A stretch of 64,000 bases of DNA. It comes from a virus. Lineage: Duplodnaviria > Caudoviricetes. The notes beneath the pieces were generated by a model. That model searched no databases, had not been told where the DNA came from, and saw only the letters and a list, made by a program, of their open reading frames with translations. Positions within the stretch are counted from its first letter, which is position 1. Each line of letters starts with the position of its first letter. Shown here in pieces: positions 1-64,000 of the stretch. A program made the translations under genes and the position numbers. Location of the stretch: the IMG/VR virus record IMGVR_UViG_3300025387_000015, positions 12,555 through 76,554 of that record; one strand, written 5' to 3'.

Positions 1-57
1 GTTTGTGATTACGATAGTAATTGTAACTGTAATTGTAATTGTAATTGTGGCGGTTAA
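1..57 (+). CDS. 3' end of an upstream gene ending VCDYDSNCNCNCNCNCGG-stop (Cys-rich NC-repeat tail); missed by the ORF track
   Basis: Frame 1 reads gtt tgt gat tac gat agt (aat/aac tgt)x5 ggc ggt taa; stop 55-57 lies 1 nt before the ATG at 59. Confidence 0.8.
   Translation, partial: VCDYDSNCNCNCNCNCGG
19..48 (+). repeat. 6-nt tandem repeat (AAYTGT)x5 encoding Asn-Cys x5
   Basis: aattgt aactgt aattgt aattgt aattgt. Confidence 0.9.
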
Positions 58-58
58 A

Positions 59-919
59 ATGACTCCTATAAAATTATTAAATTATTTTGCTACGACATCA
101 TACAACCATCCTGAGTATATGGAAGTAACTCAGAAAGATGATAATAATTTACAAGTTAATGCTAACATACTTCCTCCAAACAAACAACTCAGCTGGAATA
201 TAAATTTTGATGAACTTCTAAGATCAGAAGAATGTCAAAATGGAATGGGTGTTTGGACTCTAACTGGTTTTGCCAGAAAAGATTTTCAAAACGTTGAAAC
301 TGTAATAACACCTCCATTACAGAATGAACTAAAAAGATATTATCATGATAATTTTTTGGACTATGACGCTGCTTATCCTGGTCCAATTGAGAACAATCCT
401 GTAATCAAAAACATAGGATATCTTTTCGTTTCAGAACAAGAGAAGATATTATCTCTTGTTACTAATTATGTCTGTATAATAAAAACAAACATTAGATATA
501 AAAGAATTGATCTTCATCTAGCCGAGTATCCATTTTTTCCTATAGATGGCGCTAATAATGGTTATTTTATGACTGGTTCTATTACTGATAATACAGTGGC
601 AAACCCATTGAATAAGCCAAGTCCATTTAAACTAAATTATAAAGGACCAACTGAAGTATCTGGAAATAATTCTGTCAACTTAACCTTTGATGTTGAGTTT
701 CAAAATTTAGACTTAAAACCATGGAGCTATGGTGATTATAACAAGTTATATGCAGTGACAGATAAAGGCACAGTTGATACTTCTTGTGTTATTACCAATA
801 ACTCAGGCTCATTATCTTTTAGCGCCGCAAACATGAATGTTGGTGATACTGCTAATGTGAGAATTGGCGCTCATTGGTTCTACATATCAGAGGTATTTCA
901 AATAACTAAAACTTCTTAA
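59..919 (+). CDS. Hypothetical protein (~286 aa) between the NC-repeat gene and the radical SAM gene
   Basis: ORF track 5..919; the apparent ITIVIVTVIV N-terminus is the out-of-frame NC repeat, so ATG 59 is the likely start. Confidence 0.7.
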   Translation: MTPIKLLNYFATTSYNHPEYMEVTQKDDNNLQVNANILPPNKQLSWNINFDELLRSEECQNGMGVWTLTGFARKDFQNVETVITPPLQNELKRYYHDNFLDYDAAYPGPIENNPVIKNIGYLFVSEQEKILSLVTNYVCIIKTNIRYKRIDLHLAEYPFFPIDGANNGYFMTGSITDNTVANPLNKPSPFKLNYKGPTEVSGNNSVNLTFDVEFQNLDLKPWSYGDYNKLYAVTDKGTVDTSCVITNNSGSLSFSAANMNVGDTANVRIGAHWFYISEVFQITKTS

Positions 920-928
920 GGATATAAC

Positions 929-2212
929 ATGTTTAAACTTGAGTTACGAGATAGAGAAGGAAAAAATCATTATCTTTTTTATGATCCTCATAAGTCACTG
1001 ATCACTGATGAAGATGGAAATGATATAGTTTCTAATATAAAAGAAACTCAACAGTATAATACTGTTAAAGCAATATCTCCAGAAAATCATGGAAAGAAAA
1101 GTAAAAATATTAAAACACTAAAAATACAATTAGGATTGGCTTGTAACTATTCTTGTTCTTATTGCAGTCAAAAAGAAGAAATTAAATTTGGATCTAAAAC
1201 AAATATTAGAGATGCTGAAATATTCATGTCTAATTTGGATAAATGGTTAGTTGGTGAACCTAATAGAATTGAATTCTGGGGAGGTGAACCTTTATTATAC
1301 TGGAAAAAGATAAAATTCCTTGTAGAGAAATTATCTGAAAAGTATCCTAAAACAGAGTTTCTTATTATATCAAATGGTAGTTTACTTACTGATGAAATAA
1401 TCGAGTACATAGAAAAATATGATATTATATTTGTTATTTCTCATGATGGCCCTGGACAACATGTTCGTGGACCAGATCCATTTGATGATGAAAATCAATT
1501 TAATATGATTAAAAAATTATATAATGTTAGAAAAAATAAAGATAAGATGTGTTTTAATGCTATACTTTCTCCTGTTAATTACGACATAGAAAAAATTATT
1601 AGTTTCTTTAAAAATAAAATTGATGAAGATGTTAATGTTAACCTTGAAGGTGTTTTCATAAGTCATGAGGGTAACGATCAATATTTTACACAAGAACAAT
1701 ACAGTCAATTAACAAATAATGTTGCTCTTGCGTCTATGAAGCCAAGAAAAGAATTAATGGGTTGTTTTAATCATGCTATAAATGATTTTATAAAATCAAT
1801 TGTCACAAAAAGGCCATCAGACTCTCTTGGTTTACATTGTGGAATGGACAGTGAAGATAAAATATCAGTTGATCTTCTTGGTAATGTAATGACATGTCAG
1901 AATACTGGTGCTTTGGGAAAACATAGAATAGGTAATATACAAGATTTTGATAATATCAAATTGAATACATCTTGGCATTGGAAATATAGAGATGAATGTT
2001 CTGAATGTCCTGTGTTACAAATCTGCCAAGGTTCTTGTATGTATATGGAAGGAAAAAATTGGTATCATACTTGTAATAACTATTACCATTATAATATTGG
2101 TATTCTTGGGGGTGCATTATACCATATGACAGGTATGGTATTAACTGGAGTTTATGGCAAAATAAGAAGACCTAATCCAGAGCAATATGGAATTGAAGAT
2201 ACTAGCAAATAA
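929..2212 (+). CDS. Radical SAM protein with C-terminal SPASM domain (peptide/protein maturase type)
   Basis: CNYSCSYC (CxxxCxxC), FWGGEPLL, SPASM Cys pattern HCG..GNVMTC..CSECPVLQICQGSC..C. Confidence 0.9.
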   Translation: MFKLELRDREGKNHYLFYDPHKSLITDEDGNDIVSNIKETQQYNTVKAISPENHGKKSKNIKTLKIQLGLACNYSCSYCSQKEEIKFGSKTNIRDAEIFMSNLDKWLVGEPNRIEFWGGEPLLYWKKIKFLVEKLSEKYPKTEFLIISNGSLLTDEIIEYIEKYDIIFVISHDGPGQHVRGPDPFDDENQFNMIKKLYNVRKNKDKMCFNAILSPVNYDIEKIISFFKNKIDEDVNVNLEGVFISHEGNDQYFTQEQYSQLTNNVALASMKPRKELMGCFNHAINDFIKSIVTKRPSDSLGLHCGMDSEDKISVDLLGNVMTCQNTGALGKHRIGNIQDFDNIKLNTSWHWKYRDECSECPVLQICQGSCMYMEGKNWYHTCNNYYHYNIGILGGALYHMTGMVLTGVYGKIRRPNPEQYGIEDTSK

Positions 2213-2219
2213 TAATTTG

Positions 2220-2227
2220 TATAAATA
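2220..2227 (+). promoter_or_regulatory. T4-type late promoter TATAAATA
   Basis: Exact gp55 consensus upstream of the tail fibre gene. Confidence 0.75.
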
Positions 2228-2262
2228 AACCATAATAACAAGAACCAGGGGACAGGGAACCT

Positions 2263-5022
2263 ATGGCTGATAAAGATTTTAAGGTCAAGAATGGCCTAAC
2301 TGTAAATAATAACCTAATTTGGGCAAACAACGGTCAAATTGGATTTAATACTAACTCTCCAGACGCTAACGTAACTATTGTTGGTAATGCCAACACCCAA
2401 GGAAATGTAGCAATTACTGGTACTCTTGGAGTAAGCAACACCATATCTGTTACTGGGATCGCCACTTTTGGAAACTCAGTTTCTACCAATGGCAACATTT
2501 ATACCAACGGCTCTATCTACGCTCAAGGTATTGCTAACGTCCAGTCTTCGATTTATGGTTTTGCCAACCTAGCAATTGTTGGAAATACTACTCTTGGTAA
2601 CACTTTGAGCGTTGCTAATAATTCTTTATTCCTTGGCCCTGTTACTATGAACGCCACAACAACAATGGCAAACAACAGTAACCACAATGGCCCAGCCAAT
2701 TTTTCTAATACGATCACAGTTTTTGGTTATTCTAATTTAGTTTATAACACTGCAGTTGGCGGAACATTTATATCTAATGGTGCTGCAACATTCTCCAATT
2801 CAATCGCAGTTACTGGTAATGCTACATTTTCTAATTCAGTAGCTGTTACTGGAAACGTCACTTTCTCTAATACTTTAGTTGTGACGGGTAATGTTATTTT
2901 TTCAAACACAATAAATGGAAGAAACGTTTACGAATTCCTTGTCGCAAACAACTCAACACCGTACAATATTACCGGACAATTTAAATTTTATAATTCTATA
3001 ACAATTCTTGGTGCATTGATAGATGGCGGAGGTAATAGTGGTGGCGCAAATAATGTATTAATCTCTAATAATGGCACAGTATTCTGGGGTCCAATTGGTT
3101 CGGCTTCTGTTACTGCTCCTGCTGCCAATGGTTTACCTTCATATGCATCAAACACACAAATTATTTTCAATGACAGAGGTGGATTAAGTTCTAACGTTAA
3201 TATAACATATAATATGGATAATTATACATTTACTGCTCCAGTAATTGTTTGTTCTAATGGCACTTTATCATTAAATGCAACATCTAGCTACTTTTTTTCA
3301 AATGGATTAATTAGTTTTGGTATCAATAATCCTACTAATAAATTACACGTAGTAAGTTCATTAAACTCTGCCGATGGTATTATCGTAAGAAACACTAATA
3401 CTGGTTCTTCTTCTCAATCATATATTTCGTTAGGAACTTCTGCTGCTTCTGGTTTTAATATCGGACAAAATTATTCTGATAAATCTGCTTATATAAATCT
3501 TGTTGATAATTCATATTTAAATATTAGCGCAAATAACAGTTCAAAATTATATATCTCCGCGAACGGCAATGTTGGTGTTGGAACTACTTCTCCTGCTTAT
3601 GGTTTAGATATATCTGGTATTATCAGAGGTACAAGTGAATTTATAAGCACATCATATGGCAATGGCGGTCAATTCCGTGCTATTTCTGGCAACTATGGTG
3701 TAATGTTTAGGAATGATGGTTCTAATTTTTATCTATTATCTACTGCTTCAGGAAGTCAATATGGTTCTTACAATTCTTTAAGACCTTTTAATTATAACCT
3801 TGGAACCGGTGCAGTAAGCATTGATGGAACTGGAGCAGGTACTACGTTTGGTGGTACAATTAGTTCTGGCGCTATTTCATCTTCAGGTGGGTTATCTGGA
3901 ACTACTGGAACTTTTAGTTCTACAGTTTCTTCTACACCAGGTGGTTCTTTGGGTCTTAATATAAATGGTTCGAGCTGGATGATCGGACTGCAGCTCAACA
4001 GCGGTACAGTATCAAGAGCATATAATGATGGTACACCAAGATGGAATTTTGAACACAGACCAGTATTTGCTGGCAATCTAGCTCTTGACGCAGGCAATTA
4101 TAATAATTATGCCCCATCTAAAGATGGCACAGGCGCTTATGGTAACTGGAATATTAATGCAGTTGGCCTTACTGGTTATACTATTAATCAGAATTTAGGT
4201 ACAGGCAATTCACCAACATTTTCTGGTTTAACAACTGTTGGTGATATTGTCACATACAGAAGCGGAGGAACTACTGGTTATCACTTTTTGAATAGTGCAA
4301 CAACAAGATATATTGGATTCGATGGTAGCAATTACGTAATGCCTAGTTCTGATCTATATGTTAATGGTGGTCGTGTTCTTACTTCTAGTAATTATACTGG
4401 ATACAATAGTTGGGGTGGAACGGGAATATATGCAGAAAGATTCTATGATTATTATAGCAACGGATATTTTTTCATAGGTCGTAGTCAGTCAAGAATGAGT
4501 TCTGTTAATCTTGATGTTGGTGTTTGGAATTATTCATCAGAAGGTTGGGCTAGAATATTATTTAATAATTCAGCTAGTACTGTGTATCGTGGCGCTAGCA
4601 CAAGTCAGTGGGTTCATGAATTCCAAACAAATGATGGTGACACTAAATGGTTGATGGCTGCAGCTGGTGATTTTTATGCTAAAGGAAATGTTGTTGCATA
4701 TTGGACATCAGATATAAAATTTAAAGAAAATATTAAACCATTATCAAATGCATTGAGTAAAATCAATAAAATAAATGGCGTGGAATTTGATTGGAAAGAT
4801 GATTATCTGGATACTTTAGCAATAAAAGATCCATATTATATCAAAAAACATGATGTTGGTGTTATTGCACAAGAGATTGAAGAAGTATTACCACAGATAG
4901 TTTCAACTAAAGAAGATGGAACTAAGGCTGTAAGATATGAAAAGATTGTTGCTCTATTGATTCAAGGAATAAAAGAACTTTCCGATGAGGTTAGTGAATT
5001 AAAGAAACAGGTTAAAGGATAA
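2263..5022 (+). CDS. Tail fibre/spike protein with C-terminal intramolecular chaperone (peptidase S74)
   Basis: N/G/S/T-rich beta repeats; C-terminal WTSDIKFKENIKPL...HDVGVIAQEIEEVLP...YEKIVALLIQGIKEL. Confidence 0.88.
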   Translation: MADKDFKVKNGLTVNNNLIWANNGQIGFNTNSPDANVTIVGNANTQGNVAITGTLGVSNTISVTGIATFGNSVSTNGNIYTNGSIYAQGIANVQSSIYGFANLAIVGNTTLGNTLSVANNSLFLGPVTMNATTTMANNSNHNGPANFSNTITVFGYSNLVYNTAVGGTFISNGAATFSNSIAVTGNATFSNSVAVTGNVTFSNTLVVTGNVIFSNTINGRNVYEFLVANNSTPYNITGQFKFYNSITILGALIDGGGNSGGANNVLISNNGTVFWGPIGSASVTAPAANGLPSYASNTQIIFNDRGGLSSNVNITYNMDNYTFTAPVIVCSNGTLSLNATSSYFFSNGLISFGINNPTNKLHVVSSLNSADGIIVRNTNTGSSSQSYISLGTSAASGFNIGQNYSDKSAYINLVDNSYLNISANNSSKLYISANGNVGVGTTSPAYGLDISGIIRGTSEFISTSYGNGGQFRAISGNYGVMFRNDGSNFYLLSTASGSQYGSYNSLRPFNYNLGTGAVSIDGTGAGTTFGGTISSGAISSSGGLSGTTGTFSSTVSSTPGGSLGLNINGSSWMIGLQLNSGTVSRAYNDGTPRWNFEHRPVFAGNLALDAGNYNNYAPSKDGTGAYGNWNINAVGLTGYTINQNLGTGNSPTFSGLTTVGDIVTYRSGGTTGYHFLNSATTRYIGFDGSNYVMPSSDLYVNGGRVLTSSNYTGYNSWGGTGIYAERFYDYYSNGYFFIGRSQSRMSSVNLDVGVWNYSSEGWARILFNNSASTVYRGASTSQWVHEFQTNDGDTKWLMAAAGDFYAKGNVVAYWTSDIKFKENIKPLSNALSKINKINGVEFDWKDDYLDTLAIKDPYYIKKHDVGVIAQEIEEVLPQIVSTKEDGTKAVRYEKIVALLIQGIKELSDEVSELKKQVKG
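2788..2913 (+). repeat. 36-nt (12-aa) coding tandem repeat TFSNS(I/V)AVTGN(A/V), about 3.5 copies
   Basis: TFSNSIAVTGNA / TFSNSVAVTGNV / TFSNTLVVTGNV / IFSNTI. Confidence 0.85.
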
Positions 5023-5026
5023 TAAA

Positions 5027-5389
5027 ATGGCAGTCACTTACACTTGGGAAATAACTCAATTACACGTTTCTGATCTTCCAAATAATCCAAATACGGTAGC
5101 CAGTATATCTTGGAGAAAAATTGGAACTAATGAAGATGGAGTTATTGGTATTTATGAAGGAGGAACTAAATTTGATTTAGATGCTGTCGCTATTACTCTT
5201 GGTACTAATTCTAATACTAAATTCGTTGATTTCTCAGATCTTAAAGAAAAAACAATATTGAGTTGGATAAAGAAAAATATAGATAAAAGATACGAAGATT
5301 ATATAAACAATTCTATTGATCAAAAAATAAATGAAAACAAATATAACAAAAAAATTGTTGATTTCCCTTGGAAGAAAAATAAGGATTAA
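5027..5389 (+). CDS. Small tail-fibre-associated protein
   Basis: MAVTYTWEITQL-type protein directly after an S74 fibre. Confidence 0.55.
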   Translation: MAVTYTWEITQLHVSDLPNNPNTVASISWRKIGTNEDGVIGIYEGGTKFDLDAVAITLGTNSNTKFVDFSDLKEKTILSWIKKNIDKRYEDYINNSIDQKINENKYNKKIVDFPWKKNKD

Positions 5390-5391
5390 AT

Positions 5392-6102
5392 ATGTCTTTA
5401 CCTGGTTCTGGGCAAATATCTTTAGGTGATGTAAGATCCATCATCCAACCAGGAGGTGGTCAAATAGATATGAACAATGGTAATGGTAGATATATGGCCC
5501 ATGGTAGTTTTGATTATAACACATGGATCAGTATGAGTGATTTTCGTAACAAACCAAGTTCCGGTGGAATTAGTTATACTACCGGTAATGGATATGCAGT
5601 AAATACTTGGTATTCTTTCATTTGTCCTGCTTATCAAACCTTCGCAGCTTCAGTTAATGGTGGTGGTGGCGGCGGTGGTGGCGGAGATAACCACAATGGA
5701 CCATATGGCAACAATGGTGATCCAGGCGGCCCAGGAGCTCCTACATATTTTCAGTTTCCTGGTTTCGTAAGTCACGGTTATGGTGGAGCTGCCGGTGGTG
5801 GCAATGCTGGTTGTGGAAACGTTGCTGCCGGTGGTGGCGCTGATGCCACAGGTGGTTTTGGTTCATTTACTGGAGGTGGGGCAGCAAACGGTGGTAGATG
5901 TGGTAATCCTCAACAAGGCGGAGCTTGGGGAGGAACTGGAGGTTCTGGTGGGACAGCTTATTCTGTTTTTACTTTTAATTCCAGCCCATACTATCCAGGT
6001 TATTCGTCAACGGTTAGCGTATATATAGGTAATGGTGGCACTGCTGGCCCACAAAATGCTGGACCTGGTGGCGCTGGATATGTTAATGTATCTTGGTCTT
6101 AA
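5392..6102 (+). CDS. Glycine-rich tail adhesin-like protein (gp38-like architecture)
   Basis: N-terminal MSLPGSGQISLGDV..ISMSDFRNK followed by poly-Gly motifs (GGGGGGGG, GAAGGG, GNGG); sits after the fibre. Confidence 0.6.
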   Translation: MSLPGSGQISLGDVRSIIQPGGGQIDMNNGNGRYMAHGSFDYNTWISMSDFRNKPSSGGISYTTGNGYAVNTWYSFICPAYQTFAASVNGGGGGGGGGDNHNGPYGNNGDPGGPGAPTYFQFPGFVSHGYGGAAGGGNAGCGNVAAGGGADATGGFGSFTGGGAANGGRCGNPQQGGAWGGTGGSGGTAYSVFTFNSSPYYPGYSSTVSVYIGNGGTAGPQNAGPGGAGYVNVSWS

Positions 6103-6120
6103 TAAAAGGATTGTTTCATA

Positions 6121-6633
6121 ATGGATCTTTACATTCAATTAAAAGATGGTGAACCTTTTGAACACCCAATTCCTGATTGGAATATGAAAATGTTTTTCCC
6201 AGATCTTGACCCTAGTAACCCACCAGAGGGGTTTGGGAGATTTGAAAGAGTTCCTTATCCAGAATTGACACCAACACAAATAGTTGATAAAATTAATTAT
6301 GAATTAAGTAACTACTATACAGATCTTTATAAAACTAAAACTTGGACAGACGTATATCATGTAAGAGATTTATCACAAGAAGAATTAGATAAAATAAACA
6401 ATGATAGTATACCACCAAAACCAAATGATGGTAAAGATTATTACTACGATGACAACCTAAAGAAATGGATTGATAGTTCACTGGCTATTGATGTGTTCAG
6501 ACCTTTCTTCAAAAAATACAATATTGATTTTAAAACTTTTGATTTCGAAACATTAGATGGCCTAACTCCTGATCAGAAAAAAGAATTCGGTCAATTATTG
6601 TTACAACTAAACAAACAAGCTGCCATTTCTTAA
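6121..6633 (+). CDS. Hypothetical protein, possibly tail-fibre assembly associated
   Basis: ORF in the fibre cassette with WTDVYHVRDL and YYYDDNLKKW motifs. Confidence 0.5.
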   Translation: MDLYIQLKDGEPFEHPIPDWNMKMFFPDLDPSNPPEGFGRFERVPYPELTPTQIVDKINYELSNYYTDLYKTKTWTDVYHVRDLSQEELDKINNDSIPPKPNDGKDYYYDDNLKKWIDSSLAIDVFRPFFKKYNIDFKTFDFETLDGLTPDQKKEFGQLLLQLNKQAAIS

Positions 6634-6649
6634 AAATTAGGATTCATTA

Positions 6650-8215
6650 ATGGATAAAATTATATCTAGGGAATGGATCCCTAATGACTCTAAATTTTAT
6701 GCAGTTTCAGATTCTTTCAATAGCAAAGTTCAAGAATTTTCAAAAGAACAACTTTGTGTTATTATAGATTATTATAAAAACAAATTAGTAGACGCTGGCG
6801 TTGAACCTGGGCAAAAAATAGGAATAGGATTTGCCTCTACAGATATTTCTTATACCGCTATTATTTTTGCTGCAGCCGAACTTGGTCTTAAGTTAGTAGT
6901 TCTCAACACTCTTACTTCTTTAAGGTTGATCAAATCCGCTAAATGTAGTGCTCATATGCCACTAGATGTATTTGTGTATTACCAATATAGGAACACTCAT
7001 TTAGATCAGCTATTGAGAAATATCAAATACTATATTAATAATTCAAAAAAAGTTATACAAATAGATACAAATTGGTCATCAGAATCAATAAATTCTATTC
7101 CTAGAATTCCATTATACGCAAAACCAGAAAATGATTTATTGTTGTGTAGCAGTTCTGGAACAACTGGTGCACCAAAATTAATACATCACAACCAAGAATA
7201 CCTTTACGATTTGGCAAAATACAACTGGGAACCATTAGAATTAAACGAAAATGATTCTGTATATCATTTTTCTAGTTTGAATCATGGAGCTTCTCTGAGT
7301 GTGTTTTTCTTACCTGCCGTAAATAAATGTAAGAAACATTACTTTGATTTACCAACAGAACTAAGAAGTCAAATAGATCACGAAAAAAACTTTGTATTCC
7401 AAGCATGTAAATTGTGCAACATTACTGTTATATTATCTCCGAACAATAATATAACCGATGGTATAATTGAAGCTATACAGGATTCAGAAGATGGTTTACC
7501 AAATACGACAATTATAGTTCTTACTTTTATTAATCCTAGATGGTTAAATGTAGTAAAATCTGGCAAACTAAAAAAGATTATAAGCGCATTTGGATGTTCA
7601 GAAGCAGGTGGTCCAATATTACTGCCATACATAGATAAAAACACAGATATAAATTCTTTTGATCCTAAATTTCTAGGAAAACCATTAGAAGGGTTTTTCA
7701 AAACAAACGTAGTTGATGGTATGTTAACAGTAAATCTTCCTAATGGAAATACCGTAGAAACAGAAGACATCATCAAAGAAACAGAAAATGGTTATTATTT
7801 TGTAAGAAAAAACAAACTTAAAAAAATAAATGATATTGACATAAATCCTTTAGACATAATTGGATTACTTGAAACATACTGTTCCAGAAGCAGATTTGAA
7901 ATAGTAATCGAAGAAGTTTACAATAAACTTTACATAGTTACTGACAACCAAACCATGATAGACTATGAAGATGATATAAAGAAAATAATTAAAAATTTCT
8001 ACGACGGGGAAGTAAACCTAACAGCTGTTATTTTCATGCCTAATTTTTCCGATGCTATAGTTTCAATAAAACCTGATAGGGACATTCTTTTAGACTACAT
8101 TAGAGAAAGAGATTACTTCATGGGAAGCGTAGATGGTTTACCAAATATTCCACGTAAAGCTGTTGAAACTTTTTTTAAAACAATAAATGAAGAAATTAAG
8201 AAAATAAATAAATAA
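6650..8215 (+). CDS. Adenylate-forming (ANL/AMP-binding) enzyme, divergent
   Basis: P-loop SSSGTTGAPKLI, AFGCSEAGG (YGxTE-like), TEDII (TGD-like). Confidence 0.75.
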   Translation: MDKIISREWIPNDSKFYAVSDSFNSKVQEFSKEQLCVIIDYYKNKLVDAGVEPGQKIGIGFASTDISYTAIIFAAAELGLKLVVLNTLTSLRLIKSAKCSAHMPLDVFVYYQYRNTHLDQLLRNIKYYINNSKKVIQIDTNWSSESINSIPRIPLYAKPENDLLLCSSSGTTGAPKLIHHNQEYLYDLAKYNWEPLELNENDSVYHFSSLNHGASLSVFFLPAVNKCKKHYFDLPTELRSQIDHEKNFVFQACKLCNITVILSPNNNITDGIIEAIQDSEDGLPNTTIIVLTFINPRWLNVVKSGKLKKIISAFGCSEAGGPILLPYIDKNTDINSFDPKFLGKPLEGFFKTNVVDGMLTVNLPNGNTVETEDIIKETENGYYFVRKNKLKKINDIDINPLDIIGLLETYCSRSRFEIVIEEVYNKLYIVTDNQTMIDYEDDIKKIIKNFYDGEVNLTAVIFMPNFSDAIVSIKPDRDILLDYIRERDYFMGSVDGLPNIPRKAVETFFKTINEEIKKINK

Positions 8216-8233
8216 CATAAACGGGGAATTTAA

Positions 8234-8974
8234 ATGGCAATACCAGTAAACAGAGCTACGTTTAAAGAATACTGCCTGAGAAGATTAGGCAAACCATTAA
8301 ACGAAGTAAACATTGACGACGATCAATTAGAAGATCGTATCGACGATGCATTACAGTATTTCTGGGATTACCATTTTTCCGGATCCGAGAAAACTTATTA
8401 CAAATATCAAGTAACTCCACAAGACCAAACTAACAAATATATTACTCTTCCAGACAACATAATTGGAGTAGTAAATATGTTTCCTGTTGGTCAAGCTCTC
8501 AACACCAATAATCTATTCAATATCCGTTATCAGATTGCACTCAATGACCTTTACACCCTTACTTCGGTGTCTATGGTTCCATATTATATGGCACTTCAAC
8601 ATGTTCAATTTCTTGAACAGATGTTAGTTGGTCAACAACCATTAAGATATAATCGTTACATTAATCGCTGCTATATAGACATGGACTGGAGTATCGTTAA
8701 CCCAGGAGACTACATCATACTAGAAGCGTATCAAGTAGTAGACCCAGCAGTATATACTAAAGTGTGGACAGATCGTTGGCTCCAGAGATACGCTACTTGT
8801 CTAATCAAACAGCAGTATGGTACCAATCTTAAAAAATATGGTTCAATGCCACTTCCTGGTGGTATCACTTTTAATGGTCAGAAGATATATGACGAAGCGA
8901 CTGAAGAGCGTAAAGAGCTTGAAGACGAAATGATCAACAGCTACAGCTTGCCAGTTACGGACATGATCGGTTAA
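8234..8974 (+). CDS. gp13: Neck protein gp13
   Basis: EYCLRRLGKP..DDDQLEDRIDDALQYF; T4 synteny. Confidence 0.9.
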   Translation: MAIPVNRATFKEYCLRRLGKPLNEVNIDDDQLEDRIDDALQYFWDYHFSGSEKTYYKYQVTPQDQTNKYITLPDNIIGVVNMFPVGQALNTNNLFNIRYQIALNDLYTLTSVSMVPYYMALQHVQFLEQMLVGQQPLRYNRYINRCYIDMDWSIVNPGDYIILEAYQVVDPAVYTKVWTDRWLQRYATCLIKQQYGTNLKKYGSMPLPGGITFNGQKIYDEATEERKELEDEMINSYSLPVTDMIG

Positions 8975-8993
8975 AATCCGTAACAAGTTATAA

Positions 8994-9001
8994 TATAAAT
9001 A
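8994..9001 (+). promoter_or_regulatory. T4-type late promoter TATAAATA
   Basis: Exact consensus upstream of gp14. Confidence 0.75.
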
Positions 9002-9023
9002 GATAAAATAGAGGATTTATAAC

Positions 9024-9746
9024 TTGGCAACGAGCGTATTCTTTAACAACTTCGGAGCTTCTCAAGAGCAAGATCTGTTAAATAATCTTATCATAGAATC
9101 AATAAGGATCTATGGTAACGACGTATATTACATTCCACGTAAATTAAATAATTATGATGATGTATATGGTGCTGATGATCAGTCATCATACGAACAGGCT
9201 ATTCTTTTAGAGATGTATATCGAATCCTATGATGGGTTCAAGGGTGACGGCAATTTTATGTCAAAGTTTGGCATTGAGATCAGAGATCAAGTTACTTTCG
9301 CAGTCGCAATGAGAATATTTGATGATGAAGTTGGAAACATAACTACTCAACTAAGACCAAACGAAGGTGATCTGATATTCTTTCCACTAAACAAGAAATG
9401 TTTTCAAATCAAATACACTGATAAATTTGAGATGTATTATCCATTAGGTGCGCTGTATCTATGGAAGATGACATGCGAATTGTTTGAATATTCTAATGAA
9501 AGAATTTCAACAGGAATACCGGAAATTGATAATCTCCAAATCAAATTTGATATTAATGCAATTGATTGGTCTATCAAAGATCAAGCTGGAAATATGTTAT
9601 TAAATGAAGACGGAGATTATCTAGTTCTAGAAGGTTCTTCAACTTCAGATAAAGTTGTCTCTGACGATTCAAAAACTATACAAACTGAATCAAATACATT
9701 TGTTGATTTCAGTATTACTGATCCATTCAGTATGGGTAATATATAA
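9024..9746 (+). CDS. gp14: Neck/head closure protein gp14
   Basis: ESIRIYGNDVYYIPR, SKFGIEIRDQ, RPNEGDLIFFP; synteny; TTG start. Confidence 0.88.
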   Translation: MATSVFFNNFGASQEQDLLNNLIIESIRIYGNDVYYIPRKLNNYDDVYGADDQSSYEQAILLEMYIESYDGFKGDGNFMSKFGIEIRDQVTFAVAMRIFDDEVGNITTQLRPNEGDLIFFPLNKKCFQIKYTDKFEMYYPLGALYLWKMTCELFEYSNERISTGIPEIDNLQIKFDINAIDWSIKDQAGNMLLNEDGDYLVLEGSSTSDKVVSDDSKTIQTESNTFVDFSITDPFSMGNI

Positions 9747-10714
9747 TGTTTGGTCAAACTTTTTACTTCTCAACTATTCGTAAATATGTTATTCTTGTTG
9801 GAACATTATTCAACGACATTCGCGTAATAAAGACAGACCCAAAATCAAACAATGAGGTATCACTAGTCAGGGTTCCAATCACTTACGGACCAAAAGATAA
9901 AATGTTAGCTCGTGTGTTTCAAGATCCTAACATTGATAGACCTACTGCTACTTTTCCATTACCAATGATATCGTTCCAGATGTTAAAATTATCATACGAT
10001 GGAACAAGAAAATTACACACGATTGGCAAAGTCACAAACAAAAGCGAATTAACAACTGAACAGAGTATTTTCAGATACCAATACAACCCAGTTCCATATA
10101 ATATAGACTTTAAAGTTCATATATATACTAAGAATGTCGAAGATGGAACTAAAATAATCGAACAAGTTCTTCCATTTTTTACTCCAGATTGGACAACAAG
10201 GGTCAAATTGATTCCTGAAATGAATATCACTATGGATATTCCTGTTGTTTTAAATGATATTTCATATGAAGATAATTATGAAGGAGACCTTAAAGACAGA
10301 AGAGAAATAATATGGACTTTGGATATGACTGTTAAAGGTTATATCTATGGCCCAGTTAAGAAATCTGGAATTATTAAATTCGTTAATGTTGATTTTTATA
10401 TTCCAGAGGTCAGCGATGGTCAGTTACCATCAGCCGTAGGTAACAGTTCAATTCAATATAAGTTTACAGTACAACCTGGTTTATCTAATACTGGGCAACC
10501 TATAAATTACAGTGGTAAAGCAAACACTAATACTGGTACAGTTCCATATCAGGAAATACAAGCATCTGATGATTATGGATTTATTACTCAGATATATGAT
10601 ATAGCAGCTGAAAATAATTCTGTAGCATCTACTGTGACATTGACTGACGATATTATTACTGTAAAAGTAGATAGTCTTATAACTATTGACACTACATATA
10701 TTGAAGTAGCATAA
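9746..10714 (+). CDS. gp15: Tail sheath stabiliser/completion protein gp15
   Basis: FYFSTIRKYVILVGTLFNDI, VPITYGPK, IIEQVLPFFTP. Confidence 0.9.
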   Translation: MFGQTFYFSTIRKYVILVGTLFNDIRVIKTDPKSNNEVSLVRVPITYGPKDKMLARVFQDPNIDRPTATFPLPMISFQMLKLSYDGTRKLHTIGKVTNKSELTTEQSIFRYQYNPVPYNIDFKVHIYTKNVEDGTKIIEQVLPFFTPDWTTRVKLIPEMNITMDIPVVLNDISYEDNYEGDLKDRREIIWTLDMTVKGYIYGPVKKSGIIKFVNVDFYIPEVSDGQLPSAVGNSSIQYKFTVQPGLSNTGQPINYSGKANTNTGTVPYQEIQASDDYGFITQIYDIAAENNSVASTVTLTDDIITVKVDSLITIDTTYIEVA

Positions 10715-10730
10715 TTGATTGGATAAAATA

Positions 10731-11147
10731 ATGCAAGATGATGACGATCCCATCGGAAAGACGTTGGGTTTGGAACCGTTGGAAAATAAAATTGATGTAA
10801 TTGACAAAATGTTGATCGAAAGTCATGATGATTCTGCGTCAAAAGATTTCGAAACAGCAAGGGCAAACTTACACGAAATGATTAACGACGGTAAAGAAGC
10901 CATGTTCAAACTAGCAGAGATAGCCTCTTCTAGTCAGCATCCACGAGCATTTGAAGTTTATGCTAAACTGATGGATACTATGATACAAGCAAACGAAAAA
11001 TTACTGGATATGCAAGAAAAAATAAGAGAAATAAGGCATGTTGATTCTCCAATAAACGAGAAAGCCAAATCAGTAACAAATAATTTATTTGTTGGTTCAA
11101 CTGCAGAACTCCAAAAAGTATTGAAAGACATGAAGAACAATGAGTGA
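10731..11147 (+). CDS. gp16: Terminase small subunit gp16
   Basis: DFETARANL, HPRAFEV, NNLFVGSTAELQK. Confidence 0.88.
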   Translation: MQDDDDPIGKTLGLEPLENKIDVIDKMLIESHDDSASKDFETARANLHEMINDGKEAMFKLAEIASSSQHPRAFEVYAKLMDTMIQANEKLLDMQEKIREIRHVDSPINEKAKSVTNNLFVGSTAELQKVLKDMKNNE

Positions 11148-12786
11148 CGACAAATTATTAGGTGGCTATAAAGGTAATGTCCTTCTAAAGAAATCAAATC
11201 AGTCTATAGAGTGGACTCAGGATTTAATCCAGGAATACATAAAGTGTCAGGAAGATCCAGTTTACTTTACTGAAAATTACATGAAAATCATTAACGTGGA
11301 CGAAGGTCTGGTTTCTTTTAAATTGTATGATTACCAAAAAGAAATGGTAACTTCCTTTAAAGATAACCGTTATAGTATTATTACTACTGCTCGTCAGGCA
11401 GGTAAATCAACAACTACTTGTGCTTTCATTTTATGGTATATAATTTTCAATCCTGAGAAAACTGTTGCATTGCTGGCCAACAAAGGCGATACGGCTCGAG
11501 AAATTCTTGGACGTGTTCAATTAGCATATCAGCATCTACCAAAATGGTTGCAACAGGGTGTTTTGGAATGGAACAAAGGTTCATTCGTTTTAGAAAATAA
11601 TTCAAGAGTTATCGCTGCTGCTACTTCTGCTTCTGCCATTCGTGGTTATTCTATCAACTTGCTGTTTATCGACGAAGCGGCGTTCATTGAAAACTGGGAC
11701 GAATTCTTTACGTCAGTATATCCAACAATTTCGTCTGGTTCTGAATCAAAAATTATACTTGTATCCACACCAAATGGTCTTAATCATTTTTATGCAACTT
11801 GGGTAAACGCTCAAGAAGGAAAAAATGGCTATAATCCAATATTAGTTAATTGGCAAAAAGTTCCTGGCAGAGACGAAGAATGGAAAAATAATACTATAGC
11901 AGGTATGAACTTCGATCTGGAAAAATTCGATCAGGAGTACAACTGTGAATTCCTAGGCTCTTCTGGCACTCTTATAGCTGGCTGGAAACTTAAAGAACTG
12001 GTGCATCAAGCGCCAATGGTAGAAAAGGAAGGTTTAATACAATATTTTCAACCCGAGAAAAATGATGTATATATGATGGTTTGTGACGTTTCTCGAGGTA
12101 AAGGTTTGGACTACTCGGCATTTCAATTGATAAATGTTTCAAGAATGCCTTATCAGCAAACTTGCGTATACAGAAATAACGCTGTTACACCAATTGATTA
12201 CGCTGAAGTAATCCATAGAGTAGCGAAAGCATATAATAATGCTTCTGTTCTGGTTGAAGTCAATGACATCGGTGAACAGGTTTCGCACTCTTTACACTAT
12301 GATTTTGGTTATGAACACGTACTGTTTACAGAAAACGCTGGTAGATCTGGTAAAAGAATTACTAGTGGGTTTGGTGGTGCTGCTGTCGATAAAGGCATCA
12401 GAACTACTAAAATTGTTAAATCTGTTGGTTGTTCCATTTTAAAACTTTTAGTGGAACAGAACCAATTTGTCGTTAACGATTTTCATACGATCAACGAATT
12501 ATCAACGTTCTCCAAGAAAGGAACTTCCTATGAAGCAGAACCTGGTAAGCACGATGATCTGGTTATGTGTCTAGTGCTTTTCGCTTGGCTTTCCGAACAA
12601 CAATATTTCAAGGATTATACTAATATTAATACCTTGAATTCACTAAGAGATAAAACTGAAGAGGACATGGAACAAGACATGGCCCCCTTTGGCTTTCTAG
12701 AAGATGGTAGAGATGGCTTTATTAATGATGAATTTGTTCAAATGCACCCAGACGCCTGGATGTGGCAAGAACAACCTGACTTCTAA
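11140..12786 (+). CDS. gp17: Terminase large subunit gp17
   Basis: ARQAGKST Walker A, LFIDEAAF Walker B, DVSRGKGLDYS, HDDLVM. Confidence 0.95.
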   Translation: MSDDKLLGGYKGNVLLKKSNQSIEWTQDLIQEYIKCQEDPVYFTENYMKIINVDEGLVSFKLYDYQKEMVTSFKDNRYSIITTARQAGKSTTTCAFILWYIIFNPEKTVALLANKGDTAREILGRVQLAYQHLPKWLQQGVLEWNKGSFVLENNSRVIAAATSASAIRGYSINLLFIDEAAFIENWDEFFTSVYPTISSGSESKIILVSTPNGLNHFYATWVNAQEGKNGYNPILVNWQKVPGRDEEWKNNTIAGMNFDLEKFDQEYNCEFLGSSGTLIAGWKLKELVHQAPMVEKEGLIQYFQPEKNDVYMMVCDVSRGKGLDYSAFQLINVSRMPYQQTCVYRNNAVTPIDYAEVIHRVAKAYNNASVLVEVNDIGEQVSHSLHYDFGYEHVLFTENAGRSGKRITSGFGGAAVDKGIRTTKIVKSVGCSILKLLVEQNQFVVNDFHTINELSTFSKKGTSYEAEPGKHDDLVMCLVLFAWLSEQQYFKDYTNINTLNSLRDKTEEDMEQDMAPFGFLEDGRDGFINDEFVQMHPDAWMWQEQPDF

Positions 12787-12850
12787 AAGATGATATTTAA
12801 TAAATAATTTTAAATTTGGAATTAATTTCTTGTCTTAAAAGGAGAAAATA

Positions 12851-15157
12851 ATGGCTACTTTACTTAGTCCAGGCGTAAATGTTACCGAAATTGACCTCAC
12901 CACAATAGTTCCATCAGTAGCTACTTCAACAGGCGCTATTGCAGGTCTATTCCGTTGGGGACCAGTTGGCCAGAGAGTTCTAATTGACTCAGAAACCAAC
13001 CTTGTTAGTATGTTCGGTAAGCCAACAAATTACAATGCGGAAACATTCTTTTCTGCCGCTAACTTCCTTGCATACACCAACGCTCTATATGTAGTTCGTG
13101 CAGCTAATACTTCTGGTGCTGTTGCTTCTCAGAATTTCGTAGCAAACACAGTTGGTAACACTGTTTCAAATAACATTTTTCTTGTTGTTTCTGGTAACAC
13201 TAATGGTATTTCTGCCGGTATGTATGTTACACAGTCAGCTAATCCAAACGTTGTTATTGCTTCAAGCACTACAACAGTTACTAATATTGTGAACTCAACT
13301 GCTATTCAGTTATCATCATCTGCAAATGTTAGTACTTCAGCTAACCTTTATTTTGGTTGGCCGCAGACTAGCTATTCAGCTCTTGGTCTAGAATCAGGAA
13401 CTTATGTTTCAAACCTAGTAAACCAAATTATCACTAATGATATTGATTATCAAAATACAATTGCTACTGGTAATTTCCAGAATGGTATTCAATACATTGC
13501 GAAATATCCTGGTTTAATCGGTAACTCTTTAAGAGTTTCAGTTGTTGATAATGCTAATTCTTATTCTTCAAATATCGCTCTTACGCCAAACAGCTCTATT
13601 ACTGGCAACGTAACAATTTCTGTTGGTTCTAACTCTGCTCAGTTAGTGTTCCTCGGTGATACTTCAGGAACTTACGCAATTAATGTTGCAAGTCAAATTA
13701 GTGTTGGAGATCAGATCCAATTTGGTAACACTTCAATAAACCTTCAATATATGCAGGTAACTGGTGTTTCTGGCGTATCATCAAATGGTCTTGGTTCATC
13801 AATTACCCTTAACTTCCAAATACCATATAGATTATCTTCAAACTACTCTTCAAACGTAGTTAACAGAAATTGGGAATTCTTCAATGCCGTCGGAACTGCT
13901 CCTGGCCAATCACGCTGGCAACAGTACAATGGTAATACTGCTGCTAAAGATGAGCTACATGTAGTAGTTGTTGACAATGGTGGTCTATTTACCGGTACTC
14001 CTGGAACTATTCTTGAAACATTTAAAGGTCTCTCAAGAGCTACTGATGCTCAGACTTCCGATGGTAGCACTAACTACTATGTTAACGTTCTTAATCAGAA
14101 TTCATCTTATATTTGGTGGGCAAATGACAGAGGTCTAGCTCCATCAAATACTGGCATGAATCTAGTTTCTTCTTCTTCAAGCGGTCCTGGTAATTATCAG
14201 TTCGCTCTTGGTTCAGATGGCCTTAACGAGTCAAATATTGATCTTTCAACTGTTGCTTCTGGATATGACTTATTTGTATCAAAAGAAGATGTTGATATTT
14301 CTATCGTAATGCAGGGTCGTCCAATTGGAGGAACAACTGTAGTAAACGGTCAGACTATCCAAAATCATTTATTAGCAAACTATATCATTGATAACTTGGC
14401 AGAAATCAGAAAAGACTGCGTTGTTGCTATTTCTCCTGATAAAAATATCACACTAAACAACTATGGCTTGCAATCAACTGGCCTAGTTAACTGGAGAAAT
14501 GCTCTTCATGACAGTTCATATGCTGTTGTCGATTCTGGTTACAAATATCAATACGATCGCTATAACGATATCTATCGTTGGATCCCATTGAATGGAGACA
14601 TTGCTGGCCTTATGGCAAGAACAGATCAAACTAATGATGCTTGGTGGTCACCTGCTGGCTTCAATCGTGGTCAAATCAAGAACCTTGTTAAACTAGCATA
14701 TAACCCAAAACATACTGATAGGGATCTTCTTTATGTTAATGGCGTTAATCCAGTAGTTACTTTCCCTGGTCAGGGTACAGTTCTATTCGGTGATAAAACT
14801 CTTCAGTCAAAACCATCTGCATTCGATAGAATCAATGTTCGCAGACTGTTTATTGTCCTAGAAAAGGCAATCTCTCAGGCTGCTAAGTACTCTCTATTCG
14901 AGTTCAACGATGCGTTTACTAGAGCTCAGTTTAAAAATCTTATTATTCCATATCTTAGAACTATTCAGGGCAGACGTGGTATTACTGACTTCCTAGTAGT
15001 ATGCGACGAAACCAATAATACTCCTCAGATAATTGATTCAAATCAGTTCGTAGGCGATATCTACATTAAGCCAGCTAGAAGCATCAACTTCATCCAGCTT
15101 AACTTTATCGCTGTAGGAACTGGCGTTCAATTCTCTCAGGTCGTTGGCCAGTTTTAA
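12851..15157 (+). CDS. gp18: Tail sheath protein gp18
   Basis: LLSPGVNVTEIDLT, WWSPAGFNRG, FDRINVRRLF. Confidence 0.95.
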   Translation: MATLLSPGVNVTEIDLTTIVPSVATSTGAIAGLFRWGPVGQRVLIDSETNLVSMFGKPTNYNAETFFSAANFLAYTNALYVVRAANTSGAVASQNFVANTVGNTVSNNIFLVVSGNTNGISAGMYVTQSANPNVVIASSTTTVTNIVNSTAIQLSSSANVSTSANLYFGWPQTSYSALGLESGTYVSNLVNQIITNDIDYQNTIATGNFQNGIQYIAKYPGLIGNSLRVSVVDNANSYSSNIALTPNSSITGNVTISVGSNSAQLVFLGDTSGTYAINVASQISVGDQIQFGNTSINLQYMQVTGVSGVSSNGLGSSITLNFQIPYRLSSNYSSNVVNRNWEFFNAVGTAPGQSRWQQYNGNTAAKDELHVVVVDNGGLFTGTPGTILETFKGLSRATDAQTSDGSTNYYVNVLNQNSSYIWWANDRGLAPSNTGMNLVSSSSSGPGNYQFALGSDGLNESNIDLSTVASGYDLFVSKEDVDISIVMQGRPIGGTTVVNGQTIQNHLLANYIIDNLAEIRKDCVVAISPDKNITLNNYGLQSTGLVNWRNALHDSSYAVVDSGYKYQYDRYNDIYRWIPLNGDIAGLMARTDQTNDAWWSPAGFNRGQIKNLVKLAYNPKHTDRDLLYVNGVNPVVTFPGQGTVLFGDKTLQSKPSAFDRINVRRLFIVLEKAISQAAKYSLFEFNDAFTRAQFKNLIIPYLRTIQGRRGITDFLVVCDETNNTPQIIDSNQFVGDIYIKPARSINFIQLNFIAVGTGVQFSQVVGQF

Positions 15158-15188
15158 TAAATAGATAAAACTCTAAGGGAGTACAAAA

Positions 15189-15791
15189 ATGCCATTTAAT
15201 GTTAACACTTTTAAATCTCAAGGTCTGGTATATGGTGGTACCAGACCATCCCTATTCAGTATTTCATTAATACCTCCAGGGGGAATTGGTATCGATAACG
15301 TATCAGTTCAGAAATTCAGTTTTGTTGCTCGAGCAGCTGAACTGCCAGCTTCTGAAGTCGCTTCTTTTGATGTTCCATATTTTGGAAGAAAAATTAAACT
15401 TTCTGGCGATAGAACTTTTTCTGACTGGCGCGTAACTATTATGAACGATGAAGATTTTTCTGTACGCTCGTTGTTTGAAGCATGGTCAAACGCTATCAAC
15501 CGTATGGTTGCTAACGTTCGTGATCCTGCTGCAGCAGGAGAAGCCTATAAAACTCAATTAGAAGTTATGCAGTATGCTAAAGATGGTCAATTAATACGAT
15601 CATATTTTCTAGTTGGAGCTTTTCCAACAGTTATTGATGCTATTCCACTTGATTGGAATTCTACTAATGCTATTGAAGAATTTGCTGTTACTTTCTCTTA
15701 TGATTATTGGATACCAAATGTTGAATCATCTTCATTCAAAGCTGGTGGCGTTAATCTTTATGCAGGAAGAGCATCATCGGGCAGTCCATAA
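15189..15791 (+). CDS. gp19: Tail tube protein gp19
   Basis: GGTRPSLF, GRKIKLSGDRTFSDWRVT, IEEFAVTFSYDYW. Confidence 0.93.
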   Translation: MPFNVNTFKSQGLVYGGTRPSLFSISLIPPGGIGIDNVSVQKFSFVARAAELPASEVASFDVPYFGRKIKLSGDRTFSDWRVTIMNDEDFSVRSLFEAWSNAINRMVANVRDPAAAGEAYKTQLEVMQYAKDGQLIRSYFLVGAFPTVIDAIPLDWNSTNAIEEFAVTFSYDYWIPNVESSSFKAGGVNLYAGRASSGSP

Positions 15792-15817
15792 ATAAATATA
15801 TTTTTATACTTTGACAA

Positions 15818-15838
15818 GAGGGGAGTAATTCTCCCCTC
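15818..15838 (+). other. GC-rich hairpin between gp19 and gp20
   Basis: gaggggag-taatt-ctcccctc inverted repeat just before the gp20 SD. Confidence 0.55.
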
Positions 15839-15854
15839 GTATTTGGAGAATTAA

Positions 15855-17657
15855 ATGGCAATATCCTTATTCGGATTCGAATTCAAGCGTAAAACTCAAG
15901 ATCAAGACCCAATTCCATCATTTGCTCCAAAAGAATCAGATGATGGTGCAGTAGTCATTGCAGCTGGTGGTGCTTATGGAACTTACGTTGACCTTGATGG
16001 TACTGTAAGAACAGAAGCAGAATTAGTAACAAAATATCGTGAAATGTCACTTCATCCAGAATGTGATGCAGCCGTTGATGAAATTGTAAATGAATCAATT
16101 TCCATTGACGAAGAAGATATTGTTTCTATCAATTTAGATAATATTAAACTTTCAGATAATATCAAAAAAGCAATTACTGATGAATTCAATAATTGTCTAA
16201 AGATTTTAGATTTTAATAATCATGCTTATGAAATATATCGCCGTTGGTATGTTGATGGTAGATTATATTATCATGTTATTGTTGATCCAAAAGATCCTAA
16301 ATCTGGCATCAAAGAAGTAAGATATATCGATCCTCGTAAAATACGTAAAGTAAGAGAAATCTCAAAGAAAAGAGTTTCCTCTGAAAACCCAGATGGTGCT
16401 TCAATTGCCAAAACAGTTAATGAATATTTTATATTCAATGATAAAGGTTTCAACTATGGAAACAAAGTAGTTGGCCCATCAACGACTGGTTTGAAAATTG
16501 CCAAAGATTCTATTTTACATATTGTTTCTGGATTAACTGATAACCAAGGAACAATGGTTCTTTCGTATCTTCATAAAGCAATTAAGTCGCTTAATCAGTT
16601 ACGCACACTAGAAGATGCGTTAGTTATCTATAGATTATCTCGTGCTCCTGAACGCCGTATTTGGTATATTGATGTTGGTAATCTACCAAAAATGAAAGCT
16701 GAACAATACGTTCGCGATATTATGGTAAAACACAAGAATAGATTAATTTATGATGGTAACACTGGCGAAGTAAGAGACGATCGCAAGTTTATGACAATGC
16801 TTGAAGATTATTGGTTACCACGTAGAGAAGGTGGTCGTGGTACTGAAGTTACTACGCTTCCTGGAGGTCAGACGCTTGGGCAGATGGACGACGTTCTATA
16901 TTTCCAAAAGAAATTTCTAAACTGCTTAAATGTTCCTATTTCAAGATTGAACTCAGATGCTTTGTTTTCAGTAGGTCGTGCAACTGAAATTACTAGAGAT
17001 GAATTAAAGTTCGCAAGATTCGTTATCCGTTTAAGAACTAAATTTACCAATCTATTCATTAAAATGTTAGAGAAGCAATTAGTTCTAAAGGGCGTTATGA
17101 CAATTGAAGATTGGGAAAAGATTGCTGCAGATATTAAATTTGATTACGCCAAAGATAACTATTTCACTGAATTGAAAAATGCTGAAATTGCTCAAAACCG
17201 TGTTCAACTTGTTCAAACTTTCGATCAAGCTGGTATTATCGGTAAATATGTTTCTCATGATTATATCCGCAAAGAAGTAATGATGCAAACTGATGAGGAC
17301 ATCGATGAGCAAGATAAACTGATAGCAAAAGAAAATAATTCTGGAGATAGTAGATGGATCAATCCAGCTATCGAGCAAAATATAGATATGATGAATCAAA
17401 TGAATATGCAAAACCAACAAGCTCAAATGCAAATGGATGCTATGAATCAACCACAAGAAGAACAACAGGATCCAGAAACTGCAAAGAAAATGGAATCTGT
17501 TCGTCAAGCAATGATAGTGGTTGACCAAATGAAAGAAAAAGGCAAAGATAACAGATCAATGCAAGATGAGGCCAAATACAAATCAGCATTACAGATTATC
17601 GCGAAGAATAAAGGTTTATTGTCCCAAATGGGTCAGCCACAGTCGGCAGCTCAATAA
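15855..17657 (+). CDS. gp20: Portal protein gp20
   Basis: RRWYVDGRLYYH, EDALVIYRLSRAPERRIWYIDVGNLPK, EDYWLPRREGGRGTEVTTLPGG. Confidence 0.95.
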   Translation: MAISLFGFEFKRKTQDQDPIPSFAPKESDDGAVVIAAGGAYGTYVDLDGTVRTEAELVTKYREMSLHPECDAAVDEIVNESISIDEEDIVSINLDNIKLSDNIKKAITDEFNNCLKILDFNNHAYEIYRRWYVDGRLYYHVIVDPKDPKSGIKEVRYIDPRKIRKVREISKKRVSSENPDGASIAKTVNEYFIFNDKGFNYGNKVVGPSTTGLKIAKDSILHIVSGLTDNQGTMVLSYLHKAIKSLNQLRTLEDALVIYRLSRAPERRIWYIDVGNLPKMKAEQYVRDIMVKHKNRLIYDGNTGEVRDDRKFMTMLEDYWLPRREGGRGTEVTTLPGGQTLGQMDDVLYFQKKFLNCLNVPISRLNSDALFSVGRATEITRDELKFARFVIRLRTKFTNLFIKMLEKQLVLKGVMTIEDWEKIAADIKFDYAKDNYFTELKNAEIAQNRVQLVQTFDQAGIIGKYVSHDYIRKEVMMQTDEDIDEQDKLIAKENNSGDSRWINPAIEQNIDMMNQMNMQNQQAQMQMDAMNQPQEEQQDPETAKKMESVRQAMIVVDQMKEKGKDNRSMQDEAKYKSALQIIAKNKGLLSQMGQPQSAAQ

Positions 17658-17669
17658 GGAGTTATGTAA

Positions 17670-17858
17670 ATGATTGATGATAATAAATATAGTATAACGG
17701 ATTTAATTTCTAACGCTTTTGATCAGAAGCCAACTGAATTCGAAAATAATTTCGGTTCATTAATGGTTGATAGACTTAGATCAGCGGTAGAAATAAAGAA
17801 ACAAGAAATTGCTGCTTCGATGTTCAATCCTGTAGCGGCAGAAACAGAGGAAGAATAA
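17670..17858 (+). CDS. Small acidic prohead core protein (gp67-like)
   Basis: Position after portal; acidic C-terminus. Confidence 0.55.
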   Translation: MIDDNKYSITDLISNAFDQKPTEFENNFGSLMVDRLRSAVEIKKQEIAASMFNPVAAETEEE

Positions 17859-18760
17859 TGGCCAAGCATCTAAGAACCATTACAGAGGGTAAACTAGAAG
17901 GCGTCAAGAAATCTACAACAGTTCCTGGTTCAACAGGTTCTATTCCTGGCGTAGACTATGACCCAAAGGCACCCGACGATCAAGAATTTGTTAAATTACA
18001 TTCTACTGAAAAGCATGCTGATCGTGTTGGTAATGGACCAGATGTTTATGCTGGATCAAAACAGAAACCATCTTTAGAAACTCCAGCTGCTAAGAATATG
18101 GGTCGTAAAAATATTAAAGACTCAATGAAAGTAAATGAAGGAGCAACTTGCAACGAATCACCTGCCGGAACTAAATGCCCAGTTCATGATCTAGATGATT
18201 GTTCAGGTAAAACTGGAAAAAGCAAATACCTACTTTTAGATAAAAATAAAATGAACGAAGAATCCGTCGAAGAGGGTATTCGCCCTATGACACGTAAATA
18301 TTCTTCTTCAAAAGATGATCCTAAGAAATATTCTAACGAATATCCAAAACCATTCAGACAGCCAGGAACTCCATCAAAATCAGACTTAAGATCAATTATC
18401 TCTTCTGCTTCGAAAGGTAAAACTATCACTAAACTTCCTGCTGGTAAAGCAAAAGGTATAAAAGAAGAAGAGCAGATTGATGAAGTTTTAACAAAGAAAA
18501 CTCCAGTCTCTTCAGTAATCCATGATTTCGTTCATTCAGATAATCCTAAGTTTGCAGGAAAATCTAAAAAAGAACGTCAGAAAATGGCACTAGGCGCTTA
18601 CTATGGTATGCATCCAGAAAAATCTAAAAAGGTTCATGAAGATGCTGCCGAGCCAATGTTAGAAGGTGGTAAAAAGAAAAAAACACAAAAAGAAGATGGT
18701 CAAATTATGCCAGCTAAAACAGATAGCGGCGCAGCAGATGACGCAGCGAGGTTAGTATGA
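17858..18760 (+). CDS. Probable internal head/prohead core protein
   Basis: Charged low-complexity protein between portal and protease; HDFVHSDNPKFAGKSKKERQKMALGAYY motif. Confidence 0.55.
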   Translation: MAKHLRTITEGKLEGVKKSTTVPGSTGSIPGVDYDPKAPDDQEFVKLHSTEKHADRVGNGPDVYAGSKQKPSLETPAAKNMGRKNIKDSMKVNEGATCNESPAGTKCPVHDLDDCSGKTGKSKYLLLDKNKMNEESVEEGIRPMTRKYSSSKDDPKKYSNEYPKPFRQPGTPSKSDLRSIISSASKGKTITKLPAGKAKGIKEEEQIDEVLTKKTPVSSVIHDFVHSDNPKFAGKSKKERQKMALGAYYGMHPEKSKKVHEDAAEPMLEGGKKKKTQKEDGQIMPAKTDSGAADDAARLV

Positions 18761-19002
18761 ATATTTTAAAACCACAAGGCGCAGAAATATCTATTGGTAC
18801 AGCAAACACAGTTGCTAATTCTGTGTTAGTAAGAGTTTTAAACACAGGCGCTGCTGCTGTACTTAGATTTAAAGATAGTACTGGTTCAGAATATGCAAAT
18901 CTGACTGTTTCGAATGCTCAGTATGTTGTTGTTCAAAAAAATACAACAGACACGCTTACTGGCGCTAACATGTTAGCTGTTCCAGTGGCTTACAAAAATT
19001 AA
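18757..19002 (+). CDS. Small head-region hypothetical protein
   Basis: ORF translationally coupled before gp21. Confidence 0.55.
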   Translation: MNILKPQGAEISIGTANTVANSVLVRVLNTGAAAVLRFKDSTGSEYANLTVSNAQYVVVQKNTTDTLTGANMLAVPVAYKN

Positions 19003-19011
19003 GGAACAGTA

Positions 19012-19683
19012 ATGAAACTAATTACAGAACTAGTAGAAGAAACAAATTATATTACCGAAGTAAACGAAAGCGGCAGGAAAGATCATTTCATTGCTGGTCG
19101 TTTTATTACGGCAGAAGAAACAAATAAAAATGGAAGAAGATATCCGAAAGCTGTTCTGGAAAAAGAAGTTGATAGATATATTCGTGAGATGATTAACACC
19201 AAAAGAGCATTAGGCGAACTTAATCATCCACAAGGTCCAACTATCAATCTTGATAGAGTTTCTCATATGATTACTGAACTAAAATGGGACGGTAATTACG
19301 TTAATGGTAAAGCCAAAATAACAGAAACTCCAATGGGAGAAATTGTTAAAGGTCTTCTTGAATCCGGATGGCAAGGTGGAGTTTCAACACGTGGCATGGG
19401 TTCATTGAAAGAATCAAACGGTACTATGGTTGTTCAGCCAGATTTCAAATTATCTACAGTTGATATTGTATCAGATCCATCAGGTCCAGGATGTTTTGTT
19501 AATGGTATCATGGAAGGCGTTGAATGGATTTTTGATCCTGTAAAGAACACATGGCATGAAGAAAAACTTCATGAAATGAAAAAAGAAATTCGTAAAATGA
19601 CTAGAGAAGAGATAGAAAAGAAGCAATTGGCTATGTTTGAAAATTATATTGCTTCCCTGACAGTAAAAGATTATCTAATATAA
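19012..19683 (+). CDS. gp21: Prohead protease gp21
   Basis: NGRRYP, ALGELNHP, GVSTRGMGSL, VSDPS. Confidence 0.93.
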   Translation: MKLITELVEETNYITEVNESGRKDHFIAGRFITAEETNKNGRRYPKAVLEKEVDRYIREMINTKRALGELNHPQGPTINLDRVSHMITELKWDGNYVNGKAKITETPMGEIVKGLLESGWQGGVSTRGMGSLKESNGTMVVQPDFKLSTVDIVSDPSGPGCFVNGIMEGVEWIFDPVKNTWHEEKLHEMKKEIRKMTREEIEKKQLAMFENYIASLTVKDYLI

Positions 19684-19686
19684 ATA
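19679..19686 (+). promoter_or_regulatory. T4-type late promoter TATAAATA
   Basis: Exact consensus upstream of gp22. Confidence 0.75.
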
Positions 19687-19716
19687 ATTATAAATTTTAA
19701 TAAGGAGACTATTCTA

Positions 19717-20934
19717 ATGGCTAATTTAGAAAACGAAACAGACTTCGAAGACGTTATTGATTCAACTGAAGAAGTCGTTGAAGAAGAGGTAGAGAACGTA
19801 GACGAAGCCGAAGAGGGATGGTCTGCTTCTAACAAAAAAGATAAAGCAAGAAGAGAAAAAGTAATGAAAGACACTAACGACGGTAAAGATCGTCCAGTAA
19901 AAGAAGAGACTATCGCTGCTGCTTCTCTTAAGACTCATGCATCAGCTGATAAGTCAAACGCTCCTGGTGATGATAAGGCTGTTACTTCTTCAAAAGTAGC
20001 CATGATGAAAAATATGACTCATATGATGGCCGGAATGGACAAAACTGATCTTCTTGATTTTTTCAATAAAACTATGGCACAATTTGGCCCAGGAAAAGAT
20101 TACGGCGTTGGTGACAATTCAGGCTCAAACCAATCATCAATCGATACTACTTTAGGTAAAGGTCCAAAAACAAAAGACGCTATGCCAAAACTAGACTCAA
20201 AGAATCATTGGGCAGAAGACGTTGAGGCTATGTTCTCAGGTCAAGATCTTTCCGAAGAGTTCAAAGAAAAAGTAGAAACAATTTTCGAAGCTGCTATCAG
20301 CGCTCATGTTATCACTGAGACAGTTCGCCTCGAAGAAGAATTTGAAGCAAAACTAGCAGAAGAAGTTGAAGTAATCAAAGAAGAACTTTCAGCTAAACTT
20401 GACACTTATCTCGATTATGTTGTTGAGAATTGGATGAAAGAGAATGAAGTTGCTGTTGAATCAACTCTTCGTAACGAAATTATGGAAGAATTCATTGACG
20501 GTCTAAAGGGTCTATTTGCTGAACATTATATTGATATCCCAGAAGACAAAGTTGATGTTCTTGCTGCTCTTGCTGAAAAAGTCGATGTTCTTGAAAAGAA
20601 ACTTGACGAAGAAATCACTAAGAATGTAGCACTTGAAGAAGCAATGATTGAAGAAGCCCGTAAGGACATCTTTGAAGAGATTTCTTCAGATCTTGCCTTA
20701 ACACAGCAGGAAAAATTTGCAGCTCTTGCCGAAGGTATCGAATTCACTGGTGATCTCGACACCTACACAAAGAAGCTAATGATCGTTAAAGAAAACTATT
20801 TCAAGGCTCCAACCGCTCCCTCTTCAAACATAACTGAAGAGACTTTTGAGGGTGATGTCACTGACAATGTTGTTTCTGTCGATCCAAGCGTAAATCGTTA
20901 CGTTCAAGCAATCGCAAGAACTGTAAAGAAGTAA
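19717..20934 (+). CDS. gp22: Prohead scaffold protein gp22
   Basis: LSEEFKEKVETIFEAA, YLDYVVENWM, GLKGLFAEHYI; acidic coiled coil before the capsid gene. Confidence 0.9.
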   Translation: MANLENETDFEDVIDSTEEVVEEEVENVDEAEEGWSASNKKDKARREKVMKDTNDGKDRPVKEETIAAASLKTHASADKSNAPGDDKAVTSSKVAMMKNMTHMMAGMDKTDLLDFFNKTMAQFGPGKDYGVGDNSGSNQSSIDTTLGKGPKTKDAMPKLDSKNHWAEDVEAMFSGQDLSEEFKEKVETIFEAAISAHVITETVRLEEEFEAKLAEEVEVIKEELSAKLDTYLDYVVENWMKENEVAVESTLRNEIMEEFIDGLKGLFAEHYIDIPEDKVDVLAALAEKVDVLEKKLDEEITKNVALEEAMIEEARKDIFEEISSDLALTQQEKFAALAEGIEFTGDLDTYTKKLMIVKENYFKAPTAPSSNITEETFEGDVTDNVVSVDPSVNRYVQAIARTVKK

Positions 20935-20937
20935 TTT

Positions 20938-20945
20938 TATAAATA
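20938..20945 (+). promoter_or_regulatory. T4-type late promoter TATAAATA
   Basis: Exact consensus upstream of gp23. Confidence 0.78.
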
Positions 20946-20977
20946 AATAATAAACCTTAGTAAAGAAAGGAAAATAA

Positions 20978-22384
20978 ATGTATCTAGCTGAGGAAATTCA
21001 AAACAAGTGGGCACCAGTGCTCGACCACGATGCTCTAGGTTCTATTAAGGATCAGCATCGCCGTTCAGTTACTGCAGTTATGCTCGAAAACACTGAGAAG
21101 GCTCTTCGTGAGTCAGCTGCTCATGGTAGCTACCAGACTCTAACTGAGACTTCTTCAACTCTTCCAGTCAACGCAATGGGTTCATCTTCATCTGCTGCTG
21201 GTACTGGCGGTATCGATACTTTCGATCCTGTTCTAATCAGCCTCGTTCGTCGTGCAATGCCTAACCTAATTGCTTATGACATCTGCGGCGTTCAGCCAAT
21301 GACTGGCCCAACTGGCCTTATCTTTGCTATGCGTTCACGTTATAACACTCAGGCTAACAGCACTGGCGGTTACGCTAACGGTGGTGTTGCTGATAACGAA
21401 ACATTCTATAACGAAGTTAATACTGCATTCACTGGTTCTGGTTCACTAACTGGCGCTAATGCTAATACTTTCGGTAACGGTTTCGTTGGAACTATCCCAG
21501 GTGCTACTAATACTACACCTCTAACTGCTACTAACACCTATAACACTGGTGCTGGTATGACAACTGCTCAGGGCGAAGCTCTTGGCGTTGACTCTGGTAA
21601 CACTTTCCCACAGATGGCTTTCTCAATCGAGAAGGTTACTGTAACTGCTCTAACTCGTGCTCTTAAAGCAGAATACACTATGGAACTTGCTCAAGATCTT
21701 AAAGCAATCCATGGTCTAGACGCTGAGACTGAACTTGCTAACATTCTTTCAGCTGAAGTTCTTGCTGAAATCAATCGTGAAGTAGTTCGTACTATCAACA
21801 TCACTGCTACTCCAGGTGCACAGCTTAACACTACTACTGCTGGTGTATTCGATCTAGACACTGATTCAAATGGCCGTTGGTCAGTTGAGAAGTTCAAAGG
21901 TCTTATGTTCCAGTTAGAGCGCGAAGCTAACCAAATCGCTAAGCAGACTCGTAGAGGCAAGGGTAACATCGTTATCTGTTCTTCAGATGTTGCATCTGCT
22001 TTACAGATGGCTGGTGTTCTTGATTACACTCCTGCTCTTAACTCAAACCGTCTAGAAGTTGATGATACTGGCAATACTTTTGCTGGTGTTCTCAATGGCC
22101 GTCTAAAAGTTTACATCGATCCTTATGCTGTCGGTGGTAACTATCTAACTGTCGGCTATAAAGGCTCTTCAGCTTTCGACGCTGGCTTGTTCTACTGCCC
22201 ATACGTTCCACTACAGATGGTTCGTGCAGTTGATCAAAGCACTTTCCAGCCAAAAATTGGCTTCAAGACTCGTTACGGCATGGTTGCAAATCCATTCGCC
22301 GAGGGTATTACTAAGGGCGCTGGACGTCTCCAGATCTCAACTAACGTCTACTATCGTAGAGTTATTGTTAACAACCTTATGTAA
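20978..22384 (+). CDS. gp23: Major capsid protein gp23
   Basis: LVRRAMPNLIAYDICGVQPMTGPTGLIFAMR, RALKAEYTMELAQDLKAIHGLDAE, FYCPYVPL. Confidence 0.98.
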   Translation: MYLAEEIQNKWAPVLDHDALGSIKDQHRRSVTAVMLENTEKALRESAAHGSYQTLTETSSTLPVNAMGSSSSAAGTGGIDTFDPVLISLVRRAMPNLIAYDICGVQPMTGPTGLIFAMRSRYNTQANSTGGYANGGVADNETFYNEVNTAFTGSGSLTGANANTFGNGFVGTIPGATNTTPLTATNTYNTGAGMTTAQGEALGVDSGNTFPQMAFSIEKVTVTALTRALKAEYTMELAQDLKAIHGLDAETELANILSAEVLAEINREVVRTINITATPGAQLNTTTAGVFDLDTDSNGRWSVEKFKGLMFQLEREANQIAKQTRRGKGNIVICSSDVASALQMAGVLDYTPALNSNRLEVDDTGNTFAGVLNGRLKVYIDPYAVGGNYLTVGYKGSSAFDAGLFYCPYVPLQMVRAVDQSTFQPKIGFKTRYGMVANPFAEGITKGAGRLQISTNVYYRRVIVNNLM

Positions 22385-22426
22385 GATTAACTAAGTAGAC
22401 CCCATAAACAAGGGGGCGAGAAACTT

Positions 22427-22452
22427 GGGGGGCAGCAATGCTCCCCTTTTTC
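22427..22452 (+). terminator. Rho-independent terminator after gp23
   Basis: GGGGGCA-GCAA-TGCTCCC stem with GNRA loop followed by a T run. Confidence 0.8.
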
Positions 22453-22455
22453 ATA

Positions 22456-22463
22456 TATAAATA
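22456..22463 (+). promoter_or_regulatory. T4-type late promoter TATAAATA
   Basis: Exact consensus upstream of gp3. Confidence 0.75.
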
Positions 22464-22479
22464 GTTTAAAGGAGCTAAT

Positions 22480-23001
22480 ATGACAGCGATTAATGATACA
22501 CCAACTAATCTGAATTATCTTAGTCCACTCAACTTCAAGTTTTTGATAAAGAAAGCTCCTAATGTTAACTTCTTCATTCAGAAAGTTAATATTCCAAAAC
22601 TAACATTAAAATCAGTAATAATCCCAAATCAATCCGTACCAGTTCCATATCCAGGAGATCACTTGGATTATGGAACATTGGATATTACGTTTAAAGTAGA
22701 TGAAAAACTTCAGAACTATCTAGAAATACATAATTGGATCAGATATCTAGGTAAATTAGATTATAATGAATATTATAATTTAGAGAAGAATCCAACATAT
22801 ACAGGTGATGGTATATATTCTGATATTAATTTATCTGTTTTATCTAACATCAAAACAATCAACTATGATGTTGTATTTATTGATGCATATCCAGTAGAAT
22901 TGTCAAGTGTCACATTTAATACGACTGATAATGATGTTAATTATCTAGAGGCTTCAGCTTCATTTAAATACACTTACTACAATATTGCACAAACAGTTTA
23001 A
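22480..23001 (+). CDS. gp3: Tail completion/tube terminator gp3
   Basis: NYLSPLNFKF..NFFIQKVNIP, FKVDEKLQNYLEIHNW. Confidence 0.82.
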   Translation: MTAINDTPTNLNYLSPLNFKFLIKKAPNVNFFIQKVNIPKLTLKSVIIPNQSVPVPYPGDHLDYGTLDITFKVDEKLQNYLEIHNWIRYLGKLDYNEYYNLEKNPTYTGDGIYSDINLSVLSNIKTINYDVVFIDAYPVELSSVTFNTTDNDVNYLEASASFKYTYYNIAQTV

Positions 23002-23024
23002 TATAGTTTTCCTTGACATAAATG

Positions 23025-23053
23025 ATTATACTTGGTTATTCTGAAATTGTCAA
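23025..23053 (-). promoter_or_regulatory. Perfect sigma70 promoter TTGACA-N17-TATAAT, pointing antisense into gp3/gp23
   Basis: + strand ATTATA (23025-30), 17 nt, TGTCAA (23048-53). Confidence 0.6.
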
Positions 23054-23063
23054 ATCTTTTTTA

Positions 23064-23092
23064 TTGACTTTTAGATATTTTTATAGTATAGT
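23064..23092 (+). promoter_or_regulatory. sigma70-like promoter TTGACT-N17-TATAGT for uvsY
   Basis: Near-consensus hexamers with 17-nt spacer. Confidence 0.6.
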
Positions 23093-23117
23093 ATGAAATA
23101 TAATTGAGGAGAATTGT

Positions 23118-23552
23118 ATGAATATTGAAGAGATCATGACTCTGTGGGAATCAGATACAAATATCGATAGAACCGAATTAGGGGATGAAGCTCTAAAGGT
23201 TCCCAAACTCCACAGCAAATATTATAATATTTTAATTAAAGAAAGATTACTGCTACGTAAACTCGAAGCAGAAATGAAACAACTAAAACTCGATAAGTAT
23301 GAATTTCTCACTCAAGGACCAAACGACGAAACAAAAGAGAAAGGGTGGAAACTACCACCAAGGGGAATGATACTTAAAGGCGATCTACCAATGTATATTG
23401 ATGCTGATAAAGATATGATTAATTTAAGTTTGAAAATTGGTATGCAACATGAGAAAATAGAATTCCTAGATTCAGTAATTAAGACTATTATTAACAGAGG
23501 CTATATAATAAAGAACGCTATTGATTGGCAAAGGTTTACGATGGGAGCATAA
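23118..23552 (+). CDS. uvsY: Recombination mediator UvsY
   Basis: PKLHSKYYNIL, RGYIIKNAIDWQRF; synteny with uvsW. Confidence 0.88.
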   Translation: MNIEEIMTLWESDTNIDRTELGDEALKVPKLHSKYYNILIKERLLLRKLEAEMKQLKLDKYEFLTQGPNDETKEKGWKLPPRGMILKGDLPMYIDADKDMINLSLKIGMQHEKIEFLDSVIKTIINRGYIIKNAIDWQRFTMGA

Positions 23553-25006
23553 TGGTAGATGTAGTTGAGATCGAGAAATTCGATGAGGTGTATATAAAGA
23601 TCAAAGCTGATCCTGGTGTTATGATGGAGTTGAGTGAGTATTTTACTTTCAATGTCCCTGGCGCTAAATTCATGCCAGCATATAGAAGTAAATTTTGGGA
23701 TGGTAAGATTAGACTTTTGAATGTTATGACTGGTTTATTATATGCTGGTCTTCTTAGATATGTTGAAGAATTCTGTAGATCAAGAGAATATATTATCGAA
23801 CATCTTTCTGATTTTAGTTCAGAAGAATTTTCTGTCAAAGAAGCGAACGAGTTTATCGCTAAATTGAAACCAACCATGCAGCCAAGAGATTATCAGATCG
23901 AGGCGTTTATGCATGCAGTTCGTGAAAGGAGAGCTTTATTATTATCGCCTACCGCATCTGGTAAATCATTCATCATCTATCTATTAACGAGGTATTATGC
24001 GAGTCGCACTCTTATTGTTGTTCCAACTACTTCTCTTGTTTCTCAGCTTGCCTCTGATTTTGCTGACTACGGGTTTGACTCTAATATGTGGGTACATCGT
24101 GTATTTTCTGGACAAGATAAAGTATCAGATAAGCCGATTACCATCACAACGTGGCAATCGGTTTACAAATTACCTAAGACGTATTTCTCAAATTTTGATG
24201 TAGTGATAGGAGATGAAGCACATCTTTTTAAAGCAAAATCGCTTGCTTCTATTATGTCTAAACTTGATAATTGTAAATATCGCTTTGGCTTTACCGGAAC
24301 TCTGGATGGAACTGAAACAAACCGCCTCGTTCTTGAAGGATTGTTTGGACCTGTTCGTAAAGTTATATCTACATCAGAATTGATTGAAAAGAAACATCTG
24401 GCGGAATTTAGTATTAAAGCATTAGTTCTCAGTTATCCTGATGAAGTTAGAAAATATGTTTCTTCTTTAAAATATCAAGATGAAATAGATTATATCGTCA
24501 GAATGCCAGAACGAAACAATTTTATTAAAAATTTAGCATTGTCTCTTGAAGGTAATACTCTTTTATTATTTCAATTCGTTGACAAACACGGAAAAGTATT
24601 ATATGATATTATTAAGAGAGAAGCTGGTGATAGGAAAGTGTTTTATGTTTCTGGTTCTGTAGATGGAGAAGAACGAGAAGAAATTAGAAGGATTGTGGAA
24701 AATGAATCAGATGCTATTATTGTCGCTAGTTATGGTACTTTTTCTACCGGCGTCAATATTAAGAATCTGCATAGTGTTATTTTTGCTAGCCCAAGCAAGT
24801 CTCGCATTCGGAATCTTCAGTCCATTGGCAGGGGGTTACGTAAGTCTGATACTAAAACTGCTGCTACCTTATACGACATAGCAGATGATTTAACTTGGAA
24901 GAACAGAAAGAACTTTACTATACTACATTTTATGGAACGAATTAAGATATATAATGAAGAGAAGTTCAAGTACAAACTCTATCAGGTAAAATTGAAAGTA
25001 ACATAA
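23552..25006 (+). CDS. uvsW: SF2 DNA helicase UvsW
   Basis: PRDYQ, SPTASGKS, GDEAH, LQSIGRGLR. Confidence 0.93.
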   Translation: MVDVVEIEKFDEVYIKIKADPGVMMELSEYFTFNVPGAKFMPAYRSKFWDGKIRLLNVMTGLLYAGLLRYVEEFCRSREYIIEHLSDFSSEEFSVKEANEFIAKLKPTMQPRDYQIEAFMHAVRERRALLLSPTASGKSFIIYLLTRYYASRTLIVVPTTSLVSQLASDFADYGFDSNMWVHRVFSGQDKVSDKPITITTWQSVYKLPKTYFSNFDVVIGDEAHLFKAKSLASIMSKLDNCKYRFGFTGTLDGTETNRLVLEGLFGPVRKVISTSELIEKKHLAEFSIKALVLSYPDEVRKYVSSLKYQDEIDYIVRMPERNNFIKNLALSLEGNTLLLFQFVDKHGKVLYDIIKREAGDRKVFYVSGSVDGEEREEIRRIVENESDAIIVASYGTFSTGVNIKNLHSVIFASPSKSRIRNLQSIGRGLRKSDTKTAATLYDIADDLTWKNRKNFTILHFMERIKIYNEEKFKYKLYQVKLKVT

Positions 25007-25645
25007 ATGGAGTATTTCATTGAGAACAAAACAACATTACAACTATTTCCTAGTTTAGTGTTTCAGGGTAAGATAAATGATGATAGTCTGTGTGATAGAT
25101 TAGAAGAATATCTTTTGTCTTTGTGGAAAAATAAAGAGGGAATATTTGCCGAAGAAGAGGGGTTTACTTCTCACGATAATCTAAATGATAAACCAGAATT
25201 AAAAGAGTTATCTGATATTGTTTTGAAAGAAAGTAATTTTATACTAAATTTCTTTAAAGTAAAAAGAGACTCGCATTTTATAACTTCAATGTGGGCGAAT
25301 ATTTCTAGAGGAAGAAATATGCATCTAAAGCATATTCATCCTAATTCTTTTTTAAGTGGAGTGTTTTATGTTAAAACTCCAAAAGATTGTGGTCAGTTAG
25401 TAATAACAGACCCAAGACCTGGAAGTGAAGTAATACAACCAGACTATCATGAACGTGATGTATATAATTGTGGAAAGTATCATATTATACCAGAAAAAGG
25501 TAATATACATTTTTGGCAGAGTTGGTTGCCTCATTGTGTAGAAAAAGCATATTCTAAATCAGAAGAGAACAGAATATGCATTGCCTTTAATATTATGATA
25601 AAAGGTAAAGCTGTGAACCCAACTCAGAGATATGATTTTAATTGA
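25007..25645 (+). CDS. Putative 2OG-Fe(II) oxygenase (TIGR02466-like)
   Basis: HIHPNSFLSGVFYV, DPRP, WLPHCV, RICIAFN. Confidence 0.75.
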   Translation: MEYFIENKTTLQLFPSLVFQGKINDDSLCDRLEEYLLSLWKNKEGIFAEEEGFTSHDNLNDKPELKELSDIVLKESNFILNFFKVKRDSHFITSMWANISRGRNMHLKHIHPNSFLSGVFYVKTPKDCGQLVITDPRPGSEVIQPDYHERDVYNCGKYHIIPEKGNIHFWQSWLPHCVEKAYSKSEENRICIAFNIMIKGKAVNPTQRYDFN

Positions 25646-25655
25646 GGCTAGAAAT

Positions 25656-26219
25656 ATGAGAAAGAAAAACAATTACATTAACAACAAAACACTTTATGGT
25701 TCTATGATTCATTACAAAAATGAAGTCAAAGAGGCAAAAGCAAACGACGAAGAAGCTCCAATTGTTCCAAAGTATATTGGGGAGTCTATCATTCTTATCT
25801 GTAGTAATCTAGCAAAGAAACCAAACTTTTCTGGATATACATATAAAATGGATATGATTTCAGATGCAATTATGGACTGTGTTGCAGCTGTGGATAATTT
25901 TGATCCGGAAAGAACAAATAATCCTTTTGCCTATTTTACACAAATTGCTTGGAATGCTTTTATTCGTAGAATACAAAAAGAGAAAAAACAAACCTATATA
26001 AAACATAAGAATTTTGAAAACAGTTTTATGATGAATGAACTCTGGTCAGATGCTGAGAATATACATCTTAAAGCAAACGAATACTCCTCCGAAATAGTAA
26101 GATCTTTTGAAGATAAAAATAACTTGCCTAAAACTAAAAAGTCAAGTAAAATGGTTGGAGTAGAAAAGTTCTCAGGAGAAGAAGAAAATGAAAAAGAATC
26201 TACATCTAGTGCCAATTAA
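25656..26219 (+). CDS. gp55: Late transcription sigma factor gp55
   Basis: YINNK, KPNFSGYTY, NPFAYFTQIAWNAFIRRIQKEK. Confidence 0.93.
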   Translation: MRKKNNYINNKTLYGSMIHYKNEVKEAKANDEEAPIVPKYIGESIILICSNLAKKPNFSGYTYKMDMISDAIMDCVAAVDNFDPERTNNPFAYFTQIAWNAFIRRIQKEKKQTYIKHKNFENSFMMNELWSDAENIHLKANEYSSEIVRSFEDKNNLPKTKKSSKMVGVEKFSGEEENEKESTSSAN

Positions 26220-26373
26220 TATTTCTGACATCGCAGAAAGACTGGACTCAAAAACCCTATCTGAGAACGAGAAAGTAAATCTTTTGTTGAGGTTAGAAGC
26301 AATTCGTGACTTTTCTGCATCTGTGGTCGCAAAACATTCTCGTGGCCCAATATTGGTGCAAAATAAGAAATGA
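26188..26373 (+). CDS. Hypothetical protein
   Basis: Short ORF coupled between gp55 and gp47. Confidence 0.5.
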   Translation: MKKNLHLVPINISDIAERLDSKTLSENEKVNLLLRLEAIRDFSASVVAKHSRGPILVQNKK

Positions 26374-27440
26374 AAATTGGCCTTTTAACAGACAGTCATG
26401 CAGGAGTAAGAAATGACTCTTTGGCATTTCATGATTATATGCAGAAATTTTATTCTAATGTTTTTTTCCCTTATCTTGCTGATAATGGAATACGCACTGT
26501 TGTGCATTGTGGGGACATTATTGACCGTCGTAAGTATATTAACATCAACACGGCGTATCGTTTACGAAAAGATCTCATCGAGCCAGCCTTAAATCAAGGC
26601 ATCGAATGGCATCAGATTATTGGTAATCATGATACGTATCATAAAAATACTAATAAAGTGAGTTCTTTTATTGAACTTTTTGGCTCATACGAGAACTATA
26701 CGACCCTAAATATATATGATGACACAACCGAAGTAATGTTCGGTGATACTAAAATTCTGTTAATTCCGTGGATATGCGATGAGAATAGAGAACATTCTTT
26801 TAATCTGATAAGGAATACAGATGCGCAAATTGCTTTCGGTCATTTGGAACTCGAAGGCTTCGAAATGTTTAAGGGATCCATCGTTTCACATGGCGACGAT
26901 CCAACTCTGTTTGGACGTTTTGATATTGTCTGTTCTGGGCATTACCATCATCGGTCAAACCGTGGTAATATTTATTATCTCGGTTCTCCTGCAGAGTATA
27001 CTTGGTCTGATTACAATGATCCTCGAGGGTTTCATATCTTTGACACAGAAACAAGAGAACTAACATTTATTGAAAACCCCTATAAGATGTTTAAGAAAGT
27101 TTGGTATAATGATGGGAGCGAAGAGTTCCTAGACAGCGAAATGGATTATGAGCAGTTTGCAGGTTGTATTGTTAAGGTAATCGTTCAGGAAAAGAATAAT
27201 CCTTTCTGGTTTGAAAAGTTTGTTGATAATATAGAGAAACAAAATCCAGTAGATATACAGATTGTTGAAGATCATTTAAATCTTGGTCTAGAAGAAGATC
27301 AGGATATTGTCAACGAAGCTGAATCAACTCTTGAAATATTCAACAAATATATTGATAATGTCGAAATTAAAGGTGTAGATAAAATAAAGTTACAAAAGAA
27401 AATAAGTGAATTGTATCATGAGGCATTGACACTAGAATGA
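26370..27440 (+). CDS. gp47: Recombination endonuclease subunit gp47 (Mre11/SbcD-like)
   Basis: DSH, GDIIDRRK, GNHD, GHYH metallophosphoesterase motifs. Confidence 0.93.
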   Translation: MKIGLLTDSHAGVRNDSLAFHDYMQKFYSNVFFPYLADNGIRTVVHCGDIIDRRKYININTAYRLRKDLIEPALNQGIEWHQIIGNHDTYHKNTNKVSSFIELFGSYENYTTLNIYDDTTEVMFGDTKILLIPWICDENREHSFNLIRNTDAQIAFGHLELEGFEMFKGSIVSHGDDPTLFGRFDIVCSGHYHHRSNRGNIYYLGSPAEYTWSDYNDPRGFHIFDTETRELTFIENPYKMFKKVWYNDGSEEFLDSEMDYEQFAGCIVKVIVQEKNNPFWFEKFVDNIEKQNPVDIQIVEDHLNLGLEEDQDIVNEAESTLEIFNKYIDNVEIKGVDKIKLQKKISELYHEALTLE

Positions 27441-29137
27441 TATATTTTAAAAAGATTAGATGGAAGAATTTACTTTCTACAGGTAATGTGTTTACTGAAA
27501 TAGACTTATGTGGTAAAGATACAACTCTTATAGTTGGTCAGAATGGAGCTGGTAAATCAACTCTTCTTGATGCTTTATCTTTTGGTTTATTTGGTAAACC
27601 ATTTCGTAAAATCAACAAACCACAACTCGTTAACTCAATCACAGAAAAAAACTGTGTGGTAGAAGTAGAGTTCTCTATTGGCACAAATCAATATAAAATT
27701 ATTCGTGGAATTAAACCTAACATATTTGAAGTTTATCAGAACGAAGACATGCTAAATCAGTCTGCCGATGTCAAAGATTATCAAGAAATATTAGAGAAAC
27801 ATATTCTGAAGGTAAATCACAAATCATTTAATCAAGTTGTTATTCTTGGATCAGCAACTTTTCAGCCATTTATGCAGTTACCGGGAGGTCATCGTAGAGA
27901 GATTATCGAGGATCTTCTTGATCTTCAAATTTTCACTACGATGAATTCTTTATTGAAAGATAAAATACTAAAGAACAATGACAGTATCAGTAATGTTGTT
28001 TCAGAAAAAAGATTAATTGAATCTAAAATTGAAATGACAAAAGAACATCTAAAAGAGATGCAATCTAATACTGATAAATTGATTGAGGAAAAACAATCTC
28101 AAATAAATGATACTGATAAACAAATAACAGAAATATATATTAAACATAACACTATAGTTGATGAAATAGATAAACTACAATTACAAGTAGAGGACAATGA
28201 AAGCATTTCAAAGAAGATCAATAAACTCTCGCAATTACGGCACCAAATCCATGCGAGAATGTCGCTCCTCAATGATGATGTTGAGTTCTTCAGCAAAAAC
28301 ACAAGCTGCCCGACCTGTAAACAAGAGATCGAAGAAGAATTTAAAAATAAGTCTATTACAGAAAAGCAAGATCAAATTAAAGAAATTGAAAATGGACTTG
28401 AAAAACTTTCTGAAGAATATGAGACAGCTAATGTTCGATTAAAAGAAATAATGGAGATTAATAGTAAAATTCAAAATCTTCAGATGGAGAAAATTGAATT
28501 AAATACTAATATGAATTCAATGTCTCGCTTTTGTAAAATATTAGAAAAAGAGATTCTGGAATTACGTAATAAAGAAACTAAAGATATTAAAATTGTAGAT
28601 TTCGAGAACGACCTTAAAGATATAGAGAATAAGTATATTGAGTTATCAGAAGAAAAAAATGTATTATCTATCGCTTCTAGTATGCTTAAAGATGGCGGCA
28701 TTAAATCTAAAATAATTAGACAATATATTCCTGTAATTAATAAGTTAATTAATAAGTATCTGTCTTCAATGGATTTCTTTGTTTCTTTTGAACTCAATGA
28801 AGAATTTGTTGAGAGCATTAAGTCTAGATACAGAGATGATTTTACTTATGCTTCTTTTTCTGAAGGAGAAAAACAAAAGATCGATCTAGCATTATTGTTT
28901 ACTTGGAGAGCAGTAGCAAAACTAAGAAACTCCATAAATACTAATCTATTGATCATGGATGAAGTGTTTGACTCTTCTCTCGATCAGAATGCCACTGACT
29001 ATCTTATGAATATTATTAGAGATATATCTAAAGATAGTAATATAATTATCATATCGCACAAAGAACACATGAACGAAAAGTTCACAAACGTATTAAAATT
29101 TGTTAAACATAAGAATTTCTCACAATTACAGGAGTAG
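27437..29137 (+). CDS. gp46: Recombination ATPase subunit gp46 (Rad50/SbcC-like)
   Basis: GQNGAGKST, CPTC zinc hook, FSEGEK signature, MDEVFD. Confidence 0.95.
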   Translation: MIYFKKIRWKNLLSTGNVFTEIDLCGKDTTLIVGQNGAGKSTLLDALSFGLFGKPFRKINKPQLVNSITEKNCVVEVEFSIGTNQYKIIRGIKPNIFEVYQNEDMLNQSADVKDYQEILEKHILKVNHKSFNQVVILGSATFQPFMQLPGGHRREIIEDLLDLQIFTTMNSLLKDKILKNNDSISNVVSEKRLIESKIEMTKEHLKEMQSNTDKLIEEKQSQINDTDKQITEIYIKHNTIVDEIDKLQLQVEDNESISKKINKLSQLRHQIHARMSLLNDDVEFFSKNTSCPTCKQEIEEEFKNKSITEKQDQIKEIENGLEKLSEEYETANVRLKEIMEINSKIQNLQMEKIELNTNMNSMSRFCKILEKEILELRNKETKDIKIVDFENDLKDIENKYIELSEEKNVLSIASSMLKDGGIKSKIIRQYIPVINKLINKYLSSMDFFVSFELNEEFVESIKSRYRDDFTYASFSEGEKQKIDLALLFTWRAVAKLRNSINTNLLIMDEVFDSSLDQNATDYLMNIIRDISKDSNIIIISHKEHMNEKFTNVLKFVKHKNFSQLQE

Positions 29138-29140
29138 AAA

Positions 29141-29677
29141 ATGTTTGGATGGTTGAAGAATTTATTTAATTTTGGTGATTTTCAATTCAATCCTGAACCA
29201 CTTGGATTGTATTCTGTTGATGTAATTGATCCAAATAAATTAAAAGGAAAAGATAGACCACTATATGTAAAACAAGTATTAATTGATCTTGGTTGGAAAG
29301 ACTTTCAGGCAGCTGCTATGTGTGGTCAGTTTATGCAAGAATCTTATACAGACCTTCGTTGTAATGTTTGGGGCGATAAACATACTGCGTATGGTATTGC
29401 CCAGTGGAGAGGCAATAGACTTGCTGACCTTGAAACATTCGCAAAGAATTTGAATAAAGAAATAGGTGATCTAGATACACAAGCACGTTTTGTTAACTGG
29501 GAGCTTACCAAAGGTTCGCAGAAAAATGTTGGTAATAAATTGAAGAAAACAAAAGATATTGACGAAGCTCTGTTAGTTGCTATTGGTTATGAACGACCAC
29601 GTGGTTATACTACAGCAAATCCTGAGAATGGTGACGGATTTGCTAATCGTTGCAAATATGCAAAGAGTTTAATGTAA
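29141..29677 (+). CDS. Phage tail-lysozyme-family muramidase
   Basis: AAAMCGQFMQES, AYGIAQWRGNR, GYERP. Confidence 0.78.
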   Translation: MFGWLKNLFNFGDFQFNPEPLGLYSVDVIDPNKLKGKDRPLYVKQVLIDLGWKDFQAAAMCGQFMQESYTDLRCNVWGDKHTAYGIAQWRGNRLADLETFAKNLNKEIGDLDTQARFVNWELTKGSQKNVGNKLKKTKDIDEALLVAIGYERPRGYTTANPENGDGFANRCKYAKSLM

Positions 29678-30156
29678 TGGAACTTGTAAAACAAGATAAT
29701 CCTATTTTAACAAAAGTTTGCGAGGATTTTGATTTTCAGAATCCTCCATTCGATCCTGTTGAGTTTGCTAAAGATATAATGGCTTTTCTTTATGAGAACA
29801 ATGGATTGGGACTGGCAGCAAATCAGATAGGAATTCCTTATCGTATATTTGCTATGAGAGGAGCACCAGAAAACTTTGTTTGTTTCAACCCAAAGACTGT
29901 GACAATATCAAACGATAAAGTTGTCTTAGAAGAAGGTTGTTTATCATATCCTGGTCTTTTAGTTAAAGTTAAAAGACCTTCTATGATCAGAACAAGATTC
30001 ACCACACCAAATGGCGATACTATTACAAGACAATTCATTGGTATGTCAGCAAGAGTCTATCAACACGAAATGGATCATCTAGATGGCATTAGGTTTTTTG
30101 ACAAAGCTAATAAGTTTCATAAAGATCAGGCGTTCAGAAAATGGAAAAGAAAATAA
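29677..30156 (+). CDS. def: Peptide deformylase
   Basis: GLGLAANQIG, EGCLSYPG, QHEMDHLDG. Confidence 0.95.
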   Translation: MELVKQDNPILTKVCEDFDFQNPPFDPVEFAKDIMAFLYENNGLGLAANQIGIPYRIFAMRGAPENFVCFNPKTVTISNDKVVLEEGCLSYPGLLVKVKRPSMIRTRFTTPNGDTITRQFIGMSARVYQHEMDHLDGIRFFDKANKFHKDQAFRKWKRK

Positions 30157-30578
30157 TCCCAGCAAGAATAGAAGATGCCGTAATCATAAAGAATATCGAC
30201 GACGTAAGTTTCGAGAAGATATTTCATGAAGATCTAAAATACTATGAGCAATGTTTTAAAAATGGATACGATGTTTTTCTTTTGATGGTAGATGGTATAG
30301 CTGCAGGAGCGTTGATACTTTCGTTTATAGATTATGAAACAGTTGGTATTGAATCTATCTCAATAGCGCCTCAGTACCAGAAAAAGGGTTTAAGTAAATT
30401 CTTAATGGATTTTGTGGATGTTTATGCTGCTCCATATAAAAAGATTATTCTTGAAGTTTATATCGGTAACAAAAAAGCGATTGACATTTATACTAAAAAA
30501 GGGTATGATATAATTGCTACGTTGGAAGATTATTATGCTGATGGTTATAATGCATATGTTATGGAGAAAAAACTGTGA
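30141..30578 (+). CDS. GNAT acetyltransferase, RimI-like
   Basis: ISIAPQYQKKGLS acetyl-CoA motif, LEV..NKKAI..Y...GY, YYADGYNAYVM. Confidence 0.85.
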   Translation: MEKKIIPARIEDAVIIKNIDDVSFEKIFHEDLKYYEQCFKNGYDVFLLMVDGIAAGALILSFIDYETVGIESISIAPQYQKKGLSKFLMDFVDVYAAPYKKIILEVYIGNKKAIDIYTKKGYDIIATLEDYYADGYNAYVMEKKL

Positions 30579-30712
30579 AGTATTTTGATTTTGATATGCT
30601 CAACAAACATTTCGATGAACGATTATCATATATCTCTTCTTGGCTGTGGTTTATAATCATAGTCATGTCAGTATATGGTATTGCCAAAATGTTCTTAAAG
30701 TATGATAACTGA
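30575..30712 (+). CDS. 45-aa membrane peptide (not in ORF track)
   Basis: GTG overlapping the previous TGA, stop overlapping the next ATG; hydrophobic WLWFIIIVMSVYGIA. Confidence 0.55.
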   Translation: MKYFDFDMLNKHFDERLSYISSWLWFIIIVMSVYGIAKMFLKYDN

Positions 30713-31272
30713 TGAATATATTCTTTATCGATGAAAATCCTGTTCAAGCTGCGCAGTGGATGGTAGATCGTCATGTTGTTAAGATGATCTTAGAATCTGC
30801 ACAGCTTCTTTCAACCGCACATCGTATTCTCGATGGCAAAGAAATTCAGATACAAGCAAACATAGAACAAGAAGATGGTTCTCTCAAAACTCGCAAAAAG
30901 AAATTATGGATATTAGGAGACGCTCGTGACACAGTTTTATATTCAGCTACGCACATTAATCATCCGAGTTGTATATGGACTCGCGCAAGCGTTGAGAATT
31001 ATAATTGGTTAGTTGATCATTTCTTTGCTCTTATGCAAGAATATAATTATCGTTATGAAAAACAACATAAATGTTTTGGTGAACTTAGTTATATGCTACA
31101 ATCTCCACCAAAAAATCTAGAAGAATACGATATGACAGTAATTCCATCTGCTATGGATGATAAGTATATTGTGTCTGATAATCCTGTTGTTAATTATCGT
31201 AATTACTACAAAAATGGTAAAACCCATCTTCATAAATGGAAAAAACGTGAGGCTCCGGAGTGGATAAATTAA
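30712..31272 (+). CDS. Pyrimidine-dimer DNA glycosylase-like conserved phage protein
   Basis: MNIFFIDENP..DRHVVKMILESAQLLSTAH, THINHPSCIWTR, YRNYY. Confidence 0.6.
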   Translation: MNIFFIDENPVQAAQWMVDRHVVKMILESAQLLSTAHRILDGKEIQIQANIEQEDGSLKTRKKKLWILGDARDTVLYSATHINHPSCIWTRASVENYNWLVDHFFALMQEYNYRYEKQHKCFGELSYMLQSPPKNLEEYDMTVIPSAMDDKYIVSDNPVVNYRNYYKNGKTHLHKWKKREAPEWIN

Positions 31273-31838
31273 AAGAAACAGTCATTATTGATGACATTAT
31301 ATCAAACGATTTACAAGATAAATTTCATGATCTAGTCATGTCTCAGCCATTTAGGTTTTTGAAAGACATGTCTTATACTGATGGAGAAATTGTTAATCCA
31401 TCTTATGGGTTCAATTTATTGTTTAAACATCCAGAATATGGAGTATTATCTCCATTGTATGAACAAGTATGTGTTCCTATTGTCAATTCTGTGATAGAAA
31501 AACTTACTTTAGAGATTAAAGATATATATTATACTAGAGCTTTTCTTCAAGTTCCTTTGTCTAAAAAATTTTACAAAGGTAAAAATGGAGTACACGTAGA
31601 TATACCAGATCCACATTATGCTTGTGTTTACTATTTGAATGACTCAGATGGAGATACTATTATATACGAACAGAACATACATGATACTGATCCTGGTTCT
31701 AAAGGCGTAGATTTGATAAGACACAAAACAGTTACACCGAAAAAAGGTAGATTTGTTATGTTTGACGGTGCAAGGTATCACTGTTCGAGCCAGCCACAAG
31801 AAAACTATCGTTGTATAATAAACTTTGACTTAATATAA
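31260..31838 (+). CDS. Putative 2OG-Fe(II) oxygenase
   Basis: HVD..VYYLNDSDGDT, PKKGRFVMFDG..YHCSS, RCIINFD. Confidence 0.75.
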   Translation: MDKLKETVIIDDIISNDLQDKFHDLVMSQPFRFLKDMSYTDGEIVNPSYGFNLLFKHPEYGVLSPLYEQVCVPIVNSVIEKLTLEIKDIYYTRAFLQVPLSKKFYKGKNGVHVDIPDPHYACVYYLNDSDGDTIIYEQNIHDTDPGSKGVDLIRHKTVTPKKGRFVMFDGARYHCSSQPQENYRCIINFDLI

Positions 31839-31853
31839 GGAATGTAGTATAAT
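31825..31853 (+). promoter_or_regulatory. sigma70-like promoter TTGACT-N17-TATAAT
   Basis: Near-consensus; heads the MazG/TET cluster. Confidence 0.6.
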
Positions 31854-32229
31854 GTCAAATATGTTTCAGGATGTAAAAGATTTTCAAACAGCTGTTGGGC
31901 AGAATGTTGGAACAAAACCAGAATTACCTGATGGTGCTGAACGAGAGTTGAGACTTAAACTACTAAAGGAAGAATATGAAGAATACATTCAAGGAGAATG
32001 CCAAAACGATGTGGAGAATATTGCTAAAGAGCTCGCTGATATTATTTACATTGTTTGTGGCACTGCTGCATCTTACGGTATTCCCCTCGATAAAGTCTTC
32101 GACGCAGTACACGCCTCGAATATGGCAAAATTAGTTGATGGTAAACCAGTACGCCGTGCTGATGGTAAAATTCTGAAACCAGATGGTTGGCGACCACCTG
32201 ATATTAAATCTATTTTATGGAGTGAGTGA
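31852..32229 (+). CDS. MazG-like (all-alpha) NTP pyrophosphohydrolase
   Basis: LLKEEYEEY, KELADIIY, VHASNMAK, RADGKILKP. Confidence 0.82.
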   Translation: MSNMFQDVKDFQTAVGQNVGTKPELPDGAERELRLKLLKEEYEEYIQGECQNDVENIAKELADIIYIVCGTAASYGIPLDKVFDAVHASNMAKLVDGKPVRRADGKILKPDGWRPPDIKSILWSE

Positions 32230-33596
32230 TGGTTAAACAGATTGTAGCAAAAGAAAAAATTGATTGCACACATCTTCTTGGTACATTCCTTGACGAAAGT
32301 CATTTTGATGTGGTAATTGAAGAAGATTGTGACGGTTATCAACCTGCCATATGCGATCTTGGGCAGAAAGCAGTTTGTGATATTGAATGTGATAATTGTG
32401 ATAAAGGTCATGACGAGCGTAGAATTGCTTTTAAGTTTCGCAAGAATTTCTTTTCTAAAGAAGAACAGGATATGGCTTATCGTGGTTTGAGAGAAGCTGC
32501 GACAGAAAGTCAAAATCGTGGTCTTGCTGCTGGGCCACGTGGAGAAATGTTAGCAACGGAGGGTCGTGGCGGTAGAGATTGGGTTACTCCTTATCAACAC
32601 GAGATTCTTGATTTTCTTTTGGATGATGGTGCTAATCTTTACAATGATACTTCGATTGCGAGTATTCGCGAGAAGTATAAAAATGGCAACCCAAAGGATT
32701 CAGATGAAACACGTGGAACTGTTTGGTTACGTTCAGAAGTAACTAAAAGATACCCTGAATATCATGGCTGGTTTGATAAATGGGTAGATGGTCTTAGTAA
32801 CAAATCTAAAGATGAAGTTCTAGCAGAAGCAAAAATGGTTGCCGAGAAGTGGGCATCTACAACCAATTATGCTAAATCTGTATTCTCCGGTGTTGCTGGT
32901 TGGTATGATAGATACCCAAGAATTCCTTATGGTCGTGCTACTTCTTATACTGAGAAACACCCAGAATTGTTTGAACTAGCATATCCTTTCCTTCAAACAT
33001 TGAATGATGGTTTTAAAGAATTACTTCCTTGGCGTTGGGCAAACCAGAAACGTCAAGCAGATAAACTTGATCCACGTTTCTTGGTTCCTGGAACTGTTTT
33101 CACAACAATTACTGTTAATAAAACTTTCCGTACAGCAGCACATCTTGATGCTGGTGATTATGCCGATGGCCTAAGTAATCTACTTGTTCTAGGAACTGGA
33201 GAATATACTGGAGGTTATCTTGTATTTCCGGAATATCGTATTGCTATTAATGTTCGCCCTGGTGATCTTCTTCTTGTCAACAATCATGAAGTTATCCATG
33301 GAAACACACCTATTGTTCTTAACAATCCTGACGACCCTACTTGTGAGCGTATTTCTGTAGTATGTTACTTCAGAGAAAAGATGTTAGAACTACAGTCTTA
33401 TGAGTATGAAAATCTAAGACGTAAATATGTTGATGAACGTAGACTAAATAAATCACACAAACTACAACGTCCGTTGTGGAATGGTATCTCTCCCGGAATG
33501 TGGGAAGAAAAAGAATGGTATGATTTTCTCCATGCTCATGGTATGAAAGATCCATATGGTAATGATGAATTGGCGAGTTTGGAAGGATTTTTCTAA
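32226..33596 (+). CDS. TET/JBP-family 2OG-Fe(II) dioxygenase
   Basis: FTTITVNKTFRTAAHLDAGD (HxD), GGYLVFPEY, GDLLLVNNHEVIHGNT (distal H), ERISVVCYFRE. Confidence 0.82.
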   Translation: MMVKQIVAKEKIDCTHLLGTFLDESHFDVVIEEDCDGYQPAICDLGQKAVCDIECDNCDKGHDERRIAFKFRKNFFSKEEQDMAYRGLREAATESQNRGLAAGPRGEMLATEGRGGRDWVTPYQHEILDFLLDDGANLYNDTSIASIREKYKNGNPKDSDETRGTVWLRSEVTKRYPEYHGWFDKWVDGLSNKSKDEVLAEAKMVAEKWASTTNYAKSVFSGVAGWYDRYPRIPYGRATSYTEKHPELFELAYPFLQTLNDGFKELLPWRWANQKRQADKLDPRFLVPGTVFTTITVNKTFRTAAHLDAGDYADGLSNLLVLGTGEYTGGYLVFPEYRIAINVRPGDLLLVNNHEVIHGNTPIVLNNPDDPTCERISVVCYFREKMLELQSYEYENLRRKYVDERRLNKSHKLQRPLWNGISPGMWEEKEWYDFLHAHGMKDPYGNDELASLEGFF

Positions 33597-34381
33597 TGGA
33601 TTATCAAATAGCAATCCCATCATACAAACGTCCAGAAACTATCAAAAAGAAAACATTGAAAGTTCTCGAGAGTTATAATATTGATCCTTCTCGTATTACA
33701 ATTTTCGTGGCGGATGATGAAGAACTTACTAAGTATAAAGAATCCTTAAAAGATACACCTTATCAGAAACTTGTTGTTGGTGTTCATACCATTGGTGCCC
33801 AACGTAACTTCATCGAAAAGTATTATCCTGAGGGAACAAAACTCATGATGTTTGATGATGACGTTGAAGAAGTTCAAAAGAAAATTAGTGAACAAAAGCT
33901 CGGAAGAATTGACAATTTAGAAGAAGAGGTTATAATAAAAGGGTTTGAAGAATGCGAGAAAATTGGAGCTAAGACTTTTGGTATCTACGCAGCTTCTAAT
34001 GCTTATTTTATGAAAGATAGAATATATACCAAACTTTGTTATATTATTGCCTCTATGTTTGGAGTTATTGTCGAACATTCCAACGATCTTGAGCGTGTGA
34101 CAAATCATGGCGAAGATTATGAATATTCTATTCGTCAGTATATACGTAATGGTTCGGTTGTTAGGTTTGACAATTATACAGTAAAATCTAACTATTATAA
34201 AGAAGATGGTGGATTACAAACTATTCGCACAAAAGAATATGTTTATGAATCTATTAAAAAGATCGCAGATATGTTTCCTGATTTCTGTACGATGTATATC
34301 AGAGAATCGACTGGTAATGCTGAATTGAGATTAAAGGATACAAGAAAAGAAGTTGGAAATACTTTAGAAAGTTTCTTTTGA
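33596..34381 (+). CDS. TET-associated (GREB1-like) glycosyltransferase, GT-A fold
   Basis: IAIPSYKR, RNFI, MFDDDV, GEDYEYS; coupled to the TET/JBP gene. Confidence 0.75.
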   Translation: MDYQIAIPSYKRPETIKKKTLKVLESYNIDPSRITIFVADDEELTKYKESLKDTPYQKLVVGVHTIGAQRNFIEKYYPEGTKLMMFDDDVEEVQKKISEQKLGRIDNLEEEVIIKGFEECEKIGAKTFGIYAASNAYFMKDRIYTKLCYIIASMFGVIVEHSNDLERVTNHGEDYEYSIRQYIRNGSVVRFDNYTVKSNYYKEDGGLQTIRTKEYVYESIKKIADMFPDFCTMYIRESTGNAELRLKDTRKEVGNTLESFF

Positions 34382-34395
34382 TTATTGGAGGAATT

Positions 34396-34767
34396 ATGGC
34401 AAAGGTGACGCATGGTGGGTATATGTTTGAGAATGGTGATACATTTACCCAAACAGTATCTGTTTCTTCTACAGGTTCTTTAAAATTAGAACCACTTTAC
34501 AAATATGCAGAAGGACAGATTATATCAGATTTCAAAGAATATATAGATAAAACGTATCAGCAGCACTACAAGACAGAAGAAGATAGGATCGAATGTTTTG
34601 ATGCTTGGATTGCTCTTGATGATGCCACACCTACTTTCAGAAATACTGCTTTAAAGTATTTGTGGCGTTATGGTAAGAAGAATGGTAATAATAAAGATGA
34701 TTTAATGAAAGCTCTTCATTATATTCTAATGTGTTTATATAACGATCATTACAAGAAAGGTGAATAA
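34396..34767 (+). CDS. DUF3310/SaV-like protein
   Basis: HY..IECFD..NTALKYLWRYGKK...DDLMKALHY. Confidence 0.75.
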   Translation: MAKVTHGGYMFENGDTFTQTVSVSSTGSLKLEPLYKYAEGQIISDFKEYIDKTYQQHYKTEEDRIECFDAWIALDDATPTFRNTALKYLWRYGKKNGNNKDDLMKALHYILMCLYNDHYKKGE

Positions 34768-34770
34768 ATT

Positions 34771-35625
34771 ATGGAAATTCAAATCCCAGTAGAAAAGCTA
34801 CGCGAACGTGGACTGTTTGTTGCCACTCCTATGTATGGTGGTCAGTGCGCAGGTATGTTTGCTCGTTCAGTAGCTGATTTGTCGGCTCTGTGCACAAAGT
34901 ATGGTATTCCTTTACAGTTCTATTTCTTGTTCAATGAGTCGTTGATTACTCGAGCAAGAAACTATTGTTGCGATGAATTCATGCGTTCTAACACACAACA
35001 CATGATGTTTATTGACTCTGATATTGGTTTCAATCCACAAGATGTTATTGCTCTTATGGCTCTTCAAGCAAATGACGAGAAGTATGACATCATTGGTGGC
35101 CCATATCCTAAGAAGTGTATCTCTTGGGAAAAGATTAAGCACGCTGTTGATAAAGGTGTTGCTGATGAAGATCCAAACGTTCTGGAGAAGTTCGTTGGTG
35201 ATTATGTGTTCAATCCAAAGGGTAATCAGACAAGCATTCCTCTTTCAGAACCAGTTGAGGTTCTTGAGATTGGAACTGGTTTTATGATGGTAACAAAGAA
35301 TGCTATGCAGAAATTCTACGATTCTTATAAAGATCAGTACTCATATAAACCAGATCATGTTCGCACTGAACATTTTGATGGTTCACGTGAAATCCTTATG
35401 TACTTCCAAGCAGAAGTTGATCCAGTTTCTAAGCGATATCTTTCAGAAGACTACTGGTTCTGCCAGAAAGCGCAGCAGATTGGTCTAACAACTTGGTTCT
35501 GTCCTTGGATGGTTCTACAACATGTTGGTACATATATTTTTGGTGGGTCTCTTGCTGATATTGCTTCAGTTGGTGCATCAGCTACAGCTGATCCGTCAAA
35601 ACTTGGTGGTAAGAAAAAGAAGTAA
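34771..35625 (+). CDS. GT-A fold glycosyltransferase-like protein
   Basis: FVATPMYGG, ESLITRARN, FIDSD (DxD), YLSEDYWFC. Confidence 0.75.
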   Translation: MEIQIPVEKLRERGLFVATPMYGGQCAGMFARSVADLSALCTKYGIPLQFYFLFNESLITRARNYCCDEFMRSNTQHMMFIDSDIGFNPQDVIALMALQANDEKYDIIGGPYPKKCISWEKIKHAVDKGVADEDPNVLEKFVGDYVFNPKGNQTSIPLSEPVEVLEIGTGFMMVTKNAMQKFYDSYKDQYSYKPDHVRTEHFDGSREILMYFQAEVDPVSKRYLSEDYWFCQKAQQIGLTTWFCPWMVLQHVGTYIFGGSLADIASVGASATADPSKLGGKKKK

Positions 35626-35640
35626 GCGAAAGGATATATT

Positions 35641-36294
35641 ATGAATATTAGTGCAAACACCGTTACTGTTCTTAAAAACTTCCATTCTATCAATCCTTCG
35701 ATTGTTATCAAGGAAGGCAATGTGCTGGAGACTATCTCCAGCACTAAAACAATCAAAGCAAAAGCAGTAGTTAATACTACTTTCCCTCGTCGGTTTGCTA
35801 TGTATGATCTCAATAAATTAATCTCTATGATTAGTTTTTATGAGAATCCACAATTAAGGTTTGAGGACAATAGCGTAGTTGTATTTGATGGAACAGAACA
35901 AACAGTTATTCCTTATTCAGATGAATCAACTATAATTAAGGTTCCTGAAAAGGAAATTAAGTTGCCTTCTATTGATGTTTCAGTTAAGATTACTAATGAT
36001 AATATCAAGAAGGTAGAAAAGGCTCTTGGATTGCTTTCTGTTCCAGAAATCTTTATTTCAGGAGATGGTAATACTGTTTATCTCCAAGCAGCTGATTCAA
36101 AGAATCCATCAAGTTATTCTCACTCTATTCCTGTTGGAGAGACGGATAAAACTTTCCGTGCAATTTTTAAAGCGGAGAATATTAAAGTTTTGCCAGGTGA
36201 TTATAATGTTGAAATTTGTTCTAAAGGTATCTCAAGGTTCTTTAACGATAATCTAGAGTACTTTATTGCAGTTGAATCAACTTCAACTTTCTGA
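35641..36294 (+). CDS. gp45: Sliding clamp gp45
   Basis: LKNFHSINPSI, FAMYDLN, PGDYNV, YFIAVE. Confidence 0.9.
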   Translation: MNISANTVTVLKNFHSINPSIVIKEGNVLETISSTKTIKAKAVVNTTFPRRFAMYDLNKLISMISFYENPQLRFEDNSVVVFDGTEQTVIPYSDESTIIKVPEKEIKLPSIDVSVKITNDNIKKVEKALGLLSVPEIFISGDGNTVYLQAADSKNPSSYSHSIPVGETDKTFRAIFKAENIKVLPGDYNVEICSKGISRFFNDNLEYFIAVESTSTF

Positions 36295-36301
36295 TAAAAT
36301 T

Positions 36302-36327
36302 GGGGGTCTTGCACCCCCTTCTTTTTG
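36302..36327 (+). terminator. Rho-independent terminator-like hairpin after gp45
   Basis: GGGGGT-CTTGC-ACCCCC followed by TTCTTTTT. Confidence 0.65.
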
Positions 36328-36342
36328 TTATGATGGAGAAAT

Positions 36343-36642
36343 GTGATGAGAATGCCAAAGAGACCCAGAACTGGGGTCGTCACGAGAAAGATTGCAGAAG
36401 ATTTACAAGTAACGACCATTTATGGTAACAAAGAAGTTGTTAAAATTACTTGCGCAACTTGTGGTATTCCGAAACTAAAATCTGAATTTTATTTAGAATC
36501 CAAAAGTAAAAGGAAGTACCAAAATCAAGTAAGAAAACAGTGTGTTAATTGTTGGGATCAATACAATGGATACATGGGTCCAAACAAAACTGTTTCTAGC
36601 AACAATATTATATCATTCTGTGAAGAGGTCGTAGATGCTTGA
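36343..36642 (+). CDS. Small zinc-finger protein
   Basis: CATC...KSEFY...CVNC. Confidence 0.6.
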   Translation: MMRMPKRPRTGVVTRKIAEDLQVTTIYGNKEVVKITCATCGIPKLKSEFYLESKSKRKYQNQVRKQCVNCWDQYNGYMGPNKTVSSNNIISFCEEVVDA

Positions 36643-37573
36643 GCAATTTTTGTGGGTAGAGAAATATCGCCCAAAGACTATAGAAGAAACTATTTTACCT
36701 TGTGACTTAAAAGCAGTATTCCAACAGTTTGTCGATCAGAAAAGTATACCTAATCTTATACTTACTGGAACAGCAGGTATTGGAAAAACTACTGTAGCAA
36801 AAGCAATGCTCGAACAACTTGGTTGTGATTATATTGTAATTAATGGATCTATGAATGGCAATATCGATACCTTACGAAATGAAATTCTTAACTTCGCATC
36901 AGCAGTATCATTATCAGGTGGAAGAAAATACGTTATCCTTGATGAAGCAGATTACCTTAATGCCAACAGCACTCAACCTGCACTTCGCAACTTCATGGAA
37001 GAATTTTCCAGAAACTGTGGATTTATTCTCACATGTAATTTCAAAAATAGAATTATCGAACCGTTACATTCTAGGTGCTCTGTCATAGATTTTAAAATAA
37101 ATAAAAAAACAACAGCTAAACTGGCTGCTCAATTTTTCAAAAGATGCTGTCTGATATTGGAACAGGAGGAAATTAAACATGACAAAGCAGTTGTGGCAGA
37201 AGTTATCAACAAACACTTCCCAGACTGGAGGCGTGTACTCAATGAATTACAGAGATATTCTGCTACTGGCAGTATTGATTCTGGTATTCTTGCCAATCTT
37301 CAGGAAACTTCCATCAAGCAGCTTATTGAGTTCATAAAAGAAAAGAATTTCACTGAAGTCCGTAAATGGGTATTTGAAAATCTAGACACAAACGTAAATG
37401 AATTGTTCAGAAAATTATATGACACTTCTTCTGAATATCTTAAACCAAATGAAATTCCAGCTTTTGTTTTGCTTATAAGTAAATATCAATATCAGTCTGC
37501 TTTTGTTGCAGATCAAGAAATAAACTTGGTTGCATTTTTCTCTGAAGTAATGTTAGAAGGTTTCTATAGATGA
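36635..37573 (+). CDS. gp44: Clamp loader large subunit gp44
   Basis: LWVEKYRP, GTAGIGKT, LDEADYL, PLHSRC. Confidence 0.95.
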   Translation: MLEQFLWVEKYRPKTIEETILPCDLKAVFQQFVDQKSIPNLILTGTAGIGKTTVAKAMLEQLGCDYIVINGSMNGNIDTLRNEILNFASAVSLSGGRKYVILDEADYLNANSTQPALRNFMEEFSRNCGFILTCNFKNRIIEPLHSRCSVIDFKINKKTTAKLAAQFFKRCCLILEQEEIKHDKAVVAEVINKHFPDWRRVLNELQRYSATGSIDSGILANLQETSIKQLIEFIKEKNFTEVRKWVFENLDTNVNELFRKLYDTSSEYLKPNEIPAFVLLISKYQYQSAFVADQEINLVAFFSEVMLEGFYR

Positions 37574-37932
37574 ACCCTTTTGACTTAGTAAATGATATAT
37601 CATATGCAAAGAAATATATTCTAGAAGAAGAAAAGCATTATTTACCCTTTATAGTAAATACTCATTTTTCTTATTTTGGTGATTCTATATTCTTTGCTAA
37701 TGAAATGAATATGAATTACCATTTAGATAAGAAATTACAACATGACTATTATTTTCATGCCCTTCGTAAAAACAAAAGAAAGTCTAAATGGCACAAAAAA
37801 GGAAATGAAGACTCATTAGATTGCATACAACGTTATTATGGATATGGACCACAAAAGGCAAAAGAAGCTGCCAAGATCTTATCCAAGAAACAGGTCGAAT
37901 ATATTGTTAAAAAAATGACTCCAGAAGCATAA
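37570..37932 (+). CDS. gp62: Clamp loader small subunit gp62
   Basis: YLPFIVN, ANEMN, YYGY; synteny. Confidence 0.88.
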   Translation: MNPFDLVNDISYAKKYILEEEKHYLPFIVNTHFSYFGDSIFFANEMNMNYHLDKKLQHDYYFHALRKNKRKSKWHKKGNEDSLDCIQRYYGYGPQKAKEAAKILSKKQVEYIVKKMTPEA

Positions 37933-37943
37933 ACACAATTTTA

Positions 37944-37951
37944 TATAAATA
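37944..37951 (+). promoter_or_regulatory. T4-type late promoter TATAAATA
   Basis: Exact consensus upstream of regA. Confidence 0.65.
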
Positions 37952-37986
37952 TTCGGTATGCAATAATAATAAGAAAAGGGTGAATT

Positions 37987-38391
37987 ATGAATGATATTTT
38001 AGACTCTCTAATTGAGGTTAAGATTGATGGAGAAGAGTCTTTCTTAAAGATCAAAGAAACTCTAACTAGAATTGGTGTTGCTTCTCGTAAAGAAAACAAG
38101 TTATACCAATCCTGTCATATCTTCCATAAACAAGGGCATTATTATATTGTCCATTTTAAAGAAATGTTTATAATTGATGGAAAACCATCAAATTTCTCAG
38201 AAGAAGATATGGGTCGCCGAAACAAAATTGCAGAACTACTCCAAGACTGGGGTCTATTGAAAATTGTAGACCAAGAAAGAATCAAAGATCCAATCGCACC
38301 AATGAATCAGATCAAAGTTCTTAATTATAAAGAAAAAGATCAATGGACATTGGAAGCAAAATATCAGATAGGTCGTAAACGAACCACTTAA
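37987..38391 (+). CDS. regA: Translational repressor RegA
   Basis: FLKIKETLTRIGVAS, LYQSCHIFHKQGHYYIVHFKE. Confidence 0.95.
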   Translation: MNDILDSLIEVKIDGEESFLKIKETLTRIGVASRKENKLYQSCHIFHKQGHYYIVHFKEMFIIDGKPSNFSEEDMGRRNKIAELLQDWGLLKIVDQERIKDPIAPMNQIKVLNYKEKDQWTLEAKYQIGRKRTT

Positions 38392-38406
38392 TGGAGAAAA
38401 TATATT

Positions 38407-38772
38407 ATGTTTGGATTTACTGTGAAGAAAAAAATTGAAACTCCAGCTGATGAAAAAATAGAGGAAATTAAGAATATTTTATTTCCTCCTTCCTCAGTAA
38501 GAGAAAAGTACGACGAAGAACAAGATAAAACAATCAAATATCAAGTAGACTACAGCATAGATATGAATCTAGATGCTGCTATCATTGATCTACAATCCGG
38601 TTACAATGATGAAACAGTCATAAATACTCTCAATGATACTTTAGATCGACTCTATAAAGTTAGAGAACTACTCGAAGCTCATGCCGAGATTGATAAAAAT
38701 GCCGAGTATATTATTGTCGACTCGATGAAACATAATCCGGATCTCGAGAATATAGAAGCATCAGAAATTTGA
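38407..38772 (+). CDS. Hypothetical protein
   Basis: ORF with GGAG SD. Confidence 0.6.
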   Translation: MFGFTVKKKIETPADEKIEEIKNILFPPSSVREKYDEEQDKTIKYQVDYSIDMNLDAAIIDLQSGYNDETVINTLNDTLDRLYKVRELLEAHAEIDKNAEYIIVDSMKHNPDLENIEASEI

Positions 38773-38797
38773 CTTTTTCAGAAATTTAAAGTATAAT
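38769..38797 (+). promoter_or_regulatory. sigma70-like promoter TTGACT-N17-TATAAT
   Basis: Near-consensus upstream of 38821. Confidence 0.65.
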
Positions 38798-38820
38798 AGA
38801 TATACGATAGGAGATCGCGT

Positions 38821-39231
38821 ATGTCTATGCATATTCTTCCCGCTTATTACACAACAACTGTTTCTCGACGTAAGTCCAAGAAAAAAACTAAAGATAAAAT
38901 CACACAACACGATATATGGTTACTTAAGAATGGTGTTCATCCTGAACAAATTCGTTTAAAGAAAACAGTTGACAAAAATTGGAAAAAAGAGTATAATGAA
39001 TCGTTGAAGGTTGATCGTAGTGATTATGTTTCCTCAGGTTTGTCAGGTTCTAAGTCTTCCTGCGCAAAACGTGATATTATGACCAATCTTCACAAAGAAC
39101 CAAAACATGTGCAAGATGCAATTTTAGAGAAAGCGTCAAGAGTTATGCCACTTTATAACAAAGGTGGTTTACAGTTACTTTCTCCAAAAGATGATTTAAC
39201 TCAAATCGGTACCAAGTCTAGAAGAGGATAA
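38821..39231 (+). CDS. Hypothetical phage protein
   Basis: ORF with AGGAG SD; PLYNKGGLQ motif. Confidence 0.6.
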   Translation: MSMHILPAYYTTTVSRRKSKKKTKDKITQHDIWLLKNGVHPEQIRLKKTVDKNWKKEYNESLKVDRSDYVSSGLSGSKSSCAKRDIMTNLHKEPKHVQDAILEKASRVMPLYNKGGLQLLSPKDDLTQIGTKSRRG

Positions 39232-39236
39232 TTATA

Positions 39237-39452
39237 ATGGTTAAGACAACAGTAAGTGAGACTAATATCCTTACGGATAAAATTTCTAAAATCAGTGAAT
39301 CTTTTACTATCAATATGTATAATAATGGATTCATGTTAGAATTTAGTGGTAATGATAACAACGATGATTGGGCTACCATCAAGATCGTTTGTAAAACCAC
39401 TAAAGAAGTCTTGGATTTGATCCAAGAAGCTGTTAAAATGCAACGTTATTGA
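39237..39452 (+). CDS. Hypothetical protein
   Basis: ORF with GAGGA SD. Confidence 0.55.
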   Translation: MVKTTVSETNILTDKISKISESFTINMYNNGFMLEFSGNDNNDDWATIKIVCKTTKEVLDLIQEAVKMQRY

Positions 39453-39463
39453 GGAGAAAATAT

Positions 39464-39727
39464 ATGACTGCTAGTATTACTAAGGTTGAGAAAGTTTTTG
39501 AAGCTCTTGTTGGTCGTGGTGAAGAGTTAACTGCTGCTCAAATCAAGACACGTTATGGTATTGCTAACCCACATGATGCTATTTACCAGATCCGTCAGCA
39601 GGGTTATGCAATTTATTTGAACGAGAAGAAGAACTCAAAAGGTGAAACTGTTGCTCGTTATCGTTACGGCAATCCTTCTCGTAAGCTAGTTGCTGCTGGC
39701 TATCGCGCATTGGCCGCTGGCCTCTGA
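39464..39727 (+). CDS. Winged-HTH DNA-binding protein
   Basis: ELTAAQIKTRYGIANPHDAIYQIRQQGY helix-turn-helix pattern; GAGGAG SD. Confidence 0.6.
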   Translation: MTASITKVEKVFEALVGRGEELTAAQIKTRYGIANPHDAIYQIRQQGYAIYLNEKKNSKGETVARYRYGNPSRKLVAAGYRALAAGL

Positions 39728-39730
39728 GAT

Positions 39731-39754
39731 AGAGGGAGTTAATCTCCCTCTTTT
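39731..39754 (+). terminator. Rho-independent terminator
   Basis: AGAGGGAG-TTAAT-CTCCCTCT followed by TTT. Confidence 0.75.
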
Positions 39755-39758
39755 ACAA

Positions 39759-40184
39759 ATGAAAATATTAATTATTGGATTACCTGGAAGCGGTAAAACA
39801 ACATTTTCCAAAAAACTTTACGAAGAACTAGAAAAAAGAAATATTCTAGTTGCTAGATATAATGGCGATGAAGTTAGAGAATATTATAAAGACTGGGATT
39901 TTTCTTCGGCAGGAAGATTGAGACAACTAGACAGAATGGTCGAAAATGCTGAACTGTGCGAAAGAAATGGCATAGTATCTATTTGTGATTTTATTTGCCC
40001 ATATGAATTATTCAGAGATTATTTTGATGCGAACATAACAATATGGATGGATACCATAAAAGAAAGCAAATACGAAGACACAAATAAGGTATTCGAGGAA
40101 CCTTCTAAATACGATTATCGTATAACAAGTTTCCAACAAATTGATAATTTCGATTTTTTCCCGATAGCTCAGTTGGTAGAGTAG
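39759..40184 (+). CDS. Adenylylsulfate (APS) kinase-like P-loop kinase
   Basis: GLPGSGKTT, NGDEVR, DFSSAGRLRQ, FICPY, FEEP. Confidence 0.75.
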   Translation: MKILIIGLPGSGKTTFSKKLYEELEKRNILVARYNGDEVREYYKDWDFSSAGRLRQLDRMVENAELCERNGIVSICDFICPYELFRDYFDANITIWMDTIKESKYEDTNKVFEEPSKYDYRITSFQQIDNFDFFPIAQLVE

Positions 40185-40233
40185 GTGACTGTTAATCACT
40201 TGGTCCTTGGTTCGAGTCCAAGTCGGGGAGCCA
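40158..40233 (+). tRNA. trnN: tRNA-Asn (GTT), CCA encoded
   Basis: TTCCCGA/TCGGGGA acceptor, AGCTCAGTTGGTAGAG D arm, GTGACTGTTAATCAC anticodon arm, GGTTCGAGTCC T arm, CCA. Confidence 0.95.
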
Positions 40234-40239
40234 TTTAAC

Positions 40240-40268
40240 TTGACAATTACCTCTTTTGATGGTAATAT
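40240..40268 (+). promoter_or_regulatory. sigma70-like promoter TTGACA-N17-TAATAT
   Basis: Consensus -35 with 17-nt spacer. Confidence 0.55.
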
Positions 40269-40337
40269 ATAGTTAAGGTTGATCGCTCAATAGATCCGTG
40301 TGGTCCAAAGGTTAGCCCACTCCTAATGGAGAGAAAT

Positions 40338-40646
40338 ATGAAAAAGAAAGTTATCACATTACTAACAATTCTTGGTATTTCACTTGCCGCTGTCGCTCCT
40401 GCTAATGCTTGGTGGCGTGGTGGTGGATACTATGGTGGATATGGCCGTGGATTCTATGGTGGTTATGGTTATGGTGGATATGGCGCAGCTCTGGGTATTG
40501 GTGCTGGTGCTGCTCTACTTGGTGGTATCATCGGAGGTGCTATTGCTAATGGTGGTGGCTACTATGGTGGTGGTTATTATCCTTATGGCAACTATTATGG
40601 TGGATATGGTTACGGTTATCCTTATGGTGGCTATTACGGGTGGTAA
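40338..40646 (+). CDS. Exported Gly/Tyr-rich protein (BA14K-like low complexity, Rhizobiales style)
   Basis: Signal peptide ending APANA, then GGYYGG repeats and a GAALLGGIIGGAIA segment. Confidence 0.75.
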   Translation: MKKKVITLLTILGISLAAVAPANAWWRGGGYYGGYGRGFYGGYGYGGYGAALGIGAGAALLGGIIGGAIANGGGYYGGGYYPYGNYYGGYGYGYPYGGYYGW

Positions 40647-40647
40647 A

Positions 40648-40971
40648 ATGAAAAATTTGCTATTGACTCTTTTGTGTGTTATTGCTTTTACTTCACAAGC
40701 AAAAGCATTTAATGATGACTTCTTCAACTTCGGGGACGCTCAGTACAATATATACAATGATAATCGTCGTGTTACGCAAAAGAAAACAGTAGTAAAGAAT
40801 TATTATAACACAATAGTAAAGGAAGTGCCAGTTCCGGTACCAGTACCTGTGGCACCTCCACCAATTCCTCCTCGTGTCATACTTCCTTCTTGCCGTATGG
40901 TTCCCGCGCAGCCAATATTGGATCCTTATGGAAGAGTTCTGGATTATATGTATATGAGAGTTTGTTATTAA
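40648..40971 (+). CDS. Exported Pro-rich protein
   Basis: Signal peptide ending QAKA; VPVPVPVPVAPPPIPP. Confidence 0.7.
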   Translation: MKNLLLTLLCVIAFTSQAKAFNDDFFNFGDAQYNIYNDNRRVTQKKTVVKNYYNTIVKEVPVPVPVPVAPPPIPPRVILPSCRMVPAQPILDPYGRVLDYMYMRVCY

Positions 40972-41047
40972 GCTGCTGTAGCTCAGCTGGTAGAGCAACT
41001 GATTAGTAATCAGTAGGTCGGGAGTTCAAATCTCTCCAGCAGCACCA
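40972..41047 (+). tRNA. trnT: tRNA-Thr with anticodon AGT (A34), CCA encoded
   Basis: GCTGCTG/CAGCAGC acceptor, ACTGA-TTAGTAA-TCAGT anticodon arm, GGGAG-TTCAAAT-CTCTC T arm, ACCA. Confidence 0.93.
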
Positions 41048-41060
41048 CTAAGGTAATAAT

Positions 41061-41177
41061 ATGAGTAAAGAAATACTTAGAAGACAGGCAATATTCAGAG
41101 TTGTCATGTTCTTTCTTATAACTATCGTAATTGGATTTGTTGCAGGGGATCTACACGTTTTCTCAAGCATGAATTAA
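41061..41177 (+). CDS. 38-aa membrane peptide (not in ORF track)
   Basis: MSKEILRRQAIFRVVMFFLITIVIGFVAGDLHVFSSMN; AAGG SD. Confidence 0.55.
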   Translation: MSKEILRRQAIFRVVMFFLITIVIGFVAGDLHVFSSMN

Positions 41178-41178
41178 A

Positions 41179-41616
41179 ATGATTACTTCTCGTGATGAAA
41201 AATATATGGCATTTACTCGTAGAATAGCCATACAAAACACTAACTCGCAGAACAGAGCAAGACTGGCTGCGAGTTTAGTCATACGTAATGATATTGTTTC
41301 TATTGGTCAAAATTCTATCAAATCACATCCTCTTCAAAAGAAGTTTGCTAAAAACATTGAAGCTATTTTTAAACATGCAGAAGTAGATTGCATAATTAAT
41401 GCATTGAGGCACGTAGACGCCGAACAGTTATCAAAAGCAACCCTATATATACATAGAGTAAAAAAACAAACAAAAGATTCCGTGGAATGGTCTGATGGAT
41501 TTGCGGAACCTTGTATTGGTTGCAAACAAGCAATTAAACATTTTAATATTAAAAGAGTAATATTTTCTAGCGATGAAAACAAAAGCTATATTGAAATAAA
41601 TAACACGTCCACATGA
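41179..41616 (+). CDS. Zn-dependent cytidine/adenosine deaminase-superfamily protein (dCMP deaminase/TadA fold)
   Basis: HAEVDC, ATLY, EPCIGC, IKRVIFS. Confidence 0.82.
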   Translation: MITSRDEKYMAFTRRIAIQNTNSQNRARLAASLVIRNDIVSIGQNSIKSHPLQKKFAKNIEAIFKHAEVDCIINALRHVDAEQLSKATLYIHRVKKQTKDSVEWSDGFAEPCIGCKQAIKHFNIKRVIFSSDENKSYIEINNTST

Positions 41617-41642
41617 AGTGGTCAAATGATAAGGAGATTATT

Positions 41643-41882
41643 ATGTTAAATGGATATAAGACATATATTGTTGCTACGTTAATCGCAGTTTTTGGTGTTC
41701 TTGCTCAGTACGACTGGAATGGGTTTCTTAACGATCCAAAAGCTGGATGGGTGGCCCTTGCTTCTGCTGTTATTATGGCAATCATGAGATCAATTACGCA
41801 AATCACTACTGTTAAAGAAGCACTATATACTGAACCACCAAAACCAAATACAAAACCAACCCCTACTACTAAGAAGAAATGA
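41643..41882 (+). CDS. Holin-like small membrane protein
   Basis: GYKTYIVA start, two hydrophobic helices, basic C-terminal tail. Confidence 0.55.
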   Translation: MLNGYKTYIVATLIAVFGVLAQYDWNGFLNDPKAGWVALASAVIMAIMRSITQITTVKEALYTEPPKPNTKPTPTTKKK

Positions 41883-41889
41883 GGATTTT

Positions 41890-42213
41890 ATGAAAAAGAT
41901 TATTGTTCTAGTGACCGCAGGTTTTCTCGGTCTATCCGTTGCTGGTTGTTCTTCAACCGGTACTACATCACCAACAGTGGTAACAACCATTTCTGATGTT
42001 CAGGCAGTTGTTTCGAGCGCTTGTGGATTCTTACCAGCAGCAACAACTATCGCTTCAATCATATCAGCAAACCCTGCTGTTGCAACAGCTTCTCAGATTG
42101 CAGGTATTATTTGTCAGGCTGTCTCAAAGAAGTCTGCTTATAGAGGCGCAGCTGCTCCAACTGTGGTAGTTAATGGCCAGACGATCGAAATTAAAGGTCA
42201 TTTTGTAAGATAA
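41890..42213 (+). CDS. Lipoprotein
   Basis: Lipobox LSVAG-C after a hydrophobic signal. Confidence 0.75.
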   Translation: MKKIIVLVTAGFLGLSVAGCSSTGTTSPTVVTTISDVQAVVSSACGFLPAATTIASIISANPAVATASQIAGIICQAVSKKSAYRGAAAPTVVVNGQTIEIKGHFVR

Positions 42214-42219
42214 AAATAT

Positions 42220-42227
42220 TATAAATA
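42220..42227 (+). promoter_or_regulatory. T4-type late promoter TATAAATA
   Basis: Exact consensus. Confidence 0.6.
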
Positions 42228-42237
42228 ATATTAATAT

Positions 42238-42279
42238 GGCTGGTACCTCTGATGCGAATCAAGTACCAGTCTTCTTTTT
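42238..42279 (+). terminator. Hairpin with GCGA tetraloop and T run
   Basis: GGCTGGTAC...TGAT-GCGA-ATCA...GTACCAGTC then TTCTTTTT. Confidence 0.55.
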
Positions 42280-42350
42280 GCCTAAATATAAGGCGAATTT
42301 TGAATTGTCTCTGTTGATCAGATAATGTAAATCCAACAGAGAAAGGAACT

Positions 42351-43067
42351 ATGAAAACAAAGATAAGCCATTTCTTCGGCGACCAAGAAGATTTAGACTT
42401 ACAGCTTGTTAAACTTTCACTTGACTTAGAAAACTCAAAAGAATCAGAAGCTCTAGAAAAAGGCTGGCTGATATACGATAATACCTGGTATACTTGCAGA
42501 TCATCAAGAATTGTTGTTGATGAATATAATTATCAAATAAATTCTTCAAGTTCTAAAAAGAAAATTAAGAATTATTCTTTTGAATACAAAGATAAATTCG
42601 AAATAAACGATTCTGTAATTAAAGTATATAATAGATTTCTAGAGATTAAAAAGTTCAAAAAATTTTATCCATTAGAAAAAGATATGGAAAGAAGTTCCGG
42701 AGTATTTGTTTATAATAAAGAAAATGAATTGGTGGCTTATACTAAGATGGTAAAGTATGATGGTGGTATAGAAAGCCAGTTTACTGTTTGGGATTATTCT
42801 GAACCAAGAGCATCAATTGGTAAATATCTTGTTGATTATGAGATTGATGCAACCATAGCTCTAAATTATAAATATCTTTATATTGGTCCAGTGTATGGCC
42901 TTAATTCTATCTATAAGATGAACTTTGGTGGATTCGAATGGTGGGATGGAGAAAACTGGAAAAAAGATGATCATGAATTATTTAAAATCTTAGAAAGAGA
43001 TTCTAAGATTAATACATTAGAAGAGTTAAGTAATGCATTCATTCAAAATACACAAATATATAAATGA
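42351..43067 (+). CDS. ATE1/Bpt-like aminoacyl-tRNA--protein transferase
   Basis: EALEKGW..WYTCRSSRI; C-terminal WDYSEPRASIGKYLVDYEI..YKYLYIG..IYKMNFGGFEWW matches the ATE_C pattern. Confidence 0.65.
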   Translation: MKTKISHFFGDQEDLDLQLVKLSLDLENSKESEALEKGWLIYDNTWYTCRSSRIVVDEYNYQINSSSSKKKIKNYSFEYKDKFEINDSVIKVYNRFLEIKKFKKFYPLEKDMERSSGVFVYNKENELVAYTKMVKYDGGIESQFTVWDYSEPRASIGKYLVDYEIDATIALNYKYLYIGPVYGLNSIYKMNFGGFEWWDGENWKKDDHELFKILERDSKINTLEELSNAFIQNTQIYK

Positions 43068-43491
43068 TCCTAAGTTTAAGCAACGTATGGAAGAAAAAGT
43101 CAAGATTGATAGAAATCATGATGTACCATACGTTGCTGGATATTCAAAAGATGGTAAGACAATATATATCGACCGTCATCTATTAAAGATGAAAAATGAA
43201 CACGATATTGAGCCATATCTTATTGTTCATGAAAAAACAGAAAAAACATTGATAGATATATTTAAACTAGACTATCAGCATGCGCATTATATTGCCATGG
43301 AACAAGAAAAAGAGGCTGTTAATACAGGTGGCCTAGAGTGGAGTGCGTACGAGAAGCACTATAACAAATTCATTAAAGGTTGTGCTCATGAAAAACTACA
43401 AAAGGTGCCAGCCGACTTAGACATGACACCCTATAAAGACGAGAAAGACTTTCATCTTCTCAGAGATATGGAAAAACAAGAAGTTAAGTAG
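43033..43491 (+). CDS. Hypothetical protein with possible metal-binding VHE..E / HAH motif
   Basis: LIVHEKTE, YQHAHYIA. Confidence 0.55.
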   Translation: MHSFKIHKYINDPKFKQRMEEKVKIDRNHDVPYVAGYSKDGKTIYIDRHLLKMKNEHDIEPYLIVHEKTEKTLIDIFKLDYQHAHYIAMEQEKEAVNTGGLEWSAYEKHYNKFIKGCAHEKLQKVPADLDMTPYKDEKDFHLLRDMEKQEVK

Positions 43492-44143
43492 TAAATATCT
43501 CTATTACCTTTGCAACATAATCAGATCTATTTTTAACAAATAGCTGTGGTTCTTCGTGATCTACAGCTATCATTATTGCTATCTGTGGAATAGCAATCTT
43601 ATAAATCCATTCAAACATCATTGAATATACTGTAGTCTGCAGAAAATAGGATTCAATCCACTCTTCTTTCTTCAGCTTTCTAGAAGTTTTAAAATCAATT
43701 ACAGAAGGTACTCCATCGAACTCTGCGATTAAGTCGCATCTTCCAGCAGTCTTAAGTACAACGGAGTATAGAGGTAGTTCTATACCTAAGATATTATCTA
43801 CGTGCTTATCGAGAAGAGGCTGTAAAGAATTAAAAGAATCAATGCCAGAAGGCATAGAATCTCTAAGGTGGTTCTCTTCGTTTCGAACGTATCGTTCTGC
43901 AAGAGTATGGACTGCTGTTCCTCTTCTCGCAGCTTGAGTAGATATTTTATTAGCTTCTTCGTGTCCAACTTTATTTCTCCACTCAATAAGAGCAGTTTTA
44001 TCTAATTTGTCAGACAGAACAGTTGTTACCGAACGGAATTTACTTCCATCCGGTAACACATAATATCTTTTGCCATCAATATTTTCTGTTGTAATATCGA
44101 TTTCAGGAACTAAGTTATGCTTGAATATCTTTCTGGAAACCAT
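43484..44143 (-). CDS. PD-(D/E)XK exonuclease (Cas4-like fold)
   Basis: SVTTVL, RGTAVH, AGRCDL, IDFKTS, QTTVY. Confidence 0.85.
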   Translation of the reverse strand: MVSRKIFKHNLVPEIDITTENIDGKRYYVLPDGSKFRSVTTVLSDKLDKTALIEWRNKVGHEEANKISTQAARRGTAVHTLAERYVRNEENHLRDSMPSGIDSFNSLQPLLDKHVDNILGIELPLYSVVLKTAGRCDLIAEFDGVPSVIDFKTSRKLKKEEWIESYFLQTTVYSMMFEWIYKIAIPQIAIMIAVDHEEPQLFVKNRSDYVAKVIEIFTT

Positions 44144-44765
44144 CAATCACCGTATACTTCGCATCCATCCGAGCAGTAGTAATAAAGTTACCAGGTTTAT
44201 TCGGATTAGGAGCGATCCACTGTAAAGCAACAGGACCAATTCCTTTTGCTAAGAAATAACGAGCACCAGTAGTTTTAGAACCCCAAGACTGCTGATAAAC
44301 AATCGTCAGAACATCATTGTATTTATCCCCATTGGTAAGGGTCAATTCTTCCATCCAAGATTCCCATATAACAGTTTGAGTTCCCGTTTGGAACGCTGGA
44401 GGATTACAAGATAGTGGGTCCATTTTAGGTCTATTTTGATAGAAACTACCTATGTTTGCCCATTCTCCCCAACCAATACCAGGATTCATTACTACTTTCT
44501 TACGAGCACCAAATAGACCACCTTTTGGGTAGTCGTCTCTCCATTCCATAATACCTTGGCCAGGAGTATATCTCATATACCATGTATCCTGCCACTGCAT
44601 AGCAGCATTATACTCAACATAAAGCATATCCTTCTTATCATCAGAGAGAAGAAAATATGCTACTATATCTGGCATTGAACCATCTACCGCTCTATATGTG
44701 AAAGTGTTAATCTTTCCATAAGAAGGAGATGGCCAGTAAGAAGGAACAAAATAGGTATTTGCCAT
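44115..44765 (-). CDS. Hypothetical protein
   Basis: 216-aa ORF coupled in the operon. Confidence 0.6.
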   Translation of the reverse strand: MANTYFVPSYWPSPSYGKINTFTYRAVDGSMPDIVAYFLLSDDKKDMLYVEYNAAMQWQDTWYMRYTPGQGIMEWRDDYPKGGLFGARKKVVMNPGIGWGEWANIGSFYQNRPKMDPLSCNPPAFQTGTQTVIWESWMEELTLTNGDKYNDVLTIVYQQSWGSKTTGARYFLAKGIGPVALQWIAPNPNKPGNFITTARMDAKYTVIDGFQKDIQA

Positions 44766-45527
44766 TTAGTATCCTAAGTTTTCTACAGTTATAATAAACT
44801 CTTTAACAATATCAGATCTGACAATATCATCATGAGTAAATTCAACCATGGCAAATGATTTCATTCTTTTAATAACTTCAATGAATTTAAGAATATCTTC
44901 TTTTCTATTGTCTTCTCTATAAGTATTTCTAATATCACTCTGACGATAATCACCACAGAATATAATTCTGCAGTTTTTACCAATACGAGTTGCAGTGGCG
45001 TATGCCTCATTCCAAATTAAATTCTGTGTTTCGTCTACGATAACAATACAGTTCTCGAGAGTGATACCACGAATATAAGAAGTAGAAATAAACTCTACTA
45101 TGTTCTTATTCTTCATGTATTCGTATGCATCTCCCCTTCCAAACAACTCAGTAAATATAGCTTGGTAAGGAGCTTCATATACTTTAGTTTTTTCTTTGAG
45201 GTTTCCTGGAAGAAACCCAACATTCTTTGAAGGTTCAGCAGATCTACAAATATATATTTTCTTGTATTCTTCAGAGCCATTCAGAACTTCTTTGAGAGCA
45301 AGATATGTAGATAAAAAAGTCTTACCAGATCCAGCAGATCCAAGGAGCATCAAATGAAGACCTTGATTGTATGCCTGAAATGTAAGTTTTTGGTTATTAG
45401 TTAATGGTTCAATATGTTTAAGTTTAAAATTTACCTTTTCTTGAAAGTTCTCTTTTTGTTGGTTTCCTTGTCGAAGAAGTCTTTTCTCTCTACGAGTTAA
45501 TCTTCTTGTTCTTGATTCTTCGTCCAT
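44766..45527 (-). CDS. phoH: PhoH-family ATPase
   Basis: GSAGSGKT, GFLPG, YIRGITL, IVDETQN, GDYRQSD, DIVRS. Confidence 0.92.
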   Translation of the reverse strand: MDEESRTRRLTRREKRLLRQGNQQKENFQEKVNFKLKHIEPLTNNQKLTFQAYNQGLHLMLLGSAGSGKTFLSTYLALKEVLNGSEEYKKIYICRSAEPSKNVGFLPGNLKEKTKVYEAPYQAIFTELFGRGDAYEYMKNKNIVEFISTSYIRGITLENCIVIVDETQNLIWNEAYATATRIGKNCRIIFCGDYRQSDIRNTYREDNRKEDILKFIEVIKRMKSFAMVEFTHDDIVRSDIVKEFIITVENLGY

Positions 45528-45535
45528 TATTCCTC

Positions 45536-45778
45536 TTAAAAAGTGTTGATAGTGCTCCTCTTGATACCTCTATTTGCATTCTTCTTCATTTGTTTAAGCA
45601 AGTCACGAAAACCTTCATCTGGTTTTGTCATACCCCTGCCAGAAGAAATCATTGGAGCACCATGTACTAGTTGAGTTACATTTGGATTTTCTTCCAAATA
45701 CACATCAAGTGCGGAGATCGTCATGAACTCCTCATACTCTTCGCCAGTATCATTGTTTAAAAACTTATAAGTAGGCAT
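45536..45778 (-). CDS. Small conserved phage protein (FmdB-like N-terminus)
   Basis: MPTYKF..TGEEYEEFM..YLEENP. Confidence 0.6.
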   Translation of the reverse strand: MPTYKFLNNDTGEEYEEFMTISALDVYLEENPNVTQLVHGAPMISSGRGMTKPDEGFRDLLKQMKKNANRGIKRSTINTF

Positions 45779-45981
45779 CAATATTTCCAGTTATTATCTT
45801 CGATATCATAATCATAATCATCTTCTGCTTCGAGCAACTCATCGATGTTTTTGGTACGAAGAGCATGCTCAACTCTTTTTTCTTTTCTCTTTTTTAAGTA
45901 TTCACTTGGAGCATGACGATATTCGTCTTCTTCGTGTGAATAATCATTTTTACGAAATTTCTTAATTGACATTTTGCTCAT
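45778..45981 (-). CDS. Hypothetical protein
   Basis: Charged ORF in the operon. Confidence 0.55.
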   Translation of the reverse strand: MSKMSIKKFRKNDYSHEEDEYRHAPSEYLKKRKEKRVEHALRTKNIDELLEAEDDYDYDIEDNNWKY

Positions 45982-46394
45982 TCTACAATTAACCCCGGAA
46001 GTCCTTCTTTTACATGTTGAAGCGTAATACCATTAAATGGCATCTTCTTATCCTTAATGGCACAAAGAAGTTTAGCGTCATTAGGATCTACTCTTTCGAG
46101 TAACTCAATGAACATAACTTCCCTCTTAGATTGAGGAAGATTGTCATGAAACCCTTTGATAAAATAACGTAGCTTTTCACAGTCTTTGATAAGAACGTGC
46201 TGTTGGTCAACTAATTCGTTTGGTTTATAAGGAGGAGTTCCTGGAGGTAGAAGCCATTCAACTTTAGGATCAAACGCTCCTTGAAGGATAATACGTAAAG
46301 GTAGGCTATCATTATGTCTGATAGCGTTAATCTTATCTTGTGTCTTTTTTAACTTAGTTACTTTTTCTAAAAATTCATACAAACCGATTTGCAT
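45978..46394 (-). CDS. Conserved T4-like hypothetical protein
   Basis: FDPKVEWLLPPGTPPY, REVMFIELLE next to rnh. Confidence 0.65.
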   Translation of the reverse strand: MQIGLYEFLEKVTKLKKTQDKINAIRHNDSLPLRIILQGAFDPKVEWLLPPGTPPYKPNELVDQQHVLIKDCEKLRYFIKGFHDNLPQSKREVMFIELLERVDPNDAKLLCAIKDKKMPFNGITLQHVKEGLPGLIVE

Positions 46395-46404
46395 TTCATT
46401 CTCC

Positions 46405-47265
46405 TTAAAATTCACTGATATATTCAGCTAAGTTTTTCAATTTATTTGCTATAAAATAATTCATTAATTTACTACGGTCACGCCCAGTTTGTTCATTATA
46501 CTGGGTTAATACTTTCTCTTTAATTTCATTTGGAGTATATTGAAGATCTATAAGCTGTCTATTACGGCAGAAATTACGATAAGTCTTTTCATCATAATCT
46601 TTTCCTGGAATACTGTTCAATAATTGTTCCATTCTTTTAGCAGTAAGTGGCTTCTGTCTAGTTCCAACAACAAAGCAATTATCGTCAGATAGAACATTTG
46701 GAACTCCATCGCTAGTATCGCCCTTCATAATGTGCTCGAGTAAGAAACGGTCTGGGTTGTCATGTTTGATCCACTTCTTTCGAGTAGGATCATATTGACT
46801 AACATTAGCGTGCTTATGCAACTGAATAAAATCTTTGTCCCCTGAGAGAATTAGAATCTTCATGCCAGTATTTAGTTCTTGGCCGAATTCAGACACTAAG
46901 CTGGCAATAATATCATCTGCCTCGGCTGATTCAACATCAATGACCCTGTATGGGAAAAACTCCTTGAGTTCGGCACGAATTTTGTTCATGCACTCAAAGA
47001 TTTCTTTCCAGTTGAGTTCTGACTCTGCAATGGCTTTTTTACGATTTGCTTTATAATATGGAAATAACTGTTTGCGCCAGTAATTGGTGTTGTCGCATGC
47101 AATGACAATCTCACCATATTCTGAGCCAAACTTTTGTTTGTATGAACGAATGGCATTAAGCACCATATGCCTTACCATTCCTTCTTCTACTTGGGCATTT
47201 AGATGATTCCCAAGTTGCATCATCAAATTAGATAACATCACCTGATTCAAATCAACGATAATCAC
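46405..47265 (-). CDS. rnh: RNase H / 5'-3' flap exonuclease
   Basis: YYKANR, EADD, SGDKDFIQL, GDTSDGVPN. Confidence 0.92.
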   Translation of the reverse strand: MIIVDLNQVMLSNLMMQLGNHLNAQVEEGMVRHMVLNAIRSYKQKFGSEYGEIVIACDNTNYWRKQLFPYYKANRKKAIAESELNWKEIFECMNKIRAELKEFFPYRVIDVESAEADDIIASLVSEFGQELNTGMKILILSGDKDFIQLHKHANVSQYDPTRKKWIKHDNPDRFLLEHIMKGDTSDGVPNVLSDDNCFVVGTRQKPLTAKRMEQLLNSIPGKDYDEKTYRNFCRNRQLIDLQYTPNEIKEKVLTQYNEQTGRDRSKLMNYFIANKLKNLAEYISEF

Positions 47266-47266
47266 T

Positions 47267-47650
47267 TTATTCCTCGCTTACATCTTCCCTAAGATCAACG
47301 TGCACCTCGTCTGCTATTCTAAGGGCACCTTCTTCGTTTTCATCATCTTGGAATACTTCATCGCACAATCTCTGGAAAGGATGATATATTCCGTAATGTT
47401 TACATAGCATAGAACGTATAGATTCTACCAGAAAAGCTCCATCCATAACATCATCCTCTAAATCTTCTTCGTCAGGATAAAATCCTGCAATTTCTAATTG
47501 AGTAAAGATTAAAGGAATAAGATTAGTAATAGTTTCTTGAATGTGATATAGATTCATCTGTTCGACGTTATGGTTTATCTCGTCGATAGAAATCATCTTT
47601 TGTATGTTTTTATTTTCTCTGGGGAAAACAATTACGTTATTACTAGTCAT
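47267..47650 (-). CDS. Hypothetical acidic protein
   Basis: NNVIVFP N-terminal motif. Confidence 0.6.
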   Translation of the reverse strand: MTSNNVIVFPRENKNIQKMISIDEINHNVEQMNLYHIQETITNLIPLIFTQLEIAGFYPDEEDLEDDVMDGAFLVESIRSMLCKHYGIYHPFQRLCDEVFQDDENEEGALRIADEVHVDLREDVSEE

Positions 47651-47656
47651 AATTTT

Positions 47657-47685
47657 ATTATACCCTACATTATGGGAATTGTCAA
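47657..47685 (-). promoter_or_regulatory. Perfect sigma70 promoter TTGACA-N17-TATAAT
   Basis: + strand ATTATA 47657-62 and TGTCAA 47680-85; ATG 6 nt downstream of the -10. Confidence 0.72.
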
Positions 47686-47690
47686 TCTAT

Positions 47691-48278
47691 TTATAATTTA
47701 AGAGAAGAACAAGGTTTATTGGCATACATCTTACGAATATTTTGCGCAAGAACATGCATAAGAATCTGGTGACAATCCTCCACGACTCCATAATTATCGC
47801 ATTTGACATGTATAATTTGGTCAGCAAGATTTTCCTTTACAACAGCTCCACCACCGAAACCAACAAATGCGATAGTACCAAAGTTCTCTTCTTTTGCTTG
47901 CTTCAGACCTTTAATTATATTAGGAGAATTGCCTGAAGATGATATAGCAAGAACGACAGCATAATCGTCTTGTGCATATTTAATTTGTTTTGAGAAAACT
48001 TCATCATAACTAAAGTCATTGGCAATCGCAGTCATAAGTGACATATTACAACCAAGATTTCTTGTGTTAGGTGTGAAGTCTGTATCTTCGCCAACACCTT
48101 TAGTGTGATCGCAAGACCAATGGTCAGCGATAGCAGCAGAACCACCATTACCGATAGTAAGTATTGGGTGTCTGTGAATTGCGCAGTAAGTTAATACGTT
48201 CATAACCTTTGTCAATTCAACTTCGTCGACAGTATTCAAGGCATCATTAATCATCTGTTGATATTCTTTAAGCATCAC
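47691..48278 (-). CDS. gmhA: Phosphoheptose isomerase (SIS domain)
   Basis: GNGGSAAIADH, TAIANDFSYDEVFSKQ, SSSGNSPNII, YGVVEDCH. Confidence 0.88.
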   Translation of the reverse strand: MMLKEYQQMINDALNTVDEVELTKVMNVLTYCAIHRHPILTIGNGGSAAIADHWSCDHTKGVGEDTDFTPNTRNLGCNMSLMTAIANDFSYDEVFSKQIKYAQDDYAVVLAISSSGNSPNIIKGLKQAKEENFGTIAFVGFGGGAVVKENLADQIIHVKCDNYGVVEDCHQILMHVLAQNIRKMYANKPCSSLKL

Positions 48279-49249
48279 ACAAGCTCCAACGTAGATCCAT
48301 TTTTCGCAAATCTAAATTTAAATCTCTGATAGTTTTTCATTGATTCCAGTACTCTGTTTTTACATTTATCTGGAACGTAGACCAACAGATAACCGCCGCC
48401 GCCTGCTCCTAATATCTTACCACCCAGAGCGCCACCCTTCATGGCTCTGTCATACATCTCATCGATTACAGGATTTGTAACATTATCAGAAAGTTGTTTC
48501 TTTATCTGCCAACTTTGATCAAGAAGATTACCAAAATCGTCAATTCTCTTCTTCTGTAGGAGTTTAAGAGAAGTCCTTGCTAGCTCTACCATAGCTTTAG
48601 TCTGCTCTACATTTACATTATTTTTTAGATTTTCTACCTGTTTTGATAATACTGAAGATGCTTGTCTGTTAATTCCAGTATTAAATGCTAGTAGATTATT
48701 ATCTAATTCATACATGGCGCTGGCATCAATGTCAACTGGTTTTACTCTTGTCTCATTACCATGAAAGTATATAGTGTTAAATCCACCATAAGCTGCAGCG
48801 TATTGATCTTGCTTTCCGATTGGTTCTGAACAACGAATAATCTCAATATAAGAAGCAAGTTCTGCTAATTCTTTATGATCTATATTCTTATTATGAACTA
48901 TTCTATAGATAGCGTTGATTAAACCTACCGTAAATGTAGATGATGAACCCAATCCAGTTCCCTTAACAGGAACATCAGAAAAGGATGCAATCTCAATATT
49001 TGATGGAAATTCGAAGTGTTTCAGAGTCTCTCTGACTCTATCGTGTTTAACGTCATCGAGATTATCTGTCTGTTCTAATACAGAATAGATTACTCTAATA
49101 TGATTGGCAACACAGCGATTAACAGCCAAATAGATATAACTATTAATTGCTGTAGATACTACCATTCCTTCGTTCTCTTCGTAGAACTGAGGAATGTCAG
49201 AACCTCCTCCAAAGAAGGAGATCCTGAGTGGTGTTTTTGTTACTATCAT
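48275..49249 (-). CDS. hddA: D-glycero-alpha-D-manno-heptose 7-phosphate kinase (GHMP)
   Basis: TPLRISFFGGGSD, GTGLGSSS, GKQDQYAAAYGG, GGKILGAGGGG. Confidence 0.88.
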   Translation of the reverse strand: MIVTKTPLRISFFGGGSDIPQFYEENEGMVVSTAINSYIYLAVNRCVANHIRVIYSVLEQTDNLDDVKHDRVRETLKHFEFPSNIEIASFSDVPVKGTGLGSSSTFTVGLINAIYRIVHNKNIDHKELAELASYIEIIRCSEPIGKQDQYAAAYGGFNTIYFHGNETRVKPVDIDASAMYELDNNLLAFNTGINRQASSVLSKQVENLKNNVNVEQTKAMVELARTSLKLLQKKRIDDFGNLLDQSWQIKKQLSDNVTNPVIDEMYDRAMKGGALGGKILGAGGGGYLLVYVPDKCKNRVLESMKNYQRFKFRFAKNGSTLELV

Positions 49250-50238
49250 GTTCTATACGTAAACATCTCTGTTGGCATTTTTCTAGATTCAACAGTAGGA
49301 TATTGTTCTTTCAACTCTACCATTAAAGACTCCCACTGTGAGCTAATCCTATCAAGATTGAATCTAGTATCAGCATATGCTTTGGCAAACTTCAAATAAT
49401 TCTGAATATCCGGATTATTTACTTCTTGAATTGCTTTATCAAGATATTTGTAAAACACTTCAGCATGTTTAGCATTATCTTGATCCCACTGATACATGAA
49501 AGTCATTCCACCAGCTGTATCTGGAAGAGCAGCAAGATTAGGATTTACGCAAAGTAATCCAGCTGACATTGATTCCATCAAAACACGACATGATGTTTCT
49601 TGCCAGATACATGGGTAAGCAAGAATATGAGAGGCCAATAAATGTTCTCTAAGTTTTTCTTGAGGAGAAAACCCATGATAAGTCATGTTTGGATGATTGG
49701 TAATCTGCTCGTAAAGAGGCTCAAAGTGCTTATCGGCGTCAGACCAACCATAAATCTTGAATGAAGAAAATACATGTAGATGAATATTATTGTATTTCTT
49801 GCTAAGAGCATCAACAACTGGATATAGTAATTCCAATCCACGGTGTGGAGTAGAAAAATAGATAAGATTTACTTTATCTTTTGCTTTTTCTACTTTCTCA
49901 AATGGTTCGATTGGAGTTTCAATAACTTGAAGTTTAGAGTTAAATGGAATACCTAATCGTAAACACCAATCCTGAAGTTGCCAATTAGAAGAGAAAACCA
50001 TCTTATGAAAACGGTTTCTGCTGTGCTCTTCTTTAAAATGAGCACACTCTGGATCTTGTGCTAGATCATGCGCCCAGTAAACACGGATCTTGTCTTCTTG
50101 GAGATCACGAATACGAGAAGGAATGATTTGAAAATCTTCTGCCAATTCAGGAGAGACTTTCTTACCAATACTTCTCTTTGTTATTTCAGTACCACCCTGC
50201 GACTTAGCAGAGATTTCATTTTCCTCAACGAACGCCAT
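49246..50238 (-). CDS. GT-B fold glycosyltransferase (GT4-like)
   Basis: YFSTPHRGLELL, YPCIWQETSCRVLMESMSAG (ExF/E-x7-E-like). Confidence 0.8.
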   Translation of the reverse strand: MAFVEENEISAKSQGGTEITKRSIGKKVSPELAEDFQIIPSRIRDLQEDKIRVYWAHDLAQDPECAHFKEEHSRNRFHKMVFSSNWQLQDWCLRLGIPFNSKLQVIETPIEPFEKVEKAKDKVNLIYFSTPHRGLELLYPVVDALSKKYNNIHLHVFSSFKIYGWSDADKHFEPLYEQITNHPNMTYHGFSPQEKLREHLLASHILAYPCIWQETSCRVLMESMSAGLLCVNPNLAALPDTAGGMTFMYQWDQDNAKHAEVFYKYLDKAIQEVNNPDIQNYLKFAKAYADTRFNLDRISSQWESLMVELKEQYPTVESRKMPTEMFTYRT

Positions 50239-50779
50239 TCTTCAACTCCATTTCGATTATATTAACTGCTTCAACCAAATCATTTGCATTATAATCTGGT
50301 ACTATATGTTTATATTCTTCTGGTGGTTCATATTTGTAACTATCACTATTTACTAATATAGTTTTGATAGAACATTTATTGGCAGGAACAATATCTTTCC
50401 ATCTATCTCCAATCAAATAACTACTATCAGCGTCAACATCATATATATTCATTAATGTTTGGAACATTCCAGGGTTTGGTTTATATTGGTTAGATTTTTT
50501 ATTCAAAGCAAACATAACATGATCAATACCAATGTTTTCTTGAAGATGAATGCATATTTCCCAAAGATCTCCCATTATCATATCGCCATCATTGATACCA
50601 GGTTGATTGGTAACAACTAAAGCTCTAAATCCCATATCTTTAATACGTTTAATACAATCTTTTACGTAAGGGAAAACTTCATATTCAGACAAACGCCAAG
50701 GAGAAGTTAATCTGCCATCTTCACGTTGAATCAGAGGATTTAATACTCCATCTCTGTCTAAGAAGACTGCTTTTTGCAT
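50225..50779 (-). CDS. gmhB: D,D-heptose 1,7-bisphosphate phosphatase (HAD)
   Basis: VFLDRDGVLN, VVTNQPG, KPNPGM, IGDRWKD. Confidence 0.85.
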   Translation of the reverse strand: MQKAVFLDRDGVLNPLIQREDGRLTSPWRLSEYEVFPYVKDCIKRIKDMGFRALVVTNQPGINDGDMIMGDLWEICIHLQENIGIDHVMFALNKKSNQYKPNPGMFQTLMNIYDVDADSSYLIGDRWKDIVPANKCSIKTILVNSDSYKYEPPEEYKHIVPDYNANDLVEAVNIIEMELKNGVR

Positions 50780-51180
50780 CTTTCTCTCAATTCTGATGAT
50801 GAAAAATTATGGTATCTTTCAAGAAATACTATTTGTATGTCTCTTACTCTACAGATATTAAGTCCAGTTATTTCTTTATTTTTATCAGAATAATCAGCAC
50901 CTATGAACCTTTTTTGCACACATAGTGTAGATAACATATTTACTAAATCTTGTTCAGTATCATATGGAATAATATTATCTACATGTCTAATAGCAGAAAG
51001 TTGAACATATCTCTCAAACGTAGACTGTACTGGCTTATTCTTTGAGTAAGGTCTGTCTATTGTTGGATCGGTATGCAGCCCTACAATAAGCCAGTCACAG
51101 TTTTGTTTTGCTTCAGCGAGCATCGAAATATGACCAGCATGTAACAGGTCAAATGCTCCAAATGTAATTCCAACTATCAT
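50758..51180 (-). CDS. HIGH-motif cytidylyltransferase-family nucleotidyltransferase (TagD/HldC-like)
   Basis: FGAFDLLHAGH, KPVQSTFER, IGADY, SSSELR. Confidence 0.85.
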   Translation of the reverse strand: MIVGITFGAFDLLHAGHISMLAEAKQNCDWLIVGLHTDPTIDRPYSKNKPVQSTFERYVQLSAIRHVDNIIPYDTEQDLVNMLSTLCVQKRFIGADYSDKNKEITGLNICRVRDIQIVFLERYHNFSSSELRERCKKQSS

Positions 51181-51452
51181 CAGTAAGTATCTACTACCTG
51201 AACATACTCTACTGCACTGATATGAAAAGATCTCCAGCCATTATTCTGAACATCCCAAACTGCAAGAACATCTGGATTGCTGTTATGGAACTCTTTTACT
51301 TTTGGTGATTCTGAAATGCTATAAGATTCCGGAAGAACATCGGGTCGAAGAGAACAACGCATAGTACGCTTTTCTCCATTAACTTTCGTAAAGAAAACTT
51401 CACATACACTCTCTTTAAGATCGTTCAGTAAAACATCACGTTCGTAAGCCAT
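51180..51452 (-). CDS. WYL-like SH3-fold protein (DUF2693-like)
   Basis: FFTKVNGEKRTMRCSL, VWDVQNNGWRSF. Confidence 0.7.
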   Translation of the reverse strand: MAYERDVLLNDLKESVCEVFFTKVNGEKRTMRCSLRPDVLPESYSISESPKVKEFHNSNPDVLAVWDVQNNGWRSFHISAVEYVQVVDTY

Positions 51453-51453
51453 T

Positions 51454-51726
51454 TTATGCTCCAAAATAATCTTCGACTAGAAGTTTGCGATTATCCATTC
51501 TCTCTTCAGTAATATACTTGAAAAGATGATCATAACCACCAATATTCATACCATCAATCACAATAACAGGAAATGTCTTTGCTTCTGGAAACTTTGATAA
51601 GAGAATCTCTCTTGTGAAGTCTTCGTTCAACTTATATTCAAAGAATTCTTTACCATGCGTGTTTAATAGTTGTTTTGCCTTTACGCAGTTAGGACAACCA
51701 TCCTTTGAATAGATCTCAATTCCCAT
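51454..51726 (-). CDS. nrdC: Glutaredoxin
   Basis: YSKDGCPNC, TFPVI, IGGY. Confidence 0.88.
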   Translation of the reverse strand: MGIEIYSKDGCPNCVKAKQLLNTHGKEFFEYKLNEDFTREILLSKFPEAKTFPVIVIDGMNIGGYDHLFKYITEERMDNRKLLVEDYFGA

Positions 51727-51832
51727 TGAAGTATTCCTCCCAATATTTTCTAATTGATGTGATTAAATTGGGATCATATCCCTTCGAAGCCATATCATTC
51801 TCTACCATAACCTCAAGATCACTCTTAAACAT
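51716..51832 (-). CDS. 38-aa hypothetical peptide (not in ORF track)
   Basis: GGAGG SD, MFKSDLEVMVENDMASKGYDPNLITSIRKYWEEYFNGN, overlaps the grx start. Confidence 0.55.
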   Translation of the reverse strand: MFKSDLEVMVENDMASKGYDPNLITSIRKYWEEYFNGN

Positions 51833-51858
51833 TATTACCTCCATTTATATGCATATAT

Positions 51859-51887
51859 ATTATACAATATATACAGATTATTGTCAA
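51859..51887 (-). promoter_or_regulatory. Perfect sigma70 promoter TTGACA-N17-TATAAT heading the grx-heptose operon
   Basis: + strand ATTATA 51859-64, TGTCAA 51882-87. Confidence 0.72.
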
Positions 51888-52117
51888 GCTAAAAAGTATT
51901 TTGCCATCCCGACAACATAAATTATCGTAACAACAATCTGTATTATGATGAGAGACCATTTTTTCCAACACAATCCCAACACCAACCAAAGAGAATTACC
52001 AACAAGGCTGATATAGATGTTCATTGGATAAACATTAAAAGAAGTCAAAGCCACTCCTACAATCAAAACAATTGTGGCCACAACTTCTAACGCTGTCTCT
52101 TTATCTTTGCTTAACAT
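51884..52117 (-). CDS. Small membrane protein
   Basis: Three hydrophobic segments. Confidence 0.6.
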   Translation of the reverse strand: MLSKDKETALEVVATIVLIVGVALTSFNVYPMNIYISLVGNSLWLVLGLCWKKWSLIIIQIVVTIIYVVGMAKYFLA

Positions 52118-52802
52118 AAGAAGCCTTGATCTTTTGCTTTTCTAAAATCTCAAAACCATTCTTAAACAGATAATCTCTTTCAATCATATCATGATCGTAC
52201 ATCCATATGTCATCAAAAACATACGCTCCACCGACAGGAGTCTTTGGTAAGAAGTACTCAAGTTCGTCGATCACTGCTTGATTCGTATGTGGACCATCAT
52301 AGAATACAAATGCAAACTTATCTTCGATCTTCTTAACTTCGTCATAAACAGGAACGCCGTCTGGATATCTCTTGAAGAACTCTGTATCTTCCAGACAGAA
52401 GAACGTAAAGTTTAGACCTTTGGAATAAGCATAATAATATAGAGAAGGAATAACTCTATTTCTCATCGTGTTTGTGTAGTCAAACTTCGTTGGGAAAGAG
52501 ACGTCCTTAGACATCGGATCACCCTCTACCTGATGCTTTCCAGGATAGTGAACAGAAGCATTGATGTTTGTGATTTCTAAGTCAATGTTACCATATGGAT
52601 CTACACAGAACATAGAACGATTGGTATCACCATTGTGTTCTAACATATCAATTATAATCTTTGCAGATCCACCACGTCGAGAACCAATTTCAAGAACAGC
52701 ACCCTCTACATCTTTAATCTTTAGTACTGCATTTCCCAAAATCTCATACTCCGAACTATCTGTATTAAAGACTTCATCCGGATTTAATCTAATCATAGTC
52801 AT
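52101..52802 (-). CDS. Class I SAM-dependent methyltransferase (TylF/Methyltransf_24-like)
   Basis: VLEIGSRRGGS, VFYDGPH, GGAYVFDD. Confidence 0.78.
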   Translation of the reverse strand: MTMIRLNPDEVFNTDSSEYEILGNAVLKIKDVEGAVLEIGSRRGGSAKIIIDMLEHNGDTNRSMFCVDPYGNIDLEITNINASVHYPGKHQVEGDPMSKDVSFPTKFDYTNTMRNRVIPSLYYYAYSKGLNFTFFCLEDTEFFKRYPDGVPVYDEVKKIEDKFAFVFYDGPHTNQAVIDELEYFLPKTPVGGAYVFDDIWMYDHDMIERDYLFKNGFEILEKQKIKASYVKQR

Positions 52803-52813
52803 TTTATATCTCC

Positions 52814-53377
52814 TCAGTAAAAATCAACGATCTCGTCAGCTATTCCAAATTTAATTGCTTCTTTTGGTGTTAACCAGACATCTTCTGCTGGTAATAGATA
52901 TTTCTTTATGTTTGCTTCTGTTTGACCAGTACAACGCTTATAGTGTTCAATTATTCTTTGACTTGTGTTATTAAATTCTTTTACTTGGGCCATCAACTCA
53001 TGCTCTTTGCCAATTGAACCCCAAGAGAATTGATGAGAAAGAATTGCTGTGTTTCTTGTTATATATCTATGCCCCTTCGCTCCGGCAATAAATGTAAGCA
53101 ATCCACAAGAAGCAATCTCACCCAATCCATACGTATATATAGGTATCTTTGAACCCTTCATTGTATCAATTAAAGCGAAAGCAGAAGGAACTTCTCCACC
53201 TGGAGAATTTATTATCATCTTAATCTGCTTTGGACGATTCTTTGGTATTAAGTTTCTGGCGATGATAAAAGAAATAGCATCGCCGCTAGAACTAGCATTA
53301 AAATCACTATTAAACATCAGGTAGTGATGATCTTCTAATGAAGGAATGTTTGTTTCTTTTTCTTTATCTAGACTCAA
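52814..53377 (-). CDS. clpP: ClpP-like serine protease
   Basis: INSPGGEV, GLGEIASCG, ILSHQ, DVWLTPKEAIKFGIADEI. Confidence 0.88.
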   Translation of the reverse strand: MSLDKEKETNIPSLEDHHYLMFNSDFNASSSGDAISFIIARNLIPKNRPKQIKMIINSPGGEVPSAFALIDTMKGSKIPIYTYGLGEIASCGLLTFIAGAKGHRYITRNTAILSHQFSWGSIGKEHELMAQVKEFNNTSQRIIEHYKRCTGQTEANIKKYLLPAEDVWLTPKEAIKFGIADEIVDFY

Positions 53378-54276
53378 TTTCTTTCTCCCTTAGCAAGATC
53401 TATTATAGAGATCTCTTCTTGATCAAAAATTCTATCATATGGATATTTTCCATTCCATTTACTACATCTTGGCTGAGAAGTACATTCTCTACAGAATGGG
53501 ACATTTACAGCTTTTCCTTGTTTCTTCACAACTTGACCATCAAATGAATAACCATTTTTATTAAAAGGAAAAGAAGAACTAAAACCTAAACTTCTGAAAA
53601 TATTAAAAGAAGAAATAGCATCTTTCATTTGATCTATAATATGTTTTGATATTTCAGGGTAAACGTTCTTGTGCCAGAAAGTTTTAATAGAAGGTATTCT
53701 TTCGTGATCTCCTGTGGTTATGAAATCATCACATTTGTCTGAATTTAACCACCAAGAAAAAGGTTCTCCTTTATTTTGAATCGCTCCAACTGGGCACGCT
53801 TTAGCACAATCATCACACCCAATACATCTATTCCATATCTTATAATTTATTCTTTTGTTTGTAGGAAGATCTACAATTTCATCATCAAACTTAACAGCAG
53901 CTATGTGACAATCAAATCCAAACTTATAACTATAAATTAAAGAATTCTTAGCTCTTACTCCTAGACCTGATATTATTGCTGCTTCTTTGAAATTAACATA
54001 TATAGGTTTCCAATTTTTAACATTATTTTTTCTAAGAATATCTACTACTTGTTCGTAGTGCGTATAATCCCAAGTATGACCATCTCTTATGAACACTAAA
54101 GCATTAGATAGGTATAATAAATGTAATTTGTTAGTATAATTATCACCAAAGGGGTGAGAAATTTCTTTTATGGGAGAATGAGAAACTCTTTGTAAATTTT
54201 CTTTACTGAGATATCCAATATCCCACACTGTTTCGTCAAATAAACTTTTAATATATTCAAAAGATATTTTCTCCAT
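53374..54276 (-). CDS. QueG/reductive-dehalogenase-like iron-sulfur protein
   Basis: KEAAIISGLGVRAKNSLI, CIGCDDCAKACPVGAI, KC, CRECTSQPRC. Confidence 0.65.
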   Translation of the reverse strand: MEKISFEYIKSLFDETVWDIGYLSKENLQRVSHSPIKEISHPFGDNYTNKLHLLYLSNALVFIRDGHTWDYTHYEQVVDILRKNNVKNWKPIYVNFKEAAIISGLGVRAKNSLIYSYKFGFDCHIAAVKFDDEIVDLPTNKRINYKIWNRCIGCDDCAKACPVGAIQNKGEPFSWWLNSDKCDDFITTGDHERIPSIKTFWHKNVYPEISKHIIDQMKDAISSFNIFRSLGFSSSFPFNKNGYSFDGQVVKKQGKAVNVPFCRECTSQPRCSKWNGKYPYDRIFDQEEISIIDLAKGERN

Positions 54277-54292
54277 ATTTTTCTCATCATAT

Positions 54293-54319
54293 AAAAGGGA
54301 GGCACGGACATTGCCTCCC
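54293..54319 (-). terminator. Rho-independent terminator
   Basis: Minus strand GGGAGGCA-ATGTCCG-TGCCTCCC-TTTT. Confidence 0.75.
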
Positions 54320-54325
54320 AAATTA

Positions 54326-54868
54326 TTATTTCTGGATATGAATATGGTCGTAATGACCAGGCACTCTCCAGAGAACTGTATAACCAGCAGCTCTTGCTTC
54401 AGTTGCCAGTTGATCAAATCTATGTGCGTATTGTGAATGGGCTTCCACAACTCCACGACCAACATTTATATCAATCGCATTACCAGAGTAATGTGCTGAA
54501 TGATGGGCGTGAACATGATGAACACCACCAAATGATGGATGTTCAGATACACGGAAACCTCTACGCTGCAGATCGTATCCGTATGCTACAAGCGAACCTG
54601 AAGCATGACCGAATCCATACTGCTCTTCTTCGTGTTGATAGTAATCACGTGCTTGCTTTTTTGACTTGAAAGTCACACGTGGACTGACATGCCAAGTTTC
54701 TCCTGTGGAAGTAGTACCACCAAAAAGTTCAGAGAATGGATTAGCATAGTCTTCTTCTAAGTTTGTTGAATACTGAGTATTCTTGCTGTGACGAACTCTT
54801 GCTTCTGCAGATTCGCTCATCGCAAACACTACAGCAGCTGCCGTTGCAGCTAGGATAATCTTCTTCAT
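54326..54868 (-). CDS. Exported protein with M15-like (LAS) Zn-metallopeptidase domain
   Basis: Signal peptide ending AEA; HYSGNAID (H-x6-D) and DHIH (HxH). Confidence 0.65.
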   Translation of the reverse strand: MKKIILAATAAAVVFAMSESAEARVRHSKNTQYSTNLEEDYANPFSELFGGTTSTGETWHVSPRVTFKSKKQARDYYQHEEEQYGFGHASGSLVAYGYDLQRRGFRVSEHPSFGGVHHVHAHHSAHYSGNAIDINVGRGVVEAHSQYAHRFDQLATEARAAGYTVLWRVPGHYDHIHIQK

Positions 54869-54902
54869 ATAGTTACCTTTCTTTTATGCGTAACCGACTA
54901 AG

Positions 54903-55268
54903 TCACTGCACTTGCATATGTAATCGTGCTGTTCCATGAGATTTGAAGCCAAGGGCATGAGCTACGTTTTGATTTACGTCGAGTGTTCTACCTCTGACGA
55001 ATGGCCCTCTATCGGTTACGACGGCTGTTACTGATCTTCCATTTGAAGGGTTAGTAATTAATACCCTAGTGCCAAATGGAAGTGTTCTATGAGCTACACC
55101 ATAGGTGGCTCTCATACCCGAAGCTGTCCGTCCACTTCGGTCATTATACCACGAGGCGTTATGATGCCCAGTGGAATAGGTATTTATATGTTTTGTGTGT
55201 TTACTTGATGCATAAGCTACATCCAAGGTGCCAAAAAACAATGATAAAACAAATATCAAATATTTCAT
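54903..55268 (-). CDS. RlpA-like double-psi beta-barrel lytic transglycosylase
   Basis: ASWY, TASG, AHRTLPFGT, VTDRGPF..RTLDV; signal peptide. Confidence 0.88.
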   Translation of the reverse strand: MKYLIFVLSLFFGTLDVAYASSKHTKHINTYSTGHHNASWYNDRSGRTASGMRATYGVAHRTLPFGTRVLITNPSNGRSVTAVVTDRGPFVRGRTLDVNQNVAHALGFKSHGTARLHMQVQ

Positions 55269-55284
55269 AATAACTCCAATCTAA

Positions 55285-55383
55285 TTACTTCTTTTTACGA
55301 CCCTTCATACGACGAGCTTTACGTTTGTTAGATCCAATTTTACGACGACCTTTACGTGGTCTATTTTTGTGTGGATGAGGCAT
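55285..55383 (-). CDS. 32-aa highly basic peptide (not in ORF track)
   Basis: MPHPHKNRPRKGRRKIGSNKRKARRMKGRKKK; AGGAAAG SD. Confidence 0.65.
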   Translation of the reverse strand: MPHPHKNRPRKGRRKIGSNKRKARRMKGRKKK

Positions 55384-55400
55384 ACTTCACTTTCCTTTCT

Positions 55401-55997
55401 CTATATAAAATTAAAATTAATAGCAAATCTAGCATAAACATTAGTAGGAGCACTGCTAGAATGATAGTATAACCCATCAAAACACAACAATCTGTTTTCT
55501 TTTGGAGTTATTCTTTGCTTTATTGTTACTTTACCATTTAAATTTTCTTTCAAATAACGATAAGAAGATTCTCCTTTTATTGGATCATATTTCTCATTAT
55601 ACAAAAATGTATCTCCATCAGTTGTGTTAAGATACATTAAACCTACTTTGTGTGAAATGTGCATATCTACATGAGGATCGTGTATAAAATTTATTGGACA
55701 TAAAGGTATAAGACCTAATCTTATTCTTATCATTCTTTTTATTTCTACGTTTACATTAGATAAAGCTGTTGTTATACAACTTTCTACGAACGGAGAAAGA
55801 CTTGAATTTGGTTGTCCATTTGTATAGACTAGATGAGAAAAGCTAAGATCATATTTACTTATCTCAGAAGATTCATCTCTGTAAGCTGCTCCTCTCAATG
55901 GATACCAAGGAACTACACAATCATTGTGGTAAACTATACCTTGTTGTAATTTTTTAAAGGTTTCTTCTGGTAAAACGTCATCCTTGACTATAACCAT
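55401..55997 (-). CDS. Putative 2OG-Fe(II) oxygenase
   Basis: PHVD..LMYLNTTDGDT, PKENRLLCFDG..YHSS, RFAINFN. Confidence 0.75.
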   Translation of the reverse strand: MVIVKDDVLPEETFKKLQQGIVYHNDCVVPWYPLRGAAYRDESSEISKYDLSFSHLVYTNGQPNSSLSPFVESCITTALSNVNVEIKRMIRIRLGLIPLCPINFIHDPHVDMHISHKVGLMYLNTTDGDTFLYNEKYDPIKGESSYRYLKENLNGKVTIKQRITPKENRLLCFDGLYYHSSSAPTNVYARFAINFNFI

Positions 55998-55998
55998 A

Positions 55999-56409
55999 TT
56001 ATAAACCTTTTTTCAAAAATGTCAAATGCTTTTTATGAACACGAGCCATAATGTGAGAATTATACCAGTCTTGCGATTCTAATACGCTATGTTGAAATTG
56101 TAATTTGGCCTCGAAATAAGTCATTTCTCCTTTAGATATACAAAGTCTAAGGATTTCTCTTTTGAAATTTTCGGGGCCAAGTGTTTTCACATCTCTGTTC
56201 AATTCATCATTGGAACCATAATATGTTTTCCAATCAGAATCTACTTTATATCTTTTCTTTTTACCTTTTATCTGTTTTGATTTAGTAAAATGAAAAAGTT
56301 TCTTTCCGATATATCTTTTATTAGATTTTAGATTAGTAATGATATAAACAAACCCTACATAATTACCTGAATCTTCTAACAAACTACCATTATATAACCA
56401 CATTCCCAA
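55999..56409 (-). CDS. GIY-YIG family nuclease-like protein
   Basis: GFVYIITN..RYIGKK, WKTYYGS, FKREIL. Confidence 0.75.
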   Translation of the reverse strand: MGMWLYNGSLLEDSGNYVGFVYIITNLKSNKRYIGKKLFHFTKSKQIKGKKKRYKVDSDWKTYYGSNDELNRDVKTLGPENFKREILRLCISKGEMTYFEAKLQFQHSVLESQDWYNSHIMARVHKKHLTFLKKGL

Positions 56410-56427
56410 AGTCTCCTTTGGGGGTAT

Positions 56428-56616
56428 TTATTCCTCTTCAAACAAATCTCCCATGTCTTCTTCTTCATAATAACCAATCAAGTCGCATATCTCTTTCAAA
56501 AGATCTAAACAATTATTACTAATATGCTCGTCGTTTAAAATATCTTCTTCGCTAGTAATTTTATATTCTCTGATAAAATCCTTGCACAGATCAAATAGTT
56601 CTGCGTCTACTTTCAT
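56428..56616 (-). CDS. Hypothetical acidic protein
   Basis: ATGA-coupled ORF. Confidence 0.55.
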   Translation of the reverse strand: MKVDAELFDLCKDFIREYKITSEEDILNDEHISNNCLDLLKEICDLIGYYEEEDMGDLFEEE

Positions 56617-57113
56617 TTGTTCTTCTCCTTGTTGAGATATTCGGAGCACTGTTCTTCCATATCATCATATTTCTCACAATAAGTCTTAATCCAATCTGTT
56701 TTGATCGCTTCTTGTGCTTCCTGTACTGTTAAAATACCGTCACATATTTCACGGTGTAATCTGTTCTCTAGTTTATCTTTCACATGAGCATTCCATGGTT
56801 TTGTTGTGTAAGATTGTGGCCAGAGATTTTTAATATCATTAGATCCACCAAGTTCAAGAGAAATAAGATGATCGATCTCAAACTTATCTTTAGTACGATC
56901 TAAATGATAAAGATCAAACGCCTGTTGTTTTACTCTATTGGGAACATTTCTTACAGAACCAGAATAGCCAGAAAGGCAAATATTTTCTCTTGTTCCTCTT
57001 GGATCTGCAACTCCAGGAGTCATAACAGGATTAGGTAGAATAGGTTCTACTACTATTGGATCTGCCAACGCAGAGGTAGTTAAAAGTAAAATTGTTAATA
57101 TTGTTTTTTTCAT
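56613..57113 (-). CDS. Exported HNH-like domain protein
   Basis: Signal peptide ending ALA; EIDHLISLELGGSNDIKNLWPQ, KDKLENRLH..IC. Confidence 0.7.
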   Translation of the reverse strand: MKKTILTILLLTTSALADPIVVEPILPNPVMTPGVADPRGTRENICLSGYSGSVRNVPNRVKQQAFDLYHLDRTKDKFEIDHLISLELGGSNDIKNLWPQSYTTKPWNAHVKDKLENRLHREICDGILTVQEAQEAIKTDWIKTYCEKYDDMEEQCSEYLNKEKNK

Positions 57114-57130
57114 TTTTTTTTTCTCTTTAA

Positions 57131-57898
57131 TTATAGACCAAAAACATCATTGTATTCGTTTTGAATGTTAATAAACTTTTCATACAAATCGTTACCCAAA
57201 ACTTTATACGAAGAATAATTATTTCTTCCAAATTTGTTTCTAATCTTATGTAAACCCATTGGCCCCCAAGGAACTATATTCTTATTTTGAAATTGACCTT
57301 CTATATTATCTAAATCATAATCAAATTTAGGCAATTCTAGAAAATCTTGTATTCTATTTAAGTGTTCTCTTGGAGAATCCATTAGTGAATCATGATGTAT
57401 TATTAAAGTTTTATCTTTAGCATCTTTGATTAAATTTCTTACTTTGATGACACAATCTTCAACAAATTCTTTCCAAAGATCCATCACCAAATGATCTACT
57501 GATTCTGGCGGAACTTCTTTAGAATATATAAGTTTCCAACTAGCCATTATACTCGGTAAATCTCTAATAGTACAAATAATCTTAAAATTATTATTAAACA
57601 ATTCTGAAGCAAAATGTATATTATCCCCCCACTCTCTGTTTCTATCAATTATTATTGATTGTTTTTTGTGTTTCCACATAGAATTAAGAAGAGCTTCTGT
57701 TATATTTTCTATCTGTTCAGGGATAGGATTAGCAACCATCGTAGGAGTTTTGAACCATTCTTCCCTTGATGCTTTTATTACCTCAAACATAGCAGTATCA
57801 GAAGCAACATATACTTCTGGATTTTGATTTATTAAACTTGATAAAACTGTACTGCCAGTTCTTGGTAACCCAACAAATAGATGATAAGTTTTATTCAT
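57131..57898 (-). CDS. Sulfotransferase-family protein
   Basis: GLPRTGSTVL PAPS loop, IRDLPSIMASW. Confidence 0.72.
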   Translation of the reverse strand: MNKTYHLFVGLPRTGSTVLSSLINQNPEVYVASDTAMFEVIKASREEWFKTPTMVANPIPEQIENITEALLNSMWKHKKQSIIIDRNREWGDNIHFASELFNNNFKIICTIRDLPSIMASWKLIYSKEVPPESVDHLVMDLWKEFVEDCVIKVRNLIKDAKDKTLIIHHDSLMDSPREHLNRIQDFLELPKFDYDLDNIEGQFQNKNIVPWGPMGLHKIRNKFGRNNYSSYKVLGNDLYEKFINIQNEYNDVFGL

Positions 57899-58085
57899 GT
57901 GCTTTTTTCATTTGCCTATAAACATCTTTACCATAAGCATTTTCATATACTTTTTCAATATCATCTGTATCATTAGGATCTTTGGTAGGGATCTCTGTTG
58001 TTTTACTAAAACAGTAAATGTGCCTAGCAGCTTCGAAACCAGCTTCGTATCCGGCTCTATAACCATTCTGCCATTCTTCGCTCAT
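57891..58085 (-). CDS. Hypothetical protein
   Basis: GYRAGYEAGFEAA motif; ATGA coupling. Confidence 0.55.
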   Translation of the reverse strand: MSEEWQNGYRAGYEAGFEAARHIYCFSKTTEIPTKDPNDTDDIEKVYENAYGKDVYRQMKKAHE

Positions 58086-58294
58086 TTCTTTCCCCATTTG
58101 GATTTTGGACAATCTGCTTTAGAAAACCAAGTCTTTAAAGGCATAAAACACTTACAAACATTACATAATTTCAAACTAGTGATTTCTTCGCAGGAATCAC
58201 AAATTTCTTTTCTTGTTTTTCTTGTTTCCGGATCAACAATAACATGCGCAGCATAATTTTGTTGATCCTTCGTTTCCCATGGGTCTTCTGTCAT
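58082..58294 (-). CDS. Small Cys-rich (zinc-binding) protein
   Basis: CDSC..CNVCKCFMPLK..CPKSKW. Confidence 0.65.
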   Translation of the reverse strand: MTEDPWETKDQQNYAAHVIVDPETRKTRKEICDSCEEITSLKLCNVCKCFMPLKTWFSKADCPKSKWGKK

Positions 58295-60177
58295 ATCTCA
58301 CAGTTACCTGCTGAACATGCTAGTGTTTGTGCCCCTTCTACTTGATCTGATAACTCCACAAGAGCATCCCAATCAACTTCTGTGGGGATATTTATAATTG
58401 CTGCTTCATATTCTTCTTTAGCGATAGTCTCGTATGGAGCTTGACGGTATGTTCCACCATCATAAGGTAGGAATGAAACACCAGACATTTCATTAAAATG
58501 ATCGTATACCCATGCGCCGACTCTTGGCCACTCTTCCTCTTTCACGTTGATAGTCACAGATGGTTTGTGCTCGCACCAGTGACGCTGGTACTTCAACCAG
58601 AGCTCTAGGTGCTTAATGGCGTCTACCTCTTCGCGAACTACTGAACCTTCTGGTAGTTTCATTGGAAATGAAAAGACAGTAGTAGAGTGAGGCTTAGTAA
58701 CATCAGGCTCATGAGGAACGCCAGCATCGATAAGATGTTTAGTAAGGGGATCTTTGTTGTCAGACCGTACGCGACGAATATAATAGCTATCGTGACCTGG
58801 ATGAATACCGGAAGGACTAAGAACAAGTTGACTAACAGTTCCGGATGGTTTAACACAGGTGATAGCAGCTGACTGATTGATTCCAAGTCTCTCACTCCAT
58901 TCTTTATTAGTATCTATAGCTACCTGTCTTAGTCTCTCTAGACGTTCTGGTAGTTCAGGATCTTCTGGGTTGTTCATCAATGGGCAATCATAGATGCCGG
59001 TGAATGAGACGCCGAGTAGTCTCTCTTCTTCTGTATTCTTCTGCCATATCTTGCGTAGATATGGAAAGTTTGTCATTGTCGATTGAAACGTTCCCAATAT
59101 TGACGCGACTCTAATCTTTCTTGTAAGAGTTTCTTCAGTATCATCAGCTCTGATAACGACTTCCGTGAGATTGCAGAATTGATAAGGTCTGAGGATAATC
59201 TCTGAACAGGGGTTAGTTCCGAATTCAAACGATGGATCTCTGCGACCGTTCTTTTTAGCGACACGTTGCGATGCAGCACGGCTAAATATTCCTCTTTCTC
59301 CTGACTTGGACTCGTAGATTGATAGCCACTCTTGCATGAACTGTCCGACTTCAGGCTTCTCTGTATATACTGCTGAATTGTTTGAAAGAGCTCTTTGAAC
59401 ATTTGCTTCCCACCACTGTCCTGCTTTGGCATGGCGCATACGATCATCAGAAAGATTTGATAAAGAAATCATTGCTGATCGGCGAACGCCACCAACCACA
59501 ACAACTTCGCCAATCTTACACATAATATCGTGACATTCTAGTGATGTCAACTTACGTCCATGCGCATGTTTAAAAATGCGAACGATAAATTTAAATAATT
59601 CGTTCAATGGTTCTGGACCAGAAGAACGACCACCAAATGTTTTTAATGGTGCACCTGCTGGCCTTAAACCGCTAATATCCCATTTTGGAATTTCGCCAGT
59701 ATAAAGAAGAGCAATAAGCATACGGAGAGCTTTTGCCCAACCTTCTTTAGAATCACGAACTGTGATTAGAGTATCACAGTCGTATAGCTGCTCTGGTATT
59801 TCAGGTAATTTATTTACATATTGACGCTCAACTGAGAAGCCAACACCTGTGCCATTCATAAGAATACACATTGCTTCATCAAATGCTTTAGGATCGTCAA
59901 TTGGAAGATATGAACAATTATATCCAGCAACATTATCACGATCAAGAGCTTTACCAGCAGTCATTAAAGCTCTCATAGAAGGCATTACTTCAAGATTATA
60001 AATTGCTTCAAAAACTTCTCTTTTTAAAACTGCATCATCAATATCAATTTTGTTGAACATATAATCAACATATCTTTGAACTGTTTCGTTCCAATGTTCT
60101 CTTCTTTTTAGATCTGGCAAGTAACGTGCATATCGGCTTTTGTGTATCCACTGCTGGTAAACGTTCATCTCTGGCAT
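58291..60177 (-). CDS. nrdJ: Class II (adenosylcobalamin-dependent) ribonucleotide reductase
   Basis: GYNCSY, TNPCSEI, CVKPSGTVSQL, C-terminal ACSAGNCEI; no beta subunit nearby. Confidence 0.88.
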   Translation of the reverse strand: MPEMNVYQQWIHKSRYARYLPDLKRREHWNETVQRYVDYMFNKIDIDDAVLKREVFEAIYNLEVMPSMRALMTAGKALDRDNVAGYNCSYLPIDDPKAFDEAMCILMNGTGVGFSVERQYVNKLPEIPEQLYDCDTLITVRDSKEGWAKALRMLIALLYTGEIPKWDISGLRPAGAPLKTFGGRSSGPEPLNELFKFIVRIFKHAHGRKLTSLECHDIMCKIGEVVVVGGVRRSAMISLSNLSDDRMRHAKAGQWWEANVQRALSNNSAVYTEKPEVGQFMQEWLSIYESKSGERGIFSRAASQRVAKKNGRRDPSFEFGTNPCSEIILRPYQFCNLTEVVIRADDTEETLTRKIRVASILGTFQSTMTNFPYLRKIWQKNTEEERLLGVSFTGIYDCPLMNNPEDPELPERLERLRQVAIDTNKEWSERLGINQSAAITCVKPSGTVSQLVLSPSGIHPGHDSYYIRRVRSDNKDPLTKHLIDAGVPHEPDVTKPHSTTVFSFPMKLPEGSVVREEVDAIKHLELWLKYQRHWCEHKPSVTINVKEEEWPRVGAWVYDHFNEMSGVSFLPYDGGTYRQAPYETIAKEEYEAAIINIPTEVDWDALVELSDQVEGAQTLACSAGNCEI

Positions 60178-60179
60178 TC

Positions 60180-60458
60180 TTACTTTTCCTTCTTATTCCA
60201 TGGCGTAAACAATCTTCCCTTAGTATAACCTTCGGGCATCTCTTTATCTTTCTTTAATCTTTTATTCTTAACTCCATCATTTATCCATATAGTATCTTTA
60301 CATATATCGGCTGTTTCTGAAGTAAATGGAGTAATATAAGAGCTAACTTTAGCTGCATTCTCTTGAGAAAGTTTCCAAGTTCTACCAATCAAACAGGAAT
60401 CGTCTCTATCTTTTCTTGCTTTTAACATTTTATCTCTATTATTATCCCATTTATTCAT
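60180..60458 (-). CDS. Hypothetical protein resembling a homing-endonuclease C-terminal remnant
   Basis: WINDGVKNKRL..PEGYTKGR motif without a nuclease domain. Confidence 0.45.
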   Translation of the reverse strand: MNKWDNNRDKMLKARKDRDDSCLIGRTWKLSQENAAKVSSYITPFTSETADICKDTIWINDGVKNKRLKKDKEMPEGYTKGRLFTPWNKKEK

Positions 60459-61153
60459 AACAATTCTTTCAATGATGGAAACTCTTTAATAACTTCATTC
60501 CAAGCACTAGTAGCAACTTCTCTATGTTCCTTCTGAGTGCCTTCTGCCATTCTAATCTGACAATAATGAATCCATGAACGAAGAGTGCCATTCATATACA
60601 TTCTGGAAACTGTCAAACCTTCTGGTAATACCGCTCTTGCTTGTTCTTTTGCAATACCATTTGCTATTGCCCACTTATAGCCAAGAATACATTCGTGAAT
60701 CAACTGCTCTTGTTTTACTTTCCAGTCTCTATGTAACTCTTTATCTCCAGTTTCAATAGAATTTTGTCTATTCTTTGTATCTTGCAAACGTGCTTCTCTA
60801 ATACCAAAACCTAAGTCTTCCGTTGGATCGGCATAACGCTGACTGAATTCTTGAAATGAAAATGACCTGTGACGTAATATTTGACGAGCAATATCACGTG
60901 TGGTATTTATTTCCATCACAATATTGACCATTTCAAATGGAGACCAGTGTTTATTTCTTGCTAGATAATATAATAATTTATCTGCTGTTAGATGATTACT
61001 TTGGTTTGATGGATTAGAAACTCTTGCCACATACGCAACAAATTCATCTACTGAAATTTTATTTGATTTAACAGACCAAGGATTCCATACAGGCAAACTA
61101 CCTTCTTTTTCAATTCTTGGCTGTGTTACAGCTATAATCTTTGCTTCATTCAT
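60455..61153 (-). CDS. thyX: Flavin-dependent thymidylate synthase
   Basis: HWSPFE, QILRHRSFSFQEFSQRY, ARAVLP, RSWIHY, TQKEHR. Confidence 0.95.
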   Translation of the reverse strand: MNEAKIIAVTQPRIEKEGSLPVWNPWSVKSNKISVDEFVAYVARVSNPSNQSNHLTADKLLYYLARNKHWSPFEMVNIVMEINTTRDIARQILRHRSFSFQEFSQRYADPTEDLGFGIREARLQDTKNRQNSIETGDKELHRDWKVKQEQLIHECILGYKWAIANGIAKEQARAVLPEGLTVSRMYMNGTLRSWIHYCQIRMAEGTQKEHREVATSAWNEVIKEFPSLKELL

Positions 61154-62175
61154 ACTTTACTCCACTTCTGTAACGCTAACTTTGCTGATAAGTCTTTGTA
61201 CGTATTATTCTTAATTATATGTTCTATAAAGTCTGAACTCAAACCTGCAAGGACAGCGTCATTAATATCTTTATGCTCAAAATTCTCCGGCCAAATACAA
61301 ACACTGTATCCGTTCATAATTGCCTTGTCTAGTTTTTTGATTGTTTCTTTTGATCTTGGTTCATTGTCATAAACAATTACAAGATTGCTCTTTTCGAAAG
61401 TTCCAACAGCACTAACCAAATCCCCTCCAGCTGTAGCAATGCTGTTATTAATAAACATGCTATCAATCGGACCTTCGAGGACAAATATAGTTCTGTCAGT
61501 ACGGACAGTGTCCAAACCGAAAAGTTTAGGTACGCTGTCATTAAGTACGATTGTAATGTATTTAACTGAACTTGATCGTCGTAACGAGCGTCCCTGAAAA
61601 GCATGAACGGACTTATCAGCACCCAAAAAAGGGATAAGCAACCTTCCCTCATCATGAGCCATAGACTCAGCTGAAAACTTGTCGGGTACCAGATTATTAA
61701 CAAAATGCATAAAATTAGGACATGAGAATAACTTGGAATGGTAAACATTAGGTATCTTCCTGGCTACAACAAACTTCTTGATCGGATGATCCGGAGAAAG
61801 CTGACTCACCTTCTTAAGACCTTTTAGTGGCCCAGAAGACACAAATGCTGGTTTCTTCAGTTTTTCTACGAAACTCTCATATTCTAATTCTTCTTTAGAC
61901 TTGTTACCTGATATTCTTTCCAAACGAAAATCATCATATAAAGTTTGATCAATACTTTTTATAAAATTTGGTATACTCAAAGTCGCTGAACAATTGTGAC
62001 AATGAAATATAGATTTACCACTCTTCTCGAATATAAACCCTCTTGCTCTACTCTGATTCTTCTTAGAATCTCCACAAATAGGACAAGAGAAATTATATAA
62101 ATTCCCTGACTTCCTTTTAAAATTCCTCAGTCTATTGCTCAATAAACCAATGTATTTGTGTTCTAACCAATCCAT
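61150..62175 (-). CDS. gp61: DNA primase gp61
   Basis: CPICGDS..CHNC zinc finger, FQGRS, VLEGPIDSMF, DNEPR, KDIND. Confidence 0.93.
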   Translation of the reverse strand: MDWLEHKYIGLLSNRLRNFKRKSGNLYNFSCPICGDSKKNQSRARGFIFEKSGKSIFHCHNCSATLSIPNFIKSIDQTLYDDFRLERISGNKSKEELEYESFVEKLKKPAFVSSGPLKGLKKVSQLSPDHPIKKFVVARKIPNVYHSKLFSCPNFMHFVNNLVPDKFSAESMAHDEGRLLIPFLGADKSVHAFQGRSLRRSSSVKYITIVLNDSVPKLFGLDTVRTDRTIFVLEGPIDSMFINNSIATAGGDLVSAVGTFEKSNLVIVYDNEPRSKETIKKLDKAIMNGYSVCIWPENFEHKDINDAVLAGLSSDFIEHIIKNNTYKDLSAKLALQKWSKV

Positions 62176-62206
62176 ATTCAATCCTAGATTTTACATACTA
62201 ATCTGT

Positions 62207-62235
62207 ATTATACTAGGTTTAAATGCATAAAGCAA
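62207..62235 (-). promoter_or_regulatory. sigma70-like promoter TTGCTT-N17-TATAAT for primase
   Basis: Consensus -10 with 17-nt spacer. Confidence 0.55.
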
Positions 62236-62241
62236 GAAAAA

Positions 62242-62616
62242 TTAATGTAGATTGAGGATCCTTAGAATACTTGGGCCATAAGCAAGAACAAAAGCAATAA
62301 CAGCGAGTCCTCCACCATATTTCCACATAATCTTTTCCATATCATTAATTTTGGCGCTTAGTTTTTCTGATTGTTGTATGTTTTGTTCTTTAAGAAACTC
62401 CAATTTATCATTAATTGCCTCAAAACGTGCTTCTAATTCTTCACGTCTTTTTTCTGCTGAAGTTTCTACGTTGTTAAGTTGTTTCTCTTGATGATTTAGT
62501 CTCTGATCGTGGACTGCAATCATTTTACTAAGATCTGAAGATATACTAGTTAGTCTGTCTACGACTTCTTCTAATCTATCTTGTCTTCTGGAAAAATTAG
62601 AATTACCTTCTGTCAT
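62242..62616 (-). CDS. Coiled-coil protein with C-terminal membrane anchor
   Basis: Heptad-rich body, C-terminal GGGLAVIAFVLAYG. Confidence 0.6.
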   Translation of the reverse strand: MTEGNSNFSRRQDRLEEVVDRLTSISSDLSKMIAVHDQRLNHQEKQLNNVETSAEKRREELEARFEAINDKLEFLKEQNIQQSEKLSAKINDMEKIMWKYGGGLAVIAFVLAYGPSILRILNLH

Positions 62617-62618
62617 GA

Positions 62619-63206
62619 TTATTTTCTATCCTGTTTCTTTTCGTTACGGGAATCACGACCTAATATATCTCTTAAACTTTTAGGAACACCTTCTGGCAAT
62701 TTATGGTTATATTTTGTAGAAGTTTTTCCGAATACATTATCCAAACCACCTGATAATATTTTTCTTTTTAGTGGTTTTGCTTTAAATTTTAACATAGGAT
62801 CAAAATTTGAAATACCAGGGCCAGTGTGATTTACAGCAAGAGCAGAAGTTGTCATTCCACCTTCGCCATCTTCCATCATATTTGCTTTAATTGCTTTATC
62901 TTTGAAGATATTTGGGTATTTATTGTCAAATTTTCTCATAAGTCTACCGGCCATTTCGTTGGCATTATCCTCTTTCCAACTATCACCGCCGGATTTTTGT
63001 CTACAATGAATCAACTCATGAGCCAATGTTCTCATAATATCTAGTGGATGTCTATCAGTAACTCTTACATATATATCTTTTTTATTAGTATGCCCAAAAG
63101 CATGCATTTTGTTTTCTTTGTTACCAACGAAATGGATCTTTGGAAGAGTCTTGATCCCAAGCTCTTTTGCAGCAAATTGTATAAACAATTTTAAATGATC
63201 CATCAT
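62619..63206 (-). CDS. Hypothetical protein with HExxH zincin-like motif
   Basis: RTLAHELIH..EDNANEMAG. Confidence 0.6.
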   Translation of the reverse strand: MMDHLKLFIQFAAKELGIKTLPKIHFVGNKENKMHAFGHTNKKDIYVRVTDRHPLDIMRTLAHELIHCRQKSGGDSWKEDNANEMAGRLMRKFDNKYPNIFKDKAIKANMMEDGEGGMTTSALAVNHTGPGISNFDPMLKFKAKPLKRKILSGGLDNVFGKTSTKYNHKLPEGVPKSLRDILGRDSRNEKKQDRK

Positions 63207-63595
63207 ACTTTCCTTAGTTTTGATATAATCAAACTATCCATATCTATAGTGTTAGTATCTATTACTTCTTCATCTCCAACATTATATATTTTATCTGGTA
63301 ATATTTCCAACAATATCAAAAATGGTTTAATGTATTTCATCTGTTGTTTCAATTTAAGATATAATATTTTACAAACTATATCCGGGCCAAAACAATTGTT
63401 GAGAATGATGATATGATTAAGAATCAAACGTTCTTTCAGATCATCATTCTCAACATAACGTGTTATTAACTTTTTAATATATTTAACTCTATTGAGATCT
63501 TCTACAAATTCTTCAGTCGTATAATACCTTTTACCATTATAGTGTTGGGCACAAAATACGAGATAATTTTCATTTGTCAGTTTTTCATAATTCAT
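63203..63595 (-). CDS. Conserved T4-like hypothetical protein
   Basis: EEFVEDLNRVKYIKKL, LKERLILNHIIILNNCFG. Confidence 0.7.
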   Translation of the reverse strand: MNYEKLTNENYLVFCAQHYNGKRYYTTEEFVEDLNRVKYIKKLITRYVENDDLKERLILNHIIILNNCFGPDIVCKILYLKLKQQMKYIKPFLILLEILPDKIYNVGDEEVIDTNTIDMDSLIISKLRKV

Positions 63596-63599
63596 TTAA

Positions 63600-63872
63600 T
63601 TACCAAGTAAGTAGCTGCGACCTCTTCCAAACATTATTGGCAACACAGACATAGAAATAATTACCATCAGCACAAATAGTTCCCTGAACACCATTCGAAG
63701 ATGATGTTACAGGGACGCTATTCGAAATAACCAAATTAGCACTAAAAGATGCAAGGTTAATAGTCCTCACAGATGGAGTACCTAATACATTATATAATAT
63801 CATAACCCGATCACTCGGGGCGATGTTCGCCGAAGTTGGTAACTCCGATACTTTTAGGCTATTGTCTGTCAT
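63600..63872 (-). CDS. Small virion structural protein-like
   Basis: KVSELPT..APSD; DGNYFYVCVANNVWKR motif seen in fibre/baseplate proteins. Confidence 0.55.
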   Translation of the reverse strand: MTDNSLKVSELPTSANIAPSDRVMILYNVLGTPSVRTINLASFSANLVISNSVPVTSSSNGVQGTICADGNYFYVCVANNVWKRSQLLTW

Positions 63873-63875
63873 TTA

Positions 63876-64000
63876 TTATACGCCTGGGAACAATGGATTA
63901 TCAGAAGTAGAATCTGTTACATTAACAGGTGTACCATAAGCAGCAGACTGAGCGCCAAGAGTTCCCATAGCAACAAGAGTCTCATGATGGACACGACCAG
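63876..64000 (-). CDS. 3' end of an upstream gene (..GRVHHETLVAMGTLG..NPLFPGV), probable virion protein
   Basis: Open frame running off the window; stop adjacent to the next ATG. Confidence 0.55.
   Translation of the reverse strand, partial: GRVHHETLVAMGTLGAQSAAYGTPVNVTDSTSDNPLFPGV

Follow-up and report, generated by a model that had tools for sequence, protein, structure and literature searches.

The stretch of DNA analyzed here (hereafter the window; 64,000 nucleotides, positions 12,555 to 76,554 of the IMG/VR record IMGVR_UViG_3300025387_000015) opens within a unit of three genes that are encoded on the plus strand in the order pep65, p286 and radical SAM/SPASM enzyme, with gaps of 1 and 9 bases, respectively, and that are located within the tail-fiber (host-recognition) cluster of a T4-like phage. 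The first of these genes is represented in the window only by its 3' end (1..57, plus strand; V48-G65 followed by TAA), which in frame 1 is translated as V-C-D-Y-D-S-(N-C)5-G-G-stop. The record extends 12,554 bases 5' of the window, and the gene was completed from this part: it starts 141 bases before window base 1 (L002:12414-12611, the same as G000 12414-12611) and encodes a protein with cysteines in positions 49, 55, 57, 59, 61 and 63, the C-terminus consisting of five Asn-Cys repeats followed by Gly-Gly. The first-pass annotation, made from the sequence alone, had noticed a hidden frame-1 gene end at the start of the window and called for retrieval of the full gene; the end is indeed that of an open reading frame, of only 65 codons, with its own TATAAATA (a T4-type late-promoter motif, L002:12387-12394) and a strong AAAGGAG ribosome site 8 nt 5' of the ATG. 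The pep65 gene starts 22 nt past the stop codon of the gene for a 741-aa S74-type tail fiber, and its Asn-Cys tract is the sole alternating-Cys run in any frame of at least 60 aa across the 76.5-kb record.

The exact pep65 protein is recorded in a 5.8-billion-protein database, in which no homolog other than itself was detected at near lengths, and profile searches assign it to no Pfam, NCBIfam or PHROG family. With small Cys-tailed proteins encoded at related loci, pep65 has in common the N-terminal motif M-A-Y-x-I-G-G-T-x-V-x-D. When scored with a profile built from such small proteins after removal of their tails, pep65 reaches 8.6 bits and ranks third among 2001 sequences including 2000 shuffles, a weak similarity that is suggestive of homology but does not prove it.

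The second gene, p286 (59..919, plus strand), encodes a 286-aa accessory protein and starts with the ATG at 59, one base past the pep65 stop codon. An automatic call of 304 aa from the GTG at 5 overlaps the Cys tail in another frame; the homologs of p286 align from ATG 59. No Pfam, PHROG or NCBIfam match was found for p286, and it belongs to a very small family: a search of 1.84 billion representatives yielded just 7 relatives. In three related loci (L205, L214 and L215), p286 homologs likewise separate the Cys-tailed gene from that for the enzyme, and relatives occur in closer T4-like contigs; a tblastn search of the first 80 loci, with p286 and pep65 as queries, returned self matches only. 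A single comparison with ORF047 of Ralstonia phage RSP15 gave a weak C-terminal match (E 0.013), and none was found with gp029 of Achromobacter phage JWF. The AF2 model is confident only at residues 190-286, and the C-terminal ~100 residues are modeled as an Ig-like beta sandwich that matches generic Ig-like domains (Z 8-9). The N-terminal 187 residues show no recognized fold, and the structure gives no functional lead. The protein might be a lineage-specific helper or structural partner.

The third gene (929..2212, plus strand), which starts 872 nt past the pep65 stop codon, encodes the 427-aa radical SAM/SPASM enzyme. Between this gene and the next fiber gene, TATAAATA, the T4-type late-promoter consensus, is present at 2220..2227 (plus strand) and is suggestive of a 3' boundary of the unit; only the intergenic placement counts here, given that the motif is not over-represented in the window (11 observed vs 9.8 expected). 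The gene that follows (2263..5022, plus strand) encodes a 919-aa tail fiber with Gp34_trimer and S74 intramolecular chaperone domains, as identified by domain profiles. This anatomy agrees with the earlier description of a tight operon in which one ORF of no known family and a radical SAM protein with a full set of SPASM cysteines precede a fiber cassette. Among the neighboring genes are those for tail fibers, DUF7936, a Gly-rich protein, an AMP-binding enzyme and gp13. A scan of the neighbors with Pfam, NCBIfam and PHROG detected no protease or transporter/exporter domain, so that the makeup of a classical RiPP cluster is not found. The profile for Asp/Asn beta-hydroxylase, PF05118, has no match in the record, nor in control genomes, so that this negative result carries no weight.

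Sequence and predicted structure of the enzyme

The enzyme is a member of the radical SAM superfamily (PF04055, 44 bits vs a cut-off of 29.5; also PF13353), of the SPASM family (TIGR04085, 35.9 bits vs a cut-off of 27) and of phrog_1802, phage radical SAM domain protein (E 7e-61, residues 25-388). The CxxxCxxC motif of the SAM-binding cluster, C72-x3-C76-x2-C79, is invariant in 26 relatives, as are cysteines 304, 323, 357, 360, 366, 370 and 382, which match the SPASM pattern C304-x13-G-x4-C323; C357-x2-C360-x5-C366-x3-C370; C382, the seven-Cys motif predicted to hold two auxiliary clusters. In total, 2744 relatives are detected at E <= 1e-20.

The top named NCBIfam families are the PapB, nif11-peptide, CcpM and SCIFF maturases, all with scores far below the cut-offs. 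The best of these is the PapB family (NF047865) with 86.1 bits vs a cut-off of 340, followed by the SCIFF maturase TIGR03974 (CteB/ScfB) with 62.1 bits vs 425, and the anaerobic sulfatase maturase (anSME) TIGR03942 scores 33.7 bits vs 349; the enzyme is not a member of any of the three. Clustering with anSME, which the first-pass annotation had listed as counter-evidence to a peptide substrate, is not observed (PapB 86 bits, anSME 34 bits), and judging by profile score the enzyme probably belongs with the radical SAM proteins that cross-link peptides.

The closest solved structures by sequence are those of the RiPP enzymes TigE (8VPO) and CteB (5WGG). The best fold match of the AF2 model (pLDDT 92.7) is CteB (5WHY, E 2.5e-14, TMq 0.58), and that to anSME (4K39) is nearly equal (E 1.8e-12, TMq 0.57), high fold similarity to anSME being common to all SPASM enzymes. 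The first-pass annotation had suggested that the N-terminal ~50 residues could recognize the substrate; this part of the protein (50-60 residues) is modeled as three short beta strands (2-7, 13-19 and 24-26) without a winged helix, and neither Pfam searches nor the AF2 model reveal a PqqD-type recognition element, so that the SCIFF-type N-terminal organization is not seen.

Given that TigE makes C-C bonds and that the NCBIfam scores are far below the cut-offs, the reaction is not fixed by sequence. The enzyme might act on the tail by a chemistry other than a side-chain thioether link, such as formylglycine formation as in anSME, epimerization, C-C bond formation or alpha-carbon (sactionine) links, a scenario with which the nearly equal anSME fold match, the identity of the closest solved sequence (TigE is a cyclopropyl synthase) and the subthreshold scores of all named families are compatible. 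We nevertheless consider it fairly unlikely, given the low score of the anSME profile compared to PapB, the absence of the sulfatase motif C/S-x-P/A-x-R from the pep65 tail, and the presence of invariant cysteines alternating with N/D/A, which is the donor-acceptor pattern of known thioether systems.

Co-occurrence of cysteine tails and enzyme homologs

Homologs of the enzyme in IMG/VR were found by an alignment-based scan (a scan with the single protein gave nothing). When the tails are taken as the starting point, the enzyme is present with 44 of the 45 distinct C-terminal (NC)4 tails and with 2 of the 28 remaining matches (Fisher p 2e-16). In a strict count, which took tails with at least 4 kb downstream, an enzyme homolog is encoded on the same strand for 30 of the 31 distinct tails of this type and for none of the 26 other in-frame matches, that is, short or out-of-context matches to NCNCNCNC; part of the tail sample was gathered by the NCNCNCNC pattern, so that the enrichment of Asn in that subset is built in. 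The occurrence of (NC)n tails independently of radical SAM genes, which the first-pass annotation had named as counter-evidence, is thus hardly ever seen in these genomes. In the opposite direction, among the 38 enzyme-anchored loci with at least 3.5 kb on both sides, 32 contain a same-strand N/D-Cys tract, 3 more encode looser Cys tails, and 3 have no Cys tail of any kind; on the minus strand, such a tract is found in 4 of the 38. The non-Cys positions of the tails in enzyme-anchored loci are occupied by N (65%), D (13%) and A (12%), with Q being rare. The co-occurrence holds both ways and supports, short of proof, an enzyme-substrate relationship.

These counts contradict the possibility that the tract is a functionless hexanucleotide repeat, (AAT-TGT)n, which arose by chance in an AT-rich genome. 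The simple six-base unit and the lack of database homologs of pep65 besides itself would fit such an origin, the probability of which we regard as negligible because the tract co-occurs with the enzyme in other loci, out-of-context matches lack the enzyme, and the only tract of this type in the record lies in a reading frame that has a promoter motif and a ribosome site.

Relatives in which the enzyme is 50-55% identical show the same gene order, with small proteins sharing the N-terminal motif followed by a p286 homolog and the enzyme; at least one of the small proteins is Cys-tailed, and the tail-less paralogs retain the motif. In the case of the enzyme's closest relative (L203/L207, 68% identical), Cys-rich ORFs are lacking from the flanking 10 kb on both sides; the neighboring genes encode a PP-loop-like protein, a 2OG oxygenase, a cupin and an aminotransferase, and the gene for the 919-aa Gp34_trimer/S74 fiber is located 3' of the enzyme in this case as well.

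The lack of a nearby Cys tail in the closest relative is compatible with an alternative in which the tail is a metal- or Fe-S-binding fiber tip, and the enzyme serves another target or only loads or handles metal; metal loading was suggested in the first-pass annotation too. An analogy is provided by the T4 gp37 needle, which has His-x-His iron sites, and on a beta strand the alternation would set all cysteines on one face, an arrangement suited to a metal ladder in a trimer. We consider this alternative unlikely, since it explains neither the presence of the enzyme beside nearly every C-terminal tail, on the same strand and within a few kb, nor the restriction of the partner residue to N, D and A.

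Fiber proteins that carry the tails

The carriers of Cys tails are tail fibers, collagen-like fibers, or small proteins with the N-terminal motif of pep65. The large carriers (300-690 aa) are PHROG tail fibers with collagen repeats, which imply that the fibers are trimeric. The pairing is also found in two cultured, unrelated phages. In Ralstonia phage RSP15, the C-terminus of the side fiber is N-C-Q-C-G-N. In Achromobacter phage JWF, gp028 contains N-C-N-C-D-C-N-C-N-C-S immediately before Cys1 of a Hint domain; because this domain is self-cleaving, the tract should always become C-terminal. These observations define a previously undescribed module with two parts: a fiber-module protein whose mature C-terminus contains at least three units in which Cys alternates with X (chiefly N, D or A), and a phrog_1802-type enzyme encoded no more than a few kb away in the same orientation. 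Both parts are present in the pep65 locus, as they are in 30 of the 31 tail-anchored and 32 of the 38 enzyme-anchored loci. A literature search, which covered few subscription journals, revealed no description of Cys-repeat fiber tails or of the role of this enzyme.

The nature of the carriers bears on the earlier proposal that the repeat belongs either to a RiPP-like precursor or to the tip of a virion or tail protein. The latter part of the proposal gains from the presence of the tails on long and collagen-like fibers; a free RiPP fits less well, with neither protease nor exporter found. If pep65 were a true RiPP precursor (a leader followed by a Cys core), it would be freed as a toxin, signal or host-takeover factor rather than incorporated into the virion. 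Its small size of 65 aa, the paralogs in relatives that keep the N-terminus and vary at the C-terminus, like RiPP precursor families, and the similar leader pattern of CrpA and CrpB are all compatible with this possibility. However, pep65 has a late-promoter motif and sits between fiber genes, tail-less paralogs keep the N-terminal motif, fibers of 300-690 aa end in the same tails, and the Hint-fused forms imply a protein C-terminus, so that a freed peptide appears quite improbable.

The repeated pairing of tail and enzyme across phages makes it very probable that the ends of host-binding fiber proteins are modified, by a reaction for which the literature search gave no description. For the locus as a whole, the best explanation, which on balance we consider probable although not strongly so, is that of a late unit of the fiber cluster in which the enzyme acts on the Cys tail, with a Cys-S-to-carbon thioether as the most likely product. 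The gene anatomy, the class of the enzyme and the co-occurrence in both directions are direct observations, from which we infer the enzyme-substrate pair, the type of the bond and the location in the virion.

Proposed modification and comparison with known systems

Under this explanation, the three genes would be expressed late as one unit, and pep65 would be the smallest of a class of fiber-module proteins in which the mature C-terminus alternates Cys with Asn, Asp or Ala. The adjacent radical SAM/SPASM enzyme would modify the tail such that the Cys thiolate binds an auxiliary Fe-S cluster, the 5'-deoxyadenosyl radical removes a hydrogen from a side-chain carbon of the neighboring Asn, and a Cys-S-to-carbon (ranthionine-type) thioether results. 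Because each N-C-N-C stretch is an N-x-x-C motif, of which the (N-C)5 of pep65 holds four, overlapping, several overlapping links per tail are possible, joining residues of a single chain or of different chains in a fiber. The reaction, taking place in the reducing cytoplasm, would leave the tip either covalently stapled in a redox-insensitive manner or chemically altered. As a tentative, less likely extension, it can be proposed that, in many tailed-phage lineages, a dedicated radical SAM enzyme welds three fiber chains together through their C-terminal Asn-Cys tails, yielding an inter-chain thioether knot. Such a knot would replace a cystine knot in a way compatible with the cytoplasm and would fix or tune the receptor-binding tip, with the self-cleaving Hint domains exposing the tail.

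If the tails are cross-linked, receptor-binding fibers carry a modification that is currently ignored by structure prediction, proteomics searches and phage engineering, and a fiber transferred to another phage might misfold or become nonfunctional if the enzyme is not moved along with it. RiPP-type radical chemistry, so far a matter of small secreted peptides, would then include virus particles, and the 2744 proteins would represent a large enzyme family that is easy to mine and has a very simple substrate motif. An inter-chain knot would mark the first time that a host-recognition organ of a virus is seen to be covalently cross-linked by an enzyme, and RiPP-type chemistry would likewise be a first for a virion protein. 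The presence of the module in the cultured phages JWF and RSP15 makes it directly testable.

Among the known systems, the streptococcal RaS-RiPP pair NxxcB/NxxcA forms a thioether between Cys-S and Asn C-beta, with Asn as the native acceptor and Ala, Gln and Asp tolerated (PMC9389541). The substrate motif N-x-x-C is common to NxxcA and the pep65 tail, and the non-Cys residues of the phage tails (N, then D and A, rarely Q) are those that NxxcB accepts. Both enzymes are radical SAM proteins with auxiliary clusters, those of the phage enzyme being predicted from its SPASM motif. Unlike NxxcB, the phage enzyme is encoded outside the quorum-sensing Rgg/SHP context, and its predicted substrate is a fiber-module protein or a whole fiber with N-x-x-C motifs overlapping in a tandem run, whereas NxxcA is a short secreted peptide.

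PapB and CteB (NF047865, TIGR03974; 5WGG/5WHY), the best NCBIfam and fold matches, resemble the phage enzyme in the seven-Cys SPASM motif and in that a Cys-rich C-terminal substrate, a putative one in the phage, is encoded shortly upstream. The differences include the scores (86 and 62 bits vs cut-offs of 340 and 425), the N-terminus, with three short strands in place of a recognition element of ~100 aa, and the spacing in the substrate, which is C-x-C rather than C-x3-D or the SCIFF pattern.

Thioether cross-linking of whole proteins by SPASM enzymes is known for CrpC/CrpA from Methanococcus voltae and for QhpD/QhpC (PMC13692751). These systems share with the phage locus the combination of a SPASM enzyme with a Cys-rich repeat region that belongs to a protein and not to a small peptide, and an N-terminal region common to paralogous substrates, as in the small phage proteins. 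The phage enzyme scores only 42 bits with TIGR04463 (cut-off 525), and whereas CrpA and QhpC are cellular proteins with C-x-x-Q/D motifs, the role of which is unknown or enzymatic, the phage carriers are viral fiber proteins with alternating N-C. Finally, radical SAM cassettes have been recorded in the host-recognition cluster of pelagimyophages, with no substrate, motif or function named (PMC7029224). These cassettes occupy the same place as the unit described here, namely, the variable fiber region just 5' of the gp13/gp14 neck genes in aquatic T4-like phages.

A small gene with a Cys-repeat tail in the fibre region

The source record (76,554 b in IMG/VR) contains the window as its positions 12555-76554, so that the upstream DNA could also be read. 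Frame 1 of window 1-57 reads V-C-D-Y-D-S-(N-C)5-G-G-stop, and this tail belongs to a complete small gene of 65 codons (L002:12414-12611, numbered as in that record); thus, the hidden gene end with an (Asn-Cys)5 tail that the first-pass annotation described is real. The product, pep65, begins with M-A-Y-Y-I-G-G-T-A-V-V-D and contains six cysteines, five of them within the tail. The gene starts 22 nt past the stop of a 741-aa tail fibre gene encoding an S74-type C-terminus; TATAAATA, the T4-type late-promoter consensus, overlaps the stop codon of this fibre gene, and AAAGGAG lies 8 nt ahead of the pep65 ATG. As the same annotation stated, one ORF and a radical SAM enzyme follow tightly: a 286-aa ORF (p286, window 59-919) starts one base past the pep65 stop and is followed, nine bases on, by the gene for the 427-aa enzyme (window 929-2212). 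A second TATAAATA (window 2220-2227) precedes the gene for a 919-aa tail fibre (Gp34_trimer/S74), and farther downstream there are genes for DUF7936, a Gly-rich protein and an AMP-binding enzyme, and T4 gp13-like neck genes. The locus corresponds to the variable fibre region of a T4-like myovirus. A 304-aa version of p286 was called automatically from GTG 5, covering the tail in another frame, and this probably explains why the tail was missed in the ORF annotation; alignments with p286 homologs begin at ATG 59.

The DNA encoding the tail (window 22-51) is a near-perfect six-base repeat, AAT/AAC-TGT, in five copies. Through in-frame slippage in this repeat, virus populations could come to differ in how many Asn-Cys units they encode; the tails of the loci compared have 3 to 9 units.

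Co-occurrence of Cys-repeat tails with the enzyme, and the diversity of tail carriers

An alignment-based scan of IMG/VR yielded 80 enzyme-anchored loci, and the 38 of them flanked on each side by 3.5 kb or more of sequence were counted. A tract was defined as three or more X-Cys units (X being N, D or Q in two or more) within a same-strand frame of 50 aa or longer. Such a tract is present in 32 of the 38 loci, compared with opposite-strand tracts in 4; it lies within 12 residues of the stop in 23 of the 32 and is followed by 150-230 residues in five. Three of the six tract-negative loci encode looser Cys tails (e.g., N-C-A-C-A-C-A-C-A-C-G-K). Cys alternates with N (65%), D (13%) or A (12%) in the enzyme-anchored loci, for which no search pattern could bias the composition. 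In the opposite direction, searching with a DNA pattern for NCNCNCNC added 118 viral stretches. Once duplicates were removed, a same-strand enzyme homolog was seen to accompany 44 of 45 C-terminal tails (frames of at least 70 aa) versus two of the 28 remaining matches (Fisher p 2e-16), both of the two being real variants; among loci with at least 4 kb downstream, the figures are 30/31 and 0/26. Thus, the occurrence of (NC)n tails is tied to the enzyme, and the co-occurrence that the first-pass annotation proposed to check holds both ways.

Long tail carriers, of 300-690 aa, have matches in PHROG tail-fibre families, and collagen triple-helix repeats occur in several of them. The pairing is seen also in cultured phages. 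In Ralstonia phage RSP15, the side tail fibre ends with N-C-Q-C-G-N and is separated by two genes of unknown function from an enzyme 39% identical to that of the window. In Achromobacter phage JWF, gp028 (L004:2835-4286) contains N-C-N-C-D-C-N-C-N-C-S directly before Cys1 of a Hint domain (Pfam Hom_end_hint, from residue 308), and one gene of unknown function lies between gp028 and the enzyme gene (36% identity). The same direct fusion of an N/D-Cys tract to a Hint (intein-like) autoprocessing domain is found in fibre proteins at L044:2521-4032, L073:3864-5294 and L215:7085-7873. Hint domains self-cleave at their own first residue, which suggests that the tract becomes the C-terminal end of the fibre protein after self-cleavage; the feature required in common thus appears to be a free Cys-repeat tail at the C-terminus. 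In three other loci (L045:7467-8357, L050:2138-3004, and L100), a gene located downstream of that for the enzyme specifies a protein of about 290-300 aa whose NC tract is followed by about 165-205 residues that start with S-K-I-I-C-T-K-L-F and have no Pfam match; this region may be another self-removing or partner domain.

Small proteins (stop-free frames of up to 135 aa) comprise about one-third of the carriers. One subgroup, found in loci with enzymes most like that of the window (40-44% identity), shares the N-terminus M-A-[YFV]-K-[IV]-G-x-T-x-V-[IV]-D-x-x-G-x-x-x-W. When 2001 sequences, shuffles included, were scored with a tail-free profile of this subgroup, pep65 came third, which hints at kinship. 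Three T4-like contigs (L205, L214 and L215) with enzymes 50-55% identical to that of the window show the order fibre, two or three motif-bearing small proteins, p286 homolog, enzyme, gp13/neck genes. Some of these small proteins lack Cys, the last one is Cys-tailed, and one in L215 combines an NC-like tract with a Hint domain; the phage of the window has the minimal form, with a single small protein. The Cys-free paralogs, small proteins of the fibre module (L205:4464-4818, L214:1904-2303, L215:6888-7085), keep the N-terminal motif, so its role is independent of the Cys tail and could be either fibre docking or that of a shared leader. An 85-codon Cys-tailed ORF with 12 Cys within the final 18 residues (L205:4830-5087) was left uncalled by the source's gene caller, and annotation of small Cys-tail genes is likely incomplete in public phage records. 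The p286 homologs of these contigs are identified by blastp (8e-34, 6e-15 and 7.5e-5, the last two over the C-terminal domain only), and only 7 relatives were detected among 1.84 billion representatives. Only the last 100 residues of the p286 model are confident, adopting a generic Ig-like sandwich; p286 could be either a helper or a structural partner.

Two more small-protein groups accompany distant enzymes. A separate 67-82-aa family (L093, L101, L144, L186) has H-T-H-x-F-[YF]-D-D-Y-x-T ahead of an (NC)4-5 tail and a partner radical SAM protein only 25-34% identical to the enzyme of the window. A third tail/enzyme pairing is seen in L156, L183 and L199: proteins of about 100-134 aa, with repeated C-Q-x motifs and the ending N/D-C-D-C-G-D-D, whose genes lie about 1.7 kb downstream of that for a radical SAM enzyme only 24-25% identical to that of the window.

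The main caveat to the pairing is the closest relative of the enzyme (68% identity), which is encoded in L203/L207, with the same right flank (918-aa fibre, DUF7936, gp13, neck) and no Cys-rich ORF within 10 kb on either side. At this locus (L203:4690-5999 and L207:1-10000), the place of pep65 and p286 is taken by a 338-aa protein with the PP-loop motif SGGxDS and a 98-aa protein, and the neighborhood includes genes for a 2OG oxygenase, a cupin, a class IV aminotransferase, a methyltransferase and a hydrolase. The substrate is either encoded elsewhere or something different, and the same enzyme clade may serve another substrate or pathway. In L207, gp13 directly follows DUF7936, so the three genes between them in the window, encoding a Gly-rich 236-aa protein (5392-6102), a 170-aa protein of unknown function (6121-6633) and the 521-aa AMP-binding (adenylate-forming) enzyme (6650-8215), are an insertion in the structural module; an acyl/aminoacyl-adenylating enzyme is unusual at this site. 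The window also contains, 23 kb away from the cassette (about 25286-25591; G000 37840-38145 in record numbering), a gene for a 2OG-Fe(II) oxygenase (PF13759, 84.7 bits); in other phages, such oxygenases adjoin the radical SAM gene.

Classification of the enzyme

The enzyme contains C72-x3-C76-x2-C79 and seven more cysteines at canonical SPASM spacing, all invariant across 26 relatives (40-68% identity), in agreement with the full SPASM set recognized initially. It belongs to phrog_1802 (E 7e-61), and its family includes 2744 proteins at E <= 1e-20, chiefly from metagenomes, viral contigs and likely prophages. The top NCBIfam profiles are PapB (86 bits), nif11-peptide maturase, CcpM and SCIFF maturase, but every score is far under the respective cut-off, and the enzyme therefore belongs to none of these families. 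Grouping with anaerobic sulfatase maturases, which had been raised as a possible objection, is not observed (34 bits versus 86 for PapB). The AF2 model is confident (pLDDT 92.7), and its top structural match is the thioether-forming CteB (5WHY, E 2.5e-14, TMq 0.58), with anSME nearly equal (E 1.8e-12, TMq 0.57), followed by ChlB, TigE, SuiB and SkfB; thus, the fold confirms the SPASM class but does not select the reaction. Among proteins of solved structure, the closest in sequence are TigE (8VPO), a cyclopropyl synthase whose substrate is a peptide, and CteB. CteB has a seven-Cys SPASM domain in which an open site on one auxiliary cluster binds the substrate Cys, and the seven invariant cysteines of the phage enzyme would be consistent with such binding. 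Unlike in CteB and CrpC, no N-terminal winged-helix recognition element is modelled; residues 1-60 form three short strands.

Proposed chemistry and comparison with known systems

Side-chain thioethers formed by the enzyme from tail cysteines would be the most likely product, given the alternation of N, D or A with Cys, the acceptors of NxxcB and the chemistry of PapB, QhpD and CrpC. Streptococcal NxxcB joins Cys sulfur to the Asn beta-carbon in an N-x-x-C motif; the acceptor may also be Ala, Gln or Asp, but Cys cannot be replaced by Ser or Thr (PMC9389541). Every phage N-C-N-C matches this N-x-x-C pattern. PapB and QhpD join Cys to Asp or Glu side chains, and CrpC and QhpD make such links on whole proteins (PMC13692751). 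The links could be intra-chain or could connect the chains of a trimeric fibre, and given the collagen-type carriers, an inter-chain staple is an attractive inference.

In the literature searched, we found neither fibre tails with Cys repeats nor any function ascribed to this family of phage enzymes; in a cyanophage study, such a gene is listed as an antibiotic-synthesis gene (PMC12801897). The enzyme type and a Cys-rich substrate encoded beside a SPASM maturase are already known. New are viral fibre proteins as a putative substrate class, the alternating N-C motif, an enzyme missing the recognition element, the Hint-exposed variants and the p286 accessory family.

Follow-up and report, generated by a model that had tools for sequence, protein, structure and literature searches.

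Putative clamp-binding tails on a TET/JBP dioxygenase and a DNA glycosyltransferase in a probable post-replicative thymine-modification module of an uncultured T4-like phage

Enzymes of the TET/JBP family hold a central place in eukaryotic epigenetics, and a phage origin is assumed for them; trypanosomatid base J depends on the thymine hydroxylases JBP1 and JBP2 together with the glucosyltransferase JGT, and one subclass of the recently demonstrated phage thymine dioxygenases requires a ParB-like helper. A five-gene cluster of an uncultured T4-like phage, in which a TET/JBP dioxygenase and two glycosyltransferases lie directly upstream of the gene for the gp45 sliding clamp, raises the question of which base is modified, with what it is decorated, and how the enzymes reach the phage DNA. 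Our answer, to which we give a probability of about 0.6, is a T4-like post-replicative module in which thymine would be converted to 5hmU and then to a sugar-bearing base by two enzymes that probably both dock on gp45, the second of them drawn from a swappable slot. Enzyme identities and comparative evidence leave post-replicative DNA hypermodification, as given in the original prediction, the best reading of the cluster. That prediction had also taken this type of cluster to be unusual, but TET/glycosyltransferase clusters without a cytosine C5-methyltransferase (C5-MT) have already been described in bulk (PMC13229309; bioRxiv 10.1101/2023.12.21.572611; PMC8989533). The base-modifying chemistry is already published; what is new is the probable clamp tether on both oxidase and transferase, and we found no paper describing the tail on which it is based.

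The cluster and its enzymes

The window analyzed here is a stretch of 64,000 nucleotides from a 76.5-kb viral record that is ~46% complete. At 31852–35625 (plus strand, as for all features below), we confirmed five tightly packed genes, lying where the original prediction had placed them and with Pfam and PHROG scores far above chance. They code, in order, for a MazG/PRA-PH-type nucleotide pyrophosphohydrolase (31852–32229; Pfam E 5e-17, phrog_671 E 4e-40), a TET/JBP (5mYOX) Fe(II)/2OG dioxygenase in a long form of 456 aa (32226–33596; Pfam, PHROG and fold), a GT-A-type DNA glycosyltransferase of the TAGT family (PF20691; 33596–34381; 57.7 bits vs 27.5), a DUF3310 protein (34378–34767; Pfam 25.7 bits vs 24, phrog_480 E 6e-22), and a second glycosyltransferase of 284 aa with a GT-A fold (34771–35625; phrog_1574 E 2e-57 and predicted fold). 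MazG and the dioxygenase overlap by 4 nt, the dioxygenase and TAGT by 1 nt, and TAGT and DUF3310 by 4 nt; 3 nt separate DUF3310 from the second glycosyltransferase, and 15 nt separate the latter from gp45 (35641–36294; Pfam/PHROG). A tentative sigma-70-like promoter site, called from its match to the consensus (31825–31853; TTGACT-17-TATAAT, 11/12), lies at the start of MazG, and a terminator-like G+C-rich hairpin followed by a T-run (36302–36318) stands directly after gp45.

The dioxygenase (alternative start: ATG at 32229) is a member of the TET/JBP superfamily by its Pfam profile, its catalytic triad with the accompanying arginine, and its double-stranded β-helix fold. The Tet_JBP profile (PF12851) matched residues 238–384 with 83.3 bits against a cut-off of 34.9, and phrog_24024 was recovered with E 2.5e-151. 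The iron-binding H306-x-D308 and H354/H358, along with the 2OG-binding R375, do not vary across 26 orthologues, and the HRD of the enzyme aligns with the HRD of TET2. An AF2 model (pLDDT 75) retrieved CcTet, NgTet1, TET2, and CMD1 as its top Foldseek matches (E 6e-8 to 5e-6, probability 1.00). Beyond Tet_JBP, the protein has no significant Pfam domain (a sub-threshold TauD match overlaps Tet_JBP) and, unlike the base J hydroxylases, it has neither the J-binding domain of JBP1 nor the SNF2 domain of JBP2 in Pfam searches. Natural fusion proteins join Tet_JBP to TAGT or to a kinase; homologues of ~1100 aa that we had suspected of being JBP2 are actually Tet_JBP-TAGT fusions.

The TAGT match spans the entire profile (positions 1–205 of 205), and R12, D87-D88-D89, and E173-D174-Y175, unchanged in 11 orthologues, make up the R...DDD...EDY/F active-site signature that has been reported for JGT. 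To our knowledge, every TAGT-family or phage GT-A enzyme characterized to date uses 5hmC or glucosyl-5hmC as the acceptor, and none is known to act on 5hmU. The predicted two-step chemistry, from T through 5hmU to glycosyl-5hmU, is like that of base J, and the cluster may work like base J synthesis without belonging to the base J system.

Polymerase-type tails and a swappable slot

The gene neighborhoods of relatives with a dioxygenase 55–90% identical to the present one hold, in place of TAGT, a set made up of an amino-acid:DNA transferase (AADT), a P-loop kinase, a GATase, and a ParB-like gene. The AADT (PF18724, 40.9 bits vs 26.2) and P-loop kinase occur in 37 related loci, some of which also have the GATase and a weak ParB_N protein (cassette family C5, in long cassettes of some relatives, where the ParB_N match is below threshold at E 2e-4 to 0.06). 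The slot types are interleaved on the tree of TET proteins; for instance, a TAGT-type locus (L014) is sister (96*) to one with a dioxygenase ~90% identical (L015), whose slot codes for an AADT and a GATase, with a protein of ~490 aa in the place of the ParB-like gene. Our own record has TAGT in the slot and no AADT, kinase, or GATase.

The enzymes themselves end in a shared peptide. SLEGFF closes the dioxygenase (33576–33593) and TLESFF the TAGT (34361–34378), both putative gp45 clamp-binding peptides by sequence match, and the DNA polymerase (gp43) of relatives ends in NLEDFF or TLEDFF; the match to the polymerase is drawn from relatives, since our record lacks its own gp43. The tails of T4 gp43 (SLDFLF) and gp55 (SLDFLY) are established, interchangeable gp45-binding epitopes (PMC2988020). 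Like these and the gp33 epitope of T4/RB69, the peptide is an acidic-hydrophobic [S/T]-L-[D/E]-x-[F/L]-[F/Y] at the extreme C-terminus, after a variable linker, and is common to the polymerase (here the gp43 of relatives); unlike in T4, it is carried by the TET/JBP dioxygenase and TAGT, and in relatives by the AADT and a GT-B. Three of the 104 ORFs screened in our record have it (TET, TAGT, and gp44). In a 98%-complete relative, it is on two of 231 ORFs, gp43 and TET only, against 0.12 expected by chance. About 65 of 69 TET orthologues and 20 of 20 metagenomic TAGT orthologues keep the tail; a GT-B, members of the C10 family, and a large share of AADTs have it too. It is not present on MazG, DUF3310, the second glycosyltransferase, the kinase, the GATase, or the ParB-like protein. 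The gp44 in the window fits the strict tail pattern, a match that is not conserved in the relative. In phage C48C1, gp43 ends in TLEDFF and TET in SLEEFF; in Cr30, gp43 ends in DLSSLF and the TAGT-like protein in DLSKLF, the tail covarying with the polymerase. The TET homologues of HTVC112P and P12024L, which are non-T4-like phages of 32–36 kb, and of S-CBWM1, where searches gave no gp45 or PolB match, are without the tail. Its likeness to the polymerase tail and the gp45 epitope, together with its absence from these three homologues, argues that base modification is probably clamp-tethered.

Taken together, these sequence features suggest a route in which the TET/JBP enzyme most likely forms 5-hydroxymethyluracil by hydroxylating the thymine of phage DNA, and the neighboring TAGT most likely adds a sugar to the hydroxyl of the latter, yielding a base-J-like nucleobase. 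Both would probably dock through their tails on gp45, encoded 1.3 kb downstream, and work on newly replicated DNA. TAGT sits in a swappable slot, which in close relatives holds the AADT and kinase, often with the GATase and ParB-like gene; one conserved oxidase would thus prime alternative decorations. We assign no step to the remaining conserved neighbors, MazG, DUF3310, and the second GT-A enzyme.

An anti-restriction or anti-CRISPR purpose for this pathway is plausible. The marks might instead be sparse and sequence-specific, regulating replication, packaging, or transcription rather than armoring the whole genome: characterized phage thymine dioxygenases modify only 1–35% of T, favoring YTY or NTR sites, and the authors of that study raise an epigenetic-like role (PMC13229309). 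We consider this unlikely, as clamp tethering and swappable bulky decorations better fit genome-wide masking. It is less probable still that the tail has nothing to do with the clamp and binds another partner (gp32 or a scaffold), joins TET to TAGT, or serves as a degradation or localization tag. Such readings would accommodate the somewhat different segment of the gp55 of this clade (VGVEKFS) and the sequence of the T4 α-glucosyltransferase, a DNA glycosyltransferase that binds gp45 in pull-downs (Sommer 2004; PMC13216743) and yet has no such tail; against them stand the near identity of the tail to the polymerase tail of relatives and the mapped T4 epitope, its covariation in Cr30, its confinement to DNA-acting enzymes, and its absence from the TET homologues of the three phages above. 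The T4 enzyme offers at the same time a precedent for the clamp-docked reading and a measure of its weight: its clamp interaction is not the main determinant of the level of T4 glucosylation (PMC13216743), and therefore tethering may matter only modestly.

Backbone genes and the modified base

The MazG and DUF3310 genes, which the original prediction had counted as members of the cluster, proved to be conserved backbone genes rather than specific partners of the dioxygenase. MazG adjoins TET in 62 of 84 related loci, and in DLP_6 and Cr30 it lies elsewhere within the replication module. Likewise, the second glycosyltransferase (top fold matches: STIV A197, GalNAc-T2, the LH3 GT domain, and Mnn9) keeps its place beside gp45 with either TAGT or AADT in the slot, and occurs in the PhiM12 group and in Ochrobactrum phage OC, phages in which searches gave no TET; it is a fixed gene of the replisome module and not TET-specific. 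The original prediction had raised a two-step model in which this enzyme would add a second sugar to the one placed by TAGT, giving a disaccharide on DNA. The model could draw on known glycosyltransferases that act in sequence to assemble disaccharides and trisaccharides on the bases of DNA (bioRxiv 10.1101/2023.12.21.572611), on the ~390 bp that separate the two genes, and on the GT-A fold of the enzyme, its invariant D82-x-D84 (DxD) motif, and a disordered, Lys-rich C-terminus that could favor nucleic-acid binding. Its conservation in AADT-bearing relatives without TAGT and in phages with no TET found, however, leaves the idea unsupported and, with the clamp tail of the other DNA-acting enzymes missing, improbable.

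As to the substrate, the absence of a C5-MT from the 64 kb, noted at the outset, held up when the whole 76,554-bp record was searched with PF00145 (no match at E<=1); since the record is only partial, however, its absence from the phage is not demonstrable from this record alone. The same search (E<=1) found no match in the complete genomes of the cultured phages DLP_6, Cr30, C48C1, and S-CBWM1, and none in two further genomes, the 98%-complete metagenomic relative and a TAGT-type relative that is 82% complete. A ThyA homologue in Cr30 was the only ThyA-family hydroxymethylase found. Phage thymine dioxygenases have been demonstrated in 5mYOX clades C1/C2, with 5mYOX89, 97, and 176 as characterized enzymes, and of the pathways with a phage 5mYOX only 6% include a C5-MT (O'Toole et al. 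PNAS 2026; PMC13229309); metavirome clusters of TET_JBP, 5-HMUDK, and AADT have been described too, in which the AADT substrate is phosphorylated 5-hmdU and contigs with TET_JBP, kinase, and AADT are interpreted as thymine oxidation (Lee et al. NAR 2021; PMC8989533). The slot cassette of the relatives is this published thymidine-hypermodification set, and thymine is favored for this reason. The present cluster resembles both in having a TET/JBP enzyme without C5-MT, frequent glycosyltransferase neighbors, post-replicative modification, and orthologues linked to AADT, P-loop kinase, GATase, and a ParB-like gene, a likeness to clades C1/C2 that is drawn from gene context and orthologues. Unlike the characterized C1/C2 enzymes (~290–300 aa), the dioxygenase has ~105 extra N-terminal residues in addition to the C-terminal clamp-type tail. 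Its catalytic core is 51% identical to the TET of HTVC112P, whose neighbor is a clear ParB_N gene.

With the cytosine pathways of C5-MT, TET, and glycosyltransferase (Burke et al. 2021, PMC8256090; Pyle et al., bioRxiv 10.1101/2023.12.21.572611), in whose neighborhoods gp45/clamp genes have been noted, the cluster shares a TET followed by a GT-A-type enzyme with R...DDD...EDY; unlike them, it has no C5-MT adjacent or in complete relatives, and its acceptor is probably 5hmU rather than 5hmC. That the enzyme oxidizes 5mC as in phage clades A/B, with a C5-MT in the part of the genome that the record lacks (the record being only ~46% complete) or 5mC supplied by a host methyltransferase, and that TAGT then makes glycosyl-5hmC, is quite improbable: although all biochemically characterized sugar-ending phage TET+GT pathways act on 5hmC (PMC8256090; bioRxiv 10.1101/2023.12.21.572611) and some phage 5mYOXs, such as TET89, oxidize both T and 5mC (PMC8256090), phage 5mC pathways have the C5-MT adjacent to TET, PF00145 gave no match at E<=1 in the four complete cultured phages or the 98%- and 82%-complete relatives, and orthologues almost identical to this dioxygenase supply AADT/kinase cassettes, which are known for 5hmU alone. 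Of the two substrates considered in the original prediction, the thymine (base-J-like) option is thus the better supported, by the lack of C5-MT in relatives, the AADT/kinase/GATase cassettes, and the ParB-adjacent homologue, and hydroxylation of thymine to 5hmU in DNA is the probable activity of the dioxygenase.

Implications for phage DNA modification

Unlike in the ParB-dependent thymine subclass, no ParB (PF02195) match was found in our ~46%-complete record. We offer, as a tentative extension that we would not yet rely on, that gp45 is the obligate DNA-loading partner of the long T4-like thymine dioxygenases, replacing the ParB-like activator, and that these enzymes and the transferases downstream of them would have to be docked on the clamp behind the fork to act on duplex DNA. 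If so, this would account for the inactivity of ParB-less clade C1 enzymes expressed alone in Escherichia coli (PMC8256090; PMC13229309), as well as for the way in which a post-replicative pathway could mark phage DNA selectively and completely.

More generally, a polymerase-type tail on the oxidase and on alternative transferases suggests how T4-like phage enzymes find and cover DNA: the modification enzymes would join the docked clients of the clamp, acting on freshly copied phage DNA, and the clamp link may restore activity to phage dioxygenases that seemed inactive when screened in heterologous hosts. With one oxidase priming sugar or amino-acid decorations, the swappable slot would illustrate in compact form how phages vary the masking of their DNA against restriction and CRISPR systems.

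An oxidase-transferase cluster ahead of the sliding clamp

The T4-like source phage (G+C ~35%) is represented by a viral contig, the parent record of 76,554 bp, with a completeness of ~46% as estimated by CheckV. At 31852-35625 it carries five co-oriented genes, coding for a MazG/PRA-PH pyrophosphohydrolase, a 456-aa Tet_JBP dioxygenase (32226-33596), a TET-associated glycosyltransferase (TAGT; 33596-34381), a DUF3310 protein and a 284-aa PHROG 1574 protein (34771-35625), and these are followed by the genes for the sliding clamp gp45 (35641-36294), gp44 and gp62. The junctions consist of overlaps of 4, 1 and 4 nt and gaps of 3 and 15 nt. When 50,697 phage genomes were searched by megablast for a near-identical phage, with the cluster as query, zero matches were recovered. 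The dioxygenase displays an H306-x-D308 motif, H354/H358 and R375, all invariant in 26 orthologues, and its AF2 model (pLDDT 75) finds its best structural matches in CcTet, NgTet1, TET2 and CMD1; sequence searches for a close solved structure returned marginal matches only (TET2 at E 0.02 with a profile). In the TAGT, R12, D87-D88-D89 and E173-D174-Y175 are invariant, reproducing the R...DDD...EDY signature that the trypanosome JGT shares with the phage DNA GT-A enzymes, as given by Pyle et al. The fifth protein adopts a GT-A glycosyltransferase fold; it contains a DxD motif and ends in a disordered, Lys-rich stretch. With these domain and PHROG calls, invariant motifs, folds and gene positions, every gene identity in the original prediction proved correct.

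Compared with the 300-aa phage 5mYOXs (the superfamily to which the dioxygenase belongs), the enzyme has roughly 105 additional N-terminal residues. Within this extension, residues about 40-62 form a Cys-rich variable insert (C-x-n-C-x3-C-x2-C type), which is seen in most orthologues and is cleanly deleted in several (L048, L060, L065, L074, L079). The position of TET2 N1387, a cytosine-contacting residue, is occupied by an invariant Asp (D311); the comparison was with TET2, and D311 was given no weight as a substrate indicator. Two more 2OG-Fe(II) oxygenase genes lie in the replication region, at 25007-25645 (+) and 31260-31838 (+) (PF13759, E 2e-23; weak PF13640), of which the latter is directly upstream of the MazG gene and is restricted to 7 of the 84 related loci.

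A near-consensus sigma-70-type site at the MazG start and a strong hairpin with a T-run directly 3' of gp45, together with the lack of any T4 late-promoter box within 22463-37944, weakly suggest that the cluster and gp45 form a single early or middle transcription unit. Inside the TAGT coding sequence, at 33909-33936 (+), there is a further sigma-70 site that fits the consensus perfectly (12/12; TTGACA-16-TATAAT); it could serve the downstream genes as an internal promoter or have arisen by chance.

A swappable transferase slot and the base oxidized

The original prediction had noted that no C5-methyltransferase accompanies the dioxygenase in the 64 kb, an observation that holds for the whole parent record, which lacks a PF00145 match at E<=1. 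As this record is incomplete, we extended the search to relatives. Full-length homologues of the dioxygenase were recovered in four complete cultured phages, namely Stenotrophomonas phage DLP_6 (52%), Caulobacter phage Cr30 (46%), phage C48C1 (45.5%) and Synechococcus phage S-CBWM1 (28%), and on 186 viral metagenome contigs; the enzymes of DLP_6 and Cr30 are of the long form. The methyltransferase is absent from all four complete genomes and from five large contigs (one 98% complete; one of the TAGT type, 82% complete), and these five contigs also lack a ThyA-family hydroxymethylase. A C5-methyltransferase is present in only 6% of phage 5mYOX pathways (O'Toole et al., PMC13229309).

Comparison of the related loci revealed a conserved backbone in the order phrog_624, MazG, TET, [slot], DUF3310, GT-A, gp45, gp44 and gp62, in which the contents of the slot are exchanged. 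The slot holds the TAGT alone in the window and in about 20 loci. At 37 loci its occupants are an amino-acid:DNA transferase (AADT; scoring above threshold for PF18724) together with a small P-loop kinase, and these are often accompanied by a glutamine amidotransferase (GATase), by GNAT enzymes, by an inositol-1-phosphate-synthase-like enzyme and an N6/N4 methyltransferase, and by a protein of ~450 aa that weakly resembles ParB_N. On a quick dioxygenase tree, loci of the different slot types are intermingled, with the TAGT label requiring at least five changes. For example, of two well-supported sisters on this tree, with ~90% identity, L014 bears a TAGT, and L015 an AADT and a GATase along with a ~490-aa protein in the ParB-like position. 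In tblastn searches the cassette AADT and kinase displayed no direct similarity to the ViI, SP10, PhiW-14 or M6 enzymes and matched only Cr30, Ralstonia phage RP13, the Melnitz phages and Microbacterium phages, and the PHROG names of these families are uninformative or misleading (e.g., 'terminase small subunit' for the kinase); hence, the AADT identity rests on Pfam PF18724, and that of the kinase is weak.

These slots bear on the substrate, since AADTs have been experimentally shown to act on phosphorylated 5-hmdU, and contigs combining TET_JBP, kinase and AADT without a dUMP hydroxymethylase were interpreted as reflecting thymine oxidation (Lee et al., PMC8989533). Further, phage thymine dioxygenases have been demonstrated, and one dioxygenase clade is associated with ParB, GATase, kinase and AADT (O'Toole et al., PMC13229309); the homologue in Pelagibacter phage HTVC112P, whose core is 51% identical, comes directly after a clear ParB_N gene; and a profile search of 1.84 billion representatives recovered natural Tet_JBP-TAGT and Tet_JBP-kinase fusion proteins. 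Taken with the relatives that lack a C5-methyltransferase, this evidence favours thymine as the dioxygenase substrate, with a probability of about 0.75-0.8. By analogy with TET89, the enzyme may alternatively act on both bases. Thymine, offered as one option in the original prediction, has thus become the better supported reading through the relatives' slots, the missing methyltransferase and the fusions; the base itself we infer, as we do the sugar product and the biological purpose.

Among the fusions, P0054 and P0078 (about 1120-1145 aa) have the Tet_JBP domain at the N-terminus and the TAGT near the C-terminus, and in such large proteins about 450 residues between the domains carry no annotation. 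Profile matches of 1044-1145 aa considered as JBP2 were rejected as such, since they proved to be unnamed Tet_JBP-TAGT fusions. P0079 (658 aa) couples Tet_JBP to a P-loop nucleotide kinase 3 domain (PF18751) and ends in DLSEMFG.

The second glycosyltransferase and other backbone genes

The second glycosyltransferase adjoins gp45 whether the slot contains a TAGT or an AADT; in Sinorhizobium phage PhiM12 it also lies between gp46 and gp45, and Ochrobactrum phage OC has it near gp45. Both of these phages lack a TET match. The enzyme is without the clamp-type tail treated in the next section. It belongs to the replisome module, and its independence of the slot and its occurrence in these phages leave the proposed two-step disaccharide addition by both glycosyltransferases with no specific support. 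Its orthologues in most relatives have a disordered Lys-rich end (KKKK, SKKMMKSKNK and similar), which hints at an affinity for nucleic acids, and two lineages (L026/L027; L053) show a helical insertion of 40-50 residues.

A sugar-nucleotide pathway at 47691-51180 (-), with five overlapping genes for a SIS isomerase, a GHMP kinase, a GT-B, a HAD phosphatase and a cytidylyltransferase-like protein, adjoins RNase H (46405-47265). We considered it as a feeder of DNA glycosylation; the pathway is real, and the link to the slot was rejected because its kinase and GT-B are shared equally by relatives of the TAGT type and of the AADT type, which gives the pathway the look of a clade-wide core module. 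MazG and DUF3310 are backbone genes, and MazG was dismissed as a specific partner depleting a canonical dNTP, since it lies elsewhere in the replication module of DLP_6 and Cr30.

A polymerase-type tail on the oxidase and slot transferases

The dioxygenase orthologues terminate in the pattern [S/T/N]-L-[E/D]-x-F-F. In its strict form this occurs on three of the 104 ORFs of the parent record, i.e., the dioxygenase (SLEGFF), the TAGT (TLESFF) and gp44. The phage's own gp43 DNA polymerase lies outside the fragment, and the comparison accordingly uses relatives, whose gp43 ends in NLEDFF or TLEDFF (G002, a related phage, and C48C1). In the 98%-complete relative the tail is found on exactly two of 231 ORFs, gp43 and the dioxygenase, against 0.12 expected by chance. 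It is kept in about 65 of 69 dioxygenases and in 20/20 TAGTs, and is also seen on a slot GT-B and on slot family C10 (4/4), while many AADTs have a gp55-like version (VGLEKFF vs. VGVEKFS in gp55). In a family-wise survey, no such tail was seen on the kinase, GATase, ParB-like protein, MazG, DUF3310 or the second glycosyltransferase. Moreover, the tail varies together with that of the polymerase, with DLSSLF on Cr30 gp43 and DLSKLF on the Cr30 TAGT-like protein. As negative controls, the TET homologues of HTVC112P and P12024L, non-T4-like phages of 32-36 kb, and of S-CBWM1, which has no gp45 or PolB match, lack the tail as predicted; the Nonlabens phage P12024L combines a short TET with a TAGT. 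Of the short (~300 aa) family representatives only 5 of 89 have the tail, whereas 13 of the 15 most closely related long forms do.

The polymerase peptide of RB69 occupies a hydrophobic pocket of the clamp. In T4, gp43 and gp55 end in SLDFLF and SLDFLY, and these acidic-hydrophobic C-termini are interchangeable gp45-binding epitopes (PMC2988020). The T4 alpha-GT, an experimental precedent for a DNA glycosyltransferase that binds gp45, does so without this interaction being the main determinant of the glucosylation level (PMC13216743); in the present enzymes the tail sequence points to putative gp45 binding. Our literature search found no paper on such tails in TET/JBP, TAGT or AADT enzymes.

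Several other C-termini were noted. The gp44 match (MLEGFYR; 36635-37573, +) is not conserved in the orthologue of the 98%-complete relative and is probably coincidental or structural. The C10 proteins (e.g., L042:1548-2333; 261 aa, no Pfam/PHROG match), encoded at the first position of the slot, before the AADT, end in SLDEFF or TLDNFF and may be an unrecognized DNA-acting enzyme. The Sigma70_r2 protein gp55 (25632-26219, +) closes with a conserved VGVEKFS and then an acidic stretch, which is not a polymerase-type tail, and an acidic 73-aa ORF ending in MGDLFEEE (56428-56649, -) could be a candidate gp33 co-activator. In DLP_6 the dioxygenase ends in TLGDFFV and the longest polymerase ORF in the non-clamp-type RLQPGGA; its polymerase gene may be split or continue past the examined stretch.

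As a gene set, the cluster is of an already published kind, a phage 5mYOX with a glycosyltransferase and without a C5-methyltransferase. Two features go beyond the literature searched: the putative clamp tail of the polymerase type, borne by the oxidase and by each alternative transferase, and the clean slot-swapping around one conserved oxidase.
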